DNA of 64,000 nucleotides from the NCBI GenBank assembly GCA_964351885.1, contig CAYGPP010000001.1:95911-159910 (forward strand), in the 5' to 3' direction. Source of the DNA: an uncultured Marinoscillum sp. Lineage in GTDB: Bacteria; Bacteroidota; Bacteroidia; Cytophagales; Cyclobacteriaceae. The notes beneath the pieces were generated by a model. That model had not been told where the DNA came from and made no database searches. It saw nothing but the letters and a program-made list of their open reading frames with translations. Of the stretch, positions 1 to 64,000 are shown piece after piece. Both the position numbers and the translations under genes were made by a program. The number at the start of each line of letters is the position of its first letter. Position 1 is the first letter of the stretch.

Positions 1-119
1 CAACGCGGTGTAAAATGAAAGACGAAAAGAGTAAGTTGATCATATTTATCAACCGCGTTGAAGATATTCAAGCCTCTTTAGAGGTCTTATCCAGAATGAA
101 AACTCCTGTTACCGTTTGA
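1..119 (+). CDS. possible 3' end of an upstream CDS cut by the window edge (unidentifiable)
   Basis: Frame 3 is open from the window edge to TGA 117-119 (...KSKLIIFINRVEDIQASLEVLSRMKTPVTV*). Too short to identify and may be non-coding. Confidence 0.25.
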   Translation, partial: TRCKMKDEKSKLIIFINRVEDIQASLEVLSRMKTPVTV

Positions 120-178
120 TTAATAGGAGGATTTACACAATAAATAGCTAATTTTCCTATTAATTAAATACTTAAAGA

Positions 179-208
179 TTGAAAGATTGCCTTAAAATGG
201 TATTTTTG
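179..208 (+). promoter_or_regulatory. candidate Bacteroidetes-type promoter of gldJ (-33 TTG / -7 TAnnTTTG)
   Basis: TATTTTTG at 201-208 matches the TAnnTTTG -7 consensus. TTG at 179-181 lies 19 nt upstream. The ATG at 259 is about 50 nt downstream. Confidence 0.35.
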
Positions 209-258
209 AAATCAATACAGGTAAAAAATTGAAGTGTTTCAATTAAAGTAAACAGGTT

Positions 259-1581
259 ATGAAAAAATTTGTGAATGCAATTACTTCAGCTTCGTGTATG
301 CTGGCGGTGGTTGCTATGGTTAGTTCTTGTGGGTCTTCATCCAATCCCACTAGTCAAAATCCAGGTGGTTATAGTACCGCTACTGGATTGGAGTTTAATG
401 AAGAAGGTGGTTTCGGGGTAAATGATTTCCGTGGACAGCCTGAAGGTCCGAATCTAATTTTTATTGAAGGAGGTCGTACCGTTCTTGGATCATTTGAAGA
501 GGATGTGCTCAATACTAATGATGGTATAGAAAGAGCTGTCACCGTTGCTTCATTTTATATGGACGAAACAGAAGTTGCTAACATCAACTGGTTAGAGTAC
601 GAATACTATATCAAGCAAGACTCAGACGAATATTACTGGAAGAACAACCTTCCTGATACTACGGTTTGGGCCAAAGACTTGGCTTACAATGACCCTTATG
701 TTGACCACTATTATCGTTACCCTGGTTTTAGGTATTTTCCTGTTGTAGGAGTTAACTGGAGACAAGCGGTGAACTATTGTCAGTGGAGAACGAGAGTTGT
801 AAATATCAAGCTCGCGGAAGATGCGGGTTATTATGACGAAGATACCTCTGAAGATGACGCTTTTGCCGGAGCAGAGGGAGAGCCCGCTTCTGCTGGAGAA
901 TTCAAAAGGATCCCTCTTGAAACTGGTGTTGTGCTACCAAATTATAGACTTCCTACCGAGGCTGAGTGGGAATATGCGGCCCAAGCGCTTATAGGAACAC
1001 AATGGTTAGATGAAAACCAAACACATAGAAGACTTTACCCTTGGGATGGTCATGCCTTAAGAAATCCTTATGGAAAAAGCATGGGTTATTTTTTAGCAAA
1101 CTTCAAAAGAGGAAAAGGTGATTACGCCGGTATTGCTGGAAAATTAAATGATGGTGCGATGATTCCTACTTATGTTTATGATTATCCACCAAATGATTTT
1201 GGTCTATACAATATGGCTGGAAATGTAAACGAGTGGGTTCAAGATGTTTATCGACCTTTGTCATTCCAAGATATAGATGATATGAACCCAGTAAGAAGAG
1301 ATGGGTCTTTAGATCTAGAAAGCGGATATGATGCGGCGTATAATTTCATTGGTAATGAAAATGAGTATACTGAAGAAGAGTGGCTTGCCAATACAGGTCT
1401 TCAGAAAAGCTACAACTCTGATAATCCTCCAAGAAAACGATTAAGAGTATATAAAGGTGGTTCTTGGGCTGATGTTGCTTACTGGATGTCTCCTGGAACA
1501 AGACGATTCCTTTTCGAAGATTCCGCTACATCAACAATTGGATTTAGATGTGCCATGATTAGAGCGGGTACTAACTATTAA
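259..1581 (+). CDS. gldJ: gliding-motility lipoprotein GldJ-like (FGE-sulfatase / SUMF1 fold)
   Basis: Lipoprotein signal peptide with lipobox (MVSSCGSS). N-terminal TGLEFNEEGGFGV...GPNLIFIEGG resembles GldJ more than GldK/PorK. FGE-fold motifs are present (RLPTEAEWEYAA, GNVNEWVQD, YKGGSW, GFRCA). Confidence 0.65.
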   Translation: MKKFVNAITSASCMLAVVAMVSSCGSSSNPTSQNPGGYSTATGLEFNEEGGFGVNDFRGQPEGPNLIFIEGGRTVLGSFEEDVLNTNDGIERAVTVASFYMDETEVANINWLEYEYYIKQDSDEYYWKNNLPDTTVWAKDLAYNDPYVDHYYRYPGFRYFPVVGVNWRQAVNYCQWRTRVVNIKLAEDAGYYDEDTSEDDAFAGAEGEPASAGEFKRIPLETGVVLPNYRLPTEAEWEYAAQALIGTQWLDENQTHRRLYPWDGHALRNPYGKSMGYFLANFKRGKGDYAGIAGKLNDGAMIPTYVYDYPPNDFGLYNMAGNVNEWVQDVYRPLSFQDIDDMNPVRRDGSLDLESGYDAAYNFIGNENEYTEEEWLANTGLQKSYNSDNPPRKRLRVYKGGSWADVAYWMSPGTRRFLFEDSATSTIGFRCAMIRAGTNY

Positions 1582-1603
1582 GATAGCTGTTCAAAAAACG
1601 TAG

Positions 1604-1636
1604 GCCATGCAGATTTTCATCTGCATGGCTTTTTTA
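1604..1636. terminator. bidirectional rho-independent terminator between convergent gldJ and comF
   Basis: 11-bp stem GCCATGCAGAT (1604-1614) / ATCTGCATGGC (1619-1629) with loop TTTC. TTTTTT follows on the + strand and CGTTTTTT follows on the - strand. Confidence 0.7.
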
Positions 1637-2335
1637 TTTACCAGCAGCAATGGTTGCAATATATATTCCTGAAACACCTGCCTTTGCTAAAGCTTCCACT
1701 AATCCGCCTATTGTAGCACCTGTAGTCAACACATCATCCACCACAAGCACATTCTTGCCTTCTAAGAACTTGGAATCATGTACTTGGTAAACCAAATCCA
1801 TATTTTGCCAACGCTCAACTTTGTTCTTTTTAGTTTGAGTCATGGTATTTCGCTCTCTCGTTACTAACTGAGCATTCACTGGAAGCTCTAGGTTCTCTGC
1901 CAAACCATGAGCAATGATTTCACTTTGATTAAACCCTCTACGCTTCAATTTTGATTTATGTAGTGGTACCGGAATAATAATGTCAATTGGCCAGTTTGCC
2001 ATTTTGAGGTCATTTGCATACCAGTAACCAAGTCTATGTCCCACTTCCTGAACTCCCCTATATTTCAGTTCTCCTATCAGTTTTTGAGCAATCCCCTTCT
2101 TATTATAGTGCAAGTATGCAGCAACAGCCGTCACTTTTTGTTCAAATACAAATTTCTGTTCTAAACGATTATCCTTAGACAGGTGATAGTTAGTTTTTGG
2201 TAGAGAAAACTTACAGTGCATGCAGATGTGTTCTTCTTGATAAAGTAATATTGTATTACAACCAATGCAGACCCTTGGGTAAACCATGTCTACAAAGTCA
2301 AGAAGGTACTCCTTGATATTACTCCAAAACCTCAT
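1634..2335 (-). CDS. comF: ComF family phosphoribosyltransferase-domain protein
   Basis: N-terminal Cys4 finger (CIGC...CMHC) and C-terminal PRTase motif VLVVDDVLTTGAT. Confidence 0.8.
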   Translation of the reverse strand: MRFWSNIKEYLLDFVDMVYPRVCIGCNTILLYQEEHICMHCKFSLPKTNYHLSKDNRLEQKFVFEQKVTAVAAYLHYNKKGIAQKLIGELKYRGVQEVGHRLGYWYANDLKMANWPIDIIIPVPLHKSKLKRRGFNQSEIIAHGLAENLELPVNAQLVTRERNTMTQTKKNKVERWQNMDLVYQVHDSKFLEGKNVLVVDDVLTTGATIGGLVEALAKAGVSGIYIATIAAGK

Positions 2336-2360
2336 TTACACAATATAATGTTTTCGTACA

Positions 2361-2729
2361 ATGGTTTATAAAAAAGATCTGGATAATGAACGAAAATGGG
2401 CATCTCTTCTTAAGGCCTTGGAAGAGTCCATAGGGAAAAAACCAAAAGACTTGAATGCTGTTTTATTTCTTATTGGTGTCCAAGAACTTGGTCAAGGACC
2501 AAAACCATTCAGCAAAGAAGAAAAACAAGACTTGATGCACATAGCTATATGCCGATTGTTGTCTTTATCTGGTTTTTACCAACTAGATGGATTAGACAAT
2601 CATGGGTGGCCACATTGGTCACCGACTAAAACTCTTCCACATTTTGACCTTTTAGAACAAGAAAAACTGCTCAAGATGCACGCTATAGAGTATTTTACAG
2701 AAGAAATTAGCATTCTCCCACGATCTTAG
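2361..2729 (+). CDS. hypothetical protein (122 aa)
   Basis: Clean ORF at the head of a co-directional gene string. No motif recognised. Confidence 0.55.
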   Translation: MVYKKDLDNERKWASLLKALEESIGKKPKDLNAVLFLIGVQELGQGPKPFSKEEKQDLMHIAICRLLSLSGFYQLDGLDNHGWPHWSPTKTLPHFDLLEQEKLLKMHAIEYFTEEISILPRS

Positions 2730-2754
2730 ACGATGATCATGCGTATGACAATAT

Positions 2755-5700
2755 ATGTTTGACAATCAATTACAACAAAACATCACCAAGTTCAAGCGAA
2801 AACACTTCCTGAACCTTTTGATCAAAGGGCTATTAATCTCAGTCTTATTTTTTGGTGCCGTTTTCCTCATCTCTGGGGTTCTCGAGGGTTACTTCTGGTT
2901 CAATTCTTCTGTCCGACTTGGTCTATTGTTGGGCTCCTCACTTATTCTTGTTTATACTCTACTCAGGCTTGTAATTATCCCTTTAGCCGCCGTTCTTAAC
3001 CTTGAAAAGAACCTTACTGATGAAAAAGCCGCAAACCTTATTGGAAGACATTTTCATGAAATTTCAGACAGGCTAACCAATCTTGTTCAGCTATCTCAAC
3101 AATCAGCTAATGAAAACTCGCTACTCTCAGCGGCTCTTATTCAAAAATCCTCAGAGTTAAAAAAGTTCCGCTTCAGTGATGCTGTAAACTTTAAAGTCAA
3201 TTTCAAATATTTGTACTACCTAATAGCGCTGGCTCTATTCATCATCTGTATTTCTTTTATAAACCCTTCTATTCTATCAGATGGAACGTCTCGAATTCTG
3301 AAATATGACAAAACTTTCCTCCGTCCTGTGCCATTCTCATTCCACTTAGAAAGTAACCCCTATGGGTTTAGCGGAGAGCCTTATGAGCTAAAAGCACGCA
3401 TTGAAGGAAATACCATACCAGAGTTAGTCTATATCGTTGATGGAAACACCCGATTACCAGCTATTCTATCGGGTAGAAACATCTCTTTTAAAATACCCAC
3501 ACTTACAAAATCCAAAAAAATAACTTTTGAAGCCTCTAACTTTTCTTCACCTGAATACACCATCGAGCTTTATAATAGACCAGAAATTCAAAAACTAGAA
3601 ATTCAAATAAACTTCCCAGAATATCTTAATACCAAAAATCCTATCACCTCAAAATCAGGAAACCTGACAATACCAGAAGGATCTAAAATTTTATGGACAG
3701 TTACATCACAATATGCTGAATCTGTTTTTCTCACTACTCCCGATAGTTCTTTTATTATGTCTCATGAAGAGCGTGGAATATTTGCAATTCACCAGACAGC
3801 TTCCGAATCTTTTTCTTACGCACTTGACCTGTCTAATGCAAAAGCTCAAAATGCAAAGCCCATTGAATACGCAGTTACAGTAATCAAAGATCAATACCCT
3901 GAAATTAATGCAGTTTTCAGTCTAGATAGTATCAGCTATGCCTCTGTGGTTATCATGGGTAATATTGCTGATGACTATGGTATTAGTGGTCTTAATCTCC
4001 ATTACAAGATAAATTCTGACTCCAAATATCAAACAAAAGCTATTCCGTTTACACGCGGTAATAACGATCAAAACTTCATTTATGATTGGTCATTGAGTGG
4101 CCTCTTTCTCAACGAAGAGGATGAAGTTACCATATATGTTAGTGTATTTGACAATGATAGAATCAATGGCCCAAAAAGTTCTAACTCGGTTCGCTATCTC
4201 TACAAAAAACCCTCTTCTTCGCAAATAGAAAAAGAAATCGATGCGCTTAGTGACCAATCACAGAGTGCGCTTGAAAATTCTCTCAAAGAGAGTGAATTGC
4301 TTCGTGAGCAGATAAAAAATCTCGAATTGAAACTCAAAAATGATCAGAAAGTGGATTGGCAAGAAGAGAAAATGCTTCAAAAAGTACTTTTAAATCGAAA
4401 AAAGCTAGAAGATGAAATTGAAGAGCTGAAGAAACAATCCAACTTACTGAATCAGACCCGAAAAGAGTTTAACAAACAAAGTTCAGATCTTCAGAAAAAG
4501 GCTCAAAAGCTTCAAGATTTAATTAACGAAGTATTAGATGAAGAAACTAAGAAGCTCTATGCAGAATTGCAGGAACTATTGAAGAAAGAAGCTAGTTCTG
4601 AGGAAGTTTTAAAGCAACTAGATAAAATTCAATCCAATGAAAAAAACTTAGAAAATGAGCTTGAACGCGCTATAGAGCTCTTTAAGAGAATGAAAATGGA
4701 AACGCTTCTCGAACAGGCTGCCGAAAAACTCAATCAATTAGGAGAAAGGCAAGAAAAACTTGGGAGTGAAGAAGAAAAGGGTGATGTGAGCAAAGCGCTA
4801 GAACAAGAAAAAATAAACGAGTCTTTCGAAGAACTAAACAAAGATATTGAAGAGGCTCAAGACATAAACAAGGACTTAAAAAGTCCTGAACCAATTGACG
4901 AGTTGGACTCTGAGCGAGAAGATATTCAAAAAGATTTAGAGAGCTTAGAAAATGAATTAAGCCTTGATAATCAAGATGATAACGATCAAAAAAAGGCTAA
5001 AAACAATCCAGATAGCGATCAGAAGATGAAAAACGCAGGGCAAAAAATGAAGATCCTCGCTGGTAAGATGATGCAAATGCAAGCCAGCGCTGAAATGGAA
5101 ATGATGCAGGAAAACATGGACAATTTAAGAGATATCTTAGATAACTTAATTAAGCTGTCCTTTGAACAAGAAGATATTTTAACTCAAATAAAGCAGGTCA
5201 GCCAACTAGATCCTCGCTTCATTGAACTCTCCCAAGAGCAACTAGACCTTACAGATAATATAGAGGTAATCGAAGATAGTCTTCTAGCTCTAGCCGGTCG
5301 AGTAATACAAATTAGCAGCTTTGTCACGCGTGAATTGAGCTCCATTAATGAACACCTTGAAAAGACCATGTTCCAATTAAGAGAGAGAGATAAAGGAAGA
5401 GCGACTAGCGATCAACAGTTTGCAATGACTTCTATGAATAATTTAGCCTTACTCCTTGAAGATGTACTTGAGCAGATGCAAATGTCAATGTCTGAGGCAA
5501 TGGGGAAGCCTCAGAAAGGAAACAAGAAAGGTCAATCAATGCCGAGCATGTCAGAAATCCAGAAACAATTGAGTCAACAAATTCAAGACTTGAAAAAAAG
5601 CGGAAAACAAGGGAGAGCTCTTTCGGAAGAGCTAGCAAAACTGGCTGCCGAACAATCAGAACTACGCCAGTCACTAGAACAAATGAATGAGCAATTAGGC

Positions 5701-6078
5701 AATCAACCGGACCCGAGTGGGAAAGGACAAGGTAATGAAGAAGGAAGTAAGCTGAAAGAGGCAATCAAGAAGATGGAGGAAAATGAGGTTGATTTAGTGA
5801 ATAAGAGGTTAACACAACAACTCATCGATAGGCAACAACAAATACTCACCAGAATGCTCGAAGCAGAAGAATCAATGCGCAAACAAAAGGAGTCAGCAGA
5901 AAGAAAAGGAGAAACTGCGAACCAAAACATAGGTAAGTACCCTCCAGAGATCGAAAAATATCTGAAAGCAAAAGAAAAGGAAATAGAATTATTAAAAACT
6001 ATTCCCTTAGATTTAGAACCCTTTTACAAAAAAGAAGTTAACGATTACTTTAGACGTATAAGTCTTCCAAATGAATAG
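2755..6078 (+). CDS. DUF4175-like membrane-anchored protein with long E/K/Q-rich coiled-coil C-terminal half
   Basis: The N-terminus (FKRKHFLNLLIKGLLISVLFF... two TM helices ...IGRHFHEISDRLTNLVQL) is typical of Bacteroidetes DUF4175. About 550 aa of heptad-like charged sequence follow. Confidence 0.7.
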   Translation: MFDNQLQQNITKFKRKHFLNLLIKGLLISVLFFGAVFLISGVLEGYFWFNSSVRLGLLLGSSLILVYTLLRLVIIPLAAVLNLEKNLTDEKAANLIGRHFHEISDRLTNLVQLSQQSANENSLLSAALIQKSSELKKFRFSDAVNFKVNFKYLYYLIALALFIICISFINPSILSDGTSRILKYDKTFLRPVPFSFHLESNPYGFSGEPYELKARIEGNTIPELVYIVDGNTRLPAILSGRNISFKIPTLTKSKKITFEASNFSSPEYTIELYNRPEIQKLEIQINFPEYLNTKNPITSKSGNLTIPEGSKILWTVTSQYAESVFLTTPDSSFIMSHEERGIFAIHQTASESFSYALDLSNAKAQNAKPIEYAVTVIKDQYPEINAVFSLDSISYASVVIMGNIADDYGISGLNLHYKINSDSKYQTKAIPFTRGNNDQNFIYDWSLSGLFLNEEDEVTIYVSVFDNDRINGPKSSNSVRYLYKKPSSSQIEKEIDALSDQSQSALENSLKESELLREQIKNLELKLKNDQKVDWQEEKMLQKVLLNRKKLEDEIEELKKQSNLLNQTRKEFNKQSSDLQKKAQKLQDLINEVLDEETKKLYAELQELLKKEASSEEVLKQLDKIQSNEKNLENELERAIELFKRMKMETLLEQAAEKLNQLGERQEKLGSEEEKGDVSKALEQEKINESFEELNKDIEEAQDINKDLKSPEPIDELDSEREDIQKDLESLENELSLDNQDDNDQKKAKNNPDSDQKMKNAGQKMKILAGKMMQMQASAEMEMMQENMDNLRDILDNLIKLSFEQEDILTQIKQVSQLDPRFIELSQEQLDLTDNIEVIEDSLLALAGRVIQISSFVTRELSSINEHLEKTMFQLRERDKGRATSDQQFAMTSMNNLALLLEDVLEQMQMSMSEAMGKPQKGNKKGQSMPSMSEIQKQLSQQIQDLKKSGKQGRALSEELAKLAAEQSELRQSLEQMNEQLGNQPDPSGKGQGNEEGSKLKEAIKKMEENEVDLVNKRLTQQLIDRQQQILTRMLEAEESMRKQKESAERKGETANQNIGKYPPEIEKYLKAKEKEIELLKTIPLDLEPFYKKEVNDYFRRISLPNE

Positions 6079-6472
6079 CATACAAATACAAATCCCATCC
6101 ATATCTGAGAATATCAGAATCGTTGAGAGTTTTATAGATAACGCCAAAGAAAAATACTCATTGGAGGATGATATATACGGCAACATCATGATTGCCGTAA
6201 CTGAGTCAGTTAACAATGCAATCATTCATGGGAATTCTCAGAATTCTAAAAAGAATGTCTCGCTGAGTCTTGAAGTAACTGAGGACGTGTTAAGTTTTAC
6301 AATTTCTGATCAAGGAGCAGGTTTTGATTTCAATCAGCTTCCAGACCCAACTTCGCCAGAAAACATTGACAAGCTTGGGGGCCGAGGTATCTTCTTAATG
6401 AAGCACCTATGTGATGAGGTTTCTTTTAATAACGAGGGACGGGAGGTTGTTCTTTCTTTCTATTTGAATTAA
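6071..6472 (+). CDS. HATPase_c-type ATP-binding protein (anti-sigma-factor / RsbW-SpoIIAB-like Ser kinase)
   Basis: N-box ESVNNAIIHG and G-boxes ISDQGAGF / GGRGIFLM. The start overlaps the DUF4175 stop by 8 nt. Confidence 0.7.
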   Translation: MNSIQIQIPSISENIRIVESFIDNAKEKYSLEDDIYGNIMIAVTESVNNAIIHGNSQNSKKNVSLSLEVTEDVLSFTISDQGAGFDFNQLPDPTSPENIDKLGGRGIFLMKHLCDEVSFNNEGREVVLSFYLN

Positions 6473-6897
6473 TGGAAACTGTTTTCTTCTTTAGTGAAGA
6501 TGTTGATTATTGTTTGCCTTCCGAAGCTGAAATTAGGAAATGGCTGGAGCTAGTTGCCTTAGACGAGAATCAAACTTTAGATAGTCTCAACTATATATTC
6601 TGCTCAGATGAATATCTCCTCAACATAAATCGGGAGTTTTTAAATCATGACTACTACACCGATATAATCACATTTGATAATTCTAATGACCAAGCCCTAA
6701 TACAAGCTGATATTTTCATTAGCATAGACCGTGTAAAAGAAAACGCCCTAAACAACAATGAGGACTTCAACTTGGAACTCAAGAGAGTTCTGGTGCATGG
6801 TTTGCTTCATCTTATAGGATACAATGATAAAAAGTCGGAAGAGCAAAGAGCAATGCGCCAAAAAGAAGATAGCTGCTTATCTTTGTTTCTAAAATAG
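6472..6897 (+). CDS. ybeY: rRNA maturation endoribonuclease YbeY
   Basis: Zinc motif HGLLHLIGYNDKK (HxxxHxxGxxH). TAATG stop/start overlap with the upstream gene. Confidence 0.9.
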   Translation: METVFFFSEDVDYCLPSEAEIRKWLELVALDENQTLDSLNYIFCSDEYLLNINREFLNHDYYTDIITFDNSNDQALIQADIFISIDRVKENALNNNEDFNLELKRVLVHGLLHLIGYNDKKSEEQRAMRQKEDSCLSLFLK

Positions 6898-6961
6898 TTC
6901 CACGTGGAACGTTTATCTGCTCTCCACTAAAAACTAATGTTTCACGTGAAACAATAAATCC

Positions 6962-8827
6962 ATGTTTCAAGAATATGATGTCATCGTTGTTGGAGCCGGT
7001 CACGCCGGATGCGAAGCTGCTGCTGCCGCCGCAAACCTTGGGTCCAGGGTTCTGCTAGCCACTATGAATATGAATACCATCGCCCAGATGTCATGCAATC
7101 CTGCAATGGGTGGAGTGGCCAAAGGGCAAATCGTTCGAGAGATAGATGCTCTTGGTGGATACTCTGGGGTTATTACTGATAAGTCGATGATTCAATTTAG
7201 AATGCTCAACAAAAGCAAGGGTCCGGCTATGTGGAGTCCCAGGGCACAATCTGACAGAATGCGCTTTGCTGAAGAATGGAGACTAGCCCTAGAGCAAACA
7301 CCCAACGTTGATTTCTGGCAAGAAATGATCTCTGGTATCATCGTCAATGATAAGCAAGTAGTTGGTGTTCGAACCAACTTGGGATTAGAGATTAGATCCA
7401 AATCTGTCATATTAACCAATGGAACATTTCTAAATGGTCTTATTCATATAGGAGAAAAACAATTCGGTGGTGGTCGAGCAGGAGAGAAATCAGCTCACGG
7501 CATAACTGAACAACTCGTAGAGCTAGGTTTTGAATCTGGAAGGATGAAGACAGGCACCCCACCTCGGGTAGATGGTAGAAGTCTTGACTACTCCAAAATG
7601 GAAGAACAAGCTGGGGACGAGCTTCCCGAAAAATTTTCATATCTCGACAGCACCCAGCCTTTAACAACACAACGAAGCTGCTGGATTACCTACACCAACT
7701 CAGATGTTCACCAGACTTTACAGACGGGGTTTGAAAAGTCCCCGATGTTCAACGGACGAATCAAGGGTCTTGGTCCAAGATACTGTCCATCTATAGAAGA
7801 TAAAATCAATCGCTTTGCGGAAAGAGATAGGCATCAAATATTTGTGGAGCCTGAAGGTTGGAATACAGTAGAAGTCTATGTGAACGGTTTCTCAACAAGT
7901 CTTCCAGAAGATGTTCAATACAAAGCAATACAAAAAATTGCAGGATTTGAAAATGCTAAAATGTTTCGCCCTGGGTATGCCATAGAATATGACTTCTTCC
8001 AGCCCACACAGCTTACTCAGACATTAGAAACAAAGCTTATTAAAAACCTGTTCTTTGCTGGTCAGATTAACGGAACGACTGGATATGAGGAGGCTGCCTG
8101 CCAAGGGCTTATTGCGGGTATAAATGCTCATCTCTCCATTAAAGAATGTGAGCCATTTATACTTAACAGGTCACAAGCGTATATCGGCGTACTTATAGAT
8201 GATTTAATCAATAAGGGCACCAATGAACCTTACCGGATGTTCACTTCTCGTGCTGAGTATCGACTCTTACTACGACAGGACAATGCCGACTCCCGTCTGA
8301 CGCCTCTTGGCTATGAATTAGGACTTGCCTCCCTAAGCAGATACGAACAGTGTATGAACAAGATGCACGCAACAAAACGCTTAGTCAATGATCTAAAGCA
8401 AAAGAAATACAAACCCCATGATATAAATCCTCTCCTCTCGAATAAAGGTTTTGCTCACATAAAAGACACCTCCAGTTTATATCAACTTCTTAAAAGACCG
8501 GAGGTAAATTTGGAAGTACTCTCCCAGCTTGACAGTAACGTATATGAATTCCTCTCTTCCTTCTCAAGACATGTCAAGGAAGAAGCAGAAATCCTCATAA
8601 AATACGAAACCTATATTGAGCGTGAACAAGAAAACGCTTTGAAAATGATAAGTATGGAGAATAGAGTTATAACTCCTGGTTTCGACTACAGCCTACTATC
8701 ATCAATGTCTCTTGAGGCACGGGAAAAACTCAATACCATTCGTCCTTCCACACTGGGTCAGGCATCCAGAATAAGTGGTGTTTCATCTTCTGATATTTCA
8801 ATCTTAATGGTATTTCTCAATAAATAG
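6962..8827 (+). CDS. mnmG: tRNA uridine-5-carboxymethylaminomethyl modification enzyme MnmG (GidA)
   Basis: [19 protein letters not shown] motif, [27 protein letters not shown]. 621 aa. Confidence 0.95.
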
Positions 8828-8828
8828 A

Positions 8829-9713
8829 ATGTATCAAAAGCTAGAAGAGTGCCCCATATGTAAGCATCAGAGTTTCTCTAATTCCCTGATTTGTGAAGAT
8901 TATTCACAGTCTCATGAGAGCTTTGTAATAGTAAGGTGTAACAACTGTGATCTGCATTTTACAAACCCTCGGCCAGATGAGCAAAACATAGCCAAGTACT
9001 ATGATCACAAGGATTATATTTCTCACACCAATAAAGCCAATAACTTTATTAACGCGATTTATAAAATAGCTAGGTATTATACGCTTAGACAAAAAGAAGG
9101 TATCATCAAAACATACACAAAACAGAAGAAGCTTCTTGACTTTGGGTGTGGAACAGGTATATTTCTCCATCACATGAGTAACAGCTCCTTCAATGTTGAG
9201 GGTTATGAACCATCCGAACAGGCCCGGCTGTTATCCTCACAGTCAGGAAAGTTCCAAATTCACAATAAATTAGACCAAATACAGAAAAACAAGTACGATA
9301 TAATTACCGCTTGGCACGTCCTCGAACATGTACATAGTCTCAAGAAAACCTTGAAAGTACTAAGAAACTCCTTGACCAGAAGTGGAATTATTATTGCAGC
9401 CGTTCCTAACTTTAAATCGTTAGATGCCCAAATCTATAAACACCAGTGGGCTGCCTATGATGTACCGAGACATTTATATCATTTCAATCAAACTGCTTTT
9501 TCAGCTTTGGCTGCAAGCTGCAAGCTCAACATCAAACAGGTACACCCAATGATGCTCGATTCCTACTATGTCTCCATGCTCAGTGAGTCTCACAAAGGCA
9601 CTAGCTCTTCTATCCACAGATTGGTCAATGGGTTCGTAAACGGGCGAAAATCTAACATCAGCGCCTCACAAACTGGAGAATATTCTAGCCTTATATACGT
9701 CCTATCAAAATGA
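8829..9713 (+). CDS. class I SAM-dependent methyltransferase with N-terminal zinc ribbon
   Basis: CPICK...CNNC ribbon and SAM motif I LLDFGCGTG. Confidence 0.8.
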   Translation: MYQKLEECPICKHQSFSNSLICEDYSQSHESFVIVRCNNCDLHFTNPRPDEQNIAKYYDHKDYISHTNKANNFINAIYKIARYYTLRQKEGIIKTYTKQKKLLDFGCGTGIFLHHMSNSSFNVEGYEPSEQARLLSSQSGKFQIHNKLDQIQKNKYDIITAWHVLEHVHSLKKTLKVLRNSLTRSGIIIAAVPNFKSLDAQIYKHQWAAYDVPRHLYHFNQTAFSALAASCKLNIKQVHPMMLDSYYVSMLSESHKGTSSSIHRLVNGFVNGRKSNISASQTGEYSSLIYVLSK

Positions 9714-11431
9714 AGCATTTACTGCTAGCTATCTTCACTCTTATTCTAATAGAACTTGTTACGTTCGGTTGTGCTAACCCTAAGACTCCAACCGGAGGTC
9801 CCAAAGACACCATACCTCCTGTCATTCTCAACTCCACCCCCAAAAACCAATCTATCAACTTCAATGATAAAACAGTTGAACTTTCATTCAATGAACCGAT
9901 AAATGCAGACAAGCTCAAACAGAACCTCATAATTACGCCAACATCAGAGTTCAGTTATAAAGCGCTTGTCAAAAAGAATACGCTAACGCTCATTCTTGAT
10001 GAGTCTCTGGCAGATAGTACCACCTACACCTTCAACTTCTTTGACGGAGTTACAGATATCACCGAAAAAAATCCTTCAGATAATCTTGTTCTCGCCTTCA
10101 GCACTGGATCCTATATTGATTCAATATCCGTTTCCGGAAAAGTTTATGATATAATTAATGAAAATCCACTTTCCAAAATCACGATTGGTCTATATAAACA
10201 AACCGATACCCTTAATTTTACCATTGATAAACCCACCTATTTCATTAACTCAGATGACGAAGGATTTTTCAATATTCAAAATATCAAGTCGGGAGAGTAT
10301 CGGTTGCTTGTCTTTAATGACGAGAACAAAAATCTCTTATTTGATCCCTCAATCGAAAATCACGGTTTCCTAAGAGGCATTCTATCACTTGATTCCATCA
10401 ACATTGATTCATTGAACATCCCACTCTTGGAGCTTGATGTCTCCGAGCTATCCTTTTTAACTGGACGCCCATCATCTCACTACTTTGATATCCGATATTC
10501 TAAACCTCTCGTAACCTATGACATTGCCAGTGAACTCAATAAGCCAGTATATTCCAAACTTACGGAAGACCAAGATGCCATACGTGTATATAATATCAAC
10601 ATGCTTGCTGATAGCACACGTCTAGTAGTTACTGCCTTTGATACACTCGCATCATTCACAACCGATACCCTGTACGCCATCTTCCGATCCAGCTCAAAAA
10701 AACTAAATGCATTGTCTACCCAGATAACCCCCAAAACGAATAGCGTTTACTTCCCTGACGAAACTATTTCTATAAGCTTTAGCAAGCCGATAACGACTAT
10801 TACAGATAGTGCCTTTCTAGAATTCAGAATAGATTCGCTCATATCCTTTGATCTGCCAGTGAAAGGGCTATCCATGAATCAACAAAATACACTTATTACG
10901 TTTAGAACAACCATTGAACAACAGCAGATCAAGGACACCATTAATTCCTATCTAAGCCAACACCACGTTGACACATTAAATATTGATACTACACAACTCA
11001 TCACGAACAACCGACTCAATAAACACAACTCTAACAGCTTTACAATCTATCTTAAGACTGGCACATTCATTAGCGTAGAGTCAGATACAACCACTGAAAT
11101 CGCCCAGACATACCAGTTCCCGAATACAGAGACTTTTGGAAGCATTAATGTAACCATTGATAATCCCGCGAGCTCCTATATTGTACAAATTATGTCAGCC
11201 CAAAAAGTAGTACGGTCTCAAAAAAATTGTCTGGATTGCAAGTTCGATTTCATAAAACCTGGAAAGTACTGGACTAGGATACTACTTGATACTAATGAAG
11301 ACCATGTCTGGTCTCCTGGTAATATAAATTACGATATCCAGCCAGAACCCATAATCTACTTTCATGAGGAGACAACACTCCGGGCCAATTGGGAAGTAGC
11401 GCTTAATTACTCACTCTTGATAACCCGATAA
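9710..11431 (+). CDS. Ig-like (SbsA/Big_5-type) domain lipoprotein
   Basis: Lipobox LVTFGCAN followed by PTGGPKDTIPPVI, typical of the N-terminal Ig-like domain family. 4-nt ATGA overlap with the upstream gene. Confidence 0.6.
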   Translation: MKHLLLAIFTLILIELVTFGCANPKTPTGGPKDTIPPVILNSTPKNQSINFNDKTVELSFNEPINADKLKQNLIITPTSEFSYKALVKKNTLTLILDESLADSTTYTFNFFDGVTDITEKNPSDNLVLAFSTGSYIDSISVSGKVYDIINENPLSKITIGLYKQTDTLNFTIDKPTYFINSDDEGFFNIQNIKSGEYRLLVFNDENKNLLFDPSIENHGFLRGILSLDSINIDSLNIPLLELDVSELSFLTGRPSSHYFDIRYSKPLVTYDIASELNKPVYSKLTEDQDAIRVYNINMLADSTRLVVTAFDTLASFTTDTLYAIFRSSSKKLNALSTQITPKTNSVYFPDETISISFSKPITTITDSAFLEFRIDSLISFDLPVKGLSMNQQNTLITFRTTIEQQQIKDTINSYLSQHHVDTLNIDTTQLITNNRLNKHNSNSFTIYLKTGTFISVESDTTTEIAQTYQFPNTETFGSINVTIDNPASSYIVQIMSAQKVVRSQKNCLDCKFDFIKPGKYWTRILLDTNEDHVWSPGNINYDIQPEPIIYFHEETTLRANWEVALNYSLLITR

Positions 11432-11810
11432 TCCTGTTGATAACTCTTCTTTAGAATGTATATAAATGTGCTTTCATCCACATCCCATATCCGACAAGCA
11501 ATGAACAGTACAAAATCACGAACTTACCAACACTTATCCACCTCTTACGGACAGCAAAGGTGTATAAATAGTATCCACATCAGAATAAATGACTCGTCAA
11601 CATAATTCGTTAAAGAACAGTTTGTCAATTAGTTAAGATGTTAATACATTGTGAATCAATACATAAAACACTCAACTTATAAACAAACCCAATTTCCAAA
11701 TCTAATTTTGATCCTTTTCCCACATATCCACGTACTTAGTAATAGAAATAGCTTTTCTTTAAATTAAAAATTTATTAATATTATTTCAGCACAATTCGTG
11801 GATAACCTCA
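11432..11810. promoter_or_regulatory. DnaA-box cluster plus AT-rich tract (candidate oriC or DnaA-binding regulatory region)
   Basis: Five 9-mers carry the ATCCAC core of TTATCCACA: TCATCCACA 11474-11482, TTATCCACC 11534-11542, GTATCCACA 11571-11579, ATATCCACG 11724-11732 (all + orientation), and TTATCCACG on the - strand at 11797-11805. An AT-rich tract lies at 11741-11787. Confidence 0.45.
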
Positions 11811-13606
11811 GTCAGAAGTTTTTTTTAGCAGTCGTTTCTATCATTTTCGTACTTAATATCAATGCTCAAACCAATGACGCTAAACTGGCTAATGAGTATT
11901 TTCAAAATGGGGAGTTTGACAAAGCATATGAGCTGTATAAAGATTTAGAAAAGGACAAATTAGCTATCCCTTTGATTCATGCCAATTACATGGATTTGCT
12001 CTCTCTAAGAGATTCAGATAGACTCGAAAAATACTTAAGCAGAATCATTAAGCAGAACCCTTCAAGTCTTAATTACAAAGTTGATCTTGTGGCCTATTAT
12101 AAAAGTCAGAATTCGCCGAATTACAGAAAGGGGCTAAACGAGTTAGAGCACGAATATGAGTCCAATCATTACCAGTTGGCATCTATTGCAAAGCATTTAG
12201 AATCGAAAAAATTGATTCAAGAAGCTATTAGGTTCTATGAGTTATCTCGAAGGATAGCAGGTAGTCCATATTTTTATGCTTTAGAGATGGCGTCACTCTA
12301 CAGAAGTATAGATGAGAAGCGCAAAATGATTGATGAGTACATAAAATATGCTGAGAGCAATCCAGCTAATATCAATTACGTAAAGAACTTATTCCAAAAT
12401 ATACTTACTGAATTAAGTGATCAAGATCTATTGGAAGAAGCGCTGATATCTAAGATTCAGAATAATCCAAATCAATCTCTTTACCCGGACTTGTTGCTTT
12501 GGTTATTGATACAGAAAAAGGATTATTATGCTGCCTTCGTACAGGCCAGAGCTTTGGATAATAGGTTACAAAAGCCAGGTGATGAATCTATCAAGATAGC
12601 AAAAATTGCTTCGCAGAATCAATCATGGGAAGACGCAATAGATATCTATCAATATGTTATCGATAAATATCCAAAGCAACGAAACTATTCTTACGCTAGA
12701 GCAAAACTGATTGAAAGTAAAGAACAAAGAGCAAAAACCATTTTCCCAGTAGATACCGTATCCATTAGAAACTTAGCTCTTGAATATCAAGATTTCTTTA
12801 ATGAAATTGGCTCAAACCCTACTACTTTGGATGCCATGCGAAGCAAAGCCTTATTGCATGCGTTTTATTTGAATGAAGTAGATACAGCCATTGTTTTGCT
12901 CAAGTTTATTATTGAAAATAGGCAAAGCTCAGTTTCACTAACATCCCAGACAAAACTAGACCTTGGTGATATTTATCTTTTCAATGGTCAACCTTGGGAA
13001 TCCACTTTACTCTATTCTCAGGTTGAAAAATCGAATAAGCAAACACCATTGGGCTATGAAGCAAAACTGAAAAATGCAAAGTTGAATTATTATCAGGGCA
13101 ATTTTTCGCTAGCAAAAAGCCATCTAGATATCTTGAAGTTGGCCACAACGCGCACCACTTCAAATGACGCATTGGCGTTCACTCAAATAATTACTAACAA
13201 TACAGTTTTTGATACCACAGATCTAATTCTGCAAGCTTACGCATCCATTGATCTATTGATTTTTACAAATCAAAAAAATGAAGCGAAACACAAAATTGAC
13301 AGCCTTCTCATGATAGTGCCGAGTCATACTTTAGCTGATGAGCTTTACTGGTTGAGAGCTCAGATTGATTTAGAAAAAGGAGCTTATTTGGAAGCAATTG
13401 AAAGTCTCGACAATATAGTTACGAAATTCTCTTTTGATATTTTGGCGGATGATGCCCTGTATCAGAAAGGAATGATTCTTCAAGATTACCTTCAAGACAG
13501 TGCTCAGGCATATTCTGTATATTTAGAATTTCTAAAGAAACACCCTGGTAGCAGACATAGCGCAGTAGTTCGCAAGCGAATCAGGCAAATTCGAGAAGAG
13601 ACATAA
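11798..13606 (+). CDS. secreted TPR-repeat protein
   Basis: GTG start is the only start upstream of the signal peptide KFFLAVVSIIFVLNINAQ. Repeated TPR-like helical pairs run throughout. Confidence 0.7.
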   Translation: MDNLSQKFFLAVVSIIFVLNINAQTNDAKLANEYFQNGEFDKAYELYKDLEKDKLAIPLIHANYMDLLSLRDSDRLEKYLSRIIKQNPSSLNYKVDLVAYYKSQNSPNYRKGLNELEHEYESNHYQLASIAKHLESKKLIQEAIRFYELSRRIAGSPYFYALEMASLYRSIDEKRKMIDEYIKYAESNPANINYVKNLFQNILTELSDQDLLEEALISKIQNNPNQSLYPDLLLWLLIQKKDYYAAFVQARALDNRLQKPGDESIKIAKIASQNQSWEDAIDIYQYVIDKYPKQRNYSYARAKLIESKEQRAKTIFPVDTVSIRNLALEYQDFFNEIGSNPTTLDAMRSKALLHAFYLNEVDTAIVLLKFIIENRQSSVSLTSQTKLDLGDIYLFNGQPWESTLLYSQVEKSNKQTPLGYEAKLKNAKLNYYQGNFSLAKSHLDILKLATTRTTSNDALAFTQIITNNTVFDTTDLILQAYASIDLLIFTNQKNEAKHKIDSLLMIVPSHTLADELYWLRAQIDLEKGAYLEAIESLDNIVTKFSFDILADDALYQKGMILQDYLQDSAQAYSVYLEFLKKHPGSRHSAVVRKRIRQIREET

Positions 13607-13610
13607 GTCG

Positions 13611-14198
13611 CTAGAAAATAACTAGTCGGGGATCTTTACCAATCAACTCAGGATCTGGCGAAAAATGCTTGTCAAAAAATCCTCCAAGGTTTTCTTTGGT
13701 TTTTGCGGATAGAAAATCAGCTAATTCGCTCAAAGATTCACCAGATATCATATAAGGCCGAAATTCTGGGTTAATAAACTGGCCTTTGCAAAGAGCGAAT
13801 ATCTGATATTCATTACAATCTTGTTTGCGTTTACCGCTTACAAGACACTCCTGAATTAACGACTCGTCATCTTGATTTAACAATTCCATTCTTTTATTTG
13901 ATTGGAAATGATCACCTAAGAAGTTTTGAATACTGTTTTTTGAGTCCGCAGACAAAGCTTCTTGCATATTGATAGCACACTCCATACATATCGCACAGTC
14001 GAAAATTACATCGACAGCTTGATAACCAGAATATTGGCGTAGCGCTTTTTCGATCATATAATCTGCCCCGTCTAAGAGATATTTATCACATTCGATGCAA
14101 TGAGTGAACAATCCGTTTTCCTTAAACGAAAAGAATGATTTAGGAATAGGAGAAAAGGGAGCAAGATTAGAATTCATACACACAAAACTACATATCAC
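13611..14198 (-). CDS. hypothetical Cys-rich protein (putative zinc-binding)
   Basis: CIEC and CAICMEC motifs. An alternative start at Met8 (14177) is possible. Divergent from the MarR-fad operon. Confidence 0.55.
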   Translation of the reverse strand: MICSFVCMNSNLAPFSPIPKSFFSFKENGLFTHCIECDKYLLDGADYMIEKALRQYSGYQAVDVIFDCAICMECAINMQEALSADSKNSIQNFLGDHFQSNKRMELLNQDDESLIQECLVSGKRKQDCNEYQIFALCKGQFINPEFRPYMISGESLSELADFLSAKTKENLGGFFDKHFSPDPELIGKDPRLVIF

Positions 14199-14268
14199 GA
14201 ACAGGATAGCCCAAAATAGTATGCATGCATAACATATTTTCTATATATTTGGAATCCAATTTCGAGAT

Positions 14269-14742
14269 ATGAAGAGAGAAGAAACTGTTGATTATAACAT
14301 TAAAGTATCGTGGCATGCCATCTCTCGTATGTATAATCAATATGGGTCGGAGTTTGATGTCACTGCTTCGACAGGATTTGTGTTGCTTAATATTGATGCT
14401 GAAGAAGGAACTCCCGCAACCAAAATCGCCCCTCTAATGGGTATGGAAGCAAGATCGCTTACACGAATGCTTAAAACAATGGAGGATAAAAAATGGATTT
14501 ATCGAGAGCAAGATCCTAATGACGGAAGATCGGTTCGAATTTTTCTAACGGACTTAGGTAAGGAGAAGCGGACTTTTTCTCGACGAGCAGTTAAAGAGTT
14601 TAATGCTAAGATCCGTGAGATGGTTTCTGAAGACCAGATTCATCAGTTCATAGCGGTTACCAGAGCAATCACAGAATTATTAGACAATAAAAACCTTTTT
14701 GATAAACTAGCAGAAGCCTTTATTTATGAAACGAAAAATTAA
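14269..14742 (+). CDS. MarR family transcriptional regulator
   Basis: Winged-helix region (ATKIAPLMGMEARSLTRMLKTMEDKKWIYREQDPNDGRSVRIFLT). TATATTTG -7-like box at 14244-14251. Confidence 0.85.
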   Translation: MKREETVDYNIKVSWHAISRMYNQYGSEFDVTASTGFVLLNIDAEEGTPATKIAPLMGMEARSLTRMLKTMEDKKWIYREQDPNDGRSVRIFLTDLGKEKRTFSRRAVKEFNAKIREMVSEDQIHQFIAVTRAITELLDNKNLFDKLAEAFIYETKN

Positions 14743-17125
14743 AAAAGCAGTAGTTCTTGGCTCAGGCATAATGGGTTCACGAATAGCTTGCCATTTTGCC
14801 AATGTCGGTTTGGAGGTTCTTCTATTGGACATAAGTCCTAAAGAACTTTTGGCTCAGGAAAAAGAAGCAGGGCTGTCTCTTGACTCACCCCAAGTCAAAA
14901 ATAGAATAGTCAATGGTGCACTGCAGACAGCAGTCCAATCTAAACCCTCACCTCTTTACGAAAAACACAAAGCGAGCCTTATAACGACGGGTAATTTTGA
15001 CGATGATTTGAAGAAAATCGCTGATTACGATTGGGTAATCGAAGCAGTGGTGGAAAACCTCGAAATCAAAAACTCTCTCTTCGAGAAAGTAGAAAAACAC
15101 AGGAAACTCGGCACTTTAATTTCTTCTAATACGTCAGGTATTCCTATCAACTTCATGCTTAAAGGGCGTAGTGAGGATTTTCAGAATCATTTCTGTGGAA
15201 CTCACTTTTTCAACCCGCCGAGATACCTCAAATTGTTGGAGGTAATTCCAACAAAAAAGACCAAACAAGAAGTGGTCGATTTCTTCATGGAATATGGGGA
15301 TTTATTTCTTGGAAAAGAAACGGTACTATGCAAAGACACTCCGGCCTTTATCGCTAATAGGATTGGTATTTATGCCATTATGTCCGGAATGCATACCATT
15401 GAAAAAATGGGTCTTACTGTAAATGAAGTCGATAAGCTGAGTGGTCCAATTATCGGCCGAGCCAAATCTGCAACTTTTAGAACAATGGATGTCGTTGGTT
15501 TAGATACGGCAGTGAAAGTTGCTTCTGGATTATATGAGGGCTTACCAAATGATGAATCAAGAGAAAAGTTCAAGCTTCCAAAAATTGTCCAAGAACTGTA
15601 TGATCGAAAATGGTGGGGAGATAAGACCAAGCAGGGATATTATAAAAAAGTTGTCGAAGATGGTAAAAAGGAAATTTTAGAATTGAACCTTCAAACCTTC
15701 GAATATGAATCCAAAAGTAGGGTTAAACTTGATATCCTAGACAAAACCAAGAACGAAGAAGACCTAAAGAAAAGGCTGAAAATAGCCATAGAACATGAGG
15801 GTAGAGAGGGAGACTTTTACAGAGCTTCGTTCTTTGATTTATTTAGGTATTGTACTGAGCGAATTCCTGAAGTAGCCGACGAGCTTTATCGAATTGATCA
15901 AGCTGTCGCAGCAGGTTTTGGTTGGGAGCTGGGGCCGTTTGCCACATGGGATGCGATGGGTCTCAAAGGATGTGTAGAGAAAATGAAAGATCAAGATCTT
16001 GCGCCTGCTTCATGGGTAGATGAAATGCTTGGAGCAGGACACACATCGTTTTACAAATACGAAAATGGTAAAAAGCATTATTACGATATACCGAGTAAGT
16101 CTTACAAGGTAATCCCAGGCACTGAAGGGTTTATTTATTTGGATGCATTCAAGCAGAATAATGTAGTCTGGGAAAATGAAGGAGCAACCATTTATGATAT
16201 AGGAGATGGAATCTTGAATGTGGAGTTCCACACCAAAATGAACTCCATTGGTGCCGAAGTGATAGAAGGAGTAAATACAGCAATTAATTTAGCAGAAAAG
16301 GATTTTCAAGGACTTGTTATTGCTAATGAAGGTCAGAATTTCTCGGCTGGTGCCAACCTAGCTATGTTATTCATGTATGCTGTAGATCAAGAGTTTGATG
16401 AGATTGATATGATGATTCGTCAGTTTCAGTCTACCATGACAAGAGCAAGGTTCTCATCCATTCCTGTAGTTTCTGCACCTTCTGGTTTAGCGCTTGGAGG
16501 AGGTTGCGAACTTTCACTTCACTGTGATGGAATACAGGCGCATGCTGAAAGCTACATTGGTCTTGTAGAAGTAGGAGTCGGTCTGATTCCTGGTGGTGGC
16601 GGGACGAAAGAACTCACAATGAGAGCTTCGGACAAATACATGCCGAACGATCCGGAACTAAATATCCTTCAGGAGTATTTTATGAATATCGCGACGGCTA
16701 AGGTGGCTACTTCTGCACATGAAGCACGAGGAATGGACATACTTAGATCCGCAGATCGGATCACTTTGAATAGGTCACGATTAATCGCGGATGCCAAAAG
16801 CCGAGTATTGGAAATGGTCAACGCTGGATATACCCAACCAATAGAGCGAGAAGACATCAAAGTACATGGAAGATCTAGCATGGCAATGTTTGGCGCGGGT
16901 ATTACGGGAATGAAGTATGGTGCTTATATTTCAGAACACGATGCAAAAATTGCAGAGAAGCTCGCGTGGGTAATGAGCGGAGGAGACTTGTCCGCTTCTA
17001 CATTAGTAAGTGAATCGTATTTGTTGGACTTGGAGAGAGAAGCGTTTCTAAGTCTTTGCGGCGAGCAAAAGACTTTAGAGAGAATTCAAAGCATCCTATT
17101 TCAAGGTAAACCATTAAGAAACTAG
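14726..17125 (+). CDS. fadB: bifunctional 3-hydroxyacyl-CoA dehydrogenase / enoyl-CoA hydratase (FadB/FadJ-like)
   Basis: N-terminal Rossmann VVLGSGIMGSRIA, HFFNPP motif, and C-terminal crotonase-like region (GGGCELSLHCD). Confidence 0.9.
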   Translation: MKRKIKKAVVLGSGIMGSRIACHFANVGLEVLLLDISPKELLAQEKEAGLSLDSPQVKNRIVNGALQTAVQSKPSPLYEKHKASLITTGNFDDDLKKIADYDWVIEAVVENLEIKNSLFEKVEKHRKLGTLISSNTSGIPINFMLKGRSEDFQNHFCGTHFFNPPRYLKLLEVIPTKKTKQEVVDFFMEYGDLFLGKETVLCKDTPAFIANRIGIYAIMSGMHTIEKMGLTVNEVDKLSGPIIGRAKSATFRTMDVVGLDTAVKVASGLYEGLPNDESREKFKLPKIVQELYDRKWWGDKTKQGYYKKVVEDGKKEILELNLQTFEYESKSRVKLDILDKTKNEEDLKKRLKIAIEHEGREGDFYRASFFDLFRYCTERIPEVADELYRIDQAVAAGFGWELGPFATWDAMGLKGCVEKMKDQDLAPASWVDEMLGAGHTSFYKYENGKKHYYDIPSKSYKVIPGTEGFIYLDAFKQNNVVWENEGATIYDIGDGILNVEFHTKMNSIGAEVIEGVNTAINLAEKDFQGLVIANEGQNFSAGANLAMLFMYAVDQEFDEIDMMIRQFQSTMTRARFSSIPVVSAPSGLALGGGCELSLHCDGIQAHAESYIGLVEVGVGLIPGGGGTKELTMRASDKYMPNDPELNILQEYFMNIATAKVATSAHEARGMDILRSADRITLNRSRLIADAKSRVLEMVNAGYTQPIEREDIKVHGRSSMAMFGAGITGMKYGAYISEHDAKIAEKLAWVMSGGDLSASTLVSESYLLDLEREAFLSLCGEQKTLERIQSILFQGKPLRN

Positions 17126-17151
17126 AATTAACAACCTTAGACACCAAAATT

Positions 17152-18324
17152 ATGGACGCATATATAGTAGCAGGATTTCGCTCGGCTGTCGGGCGAGCAA
17201 AAAAAGGAGGGTTCCGGTTTTATAGACCTGATGATTTGGCTGCCGATGTAATAAAGCACCTTGTTAATTCTATCGACGGATTTGATTCTAAGCGAGTCGA
17301 TGATTTAATCGTTGGAAACGCTATTCCTGAAGCGGAGCAAGGAATGCAGATGGGAAGAATGATTTCCCTTCTTTCATTGCCTGTAGAAGTTCCTGGTATG
17401 ATTGTAAATAGATATTGTGGATCTGGTCTGGAAGCCATTCATTTGGCATGTGCTAGGGTACACTCTGGAACAGCGGACTGTATTATCGCTGGTGGGACTG
17501 AATCAATGTCTTTGGTTCCCATGCTGGGATATAAAACAGCACTGAACTGGAAAATTGCCGAGAACAACCCAGAGTACTATTTGAGCATGGGGTTGACAGC
17601 TGAAGAAGTTGCGAAGGACTTCAACATTTCAAAGGATGATGCAAATGAGTTTGCCATGCAGTCTCATCAAAAAGCAGCAAAAGCTATTTCCGAAGGGAAA
17701 TTCAAGGATGAAATTGTTCCTGTAACCGTTGAAGAAATCTTCGTCAAAGACGGACAAAAGAAAAAGAACTCATACGTGGTTGATACTGACGAATGTGTGC
17801 GAGCTAGCACCAACATGGACTCTTTGTCAGGTCTTCGTCCAGCATTTAAGCAGGGAGGTCAAGTTACTGCGGGAAATTCTTCTCCTACTTCTGATGGAGC
17901 AGCTTTCGTAATGGTTATGTCCGAAAAAATGGTCAAAGAATATAATCTTCAGCCAATTGCGAAGATGGTTAGCTATGCTGCAGCTGGTGTTAACCCCCGA
18001 ATTATGGGGATTGGTCCAGTCGAAGCAGTACCGAAAGCATTAAAGCAAGCGGGACTCAAACAAAATGATATAGATCTTATTGAATTGAATGAGGCATTTG
18101 CTGCACAATCACTTGCTGTAGTCAGAGGACTAGATCTTAATACAGATATACTCAATGTGAATGGAGGAGCGATAGCTCTTGGTCATCCACTTGGTTGCAC
18201 GGGTGCCAAACTGTCTATTTCATTATTCAACGAAATGAAAAGAAGAAACAGTAAATACGGAATGGTTACAGCCTGTGTTGGTGGTGGTCAAGGGGTAGCG
18301 GGTATTTATGAATATTTGCAGTAG
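17152..18324 (+). CDS. fadA: acetyl-CoA C-acyltransferase (thiolase)
   Basis: Active-site Cys context NRYCGSGLEA, NEAFAAQ, GGAIALGHPLGCTGAK, CVGGGQG. Confidence 0.95.
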   Translation: MDAYIVAGFRSAVGRAKKGGFRFYRPDDLAADVIKHLVNSIDGFDSKRVDDLIVGNAIPEAEQGMQMGRMISLLSLPVEVPGMIVNRYCGSGLEAIHLACARVHSGTADCIIAGGTESMSLVPMLGYKTALNWKIAENNPEYYLSMGLTAEEVAKDFNISKDDANEFAMQSHQKAAKAISEGKFKDEIVPVTVEEIFVKDGQKKKNSYVVDTDECVRASTNMDSLSGLRPAFKQGGQVTAGNSSPTSDGAAFVMVMSEKMVKEYNLQPIAKMVSYAAAGVNPRIMGIGPVEAVPKALKQAGLKQNDIDLIELNEAFAAQSLAVVRGLDLNTDILNVNGGAIALGHPLGCTGAKLSISLFNEMKRRNSKYGMVTACVGGGQGVAGIYEYLQ

Positions 18325-18354
18325 ACGACTCTTCATAAACAGGAACATAAAAAA

Positions 18355-18386
18355 ACCTTGTTGCAAGAGCAACAAGGTTTTCGTTT
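18355..18386 (+). terminator. rho-independent terminator of the fad operon
   Basis: ACCTTGTTGC (18355-18364), loop AAGA, GCAACAAGGT (18369-18378), then TTTCGTTTT. Confidence 0.8.
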
Positions 18387-18753
18387 TATAATCCTCTCCA
18401 GATTACGTTTGATATTCAAGAAGACTAGATTCCTGAACAATTATAAGTCACACCTTAGAGCCGAAAGGTTGGAATGGTTATGAAAAAATGAGTGAGCTTA
18501 ATGCCAAAGCAACACCATTTATTACAGAGACATGTATTGGACCTATTCTGTTTGTTATGGTGCTAATTTTTTGAATAAGCAATTTAGTATAATCCCAAAA
18601 GGGGAGATATGATATCATTTTAACTGTAGTTCACTCCGTGATTACCCCAGTTGCTTTTTAAAATATATGGTCATTCGCCATTAGCACATTAATTTGCTTT
18701 CCTTACTTAGTTTGTAGAATTCTCTGAGCTAATAAAATTTACTGGAATTAAAG

Positions 18754-19302
18754 ATGTTAAGTATGAAATCCTTAGACATTATATTATATGCCACATTTTT
18801 CATTTTCACGATTTCTTGCTCGAGTCATAGCGATAGAAAAGAGATTTCGATCTCAGAATTGAAATTTGACACAACAGATGCATCTGAGATATTTTTTAGT
18901 AACGTAAGGAAGCCCTCGTACAATTTAGAGGAGCTCAAGGAGGAGGGCATCAATCTTTATTTCCCAAAAACTGAAGACCAAGAATTAGAAAATATTACAC
19001 CATATTTAGTTCATAACTGGAGGTATGATCGGGCATATATCATGCTAAAAGGAGTTGATAATTTTGATAAAATGGTAATTAGGCTCAAGTCAGACACTGT
19101 TGAGTTTGAATCAGTATCAATTACTTCTCCCGCTGACCAAACGAAATTTTCTATAAAAGCGTACAATACGATCATAACGAACGATACCCTCCAATATCGA
19201 AGAAATAGTGGAAATTGGGGCGGATTCTTTTTAGACGACAAACAGAAAGAACTGTTCCGTATTACTTGTTATGATTTTTTACGGCTCGTGGAGCTCCAGT
19301 AA
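18754..19302 (+). CDS. hypothetical lipoprotein
   Basis: Signal peptide with lipobox FTISCSS. No recognised domain. Confidence 0.55.
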   Translation: MLSMKSLDIILYATFFIFTISCSSHSDRKEISISELKFDTTDASEIFFSNVRKPSYNLEELKEEGINLYFPKTEDQELENITPYLVHNWRYDRAYIMLKGVDNFDKMVIRLKSDTVEFESVSITSPADQTKFSIKAYNTIITNDTLQYRRNSGNWGGFFLDDKQKELFRITCYDFLRLVELQ

Positions 19303-19406
19303 AAGTTGCTATTTAGTAAAAAGGTAACCTCTGGCTAAGGCAGAAATTTTATAAAATCATTTAGTTTTGCGTATCTTTTCGAGTCTATCCTATTCAAACA
19401 CATCTG

Positions 19407-21308
19407 ATGAGTAAATTCCCTTTCAAGACCCGTTTTAACTACCAATTTGACAACTATCTGTCAAAGGGGACTGTGTCCATGATTTACGGACTTGGTATAA
19501 TCGGTCTAGTTATTATTGTTGTATTTGGAGGCATTTTATTGTTGACTGGCCTTCATCCAGATCATGATGAGAATTTTTCAATATTCGAGTCTCTTTGGGT
19601 AAACATGACTCACGTTTTGGATCCTGGAGTACTGGGGAACCACGAGGACAATTGGCCATTCCGTTTGTTTATGATGGTTACTACGTTTCTAGGACTGGTA
19701 TTGGTATCCACATTGATTGGATTGGTTTCAAATGGTATTCTTGAAAAGATGGACCAACTTAGGAAAGGAAGGTCATTTGTAATAGAACAAAATCACGTGT
19801 TGATTTTAGGGTGGTCTTCAAAGATTTTCACTATTATATCGGAGTTAGTTCTCGCTAATGAAAATCAAAAAAGAGGGGTAATTGTCATCTTAGCAGATAT
19901 GGACAAAGTCCTTATGGAGGATGAGATAAGAGATAAGGTGGGTTCTACAGGAACGACAGTTGTAATATGTCGTACAGGCAACCCAATTGATGTCCAAGAT
20001 TTATATATAGCCAACCCATTTGATACAAAGGCTATCATCATTCTGGATAAGGACAATCAGAACTCTGATTCTCAAATTATTAAGACGATTGTAGCTATTG
20101 TTACTAATCCAGAAAGAAGAGAGGAGCCGTATCATATTACTGCTGAGATGGAGGACAAGAAAAATCTCGAAGTTGCAAAGATGGTAGGTAAAGATGAGGT
20201 TGAATTGATTTTGTCGGATGAGATCATCTCCAGAATCATGGTACAAACCTCAAGGCAGTCTGGGCTGAGTGTAGTATATATCGAGTTAATGGATTTCGGT
20301 GGCGATGAAATTTATTTCATGGACGAAGATTCATTGATCGGTAAAACTTTCAGAGAAATATTGTTTTCTTATGAAACATCAGCGATCATGGGCCTCCAAT
20401 ATGGAGATGGTTCCGTTGAGATTAACCCACCTATGGATACAATCTTTAAAGAGGGTGACAGGGTTATTGGTATTACTGAGGATGACGATACGTTAGTTCC
20501 TAACGCTCCTGAAAATGCACCTTTGGGAGAGGATATGATCGTCTATACCGAACCAGAAATAAAGGAGAAAGAAAAAATATTAGTTTTAGGGTGGAACAAT
20601 CGTGCCAAATATATCATTCAAGAATTGGATTATTATGTTCCTGTTGGTTCTGATGTAATTGTAATGTCAAAGTTTGACGATGCAGCAAAAGAAGTCAACA
20701 AACTTTCGCAACAGGCAAAAAACACCAATGTGTCTTTTGAAGTCACCGACACTACGGACAGGGCAACCCTGTTAGCTATGGATCTTGGACAGTATGATTA
20801 TATCATGTTACTCTGTTACCAAAATTATTTTCCAATTCAGGAAGCGGATGCTCAGACGCTAATTACACTTTTACATATTAGAAGTTTTAGCGAGCAAACG
20901 GGCGAAAAGCATAAAATAGTATCTGAGATGCTGGATATCAGAAACAGGCAACTTGCTGATATTACAAGTGCTGATGATTTTATTGTAAGTGATAAGTTGA
21001 TCAGTTTGTTGATGAGTCAGGTGGCAGAAAACAAATACTTAATGAGAGTATTTGAAGATCTTTTTGATGCTGATGGTTCTGAAATTTATATTAAACCAGC
21101 TAGGGAGTATGTTAAGATAGGTGTCCCAATTAACTTCTACACAGTATTGGAGTCCGCAGCACGTAAGAACGAGGTTGCGATCGGGTATAGAATAATAAGG
21201 CAAGCAAAAGAAGCTGATAAGGGATATGGTGTTTATGTGAACCCTCCAAAATCAGAGCTGTTTACTCTTGCTCAGGATGACATGATTGTTGTGCTCTCTG
21301 AAGATTAA
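19407..21308 (+). CDS. CASTOR/POLLUX-related ion channel with two RCK/TrkA-N-like domains
   Basis: Two N-terminal TM helices flank a pore-like loop (HVLDPGVLGNHED). Two Rossmann-like starts are present: HVLILGWSSKIFTIISEL and KILVLGWNNRAKYIIQEL. Confidence 0.7.
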   Translation: MSKFPFKTRFNYQFDNYLSKGTVSMIYGLGIIGLVIIVVFGGILLLTGLHPDHDENFSIFESLWVNMTHVLDPGVLGNHEDNWPFRLFMMVTTFLGLVLVSTLIGLVSNGILEKMDQLRKGRSFVIEQNHVLILGWSSKIFTIISELVLANENQKRGVIVILADMDKVLMEDEIRDKVGSTGTTVVICRTGNPIDVQDLYIANPFDTKAIIILDKDNQNSDSQIIKTIVAIVTNPERREEPYHITAEMEDKKNLEVAKMVGKDEVELILSDEIISRIMVQTSRQSGLSVVYIELMDFGGDEIYFMDEDSLIGKTFREILFSYETSAIMGLQYGDGSVEINPPMDTIFKEGDRVIGITEDDDTLVPNAPENAPLGEDMIVYTEPEIKEKEKILVLGWNNRAKYIIQELDYYVPVGSDVIVMSKFDDAAKEVNKLSQQAKNTNVSFEVTDTTDRATLLAMDLGQYDYIMLLCYQNYFPIQEADAQTLITLLHIRSFSEQTGEKHKIVSEMLDIRNRQLADITSADDFIVSDKLISLLMSQVAENKYLMRVFEDLFDADGSEIYIKPAREYVKIGVPINFYTVLESAARKNEVAIGYRIIRQAKEADKGYGVYVNPPKSELFTLAQDDMIVVLSED

Positions 21309-21478
21309 GAAGCTCTTAGCGCTTCCCGTATTTGTTTCATAGCTTTTCTTCTATAACGTTTGGTGCTATGAGGCATGTTAGGAATTCTTTCTAAATAATT
21401 AAGTACCTCTGTTTTTTGATTTCCGTTGAGATTTCTCACCTTGGAGATGATCTCGCTTTCAATTTGGTTTTGATACAT
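21305..21478 (-). CDS. small ORF (57 aa), not in the supplied track
   Basis: Hand-translated codon by codon: MYQNQIESEIISKVRNLNGNQKTEVLNYLERIPNMPHSTKRYRRKAMKQIREALRAS*. Its stop overlaps the channel gene stop (convergent). Confidence 0.35.
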   Translation of the reverse strand: MYQNQIESEIISKVRNLNGNQKTEVLNYLERIPNMPHSTKRYRRKAMKQIREALRAS

Positions 21479-21640
21479 AATATTGGTGGTTTATGTCTAT
21501 CAAGTTAACGATAATTTCCTCAATAGGGTTTTTGCTAGGTTAAATAGGGTTTATCTTAGTGTGAATATATCATTTTAATGAATAGCCGTGAGATAACCAT
21601 TGATTGAGCGATTGAGCGAAAAATATTTTATATTGAATGA

Positions 21641-23020
<1,380 letters not shown>

Positions 23021-23076
23021 GCTTGGATTTCAGGCTGAATAACAACTATCTTTGATTTTCAAAAAAATCACGAATT

Positions 23077-23181
23077 ATGGCAATGTTAGGTTTGATTCTT
23101 TTTCTTTTCGTTTTGGCGATTGTATGTCCATTCATACTGCCTAACCATAAAGTGAGTAATCACAAGAAAGATCACGTTTGA
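23077..23181 (+). CDS. small hydrophobic ORF (34 aa), speculative
   Basis: MAMLGLILFLFVLAIVCPFILPNHKVSNHKKDHV*. One TM helix followed by a basic tail. Below the track cutoff. Confidence 0.25.
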   Translation: MAMLGLILFLFVLAIVCPFILPNHKVSNHKKDHV

Positions 23182-23288
23182 AGAGACTCTTTAATTAATT
23201 AAAAGAAGGGATCTTTATTATGTTCTCTTATATCCACTAAAGAGACGTTCTTGACTGCCTTTGTTAGCTTGACAGGTCTTCAATGTTC

Positions 23289-23414
23289 TTATTCAACTTT
23301 GTTAGATTTTCTAAAATCTATAAGTGACAGGGCAGCACCAAAGGCGGCCAAGAAAATCACAATATTTACGAATAGGTTTACACCGTCAGTAACGGCAGGA
23401 TTTGTTAATTCCAT
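23289..23414 (-). CDS. small hydrophobic ORF (41 aa), speculative
   Basis: MELTNPAVTDGVNLFVNIVIFLAAFGAALSLIDFRKSNKVE*. Single TM helix. More protein-like than the overlapping 60-aa + strand ORF in the track. Confidence 0.3.
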   Translation of the reverse strand: MELTNPAVTDGVNLFVNIVIFLAAFGAALSLIDFRKSNKVE

Positions 23415-23468
23415 CTTGTTGTTTTTTTACTAGGCGAATATAAATCAAAAAAAGCCTTTCTATCAATT

Positions 23469-23804
23469 ATGAATAGTGAAGTAATCCTTTTTTCTTCAAG
23501 GCAAGAACTAGAGAAGGGATTCATTGGTACAAGGATCATCACTTTTCAGTATGAAGGAGATAGATTCTGCTTAACGCAAGTGGACGATAAGCTCATCGTT
23601 TTCAACGGAATCTGCCCTCACTTAGGTTACTCCTTGCAAAAAGCACCCATCAATCCATTATTTGAAGTTGTCTGCCCTTGGCATAACTTTAAGTTTTCCT
23701 TATACTCTGGCATAGAGTCTGAAGGGAGGTGTAAGAGTTTATACGTAACACAAGCCTATTGGAATGACCAAAATCAGCTTGCATTCAATCTTAAGAAAGA
23801 CTAA
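23469..23804 (+). CDS. Rieske [2Fe-2S] domain protein
   Basis: CPHLGYSL ... CPWHNFKF (CxH / CxxH Rieske ligands). Confidence 0.8.
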   Translation: MNSEVILFSSRQELEKGFIGTRIITFQYEGDRFCLTQVDDKLIVFNGICPHLGYSLQKAPINPLFEVVCPWHNFKFSLYSGIESEGRCKSLYVTQAYWNDQNQLAFNLKKD

Positions 23805-24987
23805 ATAGTCTTACCACCGAAACTAACCAGTCTGCGATCACTTGTGCAAGCTCACTACCTGTACCTCGCCCTACGACGTAGGTTACAAAAAGAACATAAA
23901 GACCTAAAAGTATTCCTGCTTTTAACCTACCAATATATCCACCTATAACAAAGATTATTAAAACCACGGCGGTAAGTAACCACAAGAGGAATCTCAATTC
24001 ACCACTAAGATCTACCATTTCTGGAGACATTGGAATTGGCCCATACAATAAAGTGAATATGAAAAGAGGAAAGCCAAGAGCGAAACAGATATCGAAGATG
24101 TTACTTCCTAATGCATTGGAGATAGCATCATCATATTGACCTCTTTGAGCGTCTTTGATGGATATAATGGTGTCAGGAAAACTAGATGCAGCGGACGCAA
24201 GAATCAAAGCAACAAACATAACAGGGATGTCTAATCCGTGAAATTCGCCAAGAAAAGGCACCGTGTAGACATCCTCACCGATCCACTCACAGGCAAGCAC
24301 CAAGAGATAACAAACAGCTGCAATAGATAGAGTAGAAGCTATTAAAAGAGACCAAGCATTTACATTGTTGATCTTGTTTTTTCCTATAAATACGCGTTCA
24401 AGGTCTAAAGTTATCAGACCAAGCAAGAATGGTTTTTGTTTTTCTTCATCATCCAGCTCTTCTTGGACTTCCACATGTGATTCTTCTAGCATCACATCCC
24501 TCTCTTTTTTGTCCATAGACCAAAACAAATAGACTATGTAGACTACATAAACGAGCATAAGGAGAAGACCGTGATACCAGTCTAATAGCGAACCACTGAC
24601 CAAAACGATAAAAATCAGTTCAGCTATAAGAAGACTGATTCCATCGCGGAGCATCACTTTTTTCGATGCACGAACCTTATTTGTCAGCCCCATACCAATC
24701 ACCGCTAAAACAGCAACGGCAGGGATAACCATACTATTAAATATAGCCGAGCCAGCAGTGGTTCCAATTCCTCCAGAGAAGCCCTCGGCATCTTTCATTA
24801 TAAACAAGAAAAATAGGGAAGTAAAAACTTCAGGCATTGAGCTAGCCACAGCATTAATAGTGGCTCCCCTTACTCCATCAGAAAGATTCCGCCCTACATA
24901 CTCCGAGGCTCTCATGAAACCATCTCCGGCACGCCAGATTACGAGACAACAGATAGAAATTAAAATTAAAGGAATAACAATACCCAT
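23791..24987 (-). CDS. sodium/calcium exchanger (CaCA family) membrane protein
   Basis: Alpha-repeat motifs GATINAVASSMPEVFTS and ISNALGSNIFDICFALG. Multi-pass, with an acidic central loop. Confidence 0.85.
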   Translation of the reverse strand: MGIVIPLILISICCLVIWRAGDGFMRASEYVGRNLSDGVRGATINAVASSMPEVFTSLFFLFIMKDAEGFSGGIGTTAGSAIFNSMVIPAVAVLAVIGMGLTNKVRASKKVMLRDGISLLIAELIFIVLVSGSLLDWYHGLLLMLVYVVYIVYLFWSMDKKERDVMLEESHVEVQEELDDEEKQKPFLLGLITLDLERVFIGKNKINNVNAWSLLIASTLSIAAVCYLLVLACEWIGEDVYTVPFLGEFHGLDIPVMFVALILASAASSFPDTIISIKDAQRGQYDDAISNALGSNIFDICFALGFPLFIFTLLYGPIPMSPEMVDLSGELRFLLWLLTAVVLIIFVIGGYIGRLKAGILLGLYVLFVTYVVGRGTGSELAQVIADWLVSVVRLFSLS

Positions 24988-25222
24988 TTGATAGTTAGGC
25001 TTAGGTGGAAAAAATACGTGATAGCTAGAGCGGTCACTAAGTTAGCGATTTTATTAGTGTTCATTTTCAAATACCTGCCATTTTATAATGAAATCCCGAC
25101 GCTGGTCACCAGTGTGTAATTAATCTTAAAAATCTAATCAATTTCATCGGCACTAATGAAAAAGCCGTATTACTGTATTATTTTACAAAGAAGAACATAA
25201 CAATCAAACACAGCATTTAGGG

Positions 25223-25984
25223 ATGTACATTAATCTTTCGGGTCTTAATATTTTGGTAACAGGGGCTAGTCGAGGAATAGGCAAAGCTGTCGCCACAAAG
25301 CTGGCAGAAGCAGGAGCGACAATAGCCATCCATTATAATAAGAATGTCAGGGAGGCGGAGAATTTGGCTCATATTTTGGGAAATGAATCTAAGGCCTTTC
25401 AAGCGGATCTGTCTCAACCTGATGAAGCAGCGAAACTGTTCGACCGGGTTGCTCTTGAAATGGGCAGCATTGAGATTCTTATTAACAATGCGGGAATAGC
25501 TGTTGCTGCCTCGATTCAAGGCCCAGATGATGTTTGGCAAAAATCGTGGGACGACACGATGATGGTCAATTTGACTTCCCCAGCTGTACTATGTAAGAAA
25601 GCGGTTGAATATTTTCTCAAGAAAAATGCTGCGGGTAGAATTATCAACATTAGTTCCAGAGCGGCCTTTCGAGGTGATCAGGCTGAGTACTTGGCGTATG
25701 CCGCATCGAAAGCAGGATTGGTTTCAATTACAAAATCAATTGCCAGAGCTTATGGAAAGGATGGAATAAAAGCTTTTGTTATCGCACCCGGTTTTGTGAG
25801 AACAGACATGGCCAAAGAGTTCATGGATCAATACGGTGAAGAACATGCAAAAGGAGATGTAGCATTGGAGCGGTTGACAGAGCCGAAGGATTTGGCTCCA
25901 TTAATTACTTTCATTGCTAGTGGAATGGCAGATCACTCTACAGGCTCAACCTTTGACATCAATGCAGGAAGCTACATGCACTAA
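25223..25984 (+). CDS. SDR family oxidoreductase (FabG-like)
   Basis: VTGASRGIG, NNAG, and YAASKAG catalytic YxxxK. Confidence 0.9.
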   Translation: MYINLSGLNILVTGASRGIGKAVATKLAEAGATIAIHYNKNVREAENLAHILGNESKAFQADLSQPDEAAKLFDRVALEMGSIEILINNAGIAVAASIQGPDDVWQKSWDDTMMVNLTSPAVLCKKAVEYFLKKNAAGRIINISSRAAFRGDQAEYLAYAASKAGLVSITKSIARAYGKDGIKAFVIAPGFVRTDMAKEFMDQYGEEHAKGDVALERLTEPKDLAPLITFIASGMADHSTGSTFDINAGSYMH

Positions 25985-26081
25985 GCACAGTACTCATTGA
26001 GATAGAATCTCATGATTCCTTGTTTCTGATCTTGCGTAATTTTATCTTTAGTCACTTTTTGACATAACAGCCACTATCATT

Positions 26082-26477
26082 ATGAGTATACAATCACAAT
26101 TAAGTGCCCTAATCCAACTTGCCAAAATAGATGGAGATTTTGCAGGAGAAGAAAAAAGCCATATCATGATGCTTGGTCAGGCCAATGGTTTGACCAATGA
26201 AGAAATACTTCACCTAGTAGAAAATCCTGAGCCATTGCCAGCGATATCTACAATGACAGAAGATGATAAATTTGAGTATTTATACAACATTGTTCAGTTA
26301 ATGAAGATTGATAGCCAAGTCTATTTGAGTGAAATCAAATATTGTGAGGAGTTGGCTGAAAAACTCGGATTTAAGAAGGGAGTTATTTCTAAACTGAGTT
26401 CTCGTGTTTTTACTGATCCTACAATCACTTCAAATAGGGACGCATTGAAACGGGAAGTTCAGAAATATCTAAACTAG
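26082..26477 (+). CDS. TerB-like (tellurite-resistance TerB / DjlA N-terminal fold) protein
   Basis: Two repeats of the pattern [LM][AM]KIDG/S ... E(E)K/E typical of the TerB fold (LAKIDGDFAGEEKSHI; LMKIDSQVYLSEIKYC). Confidence 0.55.
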   Translation: MSIQSQLSALIQLAKIDGDFAGEEKSHIMMLGQANGLTNEEILHLVENPEPLPAISTMTEDDKFEYLYNIVQLMKIDSQVYLSEIKYCEELAEKLGFKKGVISKLSSRVFTDPTITSNRDALKREVQKYLN

Positions 26478-26481
26478 CACG

Positions 26482-26505
26482 AACCTCCTTATGGAGGTTT
26501 TTTTG
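26482..26505 (+). terminator. rho-independent terminator
   Basis: AACCTCC (26482-26488), loop TTAT, GGAGGTT (26493-26499), then TTTTT. Confidence 0.7.
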
Positions 26506-26510
26506 AATCT

Positions 26511-27359
26511 ATGCAGTCATATAAATGGAAACGGTTTTCTCCAATTGATAAAGACGCTTTGGTGCTTTGTAGAAAGCAACTACACCTGGCGATCCAAAGT
26601 GTAGCCGCAGTAGGGAGAAGATTTTTACCTTTATCTGAGGAAGATATGAATGCGACCCTCAATTGGGTACCTGGACTAACGCGAATGGCAGGTAAGTGGG
26701 TTGAGGGAAATATTACATTTAGAAGCTCCATTAGTTTAGAGACAATGGAGATACACCTCGTGGACAGGAAGGTACAAAACCTCTCTAAATTTTCTTTGCA
26801 AGGACATACACAGCTCGAAATGATGCTCTGGCTGGAGGAACAAATAGGGAAATTGGGATTGCATGCTGCCCAACTGACAATGAACCTGCCGTATGAACTT
26901 CCAGACTATGCTTTGCCTATAGCAGATTCAGATGAACTGTTTGATACCAAACAAGGCAATGAACTAGCGAAATACTACCATAATTCCTTTCTTTGTTTGC
27001 GGAAGATCAAGGAAGAGTTCGATTCTGAAAATCAAATTACCATATGGCCGCATCACTTTGATCAAGCCTTACAAATAAAGCTTAAGGACTCAGGTGATCC
27101 TGCTACTGATACAATGATCACTTTTGGGATGTCCCCGGGAGATGAGGAATTTGAGAGTCCATACTTTTATGTAAACACATGGCCTCATGTAGACACATCG
27201 AGTTGTGGGAAATTAGATAATAATGCCATTTGGGTAAGTGAAGAATGGACAGGGGCGATGCTCTTTACCAAGCATGTTATTGATGGAGGTCAGCAGCAAA
27301 AAGTGGAAAGCTTCTATGCACAAGCAAAAGAGCAACTAATCAAGTTGCTGATTAATTAA
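26511..27359 (+). CDS. hypothetical protein (282 aa)
   Basis: Clean ORF. Contains WPHHFD. Family not recognised with confidence. Confidence 0.55.
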   Translation: MQSYKWKRFSPIDKDALVLCRKQLHLAIQSVAAVGRRFLPLSEEDMNATLNWVPGLTRMAGKWVEGNITFRSSISLETMEIHLVDRKVQNLSKFSLQGHTQLEMMLWLEEQIGKLGLHAAQLTMNLPYELPDYALPIADSDELFDTKQGNELAKYYHNSFLCLRKIKEEFDSENQITIWPHHFDQALQIKLKDSGDPATDTMITFGMSPGDEEFESPYFYVNTWPHVDTSSCGKLDNNAIWVSEEWTGAMLFTKHVIDGGQQQKVESFYAQAKEQLIKLLIN

Positions 27360-28157
27360 CTGTCGGTAATCTATCTGAAAATACTCATCAAGCTTGGAGT
27401 GAAATTCATCCTCATTCAAGATGTTTTTCTTTGTTGTTTCTCCAAATAGCTGTTTTGTAAGTACTCTGTCGGTGAGTGTAACTCTTCCTTCATGGAATTG
27501 TTGAGATACGATCTTAGCCTTTTTATTCTTGGAATCAGTGTCGTCTTGCATTTGATTGCATTGAGGAATAAACTGAATTAGTTCTCTAGGTTGAAGTAAG
27601 AACTTATACTCCGAACAAAAGGCACTATTGTCTTTCGAACTTTTTAAAACCCACTCTTGGTCTGGTGTTGTTTCAAACTTGTAGTAGTAGGTGTAATCAA
27701 GCTGTGGCTGCCCAAGAAGGAGCTTTTTTGGTTCAGTAATTAGTCCGCCAGAACCGACATCACACAGGTATTGACCTTGATCTAGATTCACTAACACAAT
27801 CATGTGTTCGAACTCTGGACCGTACGAATCCCCATGAAAAATTTGGGCAGATAAAATATGTGCATCGAAACCAAGCTTAGCTAGCAAGTGATACAACAAA
27901 CCATTTAATTCAAAACTAATCCCTCCTCTTTTGGCAACTATGATTTTGGTGAATATCGAATCAATATCCAGGATGATTCTTTTAGCATAGTGAAAGTCGA
28001 GGTTTTCGAATGGGATAGTGAGTAAGTGGGATCGGTGAATTTTTCTTAAAAACGCAAGTGTTGGGGATTCTGCGTCTATTCCCAATCGATTCAAATAGGC
28101 TTGAGTATTAATTGGTTTCGCTTTGGGTCGATTCTTGAAATAATTGAGTCGTGTCAC
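27336..28157 (-). CDS. arylamine N-acetyltransferase (NAT) family homologue, catalytic Cys replaced by Ser
   Basis: IPFENLD, RGGISFELNGL (compare RGGYCFELNGL in enterobacterial NAT), HMIVLV (His), CDVGSGG (Asp). GTG start in a GTGA overlap with the upstream gene stop. Confidence 0.8.
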   Translation of the reverse strand: MTRLNYFKNRPKAKPINTQAYLNRLGIDAESPTLAFLRKIHRSHLLTIPFENLDFHYAKRIILDIDSIFTKIIVAKRGGISFELNGLLYHLLAKLGFDAHILSAQIFHGDSYGPEFEHMIVLVNLDQGQYLCDVGSGGLITEPKKLLLGQPQLDYTYYYKFETTPDQEWVLKSSKDNSAFCSEYKFLLQPRELIQFIPQCNQMQDDTDSKNKKAKIVSQQFHEGRVTLTDRVLTKQLFGETTKKNILNEDEFHSKLDEYFQIDYRQLINQQLD

Positions 28158-29269
28158 CTCTGAAAAGCATTTTTCATATTGAAAATGAAGTTTTCAAGGC
28201 CTTTGTCCCAAGTCACATCTGCATCCCAAACTTTACCCGTGTGGATGTCTTTTACGATGGTTTGTTTTATGTAATACTTGGTTACATAACTATCAACAGG
28301 GATTTTCTTAAGCTCTACTTTATTGTCTAAGTTAAAACCACTAGTCATATGGTGCGTTTCTGACTTGATTGTGGGGTAATTGAGCATTTGCTTTACGGAT
28401 TCACTACTACTCGAAAGGGACATGAGAACATATTGAAAACCCTTTTTATAAAGAGCATCGATATTTGATTCAGTTGTGAACTCATATTTATAGGGATAAG
28501 TACTCATGATTTCTTTGAGGGTTGAGTTTTTTTGATCAACCTCCATATTGTAATCCTCTATCTGGCTCAAAGCCACTTTGTCATCAATGTTTTTAGTAGA
28601 GGTTCTTTCATATTCTACTACAGCAAGTTTTAGACTTTGCAGTCTGGTAGGGTAAGTCTCATATTTTTGACCGGTAAATAATGGCAGGTCTTCTAAATAT
28701 TCAGGCCCTTCAGGAATGAGAAAATTGCTTCTTACTAACTCTTGGCGAAGCACTTGCCTAGCTATTTTTAAGATGATCTCGTTCAAGTCAATGTTTGAGT
28801 CAGACCAAGCCTTTAGTCCATTTACAACTATGTCGGTTGGAGAAAATGGCATGATTGTAATTTCATAGTAGAAAAGACTTTCTGTTCTTTTTCTCTTTAT
28901 AAGAATGATGTTTCGAACCTGCCTTAACTCTAGCAACGACTTGTAATTATTAGTAGCTTCCGGCCCAGCAAACAGATCTGAAATGTGAATGTAGGCAATA
29001 GGGTCAATGCCTATTTTCCGAATGGATTTATGAACGGTCTGGCTAAACTCTTTCCAAGAACCACGGGTATTGAAACCGGCTTTTAACTCACTTTCTGTAT
29101 CAATAATTATAAGGGATCGCTCAGAAGTGAGATCGTCCGGAAGCAGGTTCGCTTCTTCAATTGTATGAGGACTTCCCAAATGAACAACTTTGGGTTGCTG
29201 AGAAAGACAATCAAAGGAAAGAAAAAGAGAAGCTAGAAAGATTAGTCCTAGTCGATAGTTCATATTCAT
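28154..29269 (-). CDS. hypothetical secreted protein (371 aa)
   Basis: N-terminal signal peptide LGLIFLASLFLSFDCLSQ. Translationally coupled to the NAT-like gene. Confidence 0.6.
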   Translation of the reverse strand: MNMNYRLGLIFLASLFLSFDCLSQQPKVVHLGSPHTIEEANLLPDDLTSERSLIIIDTESELKAGFNTRGSWKEFSQTVHKSIRKIGIDPIAYIHISDLFAGPEATNNYKSLLELRQVRNIILIKRKRTESLFYYEITIMPFSPTDIVVNGLKAWSDSNIDLNEIILKIARQVLRQELVRSNFLIPEGPEYLEDLPLFTGQKYETYPTRLQSLKLAVVEYERTSTKNIDDKVALSQIEDYNMEVDQKNSTLKEIMSTYPYKYEFTTESNIDALYKKGFQYVLMSLSSSSESVKQMLNYPTIKSETHHMTSGFNLDNKVELKKIPVDSYVTKYYIKQTIVKDIHTGKVWDADVTWDKGLENFIFNMKNAFQR

Positions 29270-29320
29270 AAATGAAATCTAAATTTATACATTAACCGAT
29301 AAAGCACAAGGGTATTATCT

Positions 29321-29893
29321 ATGACAAAGAAAAGATGTGATTGGTGTGAAGGTACTTTTGATCAGTATGTAGCGTATCATGATAAGGAATGGGGTACGCC
29401 TAACCATGAGGATCAAAGACACTTCGAATTTTTAGTGTTAGAAAGTGCGCAAGCGGGGCTGAGCTGGAGTACAATCTTGAAGAAGCGAGAAGGATATCGT
29501 GCGCTTTTTTCAGGGTTTAGAGCGGATGATGTAGCTCAATTCACTCCAGGAATAGTAGAGGAGCTTCTTGTTGACTCTAGGATAATTAGAAACCGGATGA
29601 AAATAGAGGCCGCCATCAATAATGCGAAGCGCTTCAAAGAAATTCAAGCTGAGTTCGGTTCATTTGATAAGTACATCTGGGGATTTGTAAATCATAAGGT
29701 GAAAATGGGTGATTGGGAATCTATGGGTCAGGTCCCAGCTACCACACCAGAGTCAGATGCCTTAGCGAAGGATTTGAAAATGCGAGGGTTTAAGTTTCTC
29801 GGGTCTACTACTATATATGCACACATGCAGGCCATGGGGCTTGTCAATGACCACACGGTTGATTGCTACCGATATAAGGAGTTGTCCTCCTAA
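29321..29893 (+). CDS. tag: DNA-3-methyladenine glycosylase I
   Basis: CDWCEG...YHDKEWG, FLVLESAQAGLSW, and the Cys/His zinc-snap C-terminus (HxxxC). Confidence 0.9.
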   Translation: MTKKRCDWCEGTFDQYVAYHDKEWGTPNHEDQRHFEFLVLESAQAGLSWSTILKKREGYRALFSGFRADDVAQFTPGIVEELLVDSRIIRNRMKIEAAINNAKRFKEIQAEFGSFDKYIWGFVNHKVKMGDWESMGQVPATTPESDALAKDLKMRGFKFLGSTTIYAHMQAMGLVNDHTVDCYRYKELSS

Positions 29894-30531
29894 AGTTGAG
29901 AAACTACAGATTTCTTAGGGATGATTACTCGCCACATTCCTCTCAGATCTCCTGTGTAATAATCTTTGGCCATGTCACTAGGGTATCTCTCTTTTAGAAT
30001 AGCATTTGTACTTTCGGAAATTTCTGTTCCAACAGCGCCATGACAATTCAGACATAAAGTAGATGAGATAAGGATTGGCTTGGTTACGATCAGGCTTTCT
30101 TTATCGAACTCTTGCACATGAGTACCACTCACAGTTGGCGCATATTCATACGCTTCCCAAATTTCTTTTTCGAGATCGTTGAGTTGGTTTTTGGGGTTTC
30201 GAGGCTTATCTGTTACTCTAGAAATGGAAACACCGAGGCTGTCTTCTAGCTGCTTAATAATATCCATTGCCTGCAGGTTACAGAAATCTATTGCTCCTTC
30301 TATTCCATTAATTACTATGGCACGCTTTAATTGATGCTGATACTCTAAGGTGGCGGCCTCAATGACTTCTTTTCCAAGTTTTTCTCCCGCCGCTATTAGG
30401 TCGGCAGGTAAAATGCGTTTCAATTCTCGCTTCTCTCTTTCCTTAGTATAAGCTGTTCTATCCACAGGTTTCTCTGGAGAGCAGGATAATATAAAACAAA
30501 CCAATAAAAGAGTACTAATTGAAAGGCGCAT
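29890..30531 (-). CDS. DUF3365-like lipoprotein with c-type haem motif
   Basis: Lipobox ILSCS, a CLNCH (CxxCH) site, and the C-terminal GDLRGMWRV motif typical of the Tll0287-like domain. Confidence 0.6.
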   Translation of the reverse strand: MRLSISTLLLVCFILSCSPEKPVDRTAYTKEREKRELKRILPADLIAAGEKLGKEVIEAATLEYQHQLKRAIVINGIEGAIDFCNLQAMDIIKQLEDSLGVSISRVTDKPRNPKNQLNDLEKEIWEAYEYAPTVSGTHVQEFDKESLIVTKPILISSTLCLNCHGAVGTEISESTNAILKERYPSDMAKDYYTGDLRGMWRVIIPKKSVVSQL

Positions 30532-30578
30532 GAAAGTCTTTGTGCTTTGTTAATTTTGCAAACTAAAGTTAGAAAGAG

Positions 30579-31652
30579 ATGATCGATAAACTTGAGGCAA
30601 TCAAGAAAAGGTTTGAGGAGGTAAGTCAACTCATCGTTCAGCCGGATGCTATGTCCGACATGAAGCAATATGCCAAGCTCAATAAGGAGTATAGAGATTT
30701 GGAGAAAATTGTTAATAAATACACGGAATATAGTACCACACTAGATAATCTGCAGGGAGCAAAAGAGGTATTGGAAACAGAGAAGGACGAGGATTTTAGG
30801 GGAATGGCCAAGCAGGAGATAGATGATCTTTCTCCATTGAAAGAAGAACTCGAGGAAGAACTGAAGTTTATGCTCATTCCCAAGGATCCGAATGACAGTA
30901 AAAATGTGATATTGGAAATCAGAGCCGGTACGGGCGGAGACGAAGCGGCAATATTTGCCGGGGATTTATTCAAAATGTACCAACAATTTGCAGCTAATCA
31001 AGGCTGGACTTTTACGGTGATCAGTGTAAATGAAGGCTCCGCTGGAGGATTTAAAGAGATAGTAAGCAGTGTGGAGGGCGAAGATGTTTTCGCAAAACTA
31101 AAATTTGAGTCAGGAGCACACCGTGTTCAGAGAGTCCCTCAAACGGAATCACAAGGACGAGTACATACATCAGCGGCTACTGTAGCTGTAATGCCGGAAG
31201 CGGAAGAAGTGGATGTGGAACTCAATATGGGAGATATAAGGAAAGATACCTTTAGAGCTTCTGGAGCTGGAGGTCAGCATATCAACAAAACGGAATCAGC
31301 AATAAGGTTGACGCATGCGCCATCAGGGTTGGTTGTAGAGTGTCAAGATGGTCGATCCCAACACGCAAATTACGACAAGGCACTCAAAGTGCTTCGATCA
31401 AGGTTGTATGAAATGGAGTTGAAGAAGCATAATGATGAAATAAGCTCACAGCGAAAATCTATGGTAGGATCAGGAGATCGATCGGACAAGATTCGTACTT
31501 ATAATTACCCACAAGGCAGAGTTACGGACCACCGAATCAATCATACTGTTTATAATCTCAACAATATAATGGGAGGAGAAGTGGACGAGTTTATTGAAAA
31601 ACTGAGGATAGCTGAAAACACAGAACTACTTCAATCAGAAAATCAAGACTAA
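30579..31652 (+). CDS. prfA: peptide chain release factor 1
   Basis: GGQ motif SGAGGQHINK and RF1-type PxT tripeptide (RVPQTESQGRVHTS). TAATTTTG -7-like box at 30551-30558. Confidence 0.95.
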   Translation: MIDKLEAIKKRFEEVSQLIVQPDAMSDMKQYAKLNKEYRDLEKIVNKYTEYSTTLDNLQGAKEVLETEKDEDFRGMAKQEIDDLSPLKEELEEELKFMLIPKDPNDSKNVILEIRAGTGGDEAAIFAGDLFKMYQQFAANQGWTFTVISVNEGSAGGFKEIVSSVEGEDVFAKLKFESGAHRVQRVPQTESQGRVHTSAATVAVMPEAEEVDVELNMGDIRKDTFRASGAGGQHINKTESAIRLTHAPSGLVVECQDGRSQHANYDKALKVLRSRLYEMELKKHNDEISSQRKSMVGSGDRSDKIRTYNYPQGRVTDHRINHTVYNLNNIMGGEVDEFIEKLRIAENTELLQSENQD

Positions 31653-31680
31653 ATATTGAAATGACCCGTTGGTCTTGGAG

Positions 31681-33096
31681 ATGAAGTACTTTATTCCACT
31701 TTTGCTTTTTACGTCCTTCCTTTTTATCGCTTGTGAGCTTGAGGAGGAGCAAATCACATCCTCTCAAGATGTGCGGTTACTTTTTAGCACTGATACTGTT
31801 TTGTTTGACACACTACTTTCGTCTAGAACCAGTATTACTAAACGGTTGCGAATATTTAATCCAAACCGAAAAGCAGTCAGGATAGATGAGATAAAAATGG
31901 GAGGAGGAGGACGTTCTGGGTTTTCCATGATTGTCAATGGTAAATCTGGAGTACGTGTACGAGATGAAGTGCTGAACGGAGGAGACAGTTTATTGATTTT
32001 GGTCGATGTTCTTATCGATCCTCAGGATAGAAACTTACCATACTTAGTGAAAGATTCATTGTTGGTAAGCTGGGGAAAATATGAGGCATTTGTGCGACTA
32101 GTGGCTTTTGGACAAGATGCAAATTTTATCAATTCACAATCTATTTGTAATGAGATATGGACAGCAGATCGTCCTTATGTGATTTATAATTCCGCAGTAG
32201 TAGCGGAGAATTGTAGTCTGACAATAGAGCCAGGAACGAAAGTTTTTTTGGACAATGGTGCTTCTCTTTTGGTAGAGGGCACCTTGCAATTGCAGGGGGA
32301 CAGCACAAATCGTATTACAGTTCGGAATACCCGTTTTGATGAAGATTACCTAGAAGCTCCTGGTCAGTGGAATGGAATAATATTTCTGGAGACCAGTCGA
32401 AACAATGTCGTGAGCTATGCTGATATAGAAAATGGACAAATCGGTCTGGGTGTTGGTTATTCTATTTTTACAGGAGATGGGAATCTTTTTATCCTTCCTG
32501 AGAAATCTGAACAACAAGTAGACTTACAAATTGATCACACGAGTATCAGGCATATGTCTACTGCGGGGGTGTTGGCTTTTTCTTCGAATGTTTATGCTTA
32601 CAATACAGAAATATATAATGTAGGAGGGTTTTTGTTTGGAGGATTTGCTGGAGGTAATTATCAATTGGAACATTGTACACTGACCAATTCTTCCAGCTTC
32701 TTCATCAATGATGATCCTATGGTTCAATTCTCGAATAATCTGGAACACCCTGATGGAGAGTTGTTGCTAGAAAATCTATCGCTCTCTATGACCAATAGCA
32801 TTATTTGGGGAGAAGGAGCAGAGCAACTTTTCATTAGTGATGCGGATGACGCGACCATAGACACTACACTAGTGTCAAACATCATCAAATCAGAAATGAA
32901 ATGGACCAATAACTTCACTTCTCAGGAGCGAAATTTTCCTGGCTTCATCGATCCGTTTACTTTTGATTTCCAATTGGATTCTCTAGCTTTTGCTAGAGAT
33001 AAGGCAGTAGAGTCATTGATATTAGATGACTTAAAAGGAGTTTCTCGAGATAGTCAACCAGACATAGGCGCATTCGAGAGAATAGATCAGAAATGA
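31681..33096 (+). CDS. hypothetical lipoprotein, probable right-handed beta-helix
   Basis: The track begins at TTG 31669. ATG 31681 gives a canonical lipoprotein signal (MKYFIPLLLFTSFLFIAC). Repetitive G/N-rich beta-strand pattern. Confidence 0.6.
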   Translation: MKYFIPLLLFTSFLFIACELEEEQITSSQDVRLLFSTDTVLFDTLLSSRTSITKRLRIFNPNRKAVRIDEIKMGGGGRSGFSMIVNGKSGVRVRDEVLNGGDSLLILVDVLIDPQDRNLPYLVKDSLLVSWGKYEAFVRLVAFGQDANFINSQSICNEIWTADRPYVIYNSAVVAENCSLTIEPGTKVFLDNGASLLVEGTLQLQGDSTNRITVRNTRFDEDYLEAPGQWNGIIFLETSRNNVVSYADIENGQIGLGVGYSIFTGDGNLFILPEKSEQQVDLQIDHTSIRHMSTAGVLAFSSNVYAYNTEIYNVGGFLFGGFAGGNYQLEHCTLTNSSSFFINDDPMVQFSNNLEHPDGELLLENLSLSMTNSIIWGEGAEQLFISDADDATIDTTLVSNIIKSEMKWTNNFTSQERNFPGFIDPFTFDFQLDSLAFARDKAVESLILDDLKGVSRDSQPDIGAFERIDQK

Positions 33097-33515
33097 AAAC
33101 GTTCCAGAAAACACTTCGATTAAGTGCCTATTCAAGGGGATTTCATTTAATTACCAGTGAGGTAACCAAGGCTCTACCTGAGATCAAAGAAATAGATGTT
33201 GGGATGTTGCAGGTATTTATCCAACATACATCCGCTTCCCTAACTATCAATGAGAATGCCGATCCCACAGTACGATCGGATTTTGAATCTCATATGAACG
33301 AGATGATTCCTGAAAACGCGAGTTATTATCAACATACTTATGAAGGGCCTGACGATATGCCAGCTCACATCAAAGCTTCATTACTTGGGTCATCGGTTCA
33401 AATCCCTATCACCAATGGACGCTTAAATCTTGGGACATGGCAGGGAATATACCTATGCGAACATCGGAACTATGGAGGATCTCGCAACCTTGTGCTGACT
33501 GCTTGGGGAAATTAG
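33093..33515 (+). CDS. yjbQ: YjbQ/UPF0047 family secondary thiamine-phosphate synthase-like protein
   Basis: HTSASLTINENADP...DDMPAHIKASLLG...GTWQGIYLCEHR. ATGA overlap with the upstream gene. Confidence 0.85.
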   Translation: MKTFQKTLRLSAYSRGFHLITSEVTKALPEIKEIDVGMLQVFIQHTSASLTINENADPTVRSDFESHMNEMIPENASYYQHTYEGPDDMPAHIKASLLGSSVQIPITNGRLNLGTWQGIYLCEHRNYGGSRNLVLTAWGN

Positions 33516-33598
33516 CCTTGAGGCAAAGAAGCACTCACCACTAAGAATTGATGCCTCAATAGAAGAGTATTTTGGCTAGCGAATAACTAGTAAGGATG

Positions 33599-34528
33599 CT
33601 ATAAAACTTTTGACTTTTTCTTTGTTACTCCTTTGAGTTTTTTGAGAGGAAGCTTCTTTATCCTTCCTCCACGTATATCCTTCACTTTAGACATTACAAG
33701 GAAGGCACTTGGATCGATCATATCGATTTGGGCCTCCAGTCTCGATACCTCCAAACGCGTGATCACAGTATATAAAATATTGGTTTCGGCAGCTTTCTTT
33801 TGCTCTAGACTAAAGCCTTTGCTTCCATGGTATATGGTAGCTCCCCGACGTAAGTCTGTAAGGATCATTTGTCGAATTTTAATGTGCTTATCAGAGATGA
33901 TTGTGACTCCAATGTATTCTTCAAAACCCTCCAAAATGAAATCCACCGTTCTCGAAGCTGCGAAATATGTAATGACAGAATAAAGTGCTGTTTCTACTGA
34001 GATCAAATATGCCGCGACTGTAAAGATGATTACGTTAAAGACCAGAATAAGCTCTCCAACTGAAAAGCCAATTTTCTTACCAAGGTATATTGCTAAAACC
34101 TCTGTTCCGTCGATGATTGCTCCACCCCGTATGGAAAAGCCGATTCCCATACCAAGAAATAACCCGCCAAATACAGCGACAAGGAGCGGCTCTTCGGTAA
34201 TTACCGGAAAGTGAAAATGATAAACTACAAGAGCTAAGAGGGAAATACTCAGAAAACTTTTTATTGCGAAGCTCCTGCCAATTTGCTTCCAACCCATGAT
34301 GAGAAATGGGATGTTGATTAGGAAGATGTATATCGAAGGTCGACCTTCTGTTACTACCGCCAAGAGGAGTGAAATACCCGTAACACCTCCATCCAACACA
34401 TCGTTTGGCAACAGAAAACTTTCAAGCCCAATCACCGCACAACCCACGCCAACAAGCATCATAAAGGCATCCTTAATGAGCTGGCGAACTCTGATTTTGA
34501 ATGTGTTCGGTTCTAGTAATTCTGACAT
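33599..34528 (-). CDS. YitT family membrane protein (DUF2179 C-terminal domain)
   Basis: Multi-pass N-terminus with LPNDVLDGGVTGISLL, followed by a soluble DUF2179-like tail. Confidence 0.85.
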   Translation of the reverse strand: MSELLEPNTFKIRVRQLIKDAFMMLVGVGCAVIGLESFLLPNDVLDGGVTGISLLLAVVTEGRPSIYIFLINIPFLIMGWKQIGRSFAIKSFLSISLLALVVYHFHFPVITEEPLLVAVFGGLFLGMGIGFSIRGGAIIDGTEVLAIYLGKKIGFSVGELILVFNVIIFTVAAYLISVETALYSVITYFAASRTVDFILEGFEEYIGVTIISDKHIKIRQMILTDLRRGATIYHGSKGFSLEQKKAAETNILYTVITRLEVSRLEAQIDMIDPSAFLVMSKVKDIRGGRIKKLPLKKLKGVTKKKSKVL

Positions 34529-34733
34529 GCGGCAAAAGTACGCTTAACGATTAATATAATTCGTGGAATATTCAACTGGTGGGTTCTTTTTGATAACCCG
34601 ACAAGTCTTTTATCATAATCAAACTAGGAAAGCTATTAAAGAGCGAGTGCCACATTATAATAGAAGATCACACGATGGCTGAACATTGATTAAAGAGGAA
34701 AGGCAAGGTGTAAAACCATAGGTTAATGATGGT

Positions 34734-35777
34734 CTAATTCAATTCTAAAATGACAACTTTATCATCCATAACAGTTCCTACAAAAACCTTTTCCTTGTGA
34801 GGAACAGCCACAGTGGATGACGATATGTTTTGACCATCGTCCACAAAGACAGACTCCAATTCATAATGGCCTTTGTCCTTATAATCGATTTTAATAATCT
34901 CAGATGGTGAGATTGGGCTATTGCCTTTGGAGTAACTAGCAAAGGTGAGCAAGTTTGGGTGGCACCCGATCCAGAGATTTCCAAGTTCATCAAACTCTAT
35001 GTTGTCCACCCCAGTGCCAGTCGGGATGTCCTCAACGAATGATAATGATTTGTCAGAATTAATCTTAAAAACTTTCAACAGGAAATTACGAGGAGAAGCA
35101 ACGAACATTAAGTTCCGTTCTTGATCGATATTGATACCATTTGCATAGGCTATGCCGGATGCAACTGCACTGTAAGTATAACCATTGAAGTAAACAATTC
35201 CCGATTTCTTAAGACCAAGATAATCCTCCAAAATGCGCATGAACCCAGGTTGGTAATGATGATCATTCGTGAAGTAAAAACTTACTGGAGAATCAGCAAT
35301 AATATCATTTGGGCTAACCAATGATTTATCCTTCAAAGTCTCTTGGTGAGTTAATGTGCCGTTATTCAATAAAAACCTCTCAATGGTATGCTTACCATCG
35401 AAATGGTTAATAACCAAAAGTTGATAGCCAGAGTCGAGTTTGAGAAGAGATATACCATGGGGATAAAACGGCTTTGCGAATTTGAAATCCAGCAGTCTTG
35501 AAGAATATGGCTGGGCAGTTAAGTCTACATAATACAGTCCACCTTGTATCGGTATTCCGTCTCTTCGAGAGGCACGATCATCTGAGGAGATAATGATAAA
35601 ATTATCACTACGACTGATAGCAATATCTTCTGCCCCGCTGATACGTAAATTCTGAATAATTTTATCCGTGTTCTTTGAAATAATTTTTCTAAAAAAGCCT
35701 CCTGAATACAAGATGTTTAGAACTAATGCCGCAAATAGTATAATGACTATGGAAAGAAAGATCAATACTTTTTTCAT
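34734..35777 (-). CDS. paraoxonase/arylesterase-like (SMP-30/gluconolactonase/strictosidine-synthase fold) protein
   Basis: N-terminal anchor, GAEDIAI...ISSDDR, and a beta-propeller-like repeat pattern resembling the PON family. Confidence 0.5.
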   Translation of the reverse strand: MKKVLIFLSIVIILFAALVLNILYSGGFFRKIISKNTDKIIQNLRISGAEDIAISRSDNFIIISSDDRASRRDGIPIQGGLYYVDLTAQPYSSRLLDFKFAKPFYPHGISLLKLDSGYQLLVINHFDGKHTIERFLLNNGTLTHQETLKDKSLVSPNDIIADSPVSFYFTNDHHYQPGFMRILEDYLGLKKSGIVYFNGYTYSAVASGIAYANGINIDQERNLMFVASPRNFLLKVFKINSDKSLSFVEDIPTGTGVDNIEFDELGNLWIGCHPNLLTFASYSKGNSPISPSEIIKIDYKDKGHYELESVFVDDGQNISSSTVAVPHKEKVFVGTVMDDKVVILELN

Positions 35778-35825
35778 ATCTCTAAATTTAGTCTGTTCTG
35801 TATTGAAAATCCCTGTTAATATTCA

Positions 35826-36326
35826 ATGACTAATCATTATCAAGACCTAGATTTACATGATAATCTAGTAATTAGCATGAGAATAGAAGAGGAAATAAGA
35901 GTAGAGGCGTTTGTCTCCGAGCGACATAAGCTTAGCACTAATTTGATATACACGCATTATTGGGCCTATGATAGATTACAGGAGTTATATGGAAAATTTG
36001 AGTTGACTCCCCAGCAGCATAATGTGTTACGAATTCTCAGAAGCGCTTTTCCTCACTCCTTTACTACTTCTCAAATTCTGGATCGAATGATGGAGAAAAA
36101 TGCTGGAGTTTCAAGAATAGTTGATCGTTTGGTAAAAAAAGAGTTGGTACTTAAGGAAGTTTCGAAAACAGACAAAAGACTTGTGGATATCACTATTTCT
36201 TACAAAGGACATGCGCTTTGTGAGCATATGGATGAAGAACGAGAACGAATAGACTCGATTTATCAAAACCTGACAGAGAACGAAACGGAGCAATTAAATA
36301 ATCTCCTAGACAAGCTTCGGGGATGA
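35826..36326 (+). CDS. MarR family transcriptional regulator
   Basis: Winged-HTH region TSQILDRMMEKNAGVSRIVDRLVKKELVLKEVSKTDKRLVDI. Confidence 0.8.
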   Translation: MTNHYQDLDLHDNLVISMRIEEEIRVEAFVSERHKLSTNLIYTHYWAYDRLQELYGKFELTPQQHNVLRILRSAFPHSFTTSQILDRMMEKNAGVSRIVDRLVKKELVLKEVSKTDKRLVDITISYKGHALCEHMDEERERIDSIYQNLTENETEQLNNLLDKLRG

Positions 36327-37291
36327 AAGCAGCTGTAACAACCAAAGCCGGACTGCCGTCGGTCATTGAAATAAGAGAGGTTTCTAAACCAATAGTCAAA
36401 GAAGGTTGGGTTCTTATCAAAGTGAAAGCTTTTGGGCTAAATCGTTCTGAGATGTTTACCAGAAAAGGAGACTCTCCAGGAGTTGAGTTTCCTAGAATCC
36501 AAGGAATTGAGTGTGCAGGGTTTGTTGAAGAAGACCCAAGTTCGACTTATAAAAAGGGACAAAAAGTCATTGCCCTTATGGGTGGAATGGGACGGTTTTT
36601 TGATGGAGGTTATGCCGAGTACACATTAGTCCCGAAAGAGGTTGTTATTCCTTTTAAGAGTGATTTGCCATGGAAAGTTGTAGGTGCTTTACCTGAGATG
36701 TTTCAAACTGTATATGGATCACTTAATCAAGCGCTTGAGATCAAGAAAGACGAAACTTTATTAATTAGAGGAGGAACATCCTCTATTGGAATGATGGCTT
36801 GCCAACTAGCCAAACATCAGGGACTTACTGTTATTTCGACTACACGAAACCCAGCTAAAGTCCAGTTTCTAAAAGAAAATGGAGCGGATCATGTTATAAT
36901 TGACAATGGGGAAATAGCGGAATTGGTTAGAAATATACTCCCTGAGGGAGTCAATAAAGTTTTGGAACTAGTAGGAACAGTAACCCTTAAGGATTCTCTT
37001 AAGTGTATCAGCAAAGGGGGTACGGTCTGTATGACTGGCATCCTTGGTAACGAGTGGACTTTGAAGGATTTCTCCCCAATGGGAGATATTCCATCATTGG
37101 GTAAATTGACGATGTATTCTGGTGAAGCATCGAATTTGACTGTTGATGCGTTGAATGAATTTCTTACCGCAGTAGAGAGTGGTGAGATTAACCCAAATAT
37201 TGATCGTGTATTTTCTTTGGATCAAATAGTAGAGGCTCATGAATACATGGAAAGCAATGCTGCAAAAGGCAAGCTCCTAGTGCTTACATAA
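36323..37291 (+). CDS. zinc-type alcohol dehydrogenase / NADPH:quinone oxidoreductase family protein
   Basis: MDR-fold N-terminus, Rossmann GGTSSIGMMACQLAK, ATGA overlap with the MarR gene. Confidence 0.85.
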   Translation: MKAAVTTKAGLPSVIEIREVSKPIVKEGWVLIKVKAFGLNRSEMFTRKGDSPGVEFPRIQGIECAGFVEEDPSSTYKKGQKVIALMGGMGRFFDGGYAEYTLVPKEVVIPFKSDLPWKVVGALPEMFQTVYGSLNQALEIKKDETLLIRGGTSSIGMMACQLAKHQGLTVISTTRNPAKVQFLKENGADHVIIDNGEIAELVRNILPEGVNKVLELVGTVTLKDSLKCISKGGTVCMTGILGNEWTLKDFSPMGDIPSLGKLTMYSGEASNLTVDALNEFLTAVESGEINPNIDRVFSLDQIVEAHEYMESNAAKGKLLVLT

Positions 37292-37384
37292 TTTTCCTTT
37301 AGGCTTTTAGTCCTGATTGGGACATTGCTGATTGTCATATTAAACCTTTAATTTGATCTGCGTTAGATCAAACTAAAAACATTG

Positions 37385-38773
37385 ATGACTGCACTAACCA
37401 CGCTCCAAGAAATCCCTGAGTTTAAGAATGTACCCAAGTCGCAGCTGCAATGGCTACTAGATGAAGGAGAAATCAAGACTTATGATACTGGAGGGCTGAT
37501 ATTTCAGCCTGGAGATTCTATTGATTCTCTCATTATTATTCTGGAAGGTCAAGCCGTAATCAAAGCAAAGCAAGGCAATCAATTTAGAAAGGTGGCCACC
37601 CTAGAGAAATATGCCATCACCGGCAATTTGCCTTATTCGAGAGCAGACAAGGCTTTTGGTTATGCTGAGGTAACTAATTCCACTACAACGCTGATGTTAC
37701 CAAAAACTAAGTTTCGAGAGATGATTGTTGATAATGTAGAGCTGACTACAGCACTAGTACATACTATGAGTAGTAGGATAAGGGATTTCACAAAGTCACA
37801 ACAACAAAATGACAAGATGATGGCGCTTGGTAAGCTTTCCGCCGGGCTCGCACATGAACTTAATAATCCATCCGCCGCAATTTTAAGAAGTGCTCAAAAC
37901 CTCGGAAAGCATTTGAAGCAGATTCCGGAAGGGTTTAAAAAGGTGATAAAAATCACGATGACAGACGAGCAAGTGGATATTGCCAATAAGATTTTGTTTG
38001 ATAAAATGTCTTCAGAGAAGCCTAAGTTGAGCATGATGGAGAAGTCATCTCTAGAAGATGAACTGCTTGATTGGTTAGAGGAGAACGAAATTGAAGATGC
38101 CGAAGAGGTTGCAGAAAACCTTGCTGCCTTTGGTTTTGACATGGACGATATGGATAAGATCGCTACTCAAGTACAGTCGAAGGATTTGCAGCCAGTCATT
38201 CATTGGTTCAACCAAATGCTTGTCACGGATAGTTTGGTTGATGAAATTAAGGATGCTTCGCAGCGAATTAATACGCTAGTCACTTCCGTGAAAAGCTATA
38301 CCCATATGGATCAGGCTCCAGAGAAAAAGGCAACTGATGTGCATATTGGACTTGACAACACCTTGGCAATGCTCAACCATAAAATCAAAAAGAATCAAAT
38401 CAAGGTTCGAAAGGAATTTGATTTCGAAATAGCTAAACCGTGCATATTGGTAAGTGAAATGAATCAAGTTTGGACGAATGTTATCGATAATGCCATTGAT
38501 GCAATGGAAGAATCAGAAACCAAGGAACTAACGATTCGAACAGTTCAGGACGGTCAGTTCGTAAATGTTTTCATAGCAGATTCAGGCTCTGGAATCCCCG
38601 AGTCTGCACAAGGAAAGGTTTTTGATCCATTCTTTACTACAAAATCAATTGGTCAAGGAACAGGTCTGGGAATGGAGGTTGTCCATCAGATTGTTACACA
38701 GCACAATGGTTCAATCACTTTTGAAACTGAGCCGGGAAAAACAGAATTCAAAATTTGCATTCCTATCAAATAA
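37385..38773 (+). CDS. cyclic-nucleotide-binding domain sensor histidine kinase
   Basis: N-terminal cNMP-binding beta-roll (aa ~20-130), H-box LSAGLAHELNNPSAA, N-box NVIDNAIDA, G1 ADSGSGI, G2 GTGLGM. ATG 37385 preferred over TTG 37382. Confidence 0.85.
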   Translation: MTALTTLQEIPEFKNVPKSQLQWLLDEGEIKTYDTGGLIFQPGDSIDSLIIILEGQAVIKAKQGNQFRKVATLEKYAITGNLPYSRADKAFGYAEVTNSTTTLMLPKTKFREMIVDNVELTTALVHTMSSRIRDFTKSQQQNDKMMALGKLSAGLAHELNNPSAAILRSAQNLGKHLKQIPEGFKKVIKITMTDEQVDIANKILFDKMSSEKPKLSMMEKSSLEDELLDWLEENEIEDAEEVAENLAAFGFDMDDMDKIATQVQSKDLQPVIHWFNQMLVTDSLVDEIKDASQRINTLVTSVKSYTHMDQAPEKKATDVHIGLDNTLAMLNHKIKKNQIKVRKEFDFEIAKPCILVSEMNQVWTNVIDNAIDAMEESETKELTIRTVQDGQFVNVFIADSGSGIPESAQGKVFDPFFTTKSIGQGTGLGMEVVHQIVTQHNGSITFETEPGKTEFKICIPIK

Positions 38774-38776
38774 GTT

Positions 38777-40438
38777 ATGAAAAAGCCAATCATATTTCTA
38801 ATCGATGATGATCCTGCTGTACTCAAAGCGGTCACCAGAGATATCAGATCGGAGTACAGAAGTAATTATAAAATACTAGCAACTGAGTCTGCTAAAGAAG
38901 GGTTAGAAGCTCTCAGAGATTTGAAGAATAAAGGCGATGTTGTGGCTCTTTTTATCTCAGACCAGAAGATGCCAGAGATGCTTGGAGTAGAGTTTTTGGA
39001 GCAAGCCAAAACATTTTACCCTGAGGCTAAAAGAATATTATTGACAGCCTACTCTGATACCGACGCTGCAATCAAAGCAATCAATGATGTGCAACTTGAT
39101 TATTATCTCATGAAGCCTTGGGATCCGCCAGAGGAGAAGCTTTATCCTGTGATCAATGATCAATTAGATGAGTGGCAGAATAATTACCGACCAGAATTCG
39201 AAGGGATAAAAATTATCGGTTTTCAATGGTCGCCAAAATCTCATCATATCAAGGATTTCCTATCCGGAAACTTGATTCCATATCAATGGCTGGATATAGA
39301 AAGTTCAGAAGAGGCAGATCAACTTACCCAAATCAATGCGATTGAGCGTGCGGATCTTCCTGTCGTATTCTTTGAAGATGGCAGCTATCTTAAGAACCCT
39401 ACGCTTACGGAAATAGGGAATAAAACAGGGATGAATGTTCAGGCGAAGCAAAAAATGTACGATGTTGCCATCATTGGTGCAGGACCAGCAGGGTTAGCAT
39501 CAGCTGTATATGGAGGATCGGAAGGGCTCAATACCTTGCTAATCGAAAAGAGAGCTCCAGGAGGACAGGCTGGAACTAGCTCGAGGATTGAGAATTATCT
39601 CGGTTTCCCAAAAGGACTTAGCGGCGCAGAATTATCTCATCGAGCAATAACTCAAGCAACTCGTTTTGGTATTGAGTTTTTATCTCCTCAAGAAGTTGAG
39701 AAACTAGAGGTGAGGGATAATTATAAGATTTTAACGCTGAAAGACGGGTCTGTTATTAACACCAAAAGTGTGATTGTCACAACGGGCGTGGACTACCGCA
39801 AGCACCCAGCGAAAGGGATAGACGATTTTACCGGTGCGGGTATCTACTATGGCGCTGCGACGACCGAAGCGGGAGCATGTAAGGGTGAAGATGTATACAT
39901 GGTAGGAGGAGGGAATAGTGCCGGTCAGGCAGCCATGTATCTTTCAAAGTTTGCCAAGAATGTATATATCGTGGTTCGCAAACCTGATTTGTCCTCTAGT
40001 ATGTCTCAATATTTGATCGACCAGATTGCTAATACGGACAATATCCATGTGCTCGGTCACACGGAGCTGGTGGAGGTTTTGGGAGAAGACAGGCTTCATT
40101 TCATTGAATTGCAAGACACTCATAGCAAAGAGGTCAAGAAGGTTCCTGCGGCAGCACTATTTATTTTCATTGGGGCAAAACCAATCACGGACTGGCTGCA
40201 ATTATCTTTATTGAAAGATCCAAGAGGCTTTTTGGAGACAGGGAACTCGTTAACCAAGTACGATAATTTCAAAAAAGTATGGAAGCTTGATCGTGAGCCA
40301 TTTTTATTGGAGACCTGTATTCCAGGAATTTTTGCTGCTGGGGATGTAAGAGCCGGCGCTATGAATCGGGTGGCATCAGCAGTGGGAGAAGGTAGCATGG
40401 CTATCAAATTTGTACATGAATATTTAGCAGAAAACTAA
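38777..40438 (+). CDS. fused response regulator (REC) / glutaredoxin-like / thioredoxin-reductase-like flavoprotein
   Basis: REC domain with DD and phospho-acceptor D62 (LFISDQKMP). FAD motif AIIGAGPAGL, NAD(P)H motif MVGGGNSAG, GIFAAGDV. Confidence 0.85.
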   Translation: MKKPIIFLIDDDPAVLKAVTRDIRSEYRSNYKILATESAKEGLEALRDLKNKGDVVALFISDQKMPEMLGVEFLEQAKTFYPEAKRILLTAYSDTDAAIKAINDVQLDYYLMKPWDPPEEKLYPVINDQLDEWQNNYRPEFEGIKIIGFQWSPKSHHIKDFLSGNLIPYQWLDIESSEEADQLTQINAIERADLPVVFFEDGSYLKNPTLTEIGNKTGMNVQAKQKMYDVAIIGAGPAGLASAVYGGSEGLNTLLIEKRAPGGQAGTSSRIENYLGFPKGLSGAELSHRAITQATRFGIEFLSPQEVEKLEVRDNYKILTLKDGSVINTKSVIVTTGVDYRKHPAKGIDDFTGAGIYYGAATTEAGACKGEDVYMVGGGNSAGQAAMYLSKFAKNVYIVVRKPDLSSSMSQYLIDQIANTDNIHVLGHTELVEVLGEDRLHFIELQDTHSKEVKKVPAAALFIFIGAKPITDWLQLSLLKDPRGFLETGNSLTKYDNFKKVWKLDREPFLLETCIPGIFAAGDVRAGAMNRVASAVGEGSMAIKFVHEYLAEN

Positions 40439-40442
40439 AATT

Positions 40443-40709
40443 ATGAGTTGCGAACACTTAGATGCCATCGGAGAAATAAAGGAGGCAAAAGCTTACGAAT
40501 GTGAGGAGTGCGTGAAGACGGGAAGCAAATGGGTTCACTTGCGTACCTGTCAAACCTGTGGCGTCACGCTCTGTTGTGATTCCTCTCCCAAGACCCATAT
40601 GACGAAGCACTATTATACCCATAGTCACCCAATAGCCTCGTCTGCAGAGCCAGGAGAATCTTGGGTATGGTGCTACGGGCATCAGCAGATTAAGAAACAG
40701 AAAATATAG
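40443..40709 (+). CDS. UBP-type zinc-finger (zf-UBP) domain protein
   Basis: CEHL...CEEC...WVHLRTCQTCGVTLCCDSSPKTHMTKHYYTHSHP is the characteristic zf-UBP Cys/His pattern. 88 aa. Confidence 0.8.
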   Translation: MSCEHLDAIGEIKEAKAYECEECVKTGSKWVHLRTCQTCGVTLCCDSSPKTHMTKHYYTHSHPIASSAEPGESWVWCYGHQQIKKQKI

Positions 40710-40782
40710 GTCAGCGATAACCCGAACGTGATATGGTCTCTTCGAGCTTCAATAGACTCATCACGCTCAGGAGGAATAAGAC

Positions 40783-42855
40783 CTACTCTACCATCAAACT
40801 CAAGGCGAATCCCCCAGCTTCTGCCATTGTGAAAGTGAGCTGATCTCCTTTGGTTATTGCTTGTTCTGTAATTGAAATAGCAGTTGGATTACCGATGTAC
40901 TTGGTTTCTTCTGTGTCTTGGTAAACCTTCGCTGTATAGGTTTTGCCTTCTTCTAAGAAATCAAAGGTCACCGTAAAGTCGCGCGAGATCTCGTCAGTGA
41001 TTCCTCCAACAAACCAGTTATCACTTCCTTTTTCCTGACGAGCAATGACTACAAAATCTCCTACCTCTCCATCTAGTACTATCGTATGCTCCCAGTCCAC
41101 TGCCACATCTCTGATAAACTGAAAAGCCGGCTGGTCTTTGTAATACTGAATCAAGTCTGCCGCCATTTGGATTGGGCTATAGATCACCACATAAAGGGCG
41201 AGCTGCTGTGCTAGTGTAGATTTGATTGGGTGATCCTCCTTGAAGGGCAACAAGCTCAAGTTGAATATCCCTGGAGTGTAATCAATCGGTCCGGCAAGCA
41301 TTCTTGTAAATGCAACTATTGGCAAGTGATCTGGTGGAGATGCTCCTCCATCTGCCCAAGCATTGTACTCCTGACCCCTTACACCTTCCCTTGATATTTC
41401 GTTGGGATAGGTTCTTCTTTTTCCGGTGGCTTTGATTGGCTCATGCATGTTGATGGCCACTTTATACTTTGCGCCATACTCTACAGTTTTTTGATAGTGA
41501 TTTACCATCCATTGTCCGTGGTGATACTCTCCATCTGGGATGACCGTACCTACATATCCTGTTTTTACCGCGTGGATACCTAGTTTTTCCATTAATTGAT
41601 AGGCAGTATCCATGCGCTCTTCATATCTTCCCACAGACCCGGAAGTTTCATGGTGCATGAATAATCCCACTCCTTTTTCTGCACCATATCTTGCCACTTC
41701 CTCGATATCATAATCTGGATATGCCGTGGTAAAATCAAAGATCGTATCACGCATGTCTGGATGAGTCCATGTTTCCCAGCCCGTATTCCACCCTTCAACT
41801 AACACTCCGCCAAGACCATTCTCAGAAGCGAAATCTATTAGCTCCTTCGTGTATTCTGTAGTAGCCGCATGCTTACCACTTGCTAAATCCCAGCTCTTGA
41901 TACCGAGATGCATATCCCACCAAATACCAAGGTATTTCACAGGTTGGAACCAATCGGAAATGTCACTAACTACATTGGGGTCGTTGAGATTAACGATCAG
42001 TTTAGACTCAATAAGGTCTCCGGCGCGGTTGGCTATTTGCACTGTTCTCCAAGGCGTATTGAATGGAGCTTCAGTTTTTACCTTGACGCCACTTTTGTTT
42101 CCGACCAGTTCGCTTACCATATTTAAGTTTTCGGTATCTACTTTAAGCGTCATTCCAGCGTAATTAGTAAGGTCAGCCTCGTGAAAGCTTAAGTAAACTC
42201 CCTCAGCCGTCTTCATAGTCACGGGGGTATTAACTGCATTTTCTGGAATGTAAACCTGACCCAAATGATCACCAGCTATGAACTTAGACTTTGCGTCAAT
42301 TTCAGAAAATGGCGTAGTGTTGTAGAGATATTCGTAGATGTCCCAATCTCCTGGAATCCACCATACCTTGTGATTGGCAGTCAGGTTAAACGCTGAGTTT
42401 TCATCCATGATCACCACCCCATTAGCGAATGCGGCTTGTTCGGGAAACTCGTACCTGAAGCCAATTCCATCATCAAACACTCTGAATACAAGATCGAAAT
42501 TCCGTTTTGGTTCCACTTGCTCTTGTAGTCTTATTCGCAGTTGATTGTAATTGTTGTCGACTAGTCTTTGCTCACCCCAAGACATTTCCCAAGTCTCCTC
42601 AAAAGAAGTTATCCCAGCTGACATTACTACAAGGTTTTCTCCTAACCGGGGTTGGTTTTCGAAATCAAAAGACAAGTAAGAAGTATCTATTTGAACCTGA
42701 TTCTTATATTTTATCAAATAAGCCGGTCTTCCATCCTGAAACAAGAAGCTGACAGATATAGAGTCATCTGGAGATTTGACATCCCAAGATTGATTTTTGG
42801 TACCGCAGCTAGCCACCAAGGCGATGACAATTAGAAATAAAGAGGCTTTTTGCAT
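40783..42855 (-). CDS. glycoside hydrolase family 97 lipoprotein (alpha-glucosidase/alpha-galactosidase type)
   Basis: Lipobox LVASCG. Size and blocks (GIWWDMH, VKTGYVG, HEPIKATGxRRTYPN, REGVRGQEYNAW) are typical of GH97. Confidence 0.85.
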   Translation of the reverse strand: MQKASLFLIVIALVASCGTKNQSWDVKSPDDSISVSFLFQDGRPAYLIKYKNQVQIDTSYLSFDFENQPRLGENLVVMSAGITSFEETWEMSWGEQRLVDNNYNQLRIRLQEQVEPKRNFDLVFRVFDDGIGFRYEFPEQAAFANGVVIMDENSAFNLTANHKVWWIPGDWDIYEYLYNTTPFSEIDAKSKFIAGDHLGQVYIPENAVNTPVTMKTAEGVYLSFHEADLTNYAGMTLKVDTENLNMVSELVGNKSGVKVKTEAPFNTPWRTVQIANRAGDLIESKLIVNLNDPNVVSDISDWFQPVKYLGIWWDMHLGIKSWDLASGKHAATTEYTKELIDFASENGLGGVLVEGWNTGWETWTHPDMRDTIFDFTTAYPDYDIEEVARYGAEKGVGLFMHHETSGSVGRYEERMDTAYQLMEKLGIHAVKTGYVGTVIPDGEYHHGQWMVNHYQKTVEYGAKYKVAINMHEPIKATGKRRTYPNEISREGVRGQEYNAWADGGASPPDHLPIVAFTRMLAGPIDYTPGIFNLSLLPFKEDHPIKSTLAQQLALYVVIYSPIQMAADLIQYYKDQPAFQFIRDVAVDWEHTIVLDGEVGDFVVIARQEKGSDNWFVGGITDEISRDFTVTFDFLEEGKTYTAKVYQDTEETKYIGNPTAISITEQAITKGDQLTFTMAEAGGFALSLMVE

Positions 42856-43153
42856 TGGGTACTTGGGTTGGTTAATGGTGACGAAGTTAAACTCGGATTA
42901 TTCGTTAGAAAAATGAATAATTGACAAAAATGCTGGGAATAGCATTTTGTCAGGGTTAACCGCTACGGCCGTCCAGGCATTTGAGAATCACCAAATAGGG
43001 AATTCATAAAATACTTCACTGACGGATTTTCAGATCGTCTGTTTATGCAATAGGTCTCTATTGCATAATTGCGGTTAAAGAATCAAAATAGAAGAAAACG
43101 CGCCTATCCTTTGAAAATGCGCATTTTTTAATCTTCGAATGAAACTCAACTGA

Positions 43154-44005
43154 TTATCTGATATGATAGTCTGGAGTATTAATGGGAAAGCTCATTACTG
43201 GTACATTCACACGATTCACAATCGTTTCGGTAAGGCTGCCAACGAACGCTCTTGAGAGTCCTTTTCGGTGATGTGTTGCAATAGCTATCAGGCTATTGAG
43301 ATGTGTCTGACAATAATGCTCTAGACCTTCTTCGAAAAACAGAGCGTCAATGACCTTTACTGAACCGAGGTGATTTGAAGCGAGTGCGACGAAACTTTCC
43401 ATCCGCTCTTCAATAACCCAAGATCTTTTGAACTCTGAGGGAGTATTGATATGCAGCAAGTGAATCTTGGCTCCAATTTGTTCTGCAAAACTTACCACAT
43501 GCTCAAAAGGAGGAATCATTTCATCGCGAAAATCTGAAACGAACAGGACATCAGGAGCGTCTAAATATTCAACTTTGTTCTTGATTACCAATACTGGGAT
43601 TTCAGAGTTCCTCACCACGAATTGTGCGTTGGTTCCAATGAATAATTCTTTGGCTCCCTTAGCGCCGTGCGATCCCATGACAATTAGGCTAATGGCTTTT
43701 TCATTGGCGTATTTGGTAATGGCTTCTTTAGAGTTATCATAGTTTAGATGCGTAACGCAAGTCAACCCTTCTAGCTCAACTTTCTTGGCTAGCTCCTGAA
43801 GCTGTTGGTTTACCTGATCTTTCTGCTCAGACAACTTTGGGAACACCAAGTTTTGAGAGAAGTCGAGATGAGCCCAATCAATTGGAACGTTGAGCGCATG
43901 ATACAAGTGCAATTCGGAATCAAACTTCCTCCCAAGCTTGATAGCTACGTTTAAAGCATGTTCGGCACACTCCGAAAAATCTGTGGGGACAAGGATATTT
44001 TTCAT
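43154..44005 (-). CDS. universal stress protein (tandem Usp domains)
   Basis: MKNILVPTDFS... and G(S)HG motifs in both halves. Confidence 0.85.
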   Translation of the reverse strand: MKNILVPTDFSECAEHALNVAIKLGRKFDSELHLYHALNVPIDWAHLDFSQNLVFPKLSEQKDQVNQQLQELAKKVELEGLTCVTHLNYDNSKEAITKYANEKAISLIVMGSHGAKGAKELFIGTNAQFVVRNSEIPVLVIKNKVEYLDAPDVLFVSDFRDEMIPPFEHVVSFAEQIGAKIHLLHINTPSEFKRSWVIEERMESFVALASNHLGSVKVIDALFFEEGLEHYCQTHLNSLIAIATHHRKGLSRAFVGSLTETIVNRVNVPVMSFPINTPDYHIR

Positions 44006-44106
44006 AACATTAGACTTTTTCTTGATGCAATGAATGTACTCCAGATGTCACATTTAAAATATGATGATCGTCAGCAGAGGGAGAGATTTACATCAAATAA
44101 ACGAAC

Positions 44107-44994
44107 CTATTTCGAAGCTCTCTTCTTCCAATACCGAATAAGTCCGGCGACACTCATCCAACTTGGGTTAGCCGCTGCGTATTGCTTTACGCCAAGTTCA
44201 TTGACTCCTTGAGCCCGGAGCTGATTGGCAGTATATTCTGAAAACGCAGGGGTAATCTCCTCAGCGGTTAGCCCACTTTCCCATTTGGCTTTTACCCACT
44301 GTGCCCAGTCGTTTAGAATAATCCTGAGTGCTGAGATATGTTTTTGCACATTATGGACAGCATCAAAGTGCGTGAGATAAAGTTGCGTGGCGCCCGAGTC
44401 AAGGATGATATCCAACGATGCGTTCCAATCCTCTAGATTGATATCTGGTGGAGGACATGGAGGAACAACCGGACCTTCTCCGATTTTCACGCCCGCTACA
44501 TCTCCTGTGAATATTACATCTTCAAGTTGCCATGCTATGTGATGCTTGGCGTGTCCAGGGGTGTGGAGTGCTTTGAAAGTTTTGTCACCCAGTGTCACCT
44601 CTTCCCCATGAGTAGGAGAGATGATTTGGTCTGGTGCGATATTTTCCATTATACCCCATAGTCGTTCCATTTCCTCACCATAGATCATCTTGGCAGAATT
44701 GTAAAGTTTGGAAGGCTCAGCGAGGTGTGGTGCTCCAAATGGATGTACATAGATCTTTGCTCCATATTTGGCGAAAGCCCAAGCGGCTCCAGCATGATCA
44801 AAGTGGATGTGCGTGAGTAATACGTGCTTAATATCTGAGACCTGAAACCCGACCTTTTGAATAGCAATGTCCAAATTTGAAAATGTGGAATACGGTCCTG
44901 TTTCAATGAGTACTGGACCATCGTTGGTTTCTATAAGGAATGAACCGATGGCTTCCTGAAGACCGAGGAACTGAAGGTCTAGTGTATGGATCAT
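44107..44994 (-). CDS. MBL-fold metallo-hydrolase
   Basis: HxHxDH motif LTHIHFDHAG, plus downstream His and Asp ligands. Confidence 0.85.
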   Translation of the reverse strand: MIHTLDLQFLGLQEAIGSFLIETNDGPVLIETGPYSTFSNLDIAIQKVGFQVSDIKHVLLTHIHFDHAGAAWAFAKYGAKIYVHPFGAPHLAEPSKLYNSAKMIYGEEMERLWGIMENIAPDQIISPTHGEEVTLGDKTFKALHTPGHAKHHIAWQLEDVIFTGDVAGVKIGEGPVVPPCPPPDINLEDWNASLDIILDSGATQLYLTHFDAVHNVQKHISALRIILNDWAQWVKAKWESGLTAEEITPAFSEYTANQLRAQGVNELGVKQYAAANPSWMSVAGLIRYWKKRASK

Positions 44995-45076
44995 GAGGAG
45001 GGATTTGTTGTTAATTAATACATAAATTTATCGCATAGATGGGAGACCCCCATAATAAAGGAGAGAAGAGCGCATC

Positions 45077-45559
45077 ATGATAAAGGAATACTTTCAAGAT
45101 TTTATGCCCGAAAATGTATGTTTTGGATGTGGTAAGCGCAATGATGAAGGGCTTCATGTCAAAAGCTACTGGGAAGCTGACGATTCTGTCTGCGTATGGA
45201 ACTCAGAAGAAAAGTATCATGGCTGGGCTAACCTACTGAACGGAGGGATCATGGCTACCATCATAGATTGTCATTGTATGTGCACATCTATGGCAGATGC
45301 TTATCGAAGAGAAGGCCGGTCTCTTGACTCTTCTCCTGAGTATAGGTATGCAACAGGGACAATCACGGTTAAGTATCTCAAACCCACACCTAACGACAAG
45401 CCTATCATACTTCGAGCGAAAGTGACTGAGGTAAAAGGAAAGAAGACGGTGATGACTTGTGAGGCCTCAGTGAATGGAGAAATTACAGCTGTGGCAGATG
45501 TCATTGCGATTAGAGTTTTTGATAGTTCTATTAACAAAGGAAACAACCCTTTCAAGTAA
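45077..45559 (+). CDS. hotdog-fold (PaaI-like) thioesterase
   Basis: CFGCG N-terminal motif, GGIMATIID core, about 160 aa. Confidence 0.7.
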   Translation: MIKEYFQDFMPENVCFGCGKRNDEGLHVKSYWEADDSVCVWNSEEKYHGWANLLNGGIMATIIDCHCMCTSMADAYRREGRSLDSSPEYRYATGTITVKYLKPTPNDKPIILRAKVTEVKGKKTVMTCEASVNGEITAVADVIAIRVFDSSINKGNNPFK

Positions 45560-45589
45560 TATTGAGTCAATAAAGAAAACACAAAGAAT

Positions 45590-46378
45590 ATGCATCCAGA
45601 ACTTTTTACTATTGGCGGATTTACCATTCATGGTTATGGCTTCATGATTATGCTCGGGGCGATTGTAGGGTATTTTTATATGTCCACTACCGTCAAGAGA
45701 GACCTGAATATTGAGCCGGAGAAAATTCAGAATCTTGCCATTTTCGTTATTCTCGCAGCGTTTATTGGTGGTAAGCTTTTCTTTTATTTTGAAGACCCTA
45801 GTTATTATTTCAGCGAACCTTCACGCATGGTCAAGGGCTTTAGGACGGGATTTGTTTTTTACGGCTCATTGCTCTTTGTAATACCGGTAACCGTCTGGTA
45901 TTTCCGTAAGGAAAAATGGCCTGTCTGGCCAATGATGGATAGACTGGCGATTACTGCTTGTCTCGTACATATTTGTGGAAGAATGGGCTGTTTCTTAGCA
46001 GGATGCTGCTATGGTTTGCCAACGGATAGTCCACTCGGTGTTACTTATACTGATCCTGTCAGTCAGGCAGAACCACTCGGAGTAGCACTACATCCAACCC
46101 CACTTTATGAAATAACGATGATCTTACTCGTGTTGGTGGTGCTCATCATGGTCAAGCGGCACAAGAGATTTGATGGTCAGCTATTTATGGTTTACATCAT
46201 TTTGTATGCCATCGGCAGATCGGTTATCGAAATATTCCGCGGAGATGTAAGACGTGGGTTTATTATTGACGAGGTATTATCTCACTCCCAGTTTATATCC
46301 TTGCTGATAATTGCTGGTGCCGCTGGAATGTATATGTATTTGAAGAGGAAACAGAACCTTAAGAAAAAAGGAAGATAG
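45590..46378 (+). CDS. lgt: prolipoprotein diacylglyceryl transferase
   Basis: GYGFMIMLG..., GRxGCFLAGCCYG, HPTPLYE, and FRGD motifs. Confidence 0.9.
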   Translation: MHPELFTIGGFTIHGYGFMIMLGAIVGYFYMSTTVKRDLNIEPEKIQNLAIFVILAAFIGGKLFFYFEDPSYYFSEPSRMVKGFRTGFVFYGSLLFVIPVTVWYFRKEKWPVWPMMDRLAITACLVHICGRMGCFLAGCCYGLPTDSPLGVTYTDPVSQAEPLGVALHPTPLYEITMILLVLVVLIMVKRHKRFDGQLFMVYIILYAIGRSVIEIFRGDVRRGFIIDEVLSHSQFISLLIIAGAAGMYMYLKRKQNLKKKGR

Positions 46379-46387
46379 TCTGAAAGG

Positions 46388-47269
46388 TCATCCCTTCACT
46401 TTCACCTTCAAACCAGCTTTCACGAGTCCAAACTCAAACGGTGGCTGACCAAAAGCTTCACCGTCTATGTGCGACTGGAGTTGTAAGTTGGCTTCAATTG
46501 TAAGTGTATCGCAGGTGTAAAGAGAGACAGCTTTCAACGCAGCATGAGTACCTCCTTGCAAGCGGTGGATATTGAGAAACCTCTTGATACCGCTAATTTT
46601 ACCTATTTCACAGACGTGAAGTTTGCCATCGTCAAGTTTGGCATTTGGGGCTAGAACAAAACTTCCGCCAAAAGTGGAACCTTTGGAGATGCATAGAAGA
46701 ATCAAATCGTTACTTCGCTTTTCATCATTTACTTGATAGCTGAATAGTCTTGATTTGTAAGTGGCCAGAATACTTAGGACGTGATAATAATATTTGGCTG
46801 GCCCTTTGAGAATAGATTTCTTACCGAGCATGTCTGCTACGATCTGCCCATCGAAACCGACACCAACCCCATTGAGAAATTTACGACCATTGCAAACACC
46901 AACATCGACGGATATGATTTTGCCCTTGTCCAAAATATGGAGTTGCTCGCGCAGAGAATCTCCTAAGTTGAGCATTTTAATATAGTCGTTCCCTGTGCCA
47001 TTTGGGATGATAGATACTGGGACGTCATGGTTTAGCCCGTTGATGGCCTCATTGATGGTGCCGTCTCCACCAATGATTACTAGATCAGTAAAAGAGGCAT
47101 CAAAATTTTTCTCTACGGTCTTCCAAGCATTTCTTGATTTCTGCGTTAGAAAAACTTCGTATTTAAACCGCTTATTAGTGAAGAAGTCGACCAGTTCGTT
47201 GAGAATATGATCAAGCCTTTTACTATTGCCAGAAGCTGGATTGGCGACTACAAAGAATTGTCTTTTCAC
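46388..47269 (-). CDS. diacylglycerol/lipid kinase (YegS/BmrU family)
   Basis: NPASG, GGDGTINE, and PNGTGND motifs. Confidence 0.85.
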   Translation of the reverse strand: MKRQFFVVANPASGNSKRLDHILNELVDFFTNKRFKYEVFLTQKSRNAWKTVEKNFDASFTDLVIIGGDGTINEAINGLNHDVPVSIIPNGTGNDYIKMLNLGDSLREQLHILDKGKIISVDVGVCNGRKFLNGVGVGFDGQIVADMLGKKSILKGPAKYYYHVLSILATYKSRLFSYQVNDEKRSNDLILLCISKGSTFGGSFVLAPNAKLDDGKLHVCEIGKISGIKRFLNIHRLQGGTHAALKAVSLYTCDTLTIEANLQLQSHIDGEAFGQPPFEFGLVKAGLKVKVKG

Positions 47270-47302
47270 GATATGAGGTTAGTGGATCACTAATGATAGT
47301 CC

Positions 47303-48250
47303 TTAGAATGGAAGATTTTCTAAGTCAACGTTTCCACCTGTCAGGATTATGCCCACTTGTTTCCCTTCGAATTTCTCTTTGTTTTTTAATAAAGCGGCAA
47401 AAGGCACCGCACAGGAAGGCTCGATGATAATTTTCATTCGTTCCCAGATAATACGCATGGCGTCAATAATTTCTTCTTCAGAGACGGTGATGATCTCTTT
47501 CACATGCTCTTTGATGATCTCAAAGTTTCGTGTACCAATAGTCGTTCTCAATCCATCCGCGATGGTGTTGACACGCTTATTCGGGACAATCTTTCCTTTT
47601 TTGAGTGATTGATAAGTATCGTCAGCTCCTTCAGGTTCAGCTAGGATCACTTCCATGTTAGGATCCAACATATTGGCGACCAAAGCGGTGCCTGCCGCTA
47701 AACCTCCACCACCTACTGGGACCAAAATAACCTCTAAAGATTCTACTTCTTCAATAAACTCTTTAGCACAAGTTGCTTGACCAGCTATGATTCGGTAATC
47801 ATCAAAAGGAGGGATGAAAATCGCTCCTGTCTTTTTAATGATAGCATCACAAGTTTCAGAGCGTGACTTGTCATTTGGCTCACAGAGAATGACTTCCCCT
47901 CCATAGTGCTTAGTTGCCTTTATTTTTACACTTGAGCTGTTTTTGGGCATGACGATGTAGGACTTGGTACCTGCTAACATGGCTGCTAGGGCCACCGCTT
48001 GGGCATGGTTTCCTGATGAGTGAGTGGCAAAACCATTTACTCTTTCTTCCGGCCTAAAACCCATAATCATATTGGATGCTCCTCGCATCTTGAAGGCACC
48101 CACCTTCTGAAAGTTTTCGCACTTGAAGAACACATTGCACCCAGTCATTTCGTCAATAGAATGAGAGGTCATCACTTGTGTTTGGGTGATAAAATTGGAG
48201 ATACGCTGATGCGCTCTTTTAATCTCGCTTAGGTTAGGTGCTTTTTCCAT
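47303..48250 (-). CDS. PLP-dependent threonine/serine dehydratase family enzyme
   Basis: PLP-Lys motif KCENFQKVGAFKMRGA, SSGNHAQA, and glycine loop PVGGGGL. Confidence 0.85.
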   Translation of the reverse strand: MEKAPNLSEIKRAHQRISNFITQTQVMTSHSIDEMTGCNVFFKCENFQKVGAFKMRGASNMIMGFRPEERVNGFATHSSGNHAQAVALAAMLAGTKSYIVMPKNSSSVKIKATKHYGGEVILCEPNDKSRSETCDAIIKKTGAIFIPPFDDYRIIAGQATCAKEFIEEVESLEVILVPVGGGGLAAGTALVANMLDPNMEVILAEPEGADDTYQSLKKGKIVPNKRVNTIADGLRTTIGTRNFEIIKEHVKEIITVSEEEIIDAMRIIWERMKIIIEPSCAVPFAALLKNKEKFEGKQVGIILTGGNVDLENLPF

Positions 48251-48264
48251 TTGAATAATTACTA

Positions 48265-51018
48265 TTAATGTGCCTCAAGCCAGTTATTTCCTTCACCAAT
48301 GCCAATTTCCATTGGCACATCTAGCTCCATAGCTGTACGCATGAATTCGTCAACTTTAGATTTTAGTCGTTCTAATTCATCTTTATGTGCGTCAAAAACC
48401 AGTTCATCATGTACTTGCATGATCATTTTAGATTTGAGGCTTTCGGCTTTCATCCAGTTTTGAATATTGATCATGGCGAGCTTGATCATATCTGCTGCAC
48501 TTCCCTGGATTGGTGCATTGATCGCATTTCGCTCAGCGAAACCGCGCATGGTGAAATTCTTAGCATTGATGTTTCGCAGATATCGTCTTCTACCGAGTAT
48601 TGTTTCTACAAACTCATCCTTGCGAGCTTGCTCAATGATGCCATCCATATAGGATTTTACTTTTGGAAACTCTGTAAAATATGCCTCGATGATTTCGCTT
48701 GCTTCGCCCCGTGAGATGTTAAGGTTTTGGGATAGCCCAAAGGCCGAAATTCCATAGATAATTCCAAAGTTTACTTCTTTCGCTTTTCGGCGCATTGCTG
48801 TATCCACATCCGCAAGTGGCACTTTGAATACTTTACTGGCGGTATTAGAGTGAATATCTACACCGTCTTTGAAGGCTTGAGTCATGCTTTCATCGCCAGA
48901 GAAAGAAGCCATAATTCTCAATTCAATTTGCGAATAATCAGCCGCCATGATGACGTAATCCTTACCTCTTGGAATAAAGGCTTTTCTTATTTCACGACCT
49001 TTTGCTGTTCGGATCGGGATATTTTGAAGGTTAGGATTATTAGAGCTCAAGCGACCGGTAGCAGCCACGGTTTGGCGATAGTCGGTATGGACTCTCCCGT
49101 CGATAATGCTCACCATCTTCGGCAAAGCATCGACATAAGTGGATTTAAGTTTTTGATATTCTCGAAACTCTAGGATTTTATCAGCAATCTCGTGTTCGTC
49201 AGCAAGTTTTGATAAGATTTCCTCACCAGTGGCATATTGTCCAGTCTTAGTTTTTTTCGGATTATCAATGAGCTTCAGCCTGTCAAATAAAATTTCTCCG
49301 AGTTGCTTAGGAGAGCCAATATTGAATTCTGTACCGGCTATCTGGAAAATTTCAGTTTGAGCCCGAAGGCTTTCTTTTTCCAGTTCTTTAGACATTACCG
49401 CAAGTGCAGCCTCGTCGATTTTCACGCCTTCATACTCCATATCTGCAAGCACATAAGACAATGGTTCCTCGATATCGTCAAGTAGTTTTTCGAGCTTTAG
49501 CTCCTTGACTTCTTTCTCTAAGACTTCTTTCAACTGGAATGTGATGTCTGCATCTTCACATGCATAGTTCTTGACTAATTCGATATCAATATCACGAAGT
49601 TTCTTTTCGGTCTTACCCTTACCTGCAAGATCTGAATAGGAAATTGGCGTATAGTTGAGATAGTTCTCAGCGAGCACGTCCATGTTGTGCTGAGTTTCCG
49701 GATCAATAAGATAATGAGCGAGCATCGTATCAAAAATCTCCCCTTTGAGCGTTACGCCATAGTTTCGGAGGATCTGTATGTCATACTTGAGGTTTTGACC
49801 AATTTTAACCGATTTTTCATCTTCGAGGAGGTCTTTGAATTCATCAACGACTACCTGAGCTTCATCATCTGCTTCTGGAACGGGCACATAGAAAGCCTCA
49901 CCTTTCTGATAGCAAAAGGCTATCCCTACGAGTTTTGCTTCCACAGATTCCAGACTGGTAGTTTCTGTATCAAAGCAAAACTCCTTGCGCTTGGCGAGTT
50001 TTTCTATTAATGAAGCTCGTTCTTCTTTGGTGCTCACTAAGTGATAATTTGACTTTTTGTCTTCCAGCTTTTCTTTACTTGGAGAGCTGTCTAGAGCAAC
50101 CCCAAACAGCCCAAGTTGCCCTGCTTCTTTCTCAGCAGCAGGCTCACCAAAAACACGTTTGGAGATAGTCCGAAGTTCAAGCTCATCAAAGATTGGATTC
50201 AGAATGTCTGCAATAGGGTCAGATAGCTTGAGTTGATTTTCGTCAAAATCAACTGGAGACTCTATGTTGATGGTGGCTAATTTTTTGGAGAAGATTCCTT
50301 GTTCGCCGAATTCCTGAACTCTTTTTTGTAGTGCCCCTTTGAGTTGATCCGCATTGGCAACAATATTCTCTACCGTACCGTATTCTTTGAGGAGCTTAGA
50401 CGCTGTTTTGTCTCCCACACCAGGGATTCCAGGAATATTATCTACTGCATCTCCTTTGAGCCCAAGTACATCTCTTACTTGGTCTACATTCTGAATATCA
50501 AATTTGGCTAGAACTTCTGGGATGCCTAAAATATCAACGCCATTACCCATATAGGCAGGTTTATAAAGGAATATTTTTTCCTCAACGAGCTGTGCAAAAT
50601 CCTTATCAGGAGTCATCATGTAGACCTCAAACCCTTCTTTCGAAGCTTTTTTGGCTAGTGTCCCGATCAGATCATCCGCCTCAAATCCGTCAAGTTCAAG
50701 AATAGGAATATTGAATCCTTCCACAATCTTCTTGCAGTAAGGGATAGCTATTTTTATTTCCTCAGGCTGAGCTTGTCTGGTGCCTTTATATTCTGGGTAT
50801 TCGATGTGGCGAAATGTAGGTGCGTGCGTATCAAATGCCACTCCAATATGTGAGGGTTTTTGCTTTTTGATGATCTCTAACAAGGTATTGGTGAAGCCCA
50901 TAATAGCTCCAGAATCAAGTCCAGCAGAGGTAATTCTTGGGTTTTTACTCAATGCAAAATGAGCTCTATAAATGAGCGCCATTGCATCAAGTAAGAATAG
51001 TTTTTTGTTGTCACTCAT
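48265..51018 (-). CDS. polA: DNA polymerase I
   Basis: 5'-nuclease N-terminus (LFLLDAMALIYRAHFA), 3'-5' exo block (FCFDTETTSL), and pol motifs DYSQIELR, RRKAKEVNFGIIYG, QVHDELVF. Confidence 0.97.
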   Translation of the reverse strand: MSDNKKLFLLDAMALIYRAHFALSKNPRITSAGLDSGAIMGFTNTLLEIIKKQKPSHIGVAFDTHAPTFRHIEYPEYKGTRQAQPEEIKIAIPYCKKIVEGFNIPILELDGFEADDLIGTLAKKASKEGFEVYMMTPDKDFAQLVEEKIFLYKPAYMGNGVDILGIPEVLAKFDIQNVDQVRDVLGLKGDAVDNIPGIPGVGDKTASKLLKEYGTVENIVANADQLKGALQKRVQEFGEQGIFSKKLATINIESPVDFDENQLKLSDPIADILNPIFDELELRTISKRVFGEPAAEKEAGQLGLFGVALDSSPSKEKLEDKKSNYHLVSTKEERASLIEKLAKRKEFCFDTETTSLESVEAKLVGIAFCYQKGEAFYVPVPEADDEAQVVVDEFKDLLEDEKSVKIGQNLKYDIQILRNYGVTLKGEIFDTMLAHYLIDPETQHNMDVLAENYLNYTPISYSDLAGKGKTEKKLRDIDIELVKNYACEDADITFQLKEVLEKEVKELKLEKLLDDIEEPLSYVLADMEYEGVKIDEAALAVMSKELEKESLRAQTEIFQIAGTEFNIGSPKQLGEILFDRLKLIDNPKKTKTGQYATGEEILSKLADEHEIADKILEFREYQKLKSTYVDALPKMVSIIDGRVHTDYRQTVAATGRLSSNNPNLQNIPIRTAKGREIRKAFIPRGKDYVIMAADYSQIELRIMASFSGDESMTQAFKDGVDIHSNTASKVFKVPLADVDTAMRRKAKEVNFGIIYGISAFGLSQNLNISRGEASEIIEAYFTEFPKVKSYMDGIIEQARKDEFVETILGRRRYLRNINAKNFTMRGFAERNAINAPIQGSAADMIKLAMINIQNWMKAESLKSKMIMQVHDELVFDAHKDELERLKSKVDEFMRTAMELDVPMEIGIGEGNNWLEAH

Positions 51019-51061
51019 AGCAGTAAAGGTAGTTCAACTGCTACGTAAAAGAAATCTGATA

Positions 51062-51928
51062 TTATCTCCTGGCAGCAATAAAAGCGGTCATTTGCTGATA
51101 AGCATCATTAGCAGCTTTTTCGTTATAGATTGGGTTGCTCGGATTGGCAAACCCATGGTCTGCATCATAAGACTTTAAGGTTAGTTTGTTTGACGTTTTG
51201 GACATGTTTTCCTTAAAAGTATCTGCTACTTTTTGATTGATCCATTGGTCTTGTGTGGCGAATATTCCTAACACATCGCACTTCAAGGAGCTTAGCCTTT
51301 CGATATCATTTTCTGGCATCCCATAAAACATAATGGCTCCTTTAGCCTGAGTTCCCATTTCGATAGCGGTCTGAAGTGACCAGCCGCCACCAAAGCACCA
51401 ACCAACGGTATAAATAGCCGCCTCACCACCAACAAATGATTGTGCTCCAGCGATAATTGCCACCGCTCTTTCTGTCTTTACGGCCTGCATATAAGTTTTT
51501 GCGTCTTCTCTATTGTCAGCAACATTACCATCATATAAGTCAAGGGCGACAATATTCATGTTTTTGAATTTCTCTGAGAAGATGTCGGATTGAGATTTCA
51601 CAAAATCATTGAGTCCATACCATTCGTGAATGACGAACAAATATTCCTTGCTCTTCTTTTTAGATGGGATAAAATATGCATTGGCTTTCTTGCCATCAGT
51701 TACATCGTAAGTGATCATTTTACCTTTCGCATCCTGAAGCGTGAGCTCGTAAGGGTCAAGGTGAATTTCACCAAATGCAGGATCTTCGGCAAGATTGACA
51801 AATTCCTGAGTCGTGCTATGGCATTGAGCAATGTTTGAATCAATCTTTCCAGATGAAGACATTGTCTTAGGAGAATCAATCATCGCAAGAAGGACGATTA
51901 ATGGAATGGTGATAAGGTAAGTTTTCAT
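51062..51928 (-). CDS. secreted dienelactone hydrolase family protein
   Basis: Signal peptide, nucleophile elbow GWCFGG, and C-terminal DHGF motif. Confidence 0.8.
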   Translation of the reverse strand: MKTYLITIPLIVLLAMIDSPKTMSSSGKIDSNIAQCHSTTQEFVNLAEDPAFGEIHLDPYELTLQDAKGKMITYDVTDGKKANAYFIPSKKKSKEYLFVIHEWYGLNDFVKSQSDIFSEKFKNMNIVALDLYDGNVADNREDAKTYMQAVKTERAVAIIAGAQSFVGGEAAIYTVGWCFGGGWSLQTAIEMGTQAKGAIMFYGMPENDIERLSSLKCDVLGIFATQDQWINQKVADTFKENMSKTSNKLTLKSYDADHGFANPSNPIYNEKAANDAYQQMTAFIAARR

Positions 51929-51970
51929 GAAATGGTTTTGAGCAGTTAACAGAGAATGTATATCAGAAGT

Positions 51971-53338
51971 TTAGATCAAAGGTAAATCAATCTCAAAACA
52001 AGCTCCTTTTGGCTTGTGCAGATATGAGAGATCTCCATCATGCTTTTTTATGATTCCATAGGAAATGTAAAGTCCCAGCCCTGTGCCCCGACCTTCTTCT
52101 TTGGTCGTAAAGAAAGGCTCAAATATGTGATGTCTATGCTTTTGAGCCACGCCTTTGCCATTGTCAATAATTATTATTTTTACACGTGTTGCGGTGTTGG
52201 ATACCGTCACCTTAATCTTTGGATTCTTTACTTTTTTGACTGCTTCAGTTGCATTATTTAGAAGGTTAAGGAGTACTTGATTGATCTCCGTATGGTTAGC
52301 AAGGCAGACAGATTCTTCTTTGCTATCAAATGAAATAGAGATCTGCGGGAATGCATTTTCTATTAGTAAACATGTTCGTTTTGTCAACTCACTTACATCT
52401 ACTTCCGTAAGGTCTTGCTGCCTATTCTTGGGCGAAATCCTTAATAGGTTATTGATTACATCCGTTGACCTTTGGGAACCTTCTTTTATGTTCTCCAATA
52501 ACCTAGATGCTTCTTCTATGGACGGCTGAAGTTGTTCGTATTGTTTTGCAGTGAGGTGTTCTTTGATTTCGGCAAGGTCATTTTGTATTGGCACCACACT
52601 TCCACTGATGAAATTAAGAGGATTGTTCAATTCGTGCGCTAAGCCGGCAGTGAGACGACCAAGGGTTGCCATTTTTTCTGATTCTACCAGTTTTACTTGA
52701 GTTGAGCTCAGCTTTTCGATGTAGTCCTCTTTTTCACTTATCGTAGTTTTCAGTGCATAATTTAGCTCATTGAGCCTGTTATTCTGTTGCTCTCTTTTAG
52801 AGCGCTCACTATCAAACTCCACTTTCATTAGATAGGCAAGGCTAAGTGTACTCAGAGAAAAAAGCACGTAATTTAAAGGCACGGCAGCTGGAGGATATTC
52901 ACCAGTTTCAATGATGCCTGAACTTTGGAGAACAGTGAGAATGACGATTTCGAGGGGAATTACACTTGCGTAAATAAGCCGGTTCTTTACTGGTGCAATG
53001 AAGATTATCACAAGCCCTATTGCCAAGGCGATTACTGATAGAAGTCCAGAATAACCACCAAGGGATACCCAGAAAAACACAATGGCGGTCATCATGAATA
53101 GGATAATCGGAATTCTTAGCGGATTAAATATTCCTCTGTATCTAGATAAGTAGAAAAAGAGAAGTCCGATAGCGGAAACGACTATATCAGCCAGAATTAT
53201 CCAAGAAAAACCAAATAGAATAATGTCTTGGATGATCAAACAGAGGAGAAGCACACACTGGATGATACAGAGATATTCGAATAGCTTTTTTTCAAGATTA
53301 GGCAATTCGGCAGACGGTTCTGTGCTCTGATTTGTCAT
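51971..53338 (-). CDS. multi-pass membrane sensor histidine kinase (orphan), paralogue A
   Basis: About 5-6 hydrophobic helices, a coiled coil, H-box LTAGLAHELNNPLNF, N-box LLNNATEA, G1 IIDNGKGV, G2 GTGLGL. Confidence 0.8.
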   Translation of the reverse strand: MTNQSTEPSAELPNLEKKLFEYLCIIQCVLLLCLIIQDIILFGFSWIILADIVVSAIGLLFFYLSRYRGIFNPLRIPIILFMMTAIVFFWVSLGGYSGLLSVIALAIGLVIIFIAPVKNRLIYASVIPLEIVILTVLQSSGIIETGEYPPAAVPLNYVLFSLSTLSLAYLMKVEFDSERSKREQQNNRLNELNYALKTTISEKEDYIEKLSSTQVKLVESEKMATLGRLTAGLAHELNNPLNFISGSVVPIQNDLAEIKEHLTAKQYEQLQPSIEEASRLLENIKEGSQRSTDVINNLLRISPKNRQQDLTEVDVSELTKRTCLLIENAFPQISISFDSKEESVCLANHTEINQVLLNLLNNATEAVKKVKNPKIKVTVSNTATRVKIIIIDNGKGVAQKHRHHIFEPFFTTKEEGRGTGLGLYISYGIIKKHDGDLSYLHKPKGACFEIDLPLI

Positions 53339-53452
53339 ATCAAAAGTGAAGCGTATTTTTTGGAATGATTAAATTATTTAATAAACCCATAAAACGGAAT
53401 CTTTTCTATTATTCATAAAGATCAGCCTAACTAACATCACATCATTTAACCG

Positions 53453-54826
53453 TTATCCCTTAGGGAAGACCAGCTTAAAGCTGGATAGGTTATTCTGTCT
53501 GGAATATGTGATGCTCCCACTGTGTTTGACGATTATACTATAGACGAAATATAGTCCAAGTCCGAGGTGTTTGCTGCTATCCTTTGTGGTAAAAAAGGGT
53601 TCATACATTTTGGTAGCAATATGCTCTTCTACTGGGGAACCATTGTTTGAAATTTCAAGAGCTATGTATTCATTTTCATTGGACAAGTTAATTTCTACCT
53701 TGGGATCTGATAATTCGCTGGTGGCATCTGTGGCATTTTCCAGCAGGTAATTGAATGCTTGACGTACTTCCAGTATTCTCCCAATGATGAAGATGTTTTG
53801 ATTGATGTTATTCTTTACTTCGATTTTTGGAAACAACTTTTTGAATTGCTTGATATCTTCGATTACAGAGATTGAAAGGTTGAATTTCTTATAATCTGAA
53901 AAATCGCGTTGAGGTGAAATCTTGACGAGATTGGCGATTACGTTTGAAATTTTTGAAGAACCCTCTGACATGTTTTTGAGTAGAAGTTCCGTTTCTTCAA
54001 AAGAATCCAAAATTTCTTTCGGAGTGTCTTTGTCAATTGTTTTTTTAATCTCCTTCAGGTTATTGGTAATTGGCATGATTCCACCAGACACATAGTTTAG
54101 TGGGTTGTTAAGCTCGTGTGCCAACCCTGCCGTAATACGCCCTACAGAGGCCATTTTTTCAGACTGGATTAATTGATCCTTGGTTGTATTTAGGTTTTCG
54201 ATCACCCTTTGTAATTCCTCATTCGTATCGTTGAGTTTGTCATTGAGGGACTCGAGATCATTGTTTTGTTCGAATAGCAGTGTTCTATCATTGTCATACT
54301 GCGCCTTGACATAGTAGCTAATAAACAATGTCAAAAATGTCAATATGGTGAAGTTAAGTGGGCGGAAATCTTTATCTGCGAAGGAAAGATCAATGAGTTC
54401 TGGGTGGGTGGATTGAATGTAGGTCAGCAAAGCCAATAATGACAAAAAAAGGATGAGCAAGTGGAATTTATATTTTTTAGGTCCAATGACAATGACCATA
54501 ATTCCAATCATTGTGCTTGCAACAGACATGTTGCTTTTGTACCCACCTATGCTAAACCAGAAGTAGATAAATGCGGTTATCAACAGGAAGATAAGTGGAA
54601 GCCGCACATAATTGAAAAATCCTTTTTTAGAAAGAATGAAAAAACTGAGGCCAAGGAATGAGAAGATTAACTCTGCAATGGTAATTTGAACTTTACCACC
54701 TGTATTTAAGGAGGCTTGAATAGCTAAATAAGCGGCAAGAATGAAAACGATCAGACAGACATATTCGAAAAGGCGCTTCTCCAAATACTTATATCCTGCA
54801 TAATTGTTTTTTGACAGACTTTCCAC
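53453..54826 (-). CDS. multi-pass membrane sensor histidine kinase paralogue B with degenerate G1 box
   Basis: Same architecture and the shared N-terminal block LEK[KR]LFEY[LV]C. H-box ITAGLAHELNNPLNY. G1 reads ISNNGSP instead of DxGxG. G2 reads HLGLGL. Confidence 0.75.
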   Translation of the reverse strand: MESLSKNNYAGYKYLEKRLFEYVCLIVFILAAYLAIQASLNTGGKVQITIAELIFSFLGLSFFILSKKGFFNYVRLPLIFLLITAFIYFWFSIGGYKSNMSVASTMIGIMVIVIGPKKYKFHLLILFLSLLALLTYIQSTHPELIDLSFADKDFRPLNFTILTFLTLFISYYVKAQYDNDRTLLFEQNNDLESLNDKLNDTNEELQRVIENLNTTKDQLIQSEKMASVGRITAGLAHELNNPLNYVSGGIMPITNNLKEIKKTIDKDTPKEILDSFEETELLLKNMSEGSSKISNVIANLVKISPQRDFSDYKKFNLSISVIEDIKQFKKLFPKIEVKNNINQNIFIIGRILEVRQAFNYLLENATDATSELSDPKVEINLSNENEYIALEISNNGSPVEEHIATKMYEPFFTTKDSSKHLGLGLYFVYSIIVKHSGSITYSRQNNLSSFKLVFPKG

Positions 54827-54871
54827 GCTATGAAATTAGACAATCTGAGAAACATTGACTCAGGGGGGTAT

Positions 54872-54897
54872 AAAAAAAGCTCTGAAACTCAGAGCCT
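54872..54897 (-). terminator. rho-independent terminator downstream of the CHAT gene
   Basis: On the - strand: GCTCTGA (54895-54889), loop GTT, TCAGAGC (54885-54879), then seven U (54878-54872). Confidence 0.55.
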
Positions 54898-54925
54898 TTA
54901 GAATAAGTACGAATAATGGTTTGTA

Positions 54926-57900
54926 TTAAATCCCCACCATGACAAATGCTCCCCAGTAATATGGAGACTTCCACTTGTCTTTCAATCTTTTTTGAGCGAT
55001 AATGAAAGCCTCTTGCTTAGTTTTTCCGCTTAACCATTCTTCGTAGAATATGGTCATTAGTTCCTGAGTAGCATCATCATCAACAGTCCACATGGACATA
55101 ATGATAGCATCTGCGCCAGCTACTTGGAAGGCTCTTTGGAGACCATAAACACCTTCACCGTTTTTCACTTCTCCGAGACCTGTTTCGCAAGCAGAAAGGA
55201 CAACAAGTTCGGTATTACTAAGGTCTAGGTTCATGGCTTCAAAAGCCGTGAGAATACCATCTTCATTGTGCTTGATATCGTCAGAGATGACTCCTTCGGC
55301 AATGTAACTGTTGGCTCCAGCTAAGATAAGCCCAGATCTAAGAAGAGGATTCTGAACATAGGAGTCTTTACCTCCTTCGTGCTCATCGTCTGACTCCAAA
55401 AAGAAACCATGGGTGGCAATGTGAAGTGTCTTAGGGCTATGTACCATCTTGATACTATCTTCTAGTGCATCATTGCTGAGATATTTCGTAACTGAGGTAC
55501 TTGCGTTAGCAAATAAGCTATCAATAAGGTTTACTTCTTTTTTAGTACCCGGTAACAATGAAAGCATTTGATTGGATCTCATATACCTCAACATATTTCC
55601 TCTGATGCCTCTAGGAAGTGAACCAGCATTTGCAAGTTCACCCAAGTCACCTTCTGCTCCTCTCGCTCCACGTACGCCTCTTTCTCCACCTCTGCTGATA
55701 CTTCTACCATCCGCCGCTGCTTTTACGATTTCTGAAGCTTCGGTACCAGATTCTTCTGCTTTACTATCGATGACTCCCATGTTGTAATTAGGGTACCCGA
55801 ATAAGAATGACTTGTCCTGAAGACTTTTATTTGTGTTGTTGAACGCCACCAAGTCTTTGGTATTAGTGACCAATTGAATTTCTAATTCGTCCAACGTGAA
55901 GTTTCCTGTTGCTGGATTTCTGAGTGTATAAATACTGACTTGATTGAAAACGCCATCAGGAGATAAATAGACCTTATTAATTCCGCCAAGCTTGTTAGCT
56001 ATTGGTCTCCAGAAAAGGCGATATGAAAAGTCTTCATCGATTTTGTATTTGATGGCGTTGCGGTAGTTAGAGAGGTATTTTGACTCCATCAACTTACCGT
56101 TTTTCATCAAGACCATTTCGGGATATTCTTCCGTTTTATCAGTTACGATGAGTGCGGCGTAATAAACCTCATCTGTAAACACCCCTGCAGAATCGGGAGA
56201 AAAGTCTCTGAAACGGATGATTTCTACTGCAGCTTCGCCGGGCTTAAGTTTGGCTTGAATATCCTTCCACGTTAGCTTTCTAGCCGTTGCGTTTTCCGCG
56301 AATACAGCAGACCCCTTACTTAACTCTTTTTCAATGGCATTTGAAGAAACATTTAGTTCTTCAATTTCCTTATTTCTTTCTTCCGCCGGAATTTCGGAAG
56401 CACTAAACAGCTTTGCCAATCTTTCTTTTTGGGAGATCCACAAGTTATATTTTGCAATCAATGTAGAGTCCTTACTATTTAGAATTGCATCTTTAACTTT
56501 ATTACTGGCATATAGGATTAGCCCTTTTGTTGCCAACTGATAATCGTACATATCTCCGAGAAGCGCTTTATTTTCAGAGCTAGTTTCAACAATAAAAGAG
56601 TTGTATTGCTCAAAGCTTGGACGAAGATTGTTGTAATAGAATTTTGACTTTTCATCTTCACTTAAAATTGGGAAGACCATGTTGATCTGATCAAAGTAGT
56701 TATCGAAAGTCTCTCTGTAGAATTTCAATGCCTCGGAGTACTTTTCTTTTTTCCAGTTAAGAATGGCCAACTTATTGGTGCTGAGGGCATATTCGGAATG
56801 ATTCTTACCAACCGATTTTTTACGCAACTCAAGAGCCTTGCTATGATAGACTTCAGCTTTTTCTAAATCCCCTTGAGTTAGTAAGGCATCTCCCAAGAAG
56901 TAATTTGAGTACGCCATTTCCTTTTCATTATCTTTCGCTGACACATCTGCAAGCTGAGTTGCTTTGATACCGTAACTAACTGCTTTATTTAGCTCACGAG
57001 TCGCAGTATAAACAGCAGTGAGGTTTTGGAATACTCTCGTATAGTAGAGGCTTTCTGTTCCAAATTCTGTTTCAAATATTCCTGCAGCTAGATTGAAGTA
57101 TTCCTGAGCTTTTTCATATTCCTGAGCTTTCCTGTAATTAACGGCGAGGTTATAAACGTCCAAAGCATAAGCGAATGATTGCTTGCCGTAGAACTCTTCA
57201 TCCCAAGCTAAGTTTTCCAGATAGATTTTTTCCGCTAATTCATAGTTCCCTAAAAAGTGATAAATACTTGCTAGATTTCCTTTTAAGAGAACTTCGTACT
57301 CATCATATATTCCCTCTGTCATTCTGCTCAAAATAGATATTGCCTCTTGATAGATTTCTTCTGCAACAGGGTATTTACCTATTTGGGTGTAAAGACCTGC
57401 GAGACTATTCAGAAAGGAAACATATTCTACCGAGGCATACTCCCCATTTTCTTTCTGTATTGCTAGAGCTTCTAGTAAAGCTTTTTCAGATTTCTTATTT
57501 GATCCAGATATTTGATAGAAGTCCCCTTGGAACCTATATAGGAGGGCCTCATTTGTACTTCTCTTTTCTACATTTTTTCCTAGCTTATCAGCCAATTTCA
57601 ATCCTTTTTCATACTCCTCAGTGAATACATAATGATCAAGTAGTGATGAGGCGGAAACAAAATAGTCTTCGCTCTTAATACCAGAAAGGTCTGCTTCAAT
57701 GCCTAGGAGCTGTAAGTATAGATCCTCCGTTTTGGCATAATAACCGAGTTCATCTTGAATATATCCGAGGTTGAAAATAAGATTTCGAATGTCTTCGCCT
57801 TGCTGTCCCAACTCTGTTCTGAGAGCATATTCTTTTTCATAGAAATCAAGACTTGTGGTTAGATCGTTTTCCCAATACAAGTACGCTTCACCTAAGAAGC

Positions 57901-58117
57901 CATGCATCAAAGCTCCTAGCGTATCTTTTTTGCCGAGGAACATCGTAGTGATGTCTCCTTCGCTTTTCAGAATTTTGTCATAATCCCCATATTCGTAGTA
58001 CTCCTCAAGCTTGAGGTATAGCTTCTCAGCCTTCTTACTTTCAAATTCGTATTGTTGTGCACTCGTGGTTCCTGCGCATATCAAAATGAGGAGAATACCT
58101 GTCAGACGTATATTCAT
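54926..58117 (-). CDS. signal-peptide-bearing TPR-repeat CHAT (caspase-like protease) domain protein
   Basis: Signal peptide MNIRLTGILLILICAGTTSAQQ. About 450 aa of TPR repeats. The C-terminal CHAT domain keeps His (LHIATHGFF, codon 55409-55411) and Cys (VVLSACETG, codon 55187-55189). Confidence 0.85.
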   Translation of the reverse strand: MNIRLTGILLILICAGTTSAQQYEFESKKAEKLYLKLEEYYEYGDYDKILKSEGDITTMFLGKKDTLGALMHGFLGEAYLYWENDLTTSLDFYEKEYALRTELGQQGEDIRNLIFNLGYIQDELGYYAKTEDLYLQLLGIEADLSGIKSEDYFVSASSLLDHYVFTEEYEKGLKLADKLGKNVEKRSTNEALLYRFQGDFYQISGSNKKSEKALLEALAIQKENGEYASVEYVSFLNSLAGLYTQIGKYPVAEEIYQEAISILSRMTEGIYDEYEVLLKGNLASIYHFLGNYELAEKIYLENLAWDEEFYGKQSFAYALDVYNLAVNYRKAQEYEKAQEYFNLAAGIFETEFGTESLYYTRVFQNLTAVYTATRELNKAVSYGIKATQLADVSAKDNEKEMAYSNYFLGDALLTQGDLEKAEVYHSKALELRKKSVGKNHSEYALSTNKLAILNWKKEKYSEALKFYRETFDNYFDQINMVFPILSEDEKSKFYYNNLRPSFEQYNSFIVETSSENKALLGDMYDYQLATKGLILYASNKVKDAILNSKDSTLIAKYNLWISQKERLAKLFSASEIPAEERNKEIEELNVSSNAIEKELSKGSAVFAENATARKLTWKDIQAKLKPGEAAVEIIRFRDFSPDSAGVFTDEVYYAALIVTDKTEEYPEMVLMKNGKLMESKYLSNYRNAIKYKIDEDFSYRLFWRPIANKLGGINKVYLSPDGVFNQVSIYTLRNPATGNFTLDELEIQLVTNTKDLVAFNNTNKSLQDKSFLFGYPNYNMGVIDSKAEESGTEASEIVKAAADGRSISRGGERGVRGARGAEGDLGELANAGSLPRGIRGNMLRYMRSNQMLSLLPGTKKEVNLIDSLFANASTSVTKYLSNDALEDSIKMVHSPKTLHIATHGFFLESDDEHEGGKDSYVQNPLLRSGLILAGANSYIAEGVISDDIKHNEDGILTAFEAMNLDLSNTELVVLSACETGLGEVKNGEGVYGLQRAFQVAGADAIIMSMWTVDDDATQELMTIFYEEWLSGKTKQEAFIIAQKRLKDKWKSPYYWGAFVMVGI

Positions 58118-58619
58118 GGCAAACTGGAATTTTTTAATAGAAAATATAAATTAACTAATATTTTTTGAAGCAAACAAATTTTGCTTCAAGGGTAATTTAA
58201 CACCAATTATTGCTGAAAGTGTAAAATCTTGTTGGTTGACACCACGATACCAGGGTTTGATCTGTGGAATTTTTCTACTCTAAAGTGATGATTCTAAAAA
58301 TTGGGAAAGGACATAGCAAGAGGAGGGAGAGATAAAATTTTCATGGGAAAATGCACTTTGGGGCATGGGTGGCTCTGATCAATGGAGATAGACATGAGCG
58401 TTAGGGGTTTGGTATGACACACCAAAGGAAGCTATTGGAAGGCCCTTTTTTGTCTAACGATGATAGACATTTCGACGAACGTATGAAATAACCCTTTTAA
58501 AATATCATTTTTTTAAGGCTAGCTAAAAGGAATCATTTACTTTTATAGGTTGATATTATGCGCTGATACGAAACTAAAACAGTTAATGTATTGGCAATCA
58601 CCGCTATAACCAACCGCTG

Positions 58620-61600
58620 ATGAAGAATTTTACCCTTAAAAATTTCACAAGACTTACAATCTTATTTGCTTTTCTCTTCACCTCACTCGATCATTTTGGT
58701 CAAAATAGTGCCCTTGATCTTGATGGATCGAATGACAATGTCCAGTTTGGAAATATAGGTTCAATGTCAGCTTTCACTATAGAATCATGGGTTTACTGGC
58801 AAGGAGGGGACGCGAACAATGATCGCCTCCTTGGAGCTGCAAATGGGAATGTTTCATGGGAGATCAATGGTAGCAATGGCGGGATGCATGTTATTTTCAG
58901 TGAATTTCCCTATGGACGCGTGACCGCTGCGACCACAGGAATTTTTGAAACAAATACCTGGGTACATGTGGCCCTCATCTATTCGGGAGGAACAACGATT
59001 GGCATTTATAAGAACGGGTCCTTGATAGAAACACTGACAGGTGTTCCCAATGCCTCGTCAATTTCCAATTATACTACATGGTATTTAGGAGCAGATGGAG
59101 ACGGTACCCCTTCAGAATGTATCAATGCAGTTATCGATGAGTTCAAGATTTGGAACGTGGACCGATCTGGAGTAATAGGTGCTGAATACAACAAAACTGT
59201 TGCGAGCCCTTCAAGTGAATCTAATTTGTTGGTTTATTACAATTTTGATGAGAATACAGGAGTTACTGTAAATGATCTAGCGACAGCTGGCGGTGGCACC
59301 AATGATGGAACGATCAAAGATCTAAATGCTGATCACGGTACTCCACCATGGGTAAGTTCGACTGCTCCTGTTGATTTGAACTTCGCCCTAGATTTTGATG
59401 GTGTGGATGACGATGTAAATGTTGGCGATAACATTGAAGGCTTATCTGCTTTAACTATGGAGGCGTGGGTTTATTACACAGAGACTTCTGCGGTGTATAA
59501 TGAGATTTTTTCAAAAGATGTTGTCAATTCATGGGGCATAGACCCAAGCCATAAAATGTGGTTCCACATAGGAGATGGTAGCTCTTGGACAGGTTCGGGG
59601 GTTGCCTCGATATCTTCCATTCCGCAAAACACTTGGACACATGTAGCTGTCACTTGGGATGGCAGCACTGCCAAAATGTACATTAACGGGAGTTTGGATC
59701 ATACGGTCGCCCATGTAGCAACAATGGGAGTAAATGCATTGGATCGAGCTATAGGGAATTATGGGAGCTCAAATTCCAACCCATTCCAAGGGAGTATTGA
59801 TGAACTGAGGGCATGGGATGTGGTTCGAACAGAATCTCAGATTCAAGCTTTTAAAGATGTAGAGTTGAGTGGAGGAGAACCTAATTTGCTAGCTTATTAC
59901 CCGTTTAGCGAAGGAGCAGGAACAACTACAGACAATGCAGAGGGACTTGCTGGGCTTGACGGCACTTTAGGTGTAAGTATGGATAATTCGGATTGGATTA
60001 CAGCTACACATGGTGTTGCCTTGGCAGGTGTTCTTGACACCACCCCTCCAACTGTTTCGAGCATTACCGGACCTGTTTCTACCACGAGTGATTCTCCTTT
60101 CCAGATTACATTGACCTTTTCAGAAGCGGTAACCAATCTTGACATTTCTGATTTGGCTGTGAGTAACGGAACTCCTTCCAATTTGCTTACTGGCGACAAC
60201 ATTTCATGGACAGCTGACATTACCCCAACAATTGACGGAAGTGTGACTGTCGACTTGGGTATCGGAACTTTTACTGATATAACAGGAAATGCCAACATTA
60301 GTCCAGCATCACAATATGCGGTGACTTATTTAGCTATTGATCCATTCATCACCACATGGGAAACTACCACGGCAAGTGAGTCTGTTACTATTCCAACTTT
60401 TACAGGAGAGACCTATAACTATACGGTGGACTGGGGTGACGGTAATTCCGAAGCAGTAACTACTGATGTATCCCCATCACATGTTTATACTACCGCAGGG
60501 ACATATACGGTCTCTATTACAGGTGACTTCCCAAGAATAAACTTCAATAATTCAGGAGACAAAGACAAAATACAGACCATTGAGCAATGGGGAGATATAG
60601 CATGGACAAGTATGGAAAATGCATTTCGTGGATGTACTAACCTAACCTATAACGCCATTGACGCACCTGACTTATCTAGTTTAACTAGTTTGTATGGTAT
60701 GTTTTATTTGTGTACTAGTTTCAATGGAAACATAAATAATTGGGATGTAAGTAATGTATCCGATATGGATAGGATGTTTATCGGGGCGAGCGCATTTAAT
60801 CAACCATTGAATTCTTGGATAACAAGCAGTTTGCAAGTAACACGTTTTATGTTTAGTGGTGCTTCTGCCTTCAATCAAGACATTAGCAACTTCCAGATGG
60901 GTGGAGTACTATTTGCCAATAGTATGTTTGAAAATGCCACTTCATTTAATCAAGATATAAGTGGGTGGGATGTCTCTAGTATGTCAGCAATGAATATCAT
61001 GTTCAATGGCGCTACCGCTTTTGATCAGAATTTGGGCAATTGGGATATTTCATCTTCAGGAAGCCAAATGTCGCTTAATAACACCGCACTTTCTGTTGCC
61101 AACTATGATGCAACATTGATTGGTTGGGCAGATGACAATGGAGCTACGGAGACCATTCCAACTGGTGTCACATTGGGAGCCACAGGACTTACTTTCTCTT
61201 CTGTAGGACAAGCTGCACGTTCTACCTTGATTAATACTTATGGATGGACTATAAATGGGGATTCCAAATTAGATTATGCCTTAGATTTCAACGGCTCTGG
61301 GCAATATTTATCTACAACTAAGACTACTTTAAACACAGAGTTTACAGCAGAAGCCTGGGTTTACTTGAATACATTAACACCGTCCTCTACAGGCCCGGCC
61401 ACAGTAATCAGTAAATGGGGAGGGACTAATCGTGACTTTGTGCTTTCTTATACAGATAATAGCACTTTTTATGCTCAGGTTTTAAATGATGTTACAGATG
61501 CAAATTTGACTGTTACATCTTCAACAATACCCACCATTAATACATGGTATCACTTGGCCTTTACTTTTGATGGTTCCAACCTGAAGCTTTATGTAAATGG

Positions 61601-64000
61601 TGTAGAAGAGGATACACAATCAGGAACTGATGTTTTTGATGTTACTGCCTCAAGTATACGAGTTGGGAGTACCGAAAACGGTGATTCTGACTGGGCAGGT
61701 CAGCTAGATGAAATTAGAGTTTGGGATGTCGCCAGATCAGCTGCTCAGATTAGTGCTTTTAAAGATGTAGAGTTGAACGGCACAGAGCCGGATCTTTCGC
61801 TTTATTATAATTTCGCTGATGGCTCTGGAGATGATATCATTCCTGACTTGGCGACCAATGATGGCGCTCAGGATGGTGATATGAGCACCATGGACAATGC
61901 TACCGATTATGTGTTAGCAACTCACGGTGTAGGAGCTCCGGGGGTATTGGATGTCACTGATCCAACTGTTACAATCACCAGCACGGAATCCAGCACTACA
62001 ACACTAAGTCCATTCTCAATCACCTTTACATTTGATGAAGAGGTAGTTGGCTGGAAGGTAGAAGACGTAGCGATTATCAACGGGACTTTGACCAACTCCT
62101 TTACCAGTGACAATATTACTTTTACCGCAGATGTCTATCCCACGCTGGATGGAGATGTAAGCATTTTCGTTGAGGTAGGGCATGTTACTGATTTGACAGG
62201 CAATGAAAATGCTGCTTCTAGTCCTTTTGTGATTGACGCTAGTCTCCCTCAAAATGCTTTGGATTTTGACGGGGTGAATGATTATGTAGAGATACCAACA
62301 TTTGAACTGGTTACGGATCAATTCACATTCGAGGCTTGGATCAATACAAACTCTAATTTTACAAGAATTTATTCTCAACAGGAGGTGTCAGCCCTTCCAG
62401 AGTTAGGACTTTGGTTTCAAGGACCAAATTTCTTAGAGTTTGGAACCTCTACTTCAAATGGATATGTATCGGTACAACATGAAATAGATATTACTAATGA
62501 CTTTATTAATCAATGGGTACATGTAGCTGCTGTCTATGACGGGTCAAATATTACATTGTATATCGATGGTCAATTAGCAGCTCAAAATATACAGACGGGT
62601 AATCTTGTTTATGGTAGCACTACCAGTGCGTATTTAGGCGCTAATGCTTTTACCGCTGGAGGAAGCAGCTTTTTTAATGGCAAAATGGATGAAGTCGCGA
62701 TCTGGAATGTTGCCAGAACTCAGACAGAAATCCAATCTGATGCTTACGGTGGGATTTCTTCTGCCGATCCAAACCTGTATCAGTATTTTGGCTTTAACCA
62801 AGGCATTTCAGAAGGCTCGAACGCTTCTATTGATTTACTTATTGACCGAGGTGGAAGTGATCTACACGGTACATTATCTGGTCCATTTAGTCTTACTGGA
62901 AGTAGCTCGAACTGGGTAGCCTCTGGCGCACAAGCCCCAACAGCTTACCAAGCCACTGATGCTTCTATCAATGGCTTCACCGCCAATTGGTCAGCCATAC
63001 CAAATGCACAAACTGTTACTATTGACATTGACGATAATGCAGATTTCTTAAGTCCTTTTGCAACAAACGTTTCCGTATCCAACCCGACAGGCAGTTCATA
63101 CTTCGTAGCGCAAGACCTTTCTTCTTATCCGAATCAAAAATTATATTTTGCGCTTGGTTACGATGGCGGGAATTTTACCCAGGGCGAGTTTATGGTTACA
63201 CCGGGGAATGCACTAGAGTTTAATGGCACGACTGATTATATAGATGTTGGTAACGTAATGAATACCAGCTATACCAAGGAGGTGTGGCTACTCTTACCGG
63301 ATGCCAACGGCCTTGATAACAATATCATATCTGGTGGCTCAACGGGCAACCATGCACTATTCGCCCCGTCAGCGTACAATTATCAATTATCCTCAGGACA
63401 TGGTGGAGGGTTCAACGCTGTGCAGGACCCAGATCCAATGCCTTTTGGCGTTTGGCAACATGTAGCGGTGACTTACGATGCGGTCTCAGATGTAATGACC
63501 CTTTATCGCAACGGTATACAAGTAGATCAAGCAAGTTCTGTTGCTGATTATACAGGGGGCAACTTTGTGTCCATTGGTGCTCATAATAGCATCAGCTGGT
63601 GGGGAGGCCAAATGGATGAGATCAGAGTATGGTCGGATGTTCGTATTCCTTCAGAAATTCAAAGTAATCTTTACAACACACTGACTGGGCAGGAAGAAGA
63701 TTTACTATTCTACTATCGATTTGACGAGACTTCTGGTACCCTCGTTGAAGACTTATCGCCTAACAACAATGATGGCACGACTTCAGGATTCAGCGGAGAT
63801 GAGTGGACGGCATCTGGTGCAATGGCTCCAACAATCTACCAAGCTACTGATGCTTCTATCAATGGCTTCACCGCCAATTGGTCAGCCATACCAAATGCAC
63901 AAACTGTTACTATTGACATTGACGATAATGCAGATTTCTTAAGTCCTTTTGCTACAAACATTTCCGTATCCAACCCTACGGACAGTTCATTCTTCGTGGC
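58620..64000 (+). CDS. giant secreted multi-domain surface protein, 5' partial (LamG x5 or more, Ig-like x2, BspA/DUF285 repeats, Fn3-like units); continues beyond the window
   Basis: ATG 58620 followed by at least 1793 in-frame codons with no stop to the window end. Codon phase was checked at about ten anchor positions, and the track lists no stop-bounded + ORF in this frame. Signal peptide MKNFTLKNFTRLTILFAFLFTSLDHFGQ. LamG hallmarks are LDLDGSNDNV, LDFDGVDDDV, LDFNGSGQYL, LDFDGVNDYV, LEFNGTTDYI, each followed by W[VT]HVA and DE[FLIV].[IAV]W. DUF285-type NxxIxxWDVSxV repeats lie at 60640-61080. Confidence 0.85.
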   Translation, partial: MKNFTLKNFTRLTILFAFLFTSLDHFGQNSALDLDGSNDNVQFGNIGSMSAFTIESWVYWQGGDANNDRLLGAANGNVSWEINGSNGGMHVIFSEFPYGRVTAATTGIFETNTWVHVALIYSGGTTIGIYKNGSLIETLTGVPNASSISNYTTWYLGADGDGTPSECINAVIDEFKIWNVDRSGVIGAEYNKTVASPSSESNLLVYYNFDENTGVTVNDLATAGGGTNDGTIKDLNADHGTPPWVSSTAPVDLNFALDFDGVDDDVNVGDNIEGLSALTMEAWVYYTETSAVYNEIFSKDVVNSWGIDPSHKMWFHIGDGSSWTGSGVASISSIPQNTWTHVAVTWDGSTAKMYINGSLDHTVAHVATMGVNALDRAIGNYGSSNSNPFQGSIDELRAWDVVRTESQIQAFKDVELSGGEPNLLAYYPFSEGAGTTTDNAEGLAGLDGTLGVSMDNSDWITATHGVALAGVLDTTPPTVSSITGPVSTTSDSPFQITLTFSEAVTNLDISDLAVSNGTPSNLLTGDNISWTADITPTIDGSVTVDLGIGTFTDITGNANISPASQYAVTYLAIDPFITTWETTTASESVTIPTFTGETYNYTVDWGDGNSEAVTTDVSPSHVYTTAGTYTVSITGDFPRINFNNSGDKDKIQTIEQWGDIAWTSMENAFRGCTNLTYNAIDAPDLSSLTSLYGMFYLCTSFNGNINNWDVSNVSDMDRMFIGASAFNQPLNSWITSSLQVTRFMFSGASAFNQDISNFQMGGVLFANSMFENATSFNQDISGWDVSSMSAMNIMFNGATAFDQNLGNWDISSSGSQMSLNNTALSVANYDATLIGWADDNGATETIPTGVTLGATGLTFSSVGQAARSTLINTYGWTINGDSKLDYALDFNGSGQYLSTTKTTLNTEFTAEAWVYLNTLTPSSTGPATVISKWGGTNRDFVLSYTDNSTFYAQVLNDVTDANLTVTSSTIPTINTWYHLAFTFDGSNLKLYVNGVEEDTQSGTDVFDVTASSIRVGSTENGDSDWAGQLDEIRVWDVARSAAQISAFKDVELNGTEPDLSLYYNFADGSGDDIIPDLATNDGAQDGDMSTMDNATDYVLATHGVGAPGVLDVTDPTVTITSTESSTTTLSPFSITFTFDEEVVGWKVEDVAIINGTLTNSFTSDNITFTADVYPTLDGDVSIFVEVGHVTDLTGNENAASSPFVIDASLPQNALDFDGVNDYVEIPTFELVTDQFTFEAWINTNSNFTRIYSQQEVSALPELGLWFQGPNFLEFGTSTSNGYVSVQHEIDITNDFINQWVHVAAVYDGSNITLYIDGQLAAQNIQTGNLVYGSTTSAYLGANAFTAGGSSFFNGKMDEVAIWNVARTQTEIQSDAYGGISSADPNLYQYFGFNQGISEGSNASIDLLIDRGGSDLHGTLSGPFSLTGSSSNWVASGAQAPTAYQATDASINGFTANWSAIPNAQTVTIDIDDNADFLSPFATNVSVSNPTGSSYFVAQDLSSYPNQKLYFALGYDGGNFTQGEFMVTPGNALEFNGTTDYIDVGNVMNTSYTKEVWLLLPDANGLDNNIISGGSTGNHALFAPSAYNYQLSSGHGGGFNAVQDPDPMPFGVWQHVAVTYDAVSDVMTLYRNGIQVDQASSVADYTGGNFVSIGAHNSISWWGGQMDEIRVWSDVRIPSEIQSNLYNTLTGQEEDLLFYYRFDETSGTLVEDLSPNNNDGTTSGFSGDEWTASGAMAPTIYQATDASINGFTANWSAIPNAQTVTIDIDDNADFLSPFATNISVSNPTDSSFFV
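62955..63952 (+). repeat. intragenic tandem module duplication (891-bp period) with 107-nt perfect identity
   Basis: 62955-63061 is identical base-for-base to 63846-63952 (ACTGATGCTTCTATCAATGGCTTCACCGCC...AGTCCTTTTGC). Flanking bases are about 80-90% identical. The offset of 891 nt equals 297 codons. Confidence 0.9.

Follow-up and report, generated by a model that had tools for sequence, protein, structure and literature searches.

We identified a three-gene module in an uncultured Marinoscillum sp. that is probably a conserved signalling-redox system, pairing a sensor kinase that has a cyclic-nucleotide-binding (CNB) domain with a cysteine-less REC-flavoprotein (FLV) and an accessory ZnF-UBP zinc finger (ZF). 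The mechanism that we propose for it draws on sequence comparison, structural models and gene neighbourhoods. The whole stretch of DNA analysed, referred to here as the window, is 64,000 nucleotides long.

The module and its flanking signals

An ORF listing of the window gives the three genes on the + strand. The features discussed here are as follows.

37349..37356, + strand: near-match TTAATTTG to a promoter-like -7 box, approximately 30 nt ahead of the kinase gene
37385..38773, + strand: sensor histidine kinase, 462 aa, with an N-terminal CNB domain, an H-box (H157), an insert of about 120 aa and HATPase_c
37475..37729, + strand: CNB domain (aa 31-115 of the kinase) with a non-canonical phosphate-binding cassette, Pfam 33.0 bits
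38777..40438, + strand: response-regulator flavoprotein FLV, 553 aa, comprising REC, a Cys-less Trx/Grx-fold domain and a Cys-less TrxR-like FAD/NAD(P)H module
38792..39130, + strand: REC domain of FLV (aa 6-118), Response_reg 57.4 bits
39206..39424, + strand: Trx/Grx-fold domain of FLV (aa 144-216), with S152-P-K-S155 where CxxC is expected
39458..40435, + strand: TrxR-like two-dinucleotide-binding module of FLV (aa 228-553), with intact GAGPAG, GGGNSAGQ and GD motifs
40443..40709, + strand: stand-alone three-zinc ZnF-UBP protein ZF, 88 aa, Pfam zf-UBP 36.9 bits (cut-off 22.7)
40721..40771, no strand assigned: imperfect hairpin within the 73-nt spacer between ZF and a convergent GH97 gene

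The kinase and FLV genes are separated by 3 nt (GTT) and the FLV and ZF genes by 4 nt (AATT). The ORF lister calls the kinase start at a TTG (37382), of which the ATG at 37385 is the next codon. The box at 37349..37356, compared with the Bacteroidota consensus TAnnTTTG, is a putative promoter element, and the TTAATTTGA block is also conserved upstream of a Marinoscillum orthologue (L009). An exact TAnnTTTG does not occur anywhere in 34541-41216, which argues against an internal consensus promoter. Given the short gaps, the shared strand and the absence of an internal consensus match, the three genes probably form one operon, a judgement that we make jointly with the mechanism as a whole. The hairpin downstream of ZF (12-nt arms, 83% complementary) has a predicted fold of -21.5 kcal/mol with a z of only -1.7 and might act as a weak bidirectional terminator.

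An earlier note on this DNA had described a tight unit of three genes, namely a cyclic-nucleotide-binding domain fused to HisKA/HATPase, a two-component output that is a flavoprotein instead of a DNA-binding domain, and an 88-aa UBP-type zinc finger. Coordinates and domain scores agree with this description, with the qualification that HisKA itself falls under its Pfam cut-off.

A soluble kinase with a non-canonical CNB domain

The kinase matches Pfam cNMP_binding over aa 31-115, above the gathering score for PF00027 (cut-off 27.5), and HATPase_c with 75.3 bits. The HisKA match (21.5 bits) stays below its cut-off and covers profile positions 2-31 of 66, because the insert follows the H-box helix. 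H157 is part of the sequence AHELNNP. Across 48 partner kinases, H157, E158, N161, P162, N365/N369, D399-G401-G403, F416 and G423-G425-G427 are invariant, and the window kinase has the H-box histidine together with the N, G1, F and G2 boxes. These features show a predicted soluble histidine kinase whose sole sensor is the CNB-fold domain.

Alignment of the window CNB domain with PKA RII-alpha places Asn at the cassette Glu and Ala at the cassette Arg, so that the canonical arrangement for ribose and phosphate contacts (Gly-Glu ... Arg-Ser/Thr-Ala) is missing. Most partner kinases have another conserved motif instead, vTGxLP[FY]SR, and a minority (e.g., L117 and L162) have the canonical GE..PR.A. 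The CNB domains of the kinase form and of a fused, one-component form are related: the window domain and the one joined directly to FLV in Winogradskyella share 27% identity, with a pairwise E of 1e-10. The kinase had been put forward as cNMP-sensing; sensing of cAMP or cGMP is unproven since the phosphate-binding Glu and Arg are both replaced.

A receiver domain fused to a flavoprotein that lacks both CxxC centres

The REC domain of FLV contains D10, D11, D62, T90 and K113, all invariant in close relatives, and thus has the acidic pocket, acceptor Asp, Thr and Lys of a receiver. D62 (38960-38962) is the predicted phospho-acceptor, the model of the domain has a pLDDT of approximately 85-93, and the closest receivers are of the RpfG/HD-GYP and NtrC types. 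Behind REC, Pyr_redox_2 scores 112.9 bits (aa 228-539); in the regions that bind flavin the model is of moderate confidence only (pLDDT 72.8). Between Bacteroidota families FLV is 72-85% identical and its length stays at about 553 aa, which indicates that it is under strong purifying selection, as judged from the alignments.

The Grx-like assignment of aa 144-216 is based on a weak mycoredoxin match (TIGR02200, 32 bits), a match to mycoredoxin-1 (PDB 2LQO, E 1.9e-4) and an AF2 model with a confident beta-alpha-beta-alpha-beta-beta-alpha Trx fold (pLDDT 85-92). The fold is present and a CxxC or CxxS active site is absent, as WSPKS of FLV aligns with WCGYC of mycoredoxin-1. S152 is found in 107 of 113 FLV relatives and S155 in 81 of 113, and neither position ever holds a cysteine. 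In the same set, conservation of the FAD motif GAGPAG and the NAD(P)H motif GGGNSAGQ is 97% or higher. The position of the redox-active CxxC is occupied by Y357-Y358-G-A-A-T-T-E364, in which both tyrosines are invariant among the 113 relatives. In the best PDB sequence match, the TrxR 7aaw (E 7e-44), CAVC aligns with G-A-A-T-T, and none of the 113 relatives has a cysteine at these positions. Indeed, there is no conserved cysteine across the 113 relatives, with no cysteine column above 64%.

The family profiles give a similar picture. TIGR01292, the best NCBIfam match, reaches 227.5 bits against a cut-off of 343, and TIGR03140 (AhpF) 156 bits against 503. FLV therefore has the FAD/NADPH motifs of low-Mr thioredoxin reductases and falls short of their CxxC and family cut-off, and it has SPKS where AhpF has an N-terminal Trx-fold CxxC; the best Foldseek match of the FLV model is nonetheless AhpF (4o5q, E 9e-29). 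Since both CxxC centres are lost and no cysteine is conserved, thiol-disulfide chemistry by FLV itself is excluded at the level of sequence, and FLV is predicted to be an AhpF/TrxR-shaped NAD(P)H/FAD protein and not a disulfide reductase. The description of FLV as glutaredoxin-like and TrxR-like thus applies to the folds and not to the chemistry.

Proposed mechanism

We hypothesize that a small-molecule ligand binds the kinase CNB domain and sets kinase activity. The ligand would not necessarily be cAMP or cGMP, given the non-canonical cassette. Phosphorylation of D62 would alter REC dimerisation and, in turn, the conformation or activity of a dimeric flavoenzyme. Flavobacteriaceae and some other lineages would use a one-step equivalent with a CNB domain fused in place of REC. 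FLV would accept hydride from NAD(P)H on FAD and pass electrons to a non-disulfide acceptor. ZF would be a protein partner of FLV and not a reader of ubiquitin tails. It would either sense redox state or a ligand through its Zn-thiolates or serve as an adaptor that docks on the Cys-less Trx fold.

Ergothioneine genes are recurrent neighbours

We found that egtB and egtD adjoin the module on the same strand in 15 of 33 HK-FLV-ZF Bacteroidota loci, compared to 0 of 47 other ZF loci (egtB assigned by TIGR03440 at > 520 bits). The 15 loci belong to only a few families, related to one another, so that independent events are few, at approximately 4-5 arrangements in two phyla. Spirosoma, Nibrella, Hymenobacteraceae and Chitinophagaceae have the pair downstream of the module. 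In Dyadobacter it is upstream, behind a protein that fuses a betaine-type ABC permease to a substrate-binding protein, and Acidobacteriota have the order FLV-HK-ZF-EgtB-EgtD. Because egtB-egtD recur beside the module, low-molecular-weight thiol or oxidative-stress homeostasis is the most likely physiological field, and for lineages that produce ergothioneine this compound is the leading candidate.

In a more specific reading, FLV would work alone or together with ZF to reduce oxidised ergothioneine species (the disulfide or sulfenic acid, including the sulfenic intermediate of the C-S lyase step) in a regulated, NAD(P)H-dependent reaction, and the CNB kinase would sense ergothioneine or redox state. 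This reading would account for the egtB-egtD adjacency in several gene orders and two phyla and for the Dyadobacter ABC fusion. Furthermore, the EgtE reaction has a documented sulfenic-acid intermediate that requires reduction (PMC4493562), and part of a 2018 review names no dedicated microbial ergothioneine reductase (PMC5790434). The FLV sequence W-S-P-x-S-H also resembles thiol-binding Ser-type GST N-domains, at an E of about 1 that makes it a lead only. However, egtB and egtD are absent within the 64-kb window and near most FLV loci, it would be unusual for a flavin alone to reduce a disulfide or sulfenate with no thiol on the enzyme, and the adjacency could instead reflect oxidative-stress co-regulation. 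We consider this reading unlikely.

ZF retains three predicted zinc sites and lacks the carboxylate-binding residues

The ZF model and profile both identify a ZnF-UBP fold, as expected from the Pfam score. A ZF profile run against the PDB matches 2IDA (RPA1320, E 6.6e-31) and the HDAC6 ZnF (E 2.8e-5), and the ZF model has a TM of 0.71 to 2IDA (45% identity) and 0.63 to the HDAC6 ZnF; Foldseek returned 2IDA, HDAC6, USP5, USP49 and USP16. Twelve predicted Zn ligands (C3, H5, C20, C23, H32, C36, C39, C44/C45, H52, H56, H62 and C77) vary hardly or not at all and are spaced as in HDAC6, consistent with three zinc sites, and eight cysteines are invariant. W30, W76 and Y78 match aromatic pocket residues of HDAC6. 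HDAC6 R1155/Y1156, which, like USP5 R221, we take to be binders of the ubiquitin C-terminal carboxylate, align with S47/S48 of ZF, directly after the invariant D46, and ZF thus lacks the Arg and Tyr of a Gly-Gly pocket. Elsewhere, ZF forms the C-terminal part of fusions with Na+/H+ exchanger, TrkA/RCK, MFS and LPG-synthase-TM proteins and with DUF5996, a range of partners that suggests a general role as sensor or adaptor.

The zinc-thiolates could be given a larger part. FLV might act, under regulation, as an NAD(P)H oxidase or as a reductase of the quinone, metal or ferredoxin type, with ZF as its redox target or read-out in a zinc redox switch. Intact NAD(P)H and FAD motifs without CxxC, as in CxxC-less TrxR-fold enzymes, are consistent with this, as are the eight invariant cysteines and the fusions of ZF to Na+/H+ exchanger and Kef-like or TrkA/RCK proteins, among whose relatives gating depends on thiol or electrophile status, as established for KefC. 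Two observations make the proposal rather improbable. FLV is far closer to TrxR/AhpF, with an E of 1e-44, than to TrxR-type ferredoxin-NADP reductases, which reach E 1e-19 at best, and all 12 ZF ligands align with structural sites of HDAC6.

The kinase-FLV pair is near-obligate while ZF is a frequent accessory

A kinase adjoins FLV in 64 of 79 FLV-anchored metagenome loci, in both orders, and Pfam cNMP_binding is present in 47 of the 48 kinases adjoining FLV. CNB-kinase and REC-FLV therefore appear to be a near-obligate cognate pair. ZF-anchored genome loci contain FLV in 44 of 80 cases, in line with the remark in the earlier note that small zf-UBP genes often sit beside cNMP- or REC-fused TrxR-like genes in other bacteria; 36 of the 80 ZF genes have no FLV nearby. 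ZF is present in 12 of 47 evaluable FLV loci and absent from 35. As roughly three in four evaluable FLV loci lack it, ZF would be dispensable for the core function, and on this distribution it is a frequent accessory and not an obligate member.

At least five gene orders were found (HK-FLV-ZF, FLV-HK-ZF, ZF-FLV-HK, ZF-CNB-FLV and CNB-FLV-ZF). They include a one-component form in which CNB is fused straight onto FLV in place of REC: ZF precedes CNB-Grx-TrxR-like proteins in Zobellia, Winogradskyella and Flagellimonas, and follows CNB-FLV in Thermoanaerobaculia. In some Flagellimonas FLV is missing, although ZF is still found in the same surroundings. Since the same module recurs in many genomes, the linkage of the three genes is, on comparative grounds, not due to chance.

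Could ZF nevertheless be a functionally unrelated frequent neighbour, leaving a unit of two genes? The many FLV loci without ZF, the ZFs that lack FLV and have other partners (e.g., DUF5996 and transporters), and a ZF tree in which FLV-linked and unlinked members do not separate would fit this view. Yet ZF adjoins FLV in all these orders, whether the system has one component or two. It does so in Bacteroidota, Acidobacteriota and Thermoanaerobaculia, with gaps usually < 20 nt. Unless co-expression is selected for, such a pattern would be difficult to account for, and we regard the two-gene unit as quite improbable.

The two remaining alternatives fare worst. A cAMP/cGMP-controlled Trx/Grx-type disulfide reductase, in which FLV reduces ZF or thioredoxin by dithiol exchange, draws on the annotation of FLV-type proteins as 'thioredoxin reductase (NADPH)' and on TIGR01292 as best match, and is highly improbable because that match is below cut-off, the cassette Glu and Arg are absent from the kinase, and a disulfide reductase is contradicted by the replaced CxxC centres and the lack of a conserved cysteine in 113 relatives. 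Equally hard to credit is ZF as a reader of bacterial ubiquitin-like proteins that end in a free Gly-Gly, an analogy drawn at the outset from the eukaryotic fold and favoured by the shared aromatic residues, since the carboxylate Arg-Tyr is Ser-Ser beside an invariant Asp, FLV and kinase partners have no conserved C-terminal tail, and no Ubl, E1, E2 or JAB-type gene is among the recurrent or Pfam-annotated neighbours under general annotation.

Comparison with known systems

The preferred reading, a CNB kinase controlling a Cys-less flavoprotein with ZF as accessory, can be set beside several known systems. FLV resembles AhpF and low-Mr TrxR in that an N-terminal Trx fold precedes the TrxR-like FAD/NAD(P)H module, and differs from them in lacking both electron-carrying CxxC centres. 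AhpF has tandem Trx folds while FLV has one, and FLV adds REC. The TrxR-type ferredoxin-NADP+ reductases (B. subtilis YumC, Chlorobaculum FNR) share a TrxR fold without CxxC; however, they match FLV at E 1e-13 to 1e-19, compared to 1e-44 for TrxR, and FLV has the extra Trx-fold and REC domains. CheB, PleD/WspR and RpfG likewise use REC to control a fused enzyme and not DNA binding, whereas the output of FLV is a pyridine-nucleotide flavoenzyme, a combination for which we know of no experimentally characterised example.

ZF is like RPA1320 of Rhodopseudomonas palustris, a stand-alone bacterial ZnF-UBP solved by structural-genomics NMR; the 2IDA entry is titled 'hypothetical protein', and the comparison gives the fold only. 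Eukaryotic ZnF-UBP domains (HDAC6, USP5/IsoT, USP16, USP49, USP39) have the same fold with conserved Trp/Tyr pocket residues, and HDAC6 the same three-zinc ligand pattern. ZF differs in its Ser-Ser for Arg-Tyr, in standing alone at 88 aa and in having no ubiquitin system among its annotated neighbours, and these likewise include none of the Ubl, E1-like, E2-like and JAB genes of prokaryotic ubiquitin-like conjugation systems.

The earlier note held that no function had been assigned. This is true of experimental work, as we found no experimental function for module members in the literature and, to our knowledge, none exists for the module, but it overlooks a prediction. Burroughs, Iyer and Aravind (Mol Biosyst 2011; 7:2261) reportedly predicted from gene context a ZF-UBP/cyclic-nucleotide-dependent redox signalling system, and are said to have proposed a non-ubiquitin role and to have reported no experiment. 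Their system reportedly has stand-alone ZF-UBP genes beside CNB and TrxR-like flavoprotein genes, and this is the neighbourhood found here.

The CNB kinase and the REC flavoprotein form a conserved core

Our data indicate that the kinase with a cyclic-nucleotide-binding-fold (CNB) domain and the REC flavoprotein (FLV) are very probably a cognate pair within a functional, conserved module, to which the small ZnF-UBP protein (ZF) is an accessory. In the window, the module and the two genes preceding it are arranged as follows:

35826-36326, MarR-family regulator, overlapping the next gene by 4 nt
36323-37291, zinc-type alcohol dehydrogenase/quinone-oxidoreductase-like gene, ending 90 nt 5' of the kinase
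37385-38773, + strand, kinase (ORF listing; the listed start is TTG 37382, one codon before the ATG used in the earlier note)
38777-40438, + strand, FLV (ORF listing)
40443-40709, + strand, ZF (ORF listing)

The spacers are GTT (3 nt, kinase/FLV) and AATT (4 nt, FLV/ZF), in agreement with the earlier note's description of three genes with 3- and 4-nt gaps. The public runs containing the region are four DNA runs from a biofilm metagenome, with no RNA run among them; it is therefore the spacing that suggests co-transcription of the three genes. In a Marinoscillum relative (L009), the arylesterase and kinase genes have no MarR/alcohol dehydrogenase-like pair between them, and this pair therefore lies outside the conserved module. 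The nearest relatives of all three proteins belong to Marinoscillum sp. (Cytophagales; 81-86% identity), and the window holds no paralogue of FLV or ZF and no tRNA or Rfam match.

No exact Bacteroidota -7 box (TAnnTTTG) was found within 34541-41216, and a sigma-70/terminator scan gave counts at chance level. A near-match to the -7 box, TTAATTTG, lies approximately 30 nt 5' of the kinase start and is kept in a Marinoscillum orthologue. It is overlapped by a 13-nt inverted repeat (TTTAATTTGATCT / AGATCAAACTAAA, 5-nt spacer, 37347-37377) just 5' of the kinase start, which we rejected as an operator because the right arm has no conserved counterpart in Marinoscillum L009. A hairpin 3' of ZF is weak as a terminator (z -1.7), and a convergent GH97 gene lies 73 nt downstream of ZF. 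Two genes downstream of the module is a tandem universal stress protein (Usp) gene (43154-44005, - strand), as in Marinoscillum L007, and in Acidobacteriota a Usp gene immediately follows the module (L172-L174); this proximity may be a coincidence.

We examined 80 ZF-anchored genome loci from different species (set 1, analysed with phmmer and clustering) and 80 FLV-anchored metagenome loci (set 2). The window order of CNB-kinase, REC-FLV and ZF was present in 33/80 loci of set 1 (Cytophagales, Sphingobacteriales, Chitinophagales), while in 11/80 ZF lies beside an FLV without REC, with CNB fused in REC's place in 10 of the 11, and in 36/80 ZF stands alone. The fused form follows ZF in Zobellia, Winogradskyella, and Flagellimonas (ZF then CNB-FLV) and precedes it in a Thermoanaerobaculia MAG (CNB-FLV then ZF). 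One locus counted as an intact module (L063, a Cytophagales MAG) has its kinase, FLV, egtB and egtD each split into several short ORFs, a pattern that suggests an assembly rich in frameshift errors more than pseudogenisation. In set 2, an adjacent kinase was found in 64/79 loci, mostly in the order FLV then kinase, cNMP_binding (Pfam) was matched on 47/48 complete partner kinases, and ZF was present in 12/47 loci with sufficient flank. Those relatives of the FLV-then-kinase form that could be named belong to the Acidobacteriota (Terracidiphilus, Terriglobia) and show the orders FLV - CNB-kinase - ZF - EgtB - EgtD, FLV - kinase - ZF - Usp, and FLV - kinase - Usp.

The co-occurrence of zf-UBP with TrxR-like fusions elsewhere, which the earlier note had mentioned and proposed to check, is borne out in several phyla by the 33 + 11 of 80 loci in set 1. 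Linkage of all three families holds for the kinase-FLV pair but only part-time for ZF. Thus, the conserved core is the CNB-kinase/REC-FLV pair, and ZF is a frequent accessory, independent of gene order. The CNB domains of the fused and kinase forms are related (27% identity), and CNB can be coupled to FLV by fusion or by phosphorelay.

Several other neighbors (SDR, DoxX, ChaN, HEAT/DUF4097, LuxR-type, MFS, aldehyde dehydrogenase, CoA_binding_2, and glyoxalase) are recurrent but lineage-local, and we did not retain them as module components. In six FLV-then-kinase metagenome loci (L109, L115, L121, L122, L125, and L149), a protein of approximately 220 aa with a C-terminal LuxR/GerE helix-turn-helix is encoded divergently just 5' of FLV and may, in that lineage, provide the system with a DNA-binding arm.

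The CNB domain of the kinase lacks the canonical phosphate-binding cassette

Pfam matches to cNMP_binding (33.0 bits, over the cut-off), to HATPase_c and, partially, to the HisKA H-box agree with the proposed CNB-HisKA/HATPase architecture, and the H-box histidine (H157) and the ATP-binding boxes are present. The HisKA match is limited to profile positions 2-31 because approximately 120 residues follow the H-box helix as an insert. This insert is conserved, separates the helix from the remaining dimerisation domain (37922-38284; kinase aa ~180-300) and has the consensus ...WLExHGV..AW.LAP.L...

The kinase had been described as cNMP-sensing. The CNB domain itself stands, but when aligned with PKA RII-alpha the canonical Glu and Arg of the phosphate-binding cassette are replaced by Asn and Ala in the window kinase. 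A different motif, vTGxLP[FY]SR, is common to the CNB of most partner kinases, while a minority carry the textbook GE...PR.A cassette. CNB/CAP-fold domains can bind ligands other than cyclic nucleotides, as in CooA, CprK, and PrfA. Given this precedent and the non-canonical cassette, the CNB ligand is therefore not fixed as a cyclic nucleotide.

Ergothioneine biosynthesis genes recur beside the module

We found that egtB and egtD are the next genes on the same strand in 15/33 HK-FLV-ZF loci (that is, kinase-FLV-ZF) of set 1 and in 0/47 of its remaining ZF loci (Fisher probability of about 2e-7 by hand arithmetic, for loci that are phylogenetically clustered). EgtB matches TIGR03440 at 520-535 bits, over the cut-off, and EgtD matches PF10017/TIGR03438. 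Six extra 'EgtB' matches were excluded as an artefact of an over-extended query N-terminus overlapping ZF in another frame. The pair follows ZF in Spirosoma, Nibrella, a Hymenobacteraceae MAG, and a Chitinophagaceae MAG (L017, L024, L031, L033, L039, L042, L043, L050, L056, L063, and L084 have egt genes on this side) and, in four Dyadobacter species, precedes the kinase (egt upstream: L052, L061, L062, and L077). Ahead of egtB, these Dyadobacter loci carry a fused betaine-type ABC permease/substrate-binding protein; we take its architecture to resemble that of the EgtU ergothioneine importer. The link is found in further gene orders in the metagenome set (L094, L096, L120, and L136) and also in Acidobacteriota, and L170 and L171 are likewise egt-adjacent. 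The acidobacterial loci encode a sulfoxide synthase of another, OvoA-like subtype, pointing to an independent recruitment.

These neighborhoods lend themselves to a rival and rather unlikely explanation, in which FLV would be an ergothioneine-specific reductase. The C-S lyase step leaves ergothioneine sulfenic acid, which requires reduction (PMC4493562), and in the part consulted, a 2018 review names no dedicated microbial ergothioneine reductase (PMC5790434), so a reductase role of the module toward ergothioneine is conceivable as a hypothesis. Our literature search found nothing tying ergothioneine to the module or describing a bacterial ergothioneine reductase. Against this specificity, egtB and egtD are absent from the window and from most module-bearing loci; the module thus extends beyond ergothioneine producers.

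FLV retains cofactor motifs without redox cysteines

FLV matches Response_reg and Pyr_redox_2 (Pfam), and its REC residues (D10/D11, D62, T90, and K113) are all present. Between these domains, aa 144-216 give a weak mycoredoxin match (TIGR02200; PDB 2LQO, E 1.9e-4), and AlphaFold2 confidently predicts a beta-alpha-beta-alpha-beta-beta-alpha thioredoxin fold. The reading of gene 2 as a REC, glutaredoxin-like, and TrxR-like fusion thus holds for domains and folds but not for the CxxC motifs, which are replaced in both redox parts: C-A-V-C of Bacillus cereus TrxR (7aaw, E 7e-44) lies opposite G-A-A-T-T, and W-C-G-Y-C of mycoredoxin-1 opposite W-S-P-K-S. In an alignment of 113 members, which come from two independent locus sets, Cys never occupies the former CxxC positions and reaches at most 64% in any column. 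Conservation is at least 92-100% for the GAGPAG motif of FAD binding, the GGGNSAGQ motif of NAD(P)H binding, the GD motif, the invariant Y357-Y358, and E364. FLV identity is 72-85% over 553 aa across Bacteroidota families, which suggests very strong constraint. The best structural match of the whole-chain model is AhpF (4o5q), while FLV scores under the NCBIfam cut-offs for both TrxR and AhpF.

From its sequence, FLV therefore looks like an AhpF/TrxR scaffold still built for FAD and NAD(P)H binding that cannot itself carry out dithiol-disulfide exchange. The same intact flavin and pyridine-nucleotide motifs would serve a regulated oxidase or a quinone/metal reductase, for which ZF would act as a zinc redox switch; this rival explanation, which we consider unlikely, fits the missing cysteines. 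A literal TrxR system has the fold and the source name 'thioredoxin reductase (NADPH)' on its side, but FLV has no redox Cys and scores under the TrxR cut-off; this database label is misleading for the FLV family and should not be propagated.

The Cys-less Trx-fold domain keeps its cis-Pro loop. Its motif F-Q-W-S-P-K-S-H-H-I (FLV aa 149-158; 39221-39250) aligns weakly and non-significantly (E about 1) with G-F-W-P-S-P-F-S-H-R-I in the N-domains of glutathione-binding glutathione S-transferases (7dwf, 7dwd). As a lead, this domain may bind a small thiol.

ZF, a ZnF-UBP protein and probable portable module

The assignment of gene 3 to the UBP-type zinc fingers is supported by its Pfam zf-UBP match (36.9 bits), by a profile of 13 bacterial homologues against PDB (2IDA, E 6.6e-31; HDAC6 ZnF, 2.8e-5) and by superposition of the ZF AF2 model on 2IDA (R. 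palustris RPA1320, a structural-genomics NMR structure; TM 0.71) and on the ZnF domains of HDAC6, USP5, USP49, and USP16. Twelve Cys/His are invariant among ZF homologues, with the spacing of HDAC6's three zinc sites.

Should ZF be a mere neighbor of the kinase-FLV pair, its solitary loci and its part-time presence would be expected, and FLV-linked and unlinked ZFs are interspersed in a neighbor-joining tree of this very short protein rather than forming separate paralogue clades; its recurrence beside FLV in different gene orders favors the accessory role. Among Flagellimonas/Allomuricauda loci (L014, L020, L028, and L036 versus L019, L021, L029, and L060), some retain ZF amid the same neighbors as in their relatives but have no CNB-FLV gene after it, unlike the others; an adjacent flavoprotein is therefore not required for ZF to persist. 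DUF5996 adjoins 7/36 FLV-less ZF loci, also precedes a Fimbriimonadaceae ZF and is fused to ZF in a 402-aa protein of one Chitinophagaceae MAG (DUF5996-ZF loci: L046:6047-7255, L026, L054, L068, L070, L079, L081, and L004-L006); no solved relative of DUF5996 was found. In an exhaustive ZF profile search (2,736 representative clusters, E up to 0.001), some long members end in a bacterial-type ZF; they comprise a Na+/H+ exchanger, TrkA-N/TrkA-C (RCK) proteins, an MFS transporter, and an LPG-synthase-TM protein (P0369, P0380, P0383, P0325, P0375, P0362, and P0351). These fusions and varied partners suggest that ZF behaves as a portable cytosolic sensor or adaptor, which fits a regulatory or redox-sensing role better than that of an electron carrier.

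A role as a reader of ubiquitin-like tails is very unlikely: ZF retains the HDAC6 aromatic pocket (W30, W76, and Y78), but the Arg-Tyr pair that binds ubiquitin's terminal carboxylate in HDAC6 lies opposite Ser-Ser, after an invariant Asp (D46), FLV and kinase show no conserved C-terminal tail at ZF+ and ZF- loci alike, and no Ubl/E1/E2/JAB-type genes were seen among annotated neighbors. ZF is a genuine ZnF-UBP protein, yet no obvious reader of ubiquitin tails.

A tentative signaling chain

We tentatively propose a chain from CNB ligand to flavoenzyme output, which we hold to be possible but somewhat doubtful in its specifics. A ligand would act on the CNB domain, the kinase would phosphorylate D62 of FLV, and a shift in REC dimerisation would shift the conformation or activity of the dimeric flavoenzyme, with electrons from NAD(P)H handed on by FAD to an acceptor other than a disulfide. 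ZF would dock as a sensor/adaptor, plausibly on the Cys-less Trx-fold domain with its cis-Pro loop. The physiological field would be low-molecular-weight (LMW) thiol or oxidative-stress homeostasis; in lineages with linked egtBD, ergothioneine would be the leading candidate.

A more specific and, in our judgment, improbable version is a signal-gated redox system dedicated to ergothioneine or another LMW thiol, in which the AhpF-like FLV would reduce the sulfenic or disulfide forms of ergothioneine through flavin chemistry, with no enzyme thiol, and so regenerate or mature the compound. ZF would be a small-molecule/redox sensor whose pocket (W30/W76/Y78 and D46) suits a trimethylammonium or thiol ligand and which would gate K+/Na+ transporters when fused to them. 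If true, this would provide the first bacterial ergothioneine-recycling enzyme and the ancestral function of the ubiquitin-binding zinc finger.

The module has as its output a flavoenzyme stripped of its fold's usual chemistry and, in its identity across families and fixed length, is among the most conserved uncharacterised signaling modules that we have met in Bacteroidota and Acidobacteriota. Solving it would define a new response-regulator output class and would also tell what ZnF-UBP did before ubiquitin existed. The recurrent egtB-egtD neighborhood is a concrete, testable handle that bears on how bacteria keep ergothioneine reduced.

Comparison with known systems

Our literature search on bacterial ZF-UBP in a cNMP or redox context, or on RPA1320, found nothing relevant. 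Burroughs, Iyer and Aravind (Mol Biosyst 2011) reportedly assigned bacterial ZF-UBP domains to a novel cyclic-nucleotide-dependent redox signaling system. On that basis, the window module is not a new category but a further member of a kind that was predicted computationally and is uncharacterised by experiment. What appears to be new, as far as our searches show, is the family-wide loss of redox Cys, the non-canonical cassette for phosphate binding, the quantitative separation of core and accessory genes, the equivalence of one- and two-component forms, the ZF fusions to ion transporters and DUF5996, and the egtB-egtD linkage. Among known flavoenzymes, FLV shares its scaffold with AhpF while scoring under the AhpF cut-off, and it differs from TrxR at the redox-active site.

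Follow-up and report, generated by a model that had tools for sequence, protein, structure and literature searches.

A TPR-CHAT protein of a Marinoscillum-group bacterium as a probable Sec-exported, periplasmic caspase-like protease

The TPR-CHAT protein encoded in the window (the whole stretch of 64,000 nucleotides that was analysed) is likely to be a Sec-exported, soluble cysteine endopeptidase of the periplasm, belonging to clan CD (caspase-like), and this reading, together with the regulation and the substrate proposed here, explains the data best. Its architecture is the TPR-plus-CHAT arrangement of the separase, Craspase and DdvA type, with a canonical CHAT domain and an invariant His-Cys dyad. 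According to the proposed mechanism, SPase I would cleave the precursor between TSA and QQ, the new N-terminal Gln would be cyclised as in most exported proteins of Bacteroidetes, and the mature protein would stay in the periplasm. There, if separase, Craspase and DdvA are taken as models, the arm of about 11 TPR repeats would bind its protein ligand or substrate and keep the protease at rest until the ligand was bound; cleavage gated in this way would be site-specific and regulated, not degradative. The disordered (G-x-R)n loop would be a lineage-specific insertion which may serve as an internal pseudo-substrate or as an autoprocessing site. The physiological substrate, the most speculative step, would be an envelope protein in transit, for which a neighbouring giant LamG/DUF285 protein is the best candidate.

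An earlier sequence-only reading had reported an open reading frame of 1063 aa at this place, and it was found to exist on the minus strand (Table 1). Orthologues with 50-81% identity were found in Marinoscillum, Ekhidna and Cyclobacteriaceae. The orthogroup is present in the cultured Marinoscillum furvescens DSM 4134, M. luteum KCTC 23939, M. pacificum and Ekhidna sp. To15, and the window sequence itself was found only in DNA metagenome runs (biofilm).

Table 1. Features of the TPR-CHAT locus, with positions in the window
Feature	Position	Strand	Basis or remarks
TPR-CHAT gene, 1063 aa	54926..58117	-	Coordinates include stop codon; ORF list, translation, Pfam
Predicted Sec/SPase I signal peptide, residues 1-20, cleavage between TSA and QQ	58058..58117	-	n-h-c layout, homologue N-termini, Q-rule
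TPR array, residues 28-484, ~11 helical hairpins, kinesin-light-chain-like	56666..58036	-	Pfam, profile, AF2
Five-helix linker domain, residues 487-607	56297..56659	-	AF2 secondary structure; conserved consensus block
N-terminal beta-sheet subdomain of CHAT module, residues 617-776	55790..56269	-	AF2 models
Inter-subdomain loop, residues 783-850	55568..55771	-	Acidic helical part, (G-x-R)n run, conserved basic motif PRGIRGNMLRYMRSN
Catalytic caspase-like subdomain, residues 851-1063, with H903 and C977	54929..55567	-	Invariance, alignment, Foldseek
Intrinsic-terminator-like hairpin and U7	54872..54896	-	30 nt past stop codon; RNA fold -13.3 kcal/mol, z -4.56
Conserved ~66-nt block abutting ATG, likely Bacteroidetes-type promoter (TTTG / TATATTTT) and short A-rich leader	58118..58183	-	DNA alignment
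Two paralogous histidine kinases, 5-6 TM helices	51971..54826	-	Downstream, same strand; Pfam HisKA, HATPase_c; TM segments
Giant surface protein, >1793 aa	58620..64000	+	Open frame beyond window end; signal peptide, 5x LamG, DUF285, Big_12, PKD

The caspase-like module and its TPR arm

The CHAT domain named in the earlier reading was recovered strongly by the HMM search: Pfam CHAT (PF12770) matched residues 699-1062 with an E-value of 3.6e-57 and 194.5 bits, well above the curated gathering score of 24, and the match covered profile positions 8-288 of 289. Both motifs of the claimed dyad, LHIATHGFF and LSACETG, were found and the numbering H903 and C977 was correct (codons at 55409-55411 and 55187-55189; His-to-Cys spacing of 74 residues). 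The two residues were invariant in alignments of 63, 84 and 23 sequences. The comparison with solved structures was carried out with a profile trimmed to the catalytic half, which was needed to reach Craspase and DdvA because the full-length profile was swamped by TPR matches. In this alignment LSACETG fell on A626-C627 of the solved Sb (Craspase) TPR-CHAT protein, placing the Cys on the catalytic C627; the His of the Sb protein was out of register, and the equivalence of the window His rests on the motif, its invariance and the Pfam match. The claim, against which a dyad misaligned in a structure-based alignment would have spoken, was not refuted, the Cys lying on the catalytic one. When the CHAT half was compared directly with PDB sequences by phmmer, no match was obtained.

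The AF2 model of the CHAT module (pLDDT 85, pTM 0.85) has an alpha/beta fold of the caspase/separase type. When Foldseek was run with the full-length model, poor global TM-scores were obtained because the orientation of TPR and CHAT varies between proteins; the search was repeated with the CHAT-only model, and exclusively CHAT, separase and gingipain matches were returned down to E 1e-3. The protein looks like an active caspase-like cysteine protease.

The best match of the CHAT module was the Craspase TPR-CHAT/Csx29 protein (PDB 8D9F, 8EEX, 7Y9X; Foldseek E ~1e-11, TMq ~0.5), which shares the TPR-plus-CHAT architecture and on whose Ala-Cys pair the ACET of the motif lies. Csx29, however, works in the cytoplasm in association with gRAMP/Cas7-11 and is switched on by RNA, whereas the window protein is exported, has the longer His-to-Cys spacing and carries the G-x-R loop insertion. 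Separase (PDB 9HMA, 5U1T) was a top match of the full-length model (E 3.6e-12; CHAT module 6e-7), with a helical-repeat arm likewise followed by a two-subdomain caspase-like module; it differs as a much larger eukaryotic protein of the nucleus and cytoplasm under the control of securin and CDK, and at 8-10% identity the two share a fold class and are not orthologues.

The "about ten TPR repeats" of the earlier reading were counted rightly, as 23 helices forming about 11 hairpins are present in the AF2 model between residues 28 and 484, mostly with pLDDT above 90. Several Pfam TPR families (TPR_12 with E 4.5e-36, TPR_10 and others) matched roughly residues 100-475, and kinesin light chain TPR structures were matched by the protein profile at E 1e-58. 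The C-terminal module as a whole matched 92,381 representative clusters, and in the nearest 150 of these the linker domain, which is strongly conserved along with CHAT, was matched together with it.

A Gly/Arg-rich segment had also been noticed from the sequence. Its presence and position held, but its placement upstream of the protease fold did not, since the Pfam CHAT envelope encloses it, with one subdomain on either side. The (G-x-R)n run occupies residues 809-841 (window 55595-55693), and AF2 gave pLDDT below 50 at residues 805-835, which indicates disorder. Among orthologues the loop is rich in indels, with 2-7 G-x-Y triplets (six in the window protein), and in most of the nearest 150 of the 92,381 clusters it was unmatched, the alignments running in two stretches that flank it. 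An autoprocessing role of this loop is speculation. A collagen-like reading of the run was rejected because the triplets are only 2-7, vary in number and are predicted to be disordered.

The transcription unit and its neighbours

Hairpins of differing sequence followed by T-runs were found at the place of the terminator in most sampled orthologous loci. At the other end, the block abutting the ATG was almost invariant in a DNA alignment of 10 loci, while the sequence farther upstream was not alignable, and this invariance of the promoter/leader block fixes the start codon. A riboswitch or other known RNA was considered for the block and rejected, as no Rfam family matched and a Bacteroidetes-type promoter explains it better. 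A 10-bp palindrome upstream of the ATG (58165-58189) was likewise not taken as an operator because its left arm is unconserved in most orthologous loci. With the promoter block and the terminator on its two sides, the gene appears to be monocistronic, and the two histidine kinases probably lie outside its unit. Across a family-level clade the gene occurs in one copy and keeps its place beside polA, and its neighbours (the histidine kinases, a dienelactone hydrolase, polA and the giant LamG protein) are of a housekeeping kind, not those of a defence island.

The "giant adhesin" mentioned as a neighbour proved to be a real giant protein, encoded by a divergent open reading frame. In about 31 of 41 related loci a giant divergent frame starts 230-420 bp from the CHAT start, and Ekhidna, with its other flank altered, also keeps this head-to-head pairing. 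The pair is separated by four genes in seven loci, and more distant homologues have unrelated neighbours. When the N-terminus of the giant protein was used as query, no full-length orthologues were retrieved; the C-terminus, and with it the secretion signal, lies beyond the window. The T9SS sorting domain PF18962 is frequent among LamG relatives. As a substrate of the TPR-CHAT protease the giant protein is the best candidate, though an unproven one, and the idea gains some support from the conserved head-to-head gene order. It is possible, however, that the pairing reflects inherited synteny, as conservation within the Marinoscillum group is equally strong on the polA side. We regard it as a tentative and rather improbable proposal that the TPR-CHAT protein is a dedicated maturation or quality-control protease of the periplasm for this partner, in which the TPR arm would capture the giant protein unfolded on its way to the outer-membrane secretion machinery and the CHAT module would clip specific sites, possibly of an Arg-Gly type mimicked by the (G-x-R)n loop.

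The histidine kinases on the other side raise the question of a periplasmic sensor or signalling module, a reading to which we give only a small chance. The TPR array would sense an envelope or extracellular cue, and CHAT, acting like a soluble DdvA, would cut either its own chain, for instance within the G-x-R loop, or a signalling protein of the membrane, with the output passing through the adjacent multi-TM kinases, which have no periplasmic sensor domains. The kinases lie directly downstream on the same strand, have only short loops between their 5-6 TM helices, and about half of the orthologous loci have a histidine kinase at that place. The precedent is DdvA, a transmembrane anti-sigma factor of Myxococcus xanthus whose periplasmic TPR-CHAT part was solved by cryo-EM and for which site-1 autoproteolysis was proposed (PMC11506125). 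The fold match is clear: a TPR superhelix is followed by CHAT with the His-Cys dyad (PDB 8ROT/8RW5), and Foldseek gave E 8e-11 with the full-length model and 1.5e-7 with the CHAT module, at a sequence identity of only 11-13%. DdvA differs, however, in that it spans the membrane once, carries a zinc-binding anti-sigma domain on the cytoplasmic side, has an ECF sigma factor as partner and regulates a CBASS/CRISPR island; it also lacks a three-helix motif of the substrate pocket. The window protein has only 20 residues before the cleavage site, no TM window and no anti-sigma domain, and no sigma-70 match was found among the annotated neighbours. The signalling reading is further weakened by the terminator between the CHAT gene and the kinases, by the kinases being missing in roughly every second orthologous locus, where polA comes next, by the lack of an adjacent response regulator, ECF sigma or anti-sigma gene, and by the missing TM anchor of the TPR-CHAT protein. 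An operon link to the kinases was not adopted as the main reading because of that terminator and their patchy presence.

Export signal and localisation

The signal peptide claimed earlier, ending in TSAQQ, was well supported. The N-terminus, MNIRLTGILLILICAGTTSA followed by QQ, has a textbook n-h-c layout, its segments being read from the sequence as MNIR, LTGILLILICAG and TSA before QQ, and equivalent N-termini were seen in nearly all homologues. A small-x-small site followed by Gln was present in 44 of 56 orthologues as against 1 of 56 for an internal control window. The predicted signal peptide is conserved in evolution and agrees with the Bacteroidetes Q-rule, by which Sec/SPase I substrates carry a small-x-small cleavage site before Gln (PMC5837995, PMC10653852). 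The mature protein contains a single Cys, the catalytic one, as is also the case in 35 of 44 orthologues; about nine would be expected at the window average of 0.86% Cys (binomial P ~0.001), and the other exported proteins of the window are likewise poor in Cys. On the strength of the conserved signal peptide, the Q-rule cleavage site and the lone catalytic Cys, the protein is almost certainly exported to the periplasm.

As for its fate after export, no lipobox is recognised, since the ILIC stretch has Ile at -1 and C14 is unconserved, being replaced in orthologues (e.g., by Ser). No PF18962 or type B CTD was found among the Pfam matches, and the CHAT domain reaches the last residue, with the final strand at 1058-1062 in the AF2 model. 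No 19-residue window passed the TM threshold, and the h-region is short (about 12 residues). Lacking a lipobox, a T9SS C-terminal domain and a membrane anchor, the protein would be retained in the periplasm, probably as a soluble protease.

The N-terminal hydrophobic segment may instead stay uncleaved as a signal anchor and tether the protein to the inner membrane facing the periplasm, or, less likely still, there may be no export at all; we consider this quite unlikely. Residues 2-20 are helical in the AF2 model, and a membrane anchor is known in some CHAT proteins, HetF and DdvA among them (PMC9457339, PMC11506125). The h-region, however, is short and no window passes the TM threshold, the small-x-small site with Gln follows it in the 44 of 56 orthologues, and the Cys depletion points to an extracytoplasmic location.

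For the soluble periplasmic protease, the chemistry deserves mention. A thiol protease in the oxidising periplasm needs its Cys kept reduced, and gingipains work extracellularly. This thiol chemistry counts against the main reading, though a reduced Cys is possible. Gingipain R (RgpB) is an example of a thiol protease able to work outside the cytoplasm: it is an exported clan-CD His-Cys protease from the same phylum, and its fold was matched by the CHAT module at E 5.6e-6. As a member of family C25 and not of CHAT, however, it differs in its prodomain, its Ig-like domain and its T9SS C-terminal domain and in being attached to the surface, whereas the window protein has no T9SS CTD and possesses a TPR arm.

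Breadth of the family and its meaning

It is highly unlikely that the protein serves in anti-phage defence or in conflict, in the manner of Craspase, SAVED-CHAT or gasdermin-activating CHAT proteases, and cleaves host envelope targets on sensing an invader. Its best structural matches are CHAT proteases of defence systems, and conflict systems often contain TPR-CHAT architectures (CHAT is mentioned in such contexts in PMC10907252), but PADLOC matched nothing except a generic TPR model, genes of the cas, CBASS, gasdermin or NTPase kind are absent from the neighbourhood, the single copy, polA synteny and conserved promoter are core-genome behaviour unlike that of a defence island, and the protein is exported, unlike defence effectors. 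The defence reading was rejected on the PADLOC result and the housekeeping neighbourhood. For type III-E in particular, no gRAMP/Cas7-11 with Csx30/Csx31/RpoE and no cas genes were seen around the gene and a signal peptide is present; for gasdermin activation, the gene appears monocistronic and has no gasdermin-like neighbour.

CHAT proteases are at present understood through cytoplasmic examples, namely separase, Craspase, SAVED-CHAT, gasdermin activators and HetF. The sequence-only reading had taken an exported TPR-CHAT protein to be unusual, which did not hold: in the nearest 150 of the 92,381 clusters a crude test found signal peptides in 104 of 133 full-start proteins, and export is the norm among relatives. 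Its statement that a periplasmic TPR-CHAT has no characterised role is partly outdated by the structure and proposed site-1 autoproteolysis of M. xanthus DdvA, which is, to our knowledge, the only characterised extracytoplasmic TPR-CHAT. Literature searches for CHAT proteins that are exported or periplasmic in Bacteroidetes yielded DdvA and, besides it, no more than a passing mention in B. fragilis. The claim of novelty was therefore overstated, given some 92,000 matching clusters, the nearest mostly with signal peptides, and a solved DdvA structure. The name "CHAT domain-containing tetratricopeptide repeat protein" is already in use at NCBI, and the Bacteroidota family to which the gene belongs is very large, annotated as a matter of routine and functionally unstudied.

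The locus by itself reveals no new mechanism. The dominant CHAT relatives in Bacteroidota are Sec-exported TPR-CHAT proteins, in tens of thousands of clusters, and we know of no substrate or role for any exported cluster of this phylum. The orthogroup described here is a tractable entry point to them, being single-copy, apparently monocistronic, conserved in its place beside polA, present in cultured strains and adjoined by a candidate partner. If the reading as a maturation protease for the giant LamG/DUF285 protein were true, it would provide the first function for a very large class of exported Bacteroidota TPR-CHAT proteins.

TPR-CHAT architecture and catalytic dyad

At the coordinates given in the sequence-only reading, the CHAT gene was found to consist of a single ORF, which is on the minus strand, the plus-strand frame being rich in stops. 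In Pfam searches, PF12770 (CHAT) matched residues 699-1062 of the product (194.5 bits, E 3.6e-57) and TPR families (TPR_12 at E 4.5e-36, TPR_10, TPR_8 and others) matched approximately residues 100-475; NCBIfam yielded no equivalog, its TPR similarities being partial and far under the cut-off. The full-length AlphaFold2 model, with 63 homologues as input, was confident (mean pLDDT 85.4, pTM 0.79), and pLDDT fell below 50 only at residues 805-835 and 912-917.

Positions of the CHAT gene, the segments of its product and the flanking features
Feature	Position	Strand	Basis or detail
Two tandem paralogous histidine kinases	51971-53338, 53453-54826	minus	N-terminal domain of 5-6 TM helices with short loops only, then HisKA and HATPase_c
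Hairpin and U7	54872-54896	minus	30 nt past CHAT stop codon; -13.3 kcal/mol, z -4.56
CHAT gene	54926-58117	minus	1063 codons
Conserved ~66-nt block	58118-58183	minus	directly 5' of CHAT ATG; 10-locus comparison
Giant protein ORF, > 1793 aa, runs off window end	58620-64000	plus	open frame, Pfam
N-terminal helix	residues 2-20		AlphaFold2 model
23 helices, ~11 TPR-like hairpins	residues 28-484		AlphaFold2 model
Five-helix linker	residues 487-607		AlphaFold2 model
Two-part alpha/beta CHAT module	residues 617-1062		AlphaFold2 model

The motifs LHIATHGFF and LSACETG were both present, the earlier numbering of the dyad as H903 and C977 was exact, and neither residue varied in three alignments (63, 84 and 23 sequences, identity down to approximately 25%). 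When a CHAT-only model (pLDDT 85.2, pTM 0.85) was searched against PDB, it matched the type III-E Craspase TPR-CHAT/Csx29 chains (E ~1e-11, TMq ~0.5), the anti-sigma factor DdvA (E 1.5e-7), human separase (E 5.8e-7), Gingipain R (E 5.6e-6) and SAVED-CHAT (E 2.4e-5); to E 1e-3 the matches were CHAT proteins, separases and gingipains, except for three chains of the ciliary central apparatus (9ijj_A, 9ijj_B, 7n6g_1N). By sequence alone, no solved structure in PDB was reached from the window protein. A catalytic-half profile reached Scalindua TPR-CHAT at E 0.004 and aligned LSACETG to LGACETD, that is, to A626-C627; C627 and H585 are the catalytic residues of that protein. The LCH585GE of the Scalindua chain was out of register in the same alignment, so that the putative equivalence of H903 to the catalytic His is based on the H-G motif, on its invariance and on the Pfam match rather than on a structural superposition. 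The CHAT and TPR matches, the invariant dyad with its Cys motif aligned on C627 and the CHAT-type fold matches bear out the structural interpretation first made from the sequence. No outcome that the sequence-only reading had named as refuting it was seen.

The Gly/Arg-rich segment (residues 809-841, window 55595-55693) had been placed at the right coordinates, but it lies within the Pfam CHAT envelope and not upstream of the protease fold. It is contained in loop 783-850, which connects the N-terminal beta-sheet subdomain with the catalytic subdomain (Pfam, AlphaFold2 models). The segment was predicted to be disordered in the models and was indel-rich among orthologues, with a G-x-R/G-x-Y triplet run of 2 to 7 units (six in the window protein: GER GVR GAR GAE GDL GEL), and in the majority of the family's 150 nearest clusters the alignment fell into two stretches omitting the loop, which argues for a lineage-specific insertion of variable position. 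Only its C-terminal end, PRG[IL]RGN[LM]LRYMRSN, was well conserved, being kept in relatives at 35-40% identity. The segment is a possible pseudo-substrate or autoprocessing site. A collagen-like reading of the G-x-R run was rejected, the run being too short, too variable and disordered.

Probable export of the protein

Export was judged by evolutionary and compositional tests. The N-terminus (MNIR, LTGILLILICAG, TSA/QQ) has the n-h-c layout of a signal peptide, and a similar one was seen in practically all full-length homologues, from 81% to ~25% identity, across Bacteroidota. A small-x-small/Gln site, the Bacteroidetes 'Q-rule' mark of SPase I substrates (PMC5837995, PMC10653852), was found within residues 11-45 in 44 of 56 orthologues against 1 of 56 in an internal control window, and the signal peptide proposed earlier is thus upheld. 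The position of the ATG appears fixed, because the almost invariant ~66-nt block abuts it in ten loci.

The mature protein has one Cys in 1043 residues, the catalytic C977, where ~9 would be expected from the average (0.86%) of the window's other ORFs of at least 150 aa (binomial P ~0.001); a single catalytic Cys was also found in 35 of 44 orthologues, the remainder having two. Other exported proteins of the window were likewise low in Cys. A lipoprotein was excluded, Cys14 of the signal peptide being unconserved with Ile at -1, and the T9SS sorting domain was absent, the CHAT domain reaching the last residue (Pfam, AlphaFold2 model). A signal peptide with neither lipobox nor sorting domain argues for a soluble periplasmic protein by default.

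Transcription unit and neighbouring genes

The ~66-nt block (window and related loci L001-L004, L006-L008, L017 and L039) was nearly invariant though the proteins of these loci share only 59-81% identity; it was sharply bounded, with unalignable DNA farther upstream, and no Rfam family matched it. Its elements TTTG/TTG and TATATTTT are spaced as in a Bacteroidetes -33/-7 promoter, with a short A-rich leader. Most sampled orthologous loci had a hairpin of differing sequence and a T-run at the place of the window's hairpin, and this together with the promoter-like block makes the CHAT gene look monocistronic. A perfect 10-bp inverted repeat (TTGAAGCAAA and TTTGCTTCAA, 58165-58189, 47 nt before the ATG) overlaps the block start; a comparable palindrome was seen in L001, and most other loci keep the right arm alone.

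Downstream on the same strand lie the two kinases, a dienelactone hydrolase, polA, a PLP enzyme and a diacylglycerol-kinase-like protein, an order kept throughout the Marinoscillum group with kinases and hydrolase variably present; in many loci polA directly follows the CHAT gene. The remainder of the window is ordinary chromosome, and GC content was 40%. At 37382-40438 (plus), a histidine kinase whose N-terminus carries a cyclic-nucleotide-binding domain immediately precedes a response-regulator receiver fused to a thioredoxin-reductase-like pyridine-nucleotide-disulphide oxidoreductase, a two-component output of unusual kind. The 1107-aa protein at 2755-6078 (plus), with one Cys and a single weak sub-threshold DUF4175 match, is likely a large envelope protein.

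The adjacent giant protein described earlier was confirmed, and its gene is divergent. Besides a signal peptide it carries five LamG (Laminin_G_3) and two DUF285 (BspA-like) regions, Big_12 and PKD, and its part in the window is very Cys-poor (0.17%). A giant ORF begins on the opposite strand, 230-420 bp from the CHAT start, in ~31 of 41 related loci, usually exceeding 3200 aa inside the 10-kb flank; among them are the Ekhidna loci, in which the polA flank is replaced. In seven loci four genes intervene; these loci (L013-L016, L018, L031 and L042, ~5900-9900) come from one Cyclobacteriaceae subclade, the same-strand genes encoding ~291, 372, 364 and 225 aa. T9SS sorting domains were frequent in LamG relatives of the giant's N-terminus, its own C-terminus lying outside the window. 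This surface protein is the best substrate candidate, and a doubtful one.

Relatives and proposed function

The best homologues (50-81% identity) came from Marinoscillum, Ekhidna and uncultured Cyclobacteriaceae, and the sequencing runs containing the window protein's sequence were biofilm metagenomes only. A search of the linker-plus-CHAT module (residues 480-1063) against 1.84 billion representatives matched 92,381 clusters at 1e-3, 54,129 at 1e-10 and 11,629 at 1e-30. Among the nearest 150 clusters 133 have a Met start, of which 104 passed a deliberately crude signal-peptide test, the failures being mostly visible false negatives or fragments. These counts speak against the framing of the protein as unusual in the sequence-only reading, export being the common state of its relatives and not an oddity. 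The protein belongs to a known, very large, functionally uncharacterised kind, publicly labelled 'CHAT domain-containing tetratricopeptide repeat protein', whose distant members have neighbourhoods unrelated to this locus. Many exported relatives (P0143, P0153, P0160, P0162, P0170, P0176 and others), some ~2000 aa, carry a conserved IPxNPNKxDxxGxRQGKWTI motif right behind the signal peptide, resembling MORN/YwqK-type repeats; this motif is missing from the window protein.

The literature searched contained no work on a TPR-CHAT protein that is both exported and soluble. The nearest precedent for TPR-CHAT in the periplasm comes from Myxococcus xanthus, where the transmembrane anti-sigma factor DdvA has a TPR-CHAT domain on the periplasmic side; this domain was solved by cryo-EM, and DdvA was proposed to self-cleave as site-1 protease ahead of RseP; it is the sole characterised anti-sigma factor with this domain, and DdvA-like proteins occur mainly in Myxococcota (PMC11506125). 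Unlike DdvA, the window protein has no anti-sigma domain, TM helix or sigma partner. It is probably a cysteine endopeptidase that would be exported by Sec, processed by SPase I and soluble in the periplasm, where ligand binding to the TPR arm would gate it as in separase, Craspase and DdvA. A soluble DdvA-like sensor signalling to the neighbouring histidine kinases is unlikely; no response regulator adjoins the tandem kinases, and related genomes carry between 0 and 2 of them at this position. An uncleaved signal anchor seems less probable still, and no 19-residue window reached the TM threshold over the whole protein. A defence effector is very improbable, PADLOC having found no defence-system match. 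For this protein, the value lies in a class-level gap, namely exported TPR-CHAT proteases without known function, and its orthogroup lends itself to study through cultured carriers and a candidate partner.

Follow-up and report, generated by a model that had tools for sequence, protein, structure and literature searches.

The giant open frame and its divergent neighbour

The window analyzed here, a 64-kb stretch of the genome of an uncultured Marinoscillum sp., ends inside the gene for a giant secreted multidomain protein, of which it holds the 5′ part (58620..64000, + strand). From the ATG at 58620 to base 64000 the frame runs for 1,793 codons with zero stops, as a preliminary description of this DNA had claimed; an in-frame stop within 58620-64000, which that description named as the finding that would speak against it, was looked for by translation and is absent. 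The remaining five frames contain 77–154 stops each across the same interval, and the longest open run in 300 shuffles had a mean of 84 codons and a maximum of 169. The ATG at 58620 is the earliest start codon downstream of an in-frame stop at 58584-58586, the G+C content of 58620-64000 (0.41–0.43) matches the remainder of the window, and Pfam matches, given below, support the assignment. Because the frame is uninterrupted, readings of the locus as a pseudogene or an assembly artefact were rejected. Within the same interval the ORF lister reported just 59897..60298 (−), 62016..62378 (−) and 62644..62919 (+), and the giant gene is missing from its track because the frame runs off the window and the lister, by its own description, skips such ORFs, which agrees with the earlier supposition that the track reports stop-bounded ORFs alone. 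One ortholog of the giant gene (L074) is likewise uncalled in its gene catalogue, and the lesson for annotation is that giant genes of this kind are lost without notice from stop-bounded ORF lists and from some gene catalogues.

The divergent TPR-CHAT neighbour that had been claimed is present at 54926..58117 (−) and encodes a secreted caspase-like protease of 1,063 aa, with matches to CHAT (194.5 bits against a cut-off of 24) and TPR_12 (123 bits), a signal peptide (..TSA|QQ) and intact catalytic His and Cys motifs (HIATHG and LSACET). PADLOC returned a generic TPR match for this protein and none for the giant protein, so an anti-phage reading of the pair is unsupported. The two genes share a divergent intergenic region of 502 nt (58118..58619), in which five related genomes share a conserved stretch of about 45 nt beside the CHAT ATG (~58128-58180) and an inverted repeat lies at 58167-58174/58180-58187. 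Searches of this region with Rfam found no family, the sole match being a chance-level snoRNA; scans for sigma-70-type promoters and terminators did no better than on shuffles, and the region lacks the Bacteroidetes TAnnTTTG motif. At the other end of the window, gldJ (259..1581, +) matches TIGR03530 GldJ_short at 579.6 bits against a cut-off of 382.9, as expected from the earlier remark that the genome carries gldJ, and is the only component of the type IX secretion (T9SS) or gliding machinery visible in the 64 kb; the core genes porK/L/M/N and sov fall outside it.

Eight genomes of related Cyclobacteriaceae (Marinoscillum, Ekhidna and MAGs) have a positional ortholog of the giant gene, the window being the ninth, and each is divergent from an orthologous CHAT gene. 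They comprise L001 (>5,889 codons), L074 (>3,197 codons), L076 (at least 5,101 aa), L077 (6,270 aa), L078 (at least 2,562 aa), L079 from Ekhidna (596 + 3,278 aa, with LamG, DUF285 and Por_Secre_tail), L080 (9,122 aa) and L081 (3,926 aa, with LamG and Por_Secre_tail). Complete positional orthologs thus span 3,278 to 9,122 aa, and the window probably shows under half of its giant gene.

Modules of the giant protein

The protein begins with a predicted Sec signal peptide (aa 1-27, MKNFTLKNFTRLTILFAFLFTSLDHFG, 58620..58700, +), assigned by sequence inspection. The signal peptide claimed in the preliminary description is recognizable by eye from a positive n-region, a 12-residue hydrophobic core and a G|Q junction; the residue at −3 is His, which is atypical, and a signal peptide followed by a [GA]-Q start is common to 8/8 positional orthologs. 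Gln28 is the predicted mature N-terminus, and Gln at the mature N-terminus is the Q-rule described for Bacteroidetes (PMC5837995).

Behind the signal peptide the order of domains is LamG-LamG-Big_12-PKD-like-DUF285-LamG-Big_12-LamG-Fn3-LamG-Fn3, where the window ends, and the order proposed earlier was borne out module by module. Laminin_G_3 (PF13385) matches in five stretches for a total of 389 bits, which upholds the claim of five or more LamG modules, with the fold backed by a structural model and a PDB search. On the + strand, as are all the modules, these lie at 58722..59174 (module 1, aa 38-185 by our own HMM), 59406..59843 (module 2, aa 263-408), 61302..61751 (module 3, aa 895-1044), 62268..62735 (module 4, the best Laminin_G_3 stretch, aa 1217-1372) and 63180..63785 (module 5). 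Modules 1, 2 and 3, when re-scanned singly, gave 66.2, 86.9 and 102.8 bits, respectively, against a cut-off of 27.6. LamG_3 is a member of the concanavalin-A-like lectin/glucanase superfamily. The five visible modules are mutually 25–34% identical, and module 2 has 67% identity with one LamG of L076.

The Ig domains that had been claimed are two Big_12 domains (PF19078, 97.2 bits in two stretches), the first at 60036..60311 (aa 473-564 by Pfam, and recovered by our own HMM) and the second at 61950..62210 (59.6 bits on its own). Between the first of these and the third LamG lies a PKD-like module (60330..60539; PKD_4, 28.2 bits, cut-off 27), which also has a PDB sequence match to the PKD region of ColH; the modules listed in the preliminary description were all found and this one had been left out. 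It leads into a leucine-rich, solenoid-type DUF285/PARCEL-repeat block of 230 aa (60540..61229, aa 641-870; PF03382, 166.3 bits in two stretches against a cut-off of 25). Of the earlier label “BspA/DUF285”, the DUF285/PARCEL part stands and the BspA-type part does not, LRR_5 having no Pfam match at E≤0.01 in the whole protein or at E≤1 in the block alone, and DUF285 is the sole leucine-rich-repeat family among the Pfam matches to the giant protein. The NCBIfam PARCEL models also remained under their cut-offs (TIGR02167, 26.4 against 30 bits; NF045896, 90.7 against 500). The PKD-like and DUF285 cassette, which has 58% identity with the equivalent cassette in L080, is present in just 3/9 of the positional ortholog set.

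The 3′ end consists of Fn3-LamG units, the first formed by a divergent Fn3 module (62895..63179) and LamG module 5, the next opened by a second Fn3 module (63786..64000) that is cut by the window end. The latter contains a 191-nt direct repeat of 62919-63109, with 91% nucleotide and 87% amino acid identity. The unit order proposed for this end was recovered, a direct match to Pfam fn3 (PF00041) was not, and neither Fn3 copy in the window matches any Pfam family at E≤1. Among 15 aligned units homologous to the window Fn3, however, 10 do match fn3 (best 1.7e-8), searched against the PDB, a profile of the homologous units matches titin (1.3e-33) and fibronectin (9.7e-12), and the model of the isolated module has seven strands (pLDDT 79) with Fn3 folds as its top PDB matches. 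On this profile and the predicted structure, the module at 62895..63179 is a divergent Fn3.

The model of the Fn3+LamG unit (pLDDT 74.9) has as its top match 4dqa, the putative carbohydrate-binding protein BACOVA_03559 of Bacteroides ovatus, followed by PAPP-A, pentraxin and lectin-type LamG folds. Both the Fn3 and the LamG domain are matched in 4dqa, over 341 aligned columns with E 3.5e-12, 19% identity and a TM-score of just 0.44–0.49; BACOVA_03559 consists of just one such unit (349 aa) with putative ligand binding, whereas the window protein is a giant array. The structural neighbours also include the sugar-binding domain of AbnA, a GH43 arabinanase, and the lectin domain of trans-sialidase, which, together with the superfamily to which LamG_3 belongs, would favor a secreted polysaccharide-degrading enzyme in which the LamG modules are carbohydrate-binding accessories and the catalytic domain lies beyond the window. 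We regard such an enzyme as most improbable, given that the Pfam matches to the visible 1,793 aa include no family of glycoside hydrolases, lyases or esterases, no such catalytic family occurs in the 5,889 aa of L001, and none is among the Pfam matches listed for L076, L077, L078, L079 and L081.

LamG module 5 belongs to an unusually conserved subtype, having 86% amino acid identity with aa 2041-2240 of L001 while the other LamG modules have 30–35%. Third-position identity is 63.5%, and identical codons occur at 66% of conserved residues, compared with 51% in the conserved C-terminus of the CHAT protein. These codon and third-position identities are suggestive, but not decisive, of a recent lateral transfer of this module.

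Proposed export and function as a surface protein

The protein is best explained as a giant, modular surface adhesin exported by the T9SS, with the window containing its 5′ portion, and we consider this likely. Observed in its favor are the open frame with its modules, the synteny, positional orthologs of giant size and the C-terminal domains (CTDs) of two of these. Our inferences on export, retention at the surface and binding are as follows. Sec would export the protein by its N-terminal signal peptide, with cleavage ahead of Gln28, and the protein would be retained at the surface of the cell as an elongated, beads-on-a-string adhesin in which the Big_12, PKD-like and Fn3 modules may act as rigid spacers. 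Since the LamG (concanavalin-A-like) modules are so dissimilar to each other, the five of them probably offer several distinct glycan- or protein-binding sites, to which the DUF285/PARCEL leucine-rich block would add a further binding surface. Besides glycans, LamG folds also bind proteins.

The C-terminal evidence comes from relatives. A type A T9SS sorting domain (Por_Secre_tail) ends both orthologs with a recorded C-terminal domain, L079 and L081, from which the sorting domain, and hence the status of the window protein as T9SS cargo, is predicted by homology; the cargo logic of the T9SS has been described (PMC12618676, PMC10202324). A T9SS CTD stands at the end of 7/10 complete giant relatives, with none recognized in the other three (L004, L057 and L065). 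Multi-DUF285 proteins dominated an exhaustive HMMER search, which did recover full-length giants bearing CTDs of type A and of type B, among them P0389 (7,357 aa), which ends in Por_Secre_tail and whose gene has no neighbouring CHAT gene, and P0506 (7,764 aa), which ends in CHU_C. By hand count, about 47/120 homologs listed carry PF18962 (type A, equivalent to TIGR04183) or PF13585 (type B, equivalent to TIGR04131). Use of the L001 tail as a query for a C-terminal fragment yielded matches swamped by generic FG-GAP/VCBS proteins.

A more specific possibility is a mobile gliding adhesin similar to SprB, with a type B CTD and a PorP/SprF-like anchor, propelled along the surface to drive gliding (PMC8986121, PMC9143113). 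SprB and RemA of Flavobacterium johnsoniae are likewise giant, repetitive, T9SS-exported surface proteins of a gliding bacterium, the giant protein is comparable to SprB in size, gldJ lies within the window, and the type B domain CHU_C ends some giant LamG relatives (L055, P0506). SprB, however, has a type B CTD, the partner SprF and another type of repeat, while both orthologs with a recorded C-terminal domain carry type A, and no SprF/PorP-like gene adjoins the CHAT/giant pair in any locus listing, so we hold this version to be very unlikely.

The closest known counterparts of the T9SS-exported adhesin are Bacteroidota LamG cargo proteins of the same bacterial family, such as P0001 from a Cyclobacteriaceae MAG and those of Ekhidna algicida, which share the signal peptide, many Laminin_G_3 domains with Ig/Fn3 spacers, and giant size, and of which complete relatives carry Por_Secre_tail while the window giant is known from its 5′ part alone. 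The Ekhidna LamG-domain T9SS proteins have been interpreted as adhesion-related (PMC12998431). Likeness to the DUF285/PARCEL surface proteins of Mycoplasma and Listeria and to BspA-type adhesins is confined to the 230-aa block (166 bits), which here is one cassette within a LamG giant; in Mycoplasma, members of the DUF285/PARCEL family have been described as secreted or surface proteins (PMC8707762). The giant gene is another example of a very common LamG-rich kind in Bacteroidota, its constant pairing with the CHAT gene being the one uncommon trait. Its earlier designation as the least ordinary gene in the window was overstated, because 110,769 cluster representatives match it at E≤0.001 and “LamG-like jellyroll fold domain-containing protein” is a routine NCBI name for proteins of this sort. 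Giant LamG-rich surface proteins of marine or freshwater Bacteroidota probably help the cells attach to particles, algae or polysaccharides, a putative role.

Reshuffled modules beside a conserved CHAT gene

Flanking genes are 62–83% identical in closer relatives, while the modules of the giant gene are reshuffled in every genome, with just 27–49% local identity between the positional orthologs and the window protein and a different module order. The order seen here is unique to the Marinoscillum window genome among those compared and, unlike most positional orthologs, includes the PKD-like and DUF285 cassette. In a scan of metagenome proteins the nearest relatives were just 30–36% identical, and an exact 44-nt pattern taken from 63490-63533 had no occurrence in the genome and metagenome contig collections. 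Such reshuffling fits, as expected, a surface protein under diversifying pressure, and the fixed slot beside a conserved CHAT gene, holding a reshuffled giant of 3,300 to 9,100 codons, is a natural system for the modular evolution of adhesins.

The divergent pair of CHAT and giant LamG-rich genes occurs in 9/9 genomes examined, and this constancy hints at a functional link. One reading, in addition to the adhesin explanation and not in place of it, is a two-gene module in which the giant adhesin would be processed, released or quality-controlled by the secreted TPR-CHAT protease encoded divergently from it; we find this unlikely. The CHAT proteins are 47–81% identical over their full length in all nine pairs while the giant modules differ everywhere, adjacency of CHAT and PolA holds in just 6/9 genomes, and L001, L076 and L079 retain the pair amid otherwise differing neighbourhoods. 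Yet the pairing may be plain inherited synteny inside one family, the intergenic region has no conserved element towards the giant gene, giant LamG genes without a CHAT gene exist (L082 and most other giant-LamG loci examined), and the ten top-ranked papers for CHAT domains combined with T9SS, gliding or Bacteroidetes make no mention of such domains. A possible precedent by analogy is LapG/LapA of Pseudomonas fluorescens (bioRxiv 10.1101/198937, PMC6890996), alike in logic only, as genes for a giant adhesin and an extracytoplasmic cysteine protease; LapA belongs to the RTX adhesins of the T1SS, LapG is a protease of the transglutaminase-like type controlled by LapD and c-di-GMP, their parts are non-homologous to those of the window pair, and cleavage here is hypothetical. 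That the protease acts on a hypervariable giant T9SS adhesin in maturation, shedding or quality control across Cyclobacteriaceae and relatives seems to us unlikely, but if true this would be the first described protease-adhesin control pair for T9SS cargo and the first physiological substrate of an extracytoplasmic bacterial CHAT protease, and a functional pairing would give a handle on the role of such proteases. About 2,200 CHAT orthologs were found by search. In favor of the two-gene reading, 105 of 112 CHAT orthologs retain both catalytic motifs (His and Cys), and 108 of the 112 begin with a signal-peptide-like N-terminus. The unrelated locus L054 also has a CHAT gene adjoining a LamG protein gene.

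An open modular frame

The preliminary description had proposed a giant surface-protein gene left out of the ORF track; the observation is confirmed and, with corrections, its interpretation is supported. Translation of the window gives 1,793 codons with zero stops at 58620-64000 (+), running from ATG 58620, the first start codon past an in-frame stop at 58584-58586, to the window end; each of the remaining five frames carries 77-154 stops, and the longest open run in shuffled versions of the stretch averaged 84 codons (maximum 169, n=300 shuffles). G+C is 0.41-0.43, in line with the rest of the window. As that description supposed, the gene is absent from the track because the ORF lister, by its own statement, skips ORFs that leave the source sequence, and within this interval it gave only three short ORFs.

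Scanned whole against Pfam, the product matched Laminin_G_3 (LamG; 389 bits, five stretches), DUF285 (156 bits) and Big_12 (97 bits, two stretches), with a weak match to PKD. Module order was obtained with HMMs built on the protein's own modules together with Pfam on single segments. A signal peptide (aa 1-27) is followed on the plus strand by LamG (38-185), LamG (263-408), Big_12 (473-564), a PKD-like module (571-640), DUF285 (641-870), LamG (895-1044), Big_12 (1111-1197), LamG (1217-1372), Fn3 (1426-1520), a fifth LamG, LamG5 (1521-1722, window 63180-63785), and an Fn3 cut at the window end (1723-1793). The two Fn3 copies found no Pfam match when scanned singly, and Fn3 was recognized from homologous units (fn3 matched by 10 of 15 aligned), a PDB search with the unit profile (titin Fn3 1.3e-33, fibronectin Fn3 9.7e-12) and an AlphaFold model of a window copy, which has seven strands (pLDDT 79) and is nearest to Fn3 domains. 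When one entire Fn3+LamG unit was modeled (pLDDT 74.9), the best structural match spanning both domains was 4dqa, a Bacteroides ovatus protein with a putative carbohydrate-binding role, followed by PAPP-A, pentraxin, AbnA domain 4 and trans-sialidase lectin folds. Module by module, the series of LamG, Ig and Fn3 domains first described is borne out. The BspA/DUF285 block of that description stood as to DUF285 and not as to BspA, since the Pfam scan reported no other leucine-rich-repeat family, including BspA-type LRR_5; NCBIfam PARCEL models scored under their cut-offs, and from its sequence the leucine-rich block is classed as DUF285/PARCEL.

Pairwise identity among the five LamG modules is only 25-34%, and the two Fn3 copies are 87% alike in protein and 91% in DNA. 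These near-identical copies suggest that further tandem Fn3-LamG units go on beyond base 64000. A direct repeat of 191 nt at 91% identity (62919-63109 and 63810-64000) spans the Fn3 modules of two neighbouring units, and the repeat region is likely an assembly trouble spot.

Orthologs and a hypervariable slot

The end of the gene was approached via positional orthologs in eight other, related Cyclobacteriaceae genomes, in all of which the giant partner begins with a signal peptide and then Gln. Complete at 6,270 aa in the Marinoscillum locus L077, the partner has 9,122 aa in L080, with a PKD-like and DUF285 cassette as in the window (58% and 48% identical), and 3,926 aa with LamG and Por_Secre_tail in L081. 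It reaches at least 5,101 aa in L076, at least 2,562 aa in M. furvescens (L078), more than 3,197 codons in L074 and more than 5,889 codons, still open, in L001, where LamG, Big_12 and an (Fn3-LamG)x8 array precede TIG, FG-GAP propellers and Big_5. In Ekhidna (L079, at 7876-7881) a 596-aa LamG gene ends 4 nt before a 3,278-aa gene starting with GTG, the two together holding LamG, DUF285 and Por_Secre_tail; they look like pieces of one gene, some 3,875 codons long, that is interrupted by a stop or by a sequencing error. From these sizes, the window probably covers one fifth to one half of the giant gene. The L074 open frame (1-9591, minus strand) has no gene call in the public collection, and giant genes are thus dropped there as well as from the window's ORF track.

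Both orthologs for which a C-terminal domain is on record, L079 and L081, end in a type A T9SS sorting domain (Por_Secre_tail). Among distant giant relatives, Por_Secre_tail or the type B CHU_C ends 7 of 10 complete ORFs of 3,600-6,000 aa, as do Por_Secre_tail in the 7,357-aa protein P0389 and CHU_C in the 7,764-aa P0506. No catalytic domain was seen in the 1,793 visible residues, the 5,889 aa of L001 or the orthologs' domain listings as far as these were displayed.

Across L074, L076, L077 and L078, PolA is 77-83% and the CHAT protein 62-81% identical to the window, and the best local alignment of the giant gene is 29-43%, or 67% across one LamG; the M. furvescens protein, over its first 2,562 residues, did not match the window protein. 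The order of modules differs genome by genome, and on these comparisons the giant gene appears as a hypervariable occupant of a fixed slot. One module stands apart from this variability. LamG5 (63180-63785) shares 86% identity with a LamG of L001, compared with 30-35% for the remaining LamG modules and 48% for the CHAT protein; third-codon-position identity is 63.5%. Strong purifying selection, acting on one particular binding module, is the main cause suggested by this likeness; recent module exchange is a less likely one.

The gene belongs to an abundant class, which NCBI labels 'LamG-like jellyroll fold domain-containing protein'. A search with its last 1,200 residues matched 110,769 cluster representatives (E<=0.001), and LamG, DUF285 and a T9SS C-terminal domain are already combined in P0002, P0026 and L079. 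It is lifted above the routine by slot-wise hypervariability and a conserved CHAT pairing.

Pairing with a CHAT protease gene

As first described, the gene is divergent from a TPR-CHAT gene, 54926..58117(-), whose product matches CHAT and TPR. Some 2,200 homologs of this product score at E<=1e-30; the top 120 are for the most part close to 1,060 aa long and belong to Marinoscillum, Ekhidna and other Cyclobacteriaceae. Each of the nine genomes examined has the secreted-type TPR-CHAT gene in a divergent pair with a giant LamG-rich gene, CHAT-PolA adjacency is found in only 6 of 9, and L001, L076 and L079 retain the pair alone. Together with the signal peptide and intact His/Cys dyad of most CHAT orthologs, this invites the hypothesis that the protease may act with the paired adhesin in a LapG/LapA-like relation (bioRxiv 10.1101/198937, PMC6890996). 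However, the conserved intergenic block of ~45 nt lies on the CHAT side only, giant LamG genes without CHAT exist (L082), and the top-ranked papers of a literature search combining CHAT domains with T9SS, gliding or Bacteroidetes make no mention of CHAT domains; inherited synteny is a sufficient alternative. PADLOC assigned the pair to no defence system. The ~45-nt block abuts the CHAT start codon (window ~58128-58187 region) and hardly varies among five related genomes; in the window an 8-bp inverted repeat comes after it, GAAGCAAA (58167-58174) and TTTGCTTC (58180-58187). Block and repeat probably form the promoter or leader of the CHAT gene, or else an operator. Beyond CHAT lie tandem histidine kinase genes (51971-54826, minus strand; 455 and 457 aa) with no adjoining response regulator; L074, L077 and L078 have one kinase there.

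Proposed export and other window genes

The best-supported reading is that the giant protein would be exported by Sec, with cleavage before Gln28, then by the T9SS via a C-terminal domain beyond the window, and displayed on the surface as a long modular adhesin. The conserved [GA]-Q junction agrees with the Bacteroidetes Q-rule (PMC5837995, PMC10653852), and the route follows T9SS export logic as reviewed (PMC12618676, PMC10202324). We infer that the diverse LamG modules and DUF285 block may do the binding, spaced out by Big_12, PKD and Fn3. SprB-type giant T9SS adhesins would be alike in mode of action but have their own repeat type and a type B signal, whereas the orthologs with a recorded C-terminal domain are type A. 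The gldJ noted earlier is in the window at 259-1581 (+) in its short form (TIGR03530 GldJ_short, 579.6 bits, cut-off 382.9); GldK/PorK models score on it too, which is usual in this family.

At 37382-40438 (+), next after a histidine kinase, comes a 553-aa protein in which a response-regulator receiver, a glutaredoxin-like segment and a thioredoxin-reductase domain are fused; two-component systems seldom have a redox output of this kind. A 1,107-aa protein at 2755-6078 (+), with no family match, combines N-terminal membrane segments with a long coiled coil rich in Glu, Lys and Gln, which accounts for the AT skew of 0.33 at 4001-6000.
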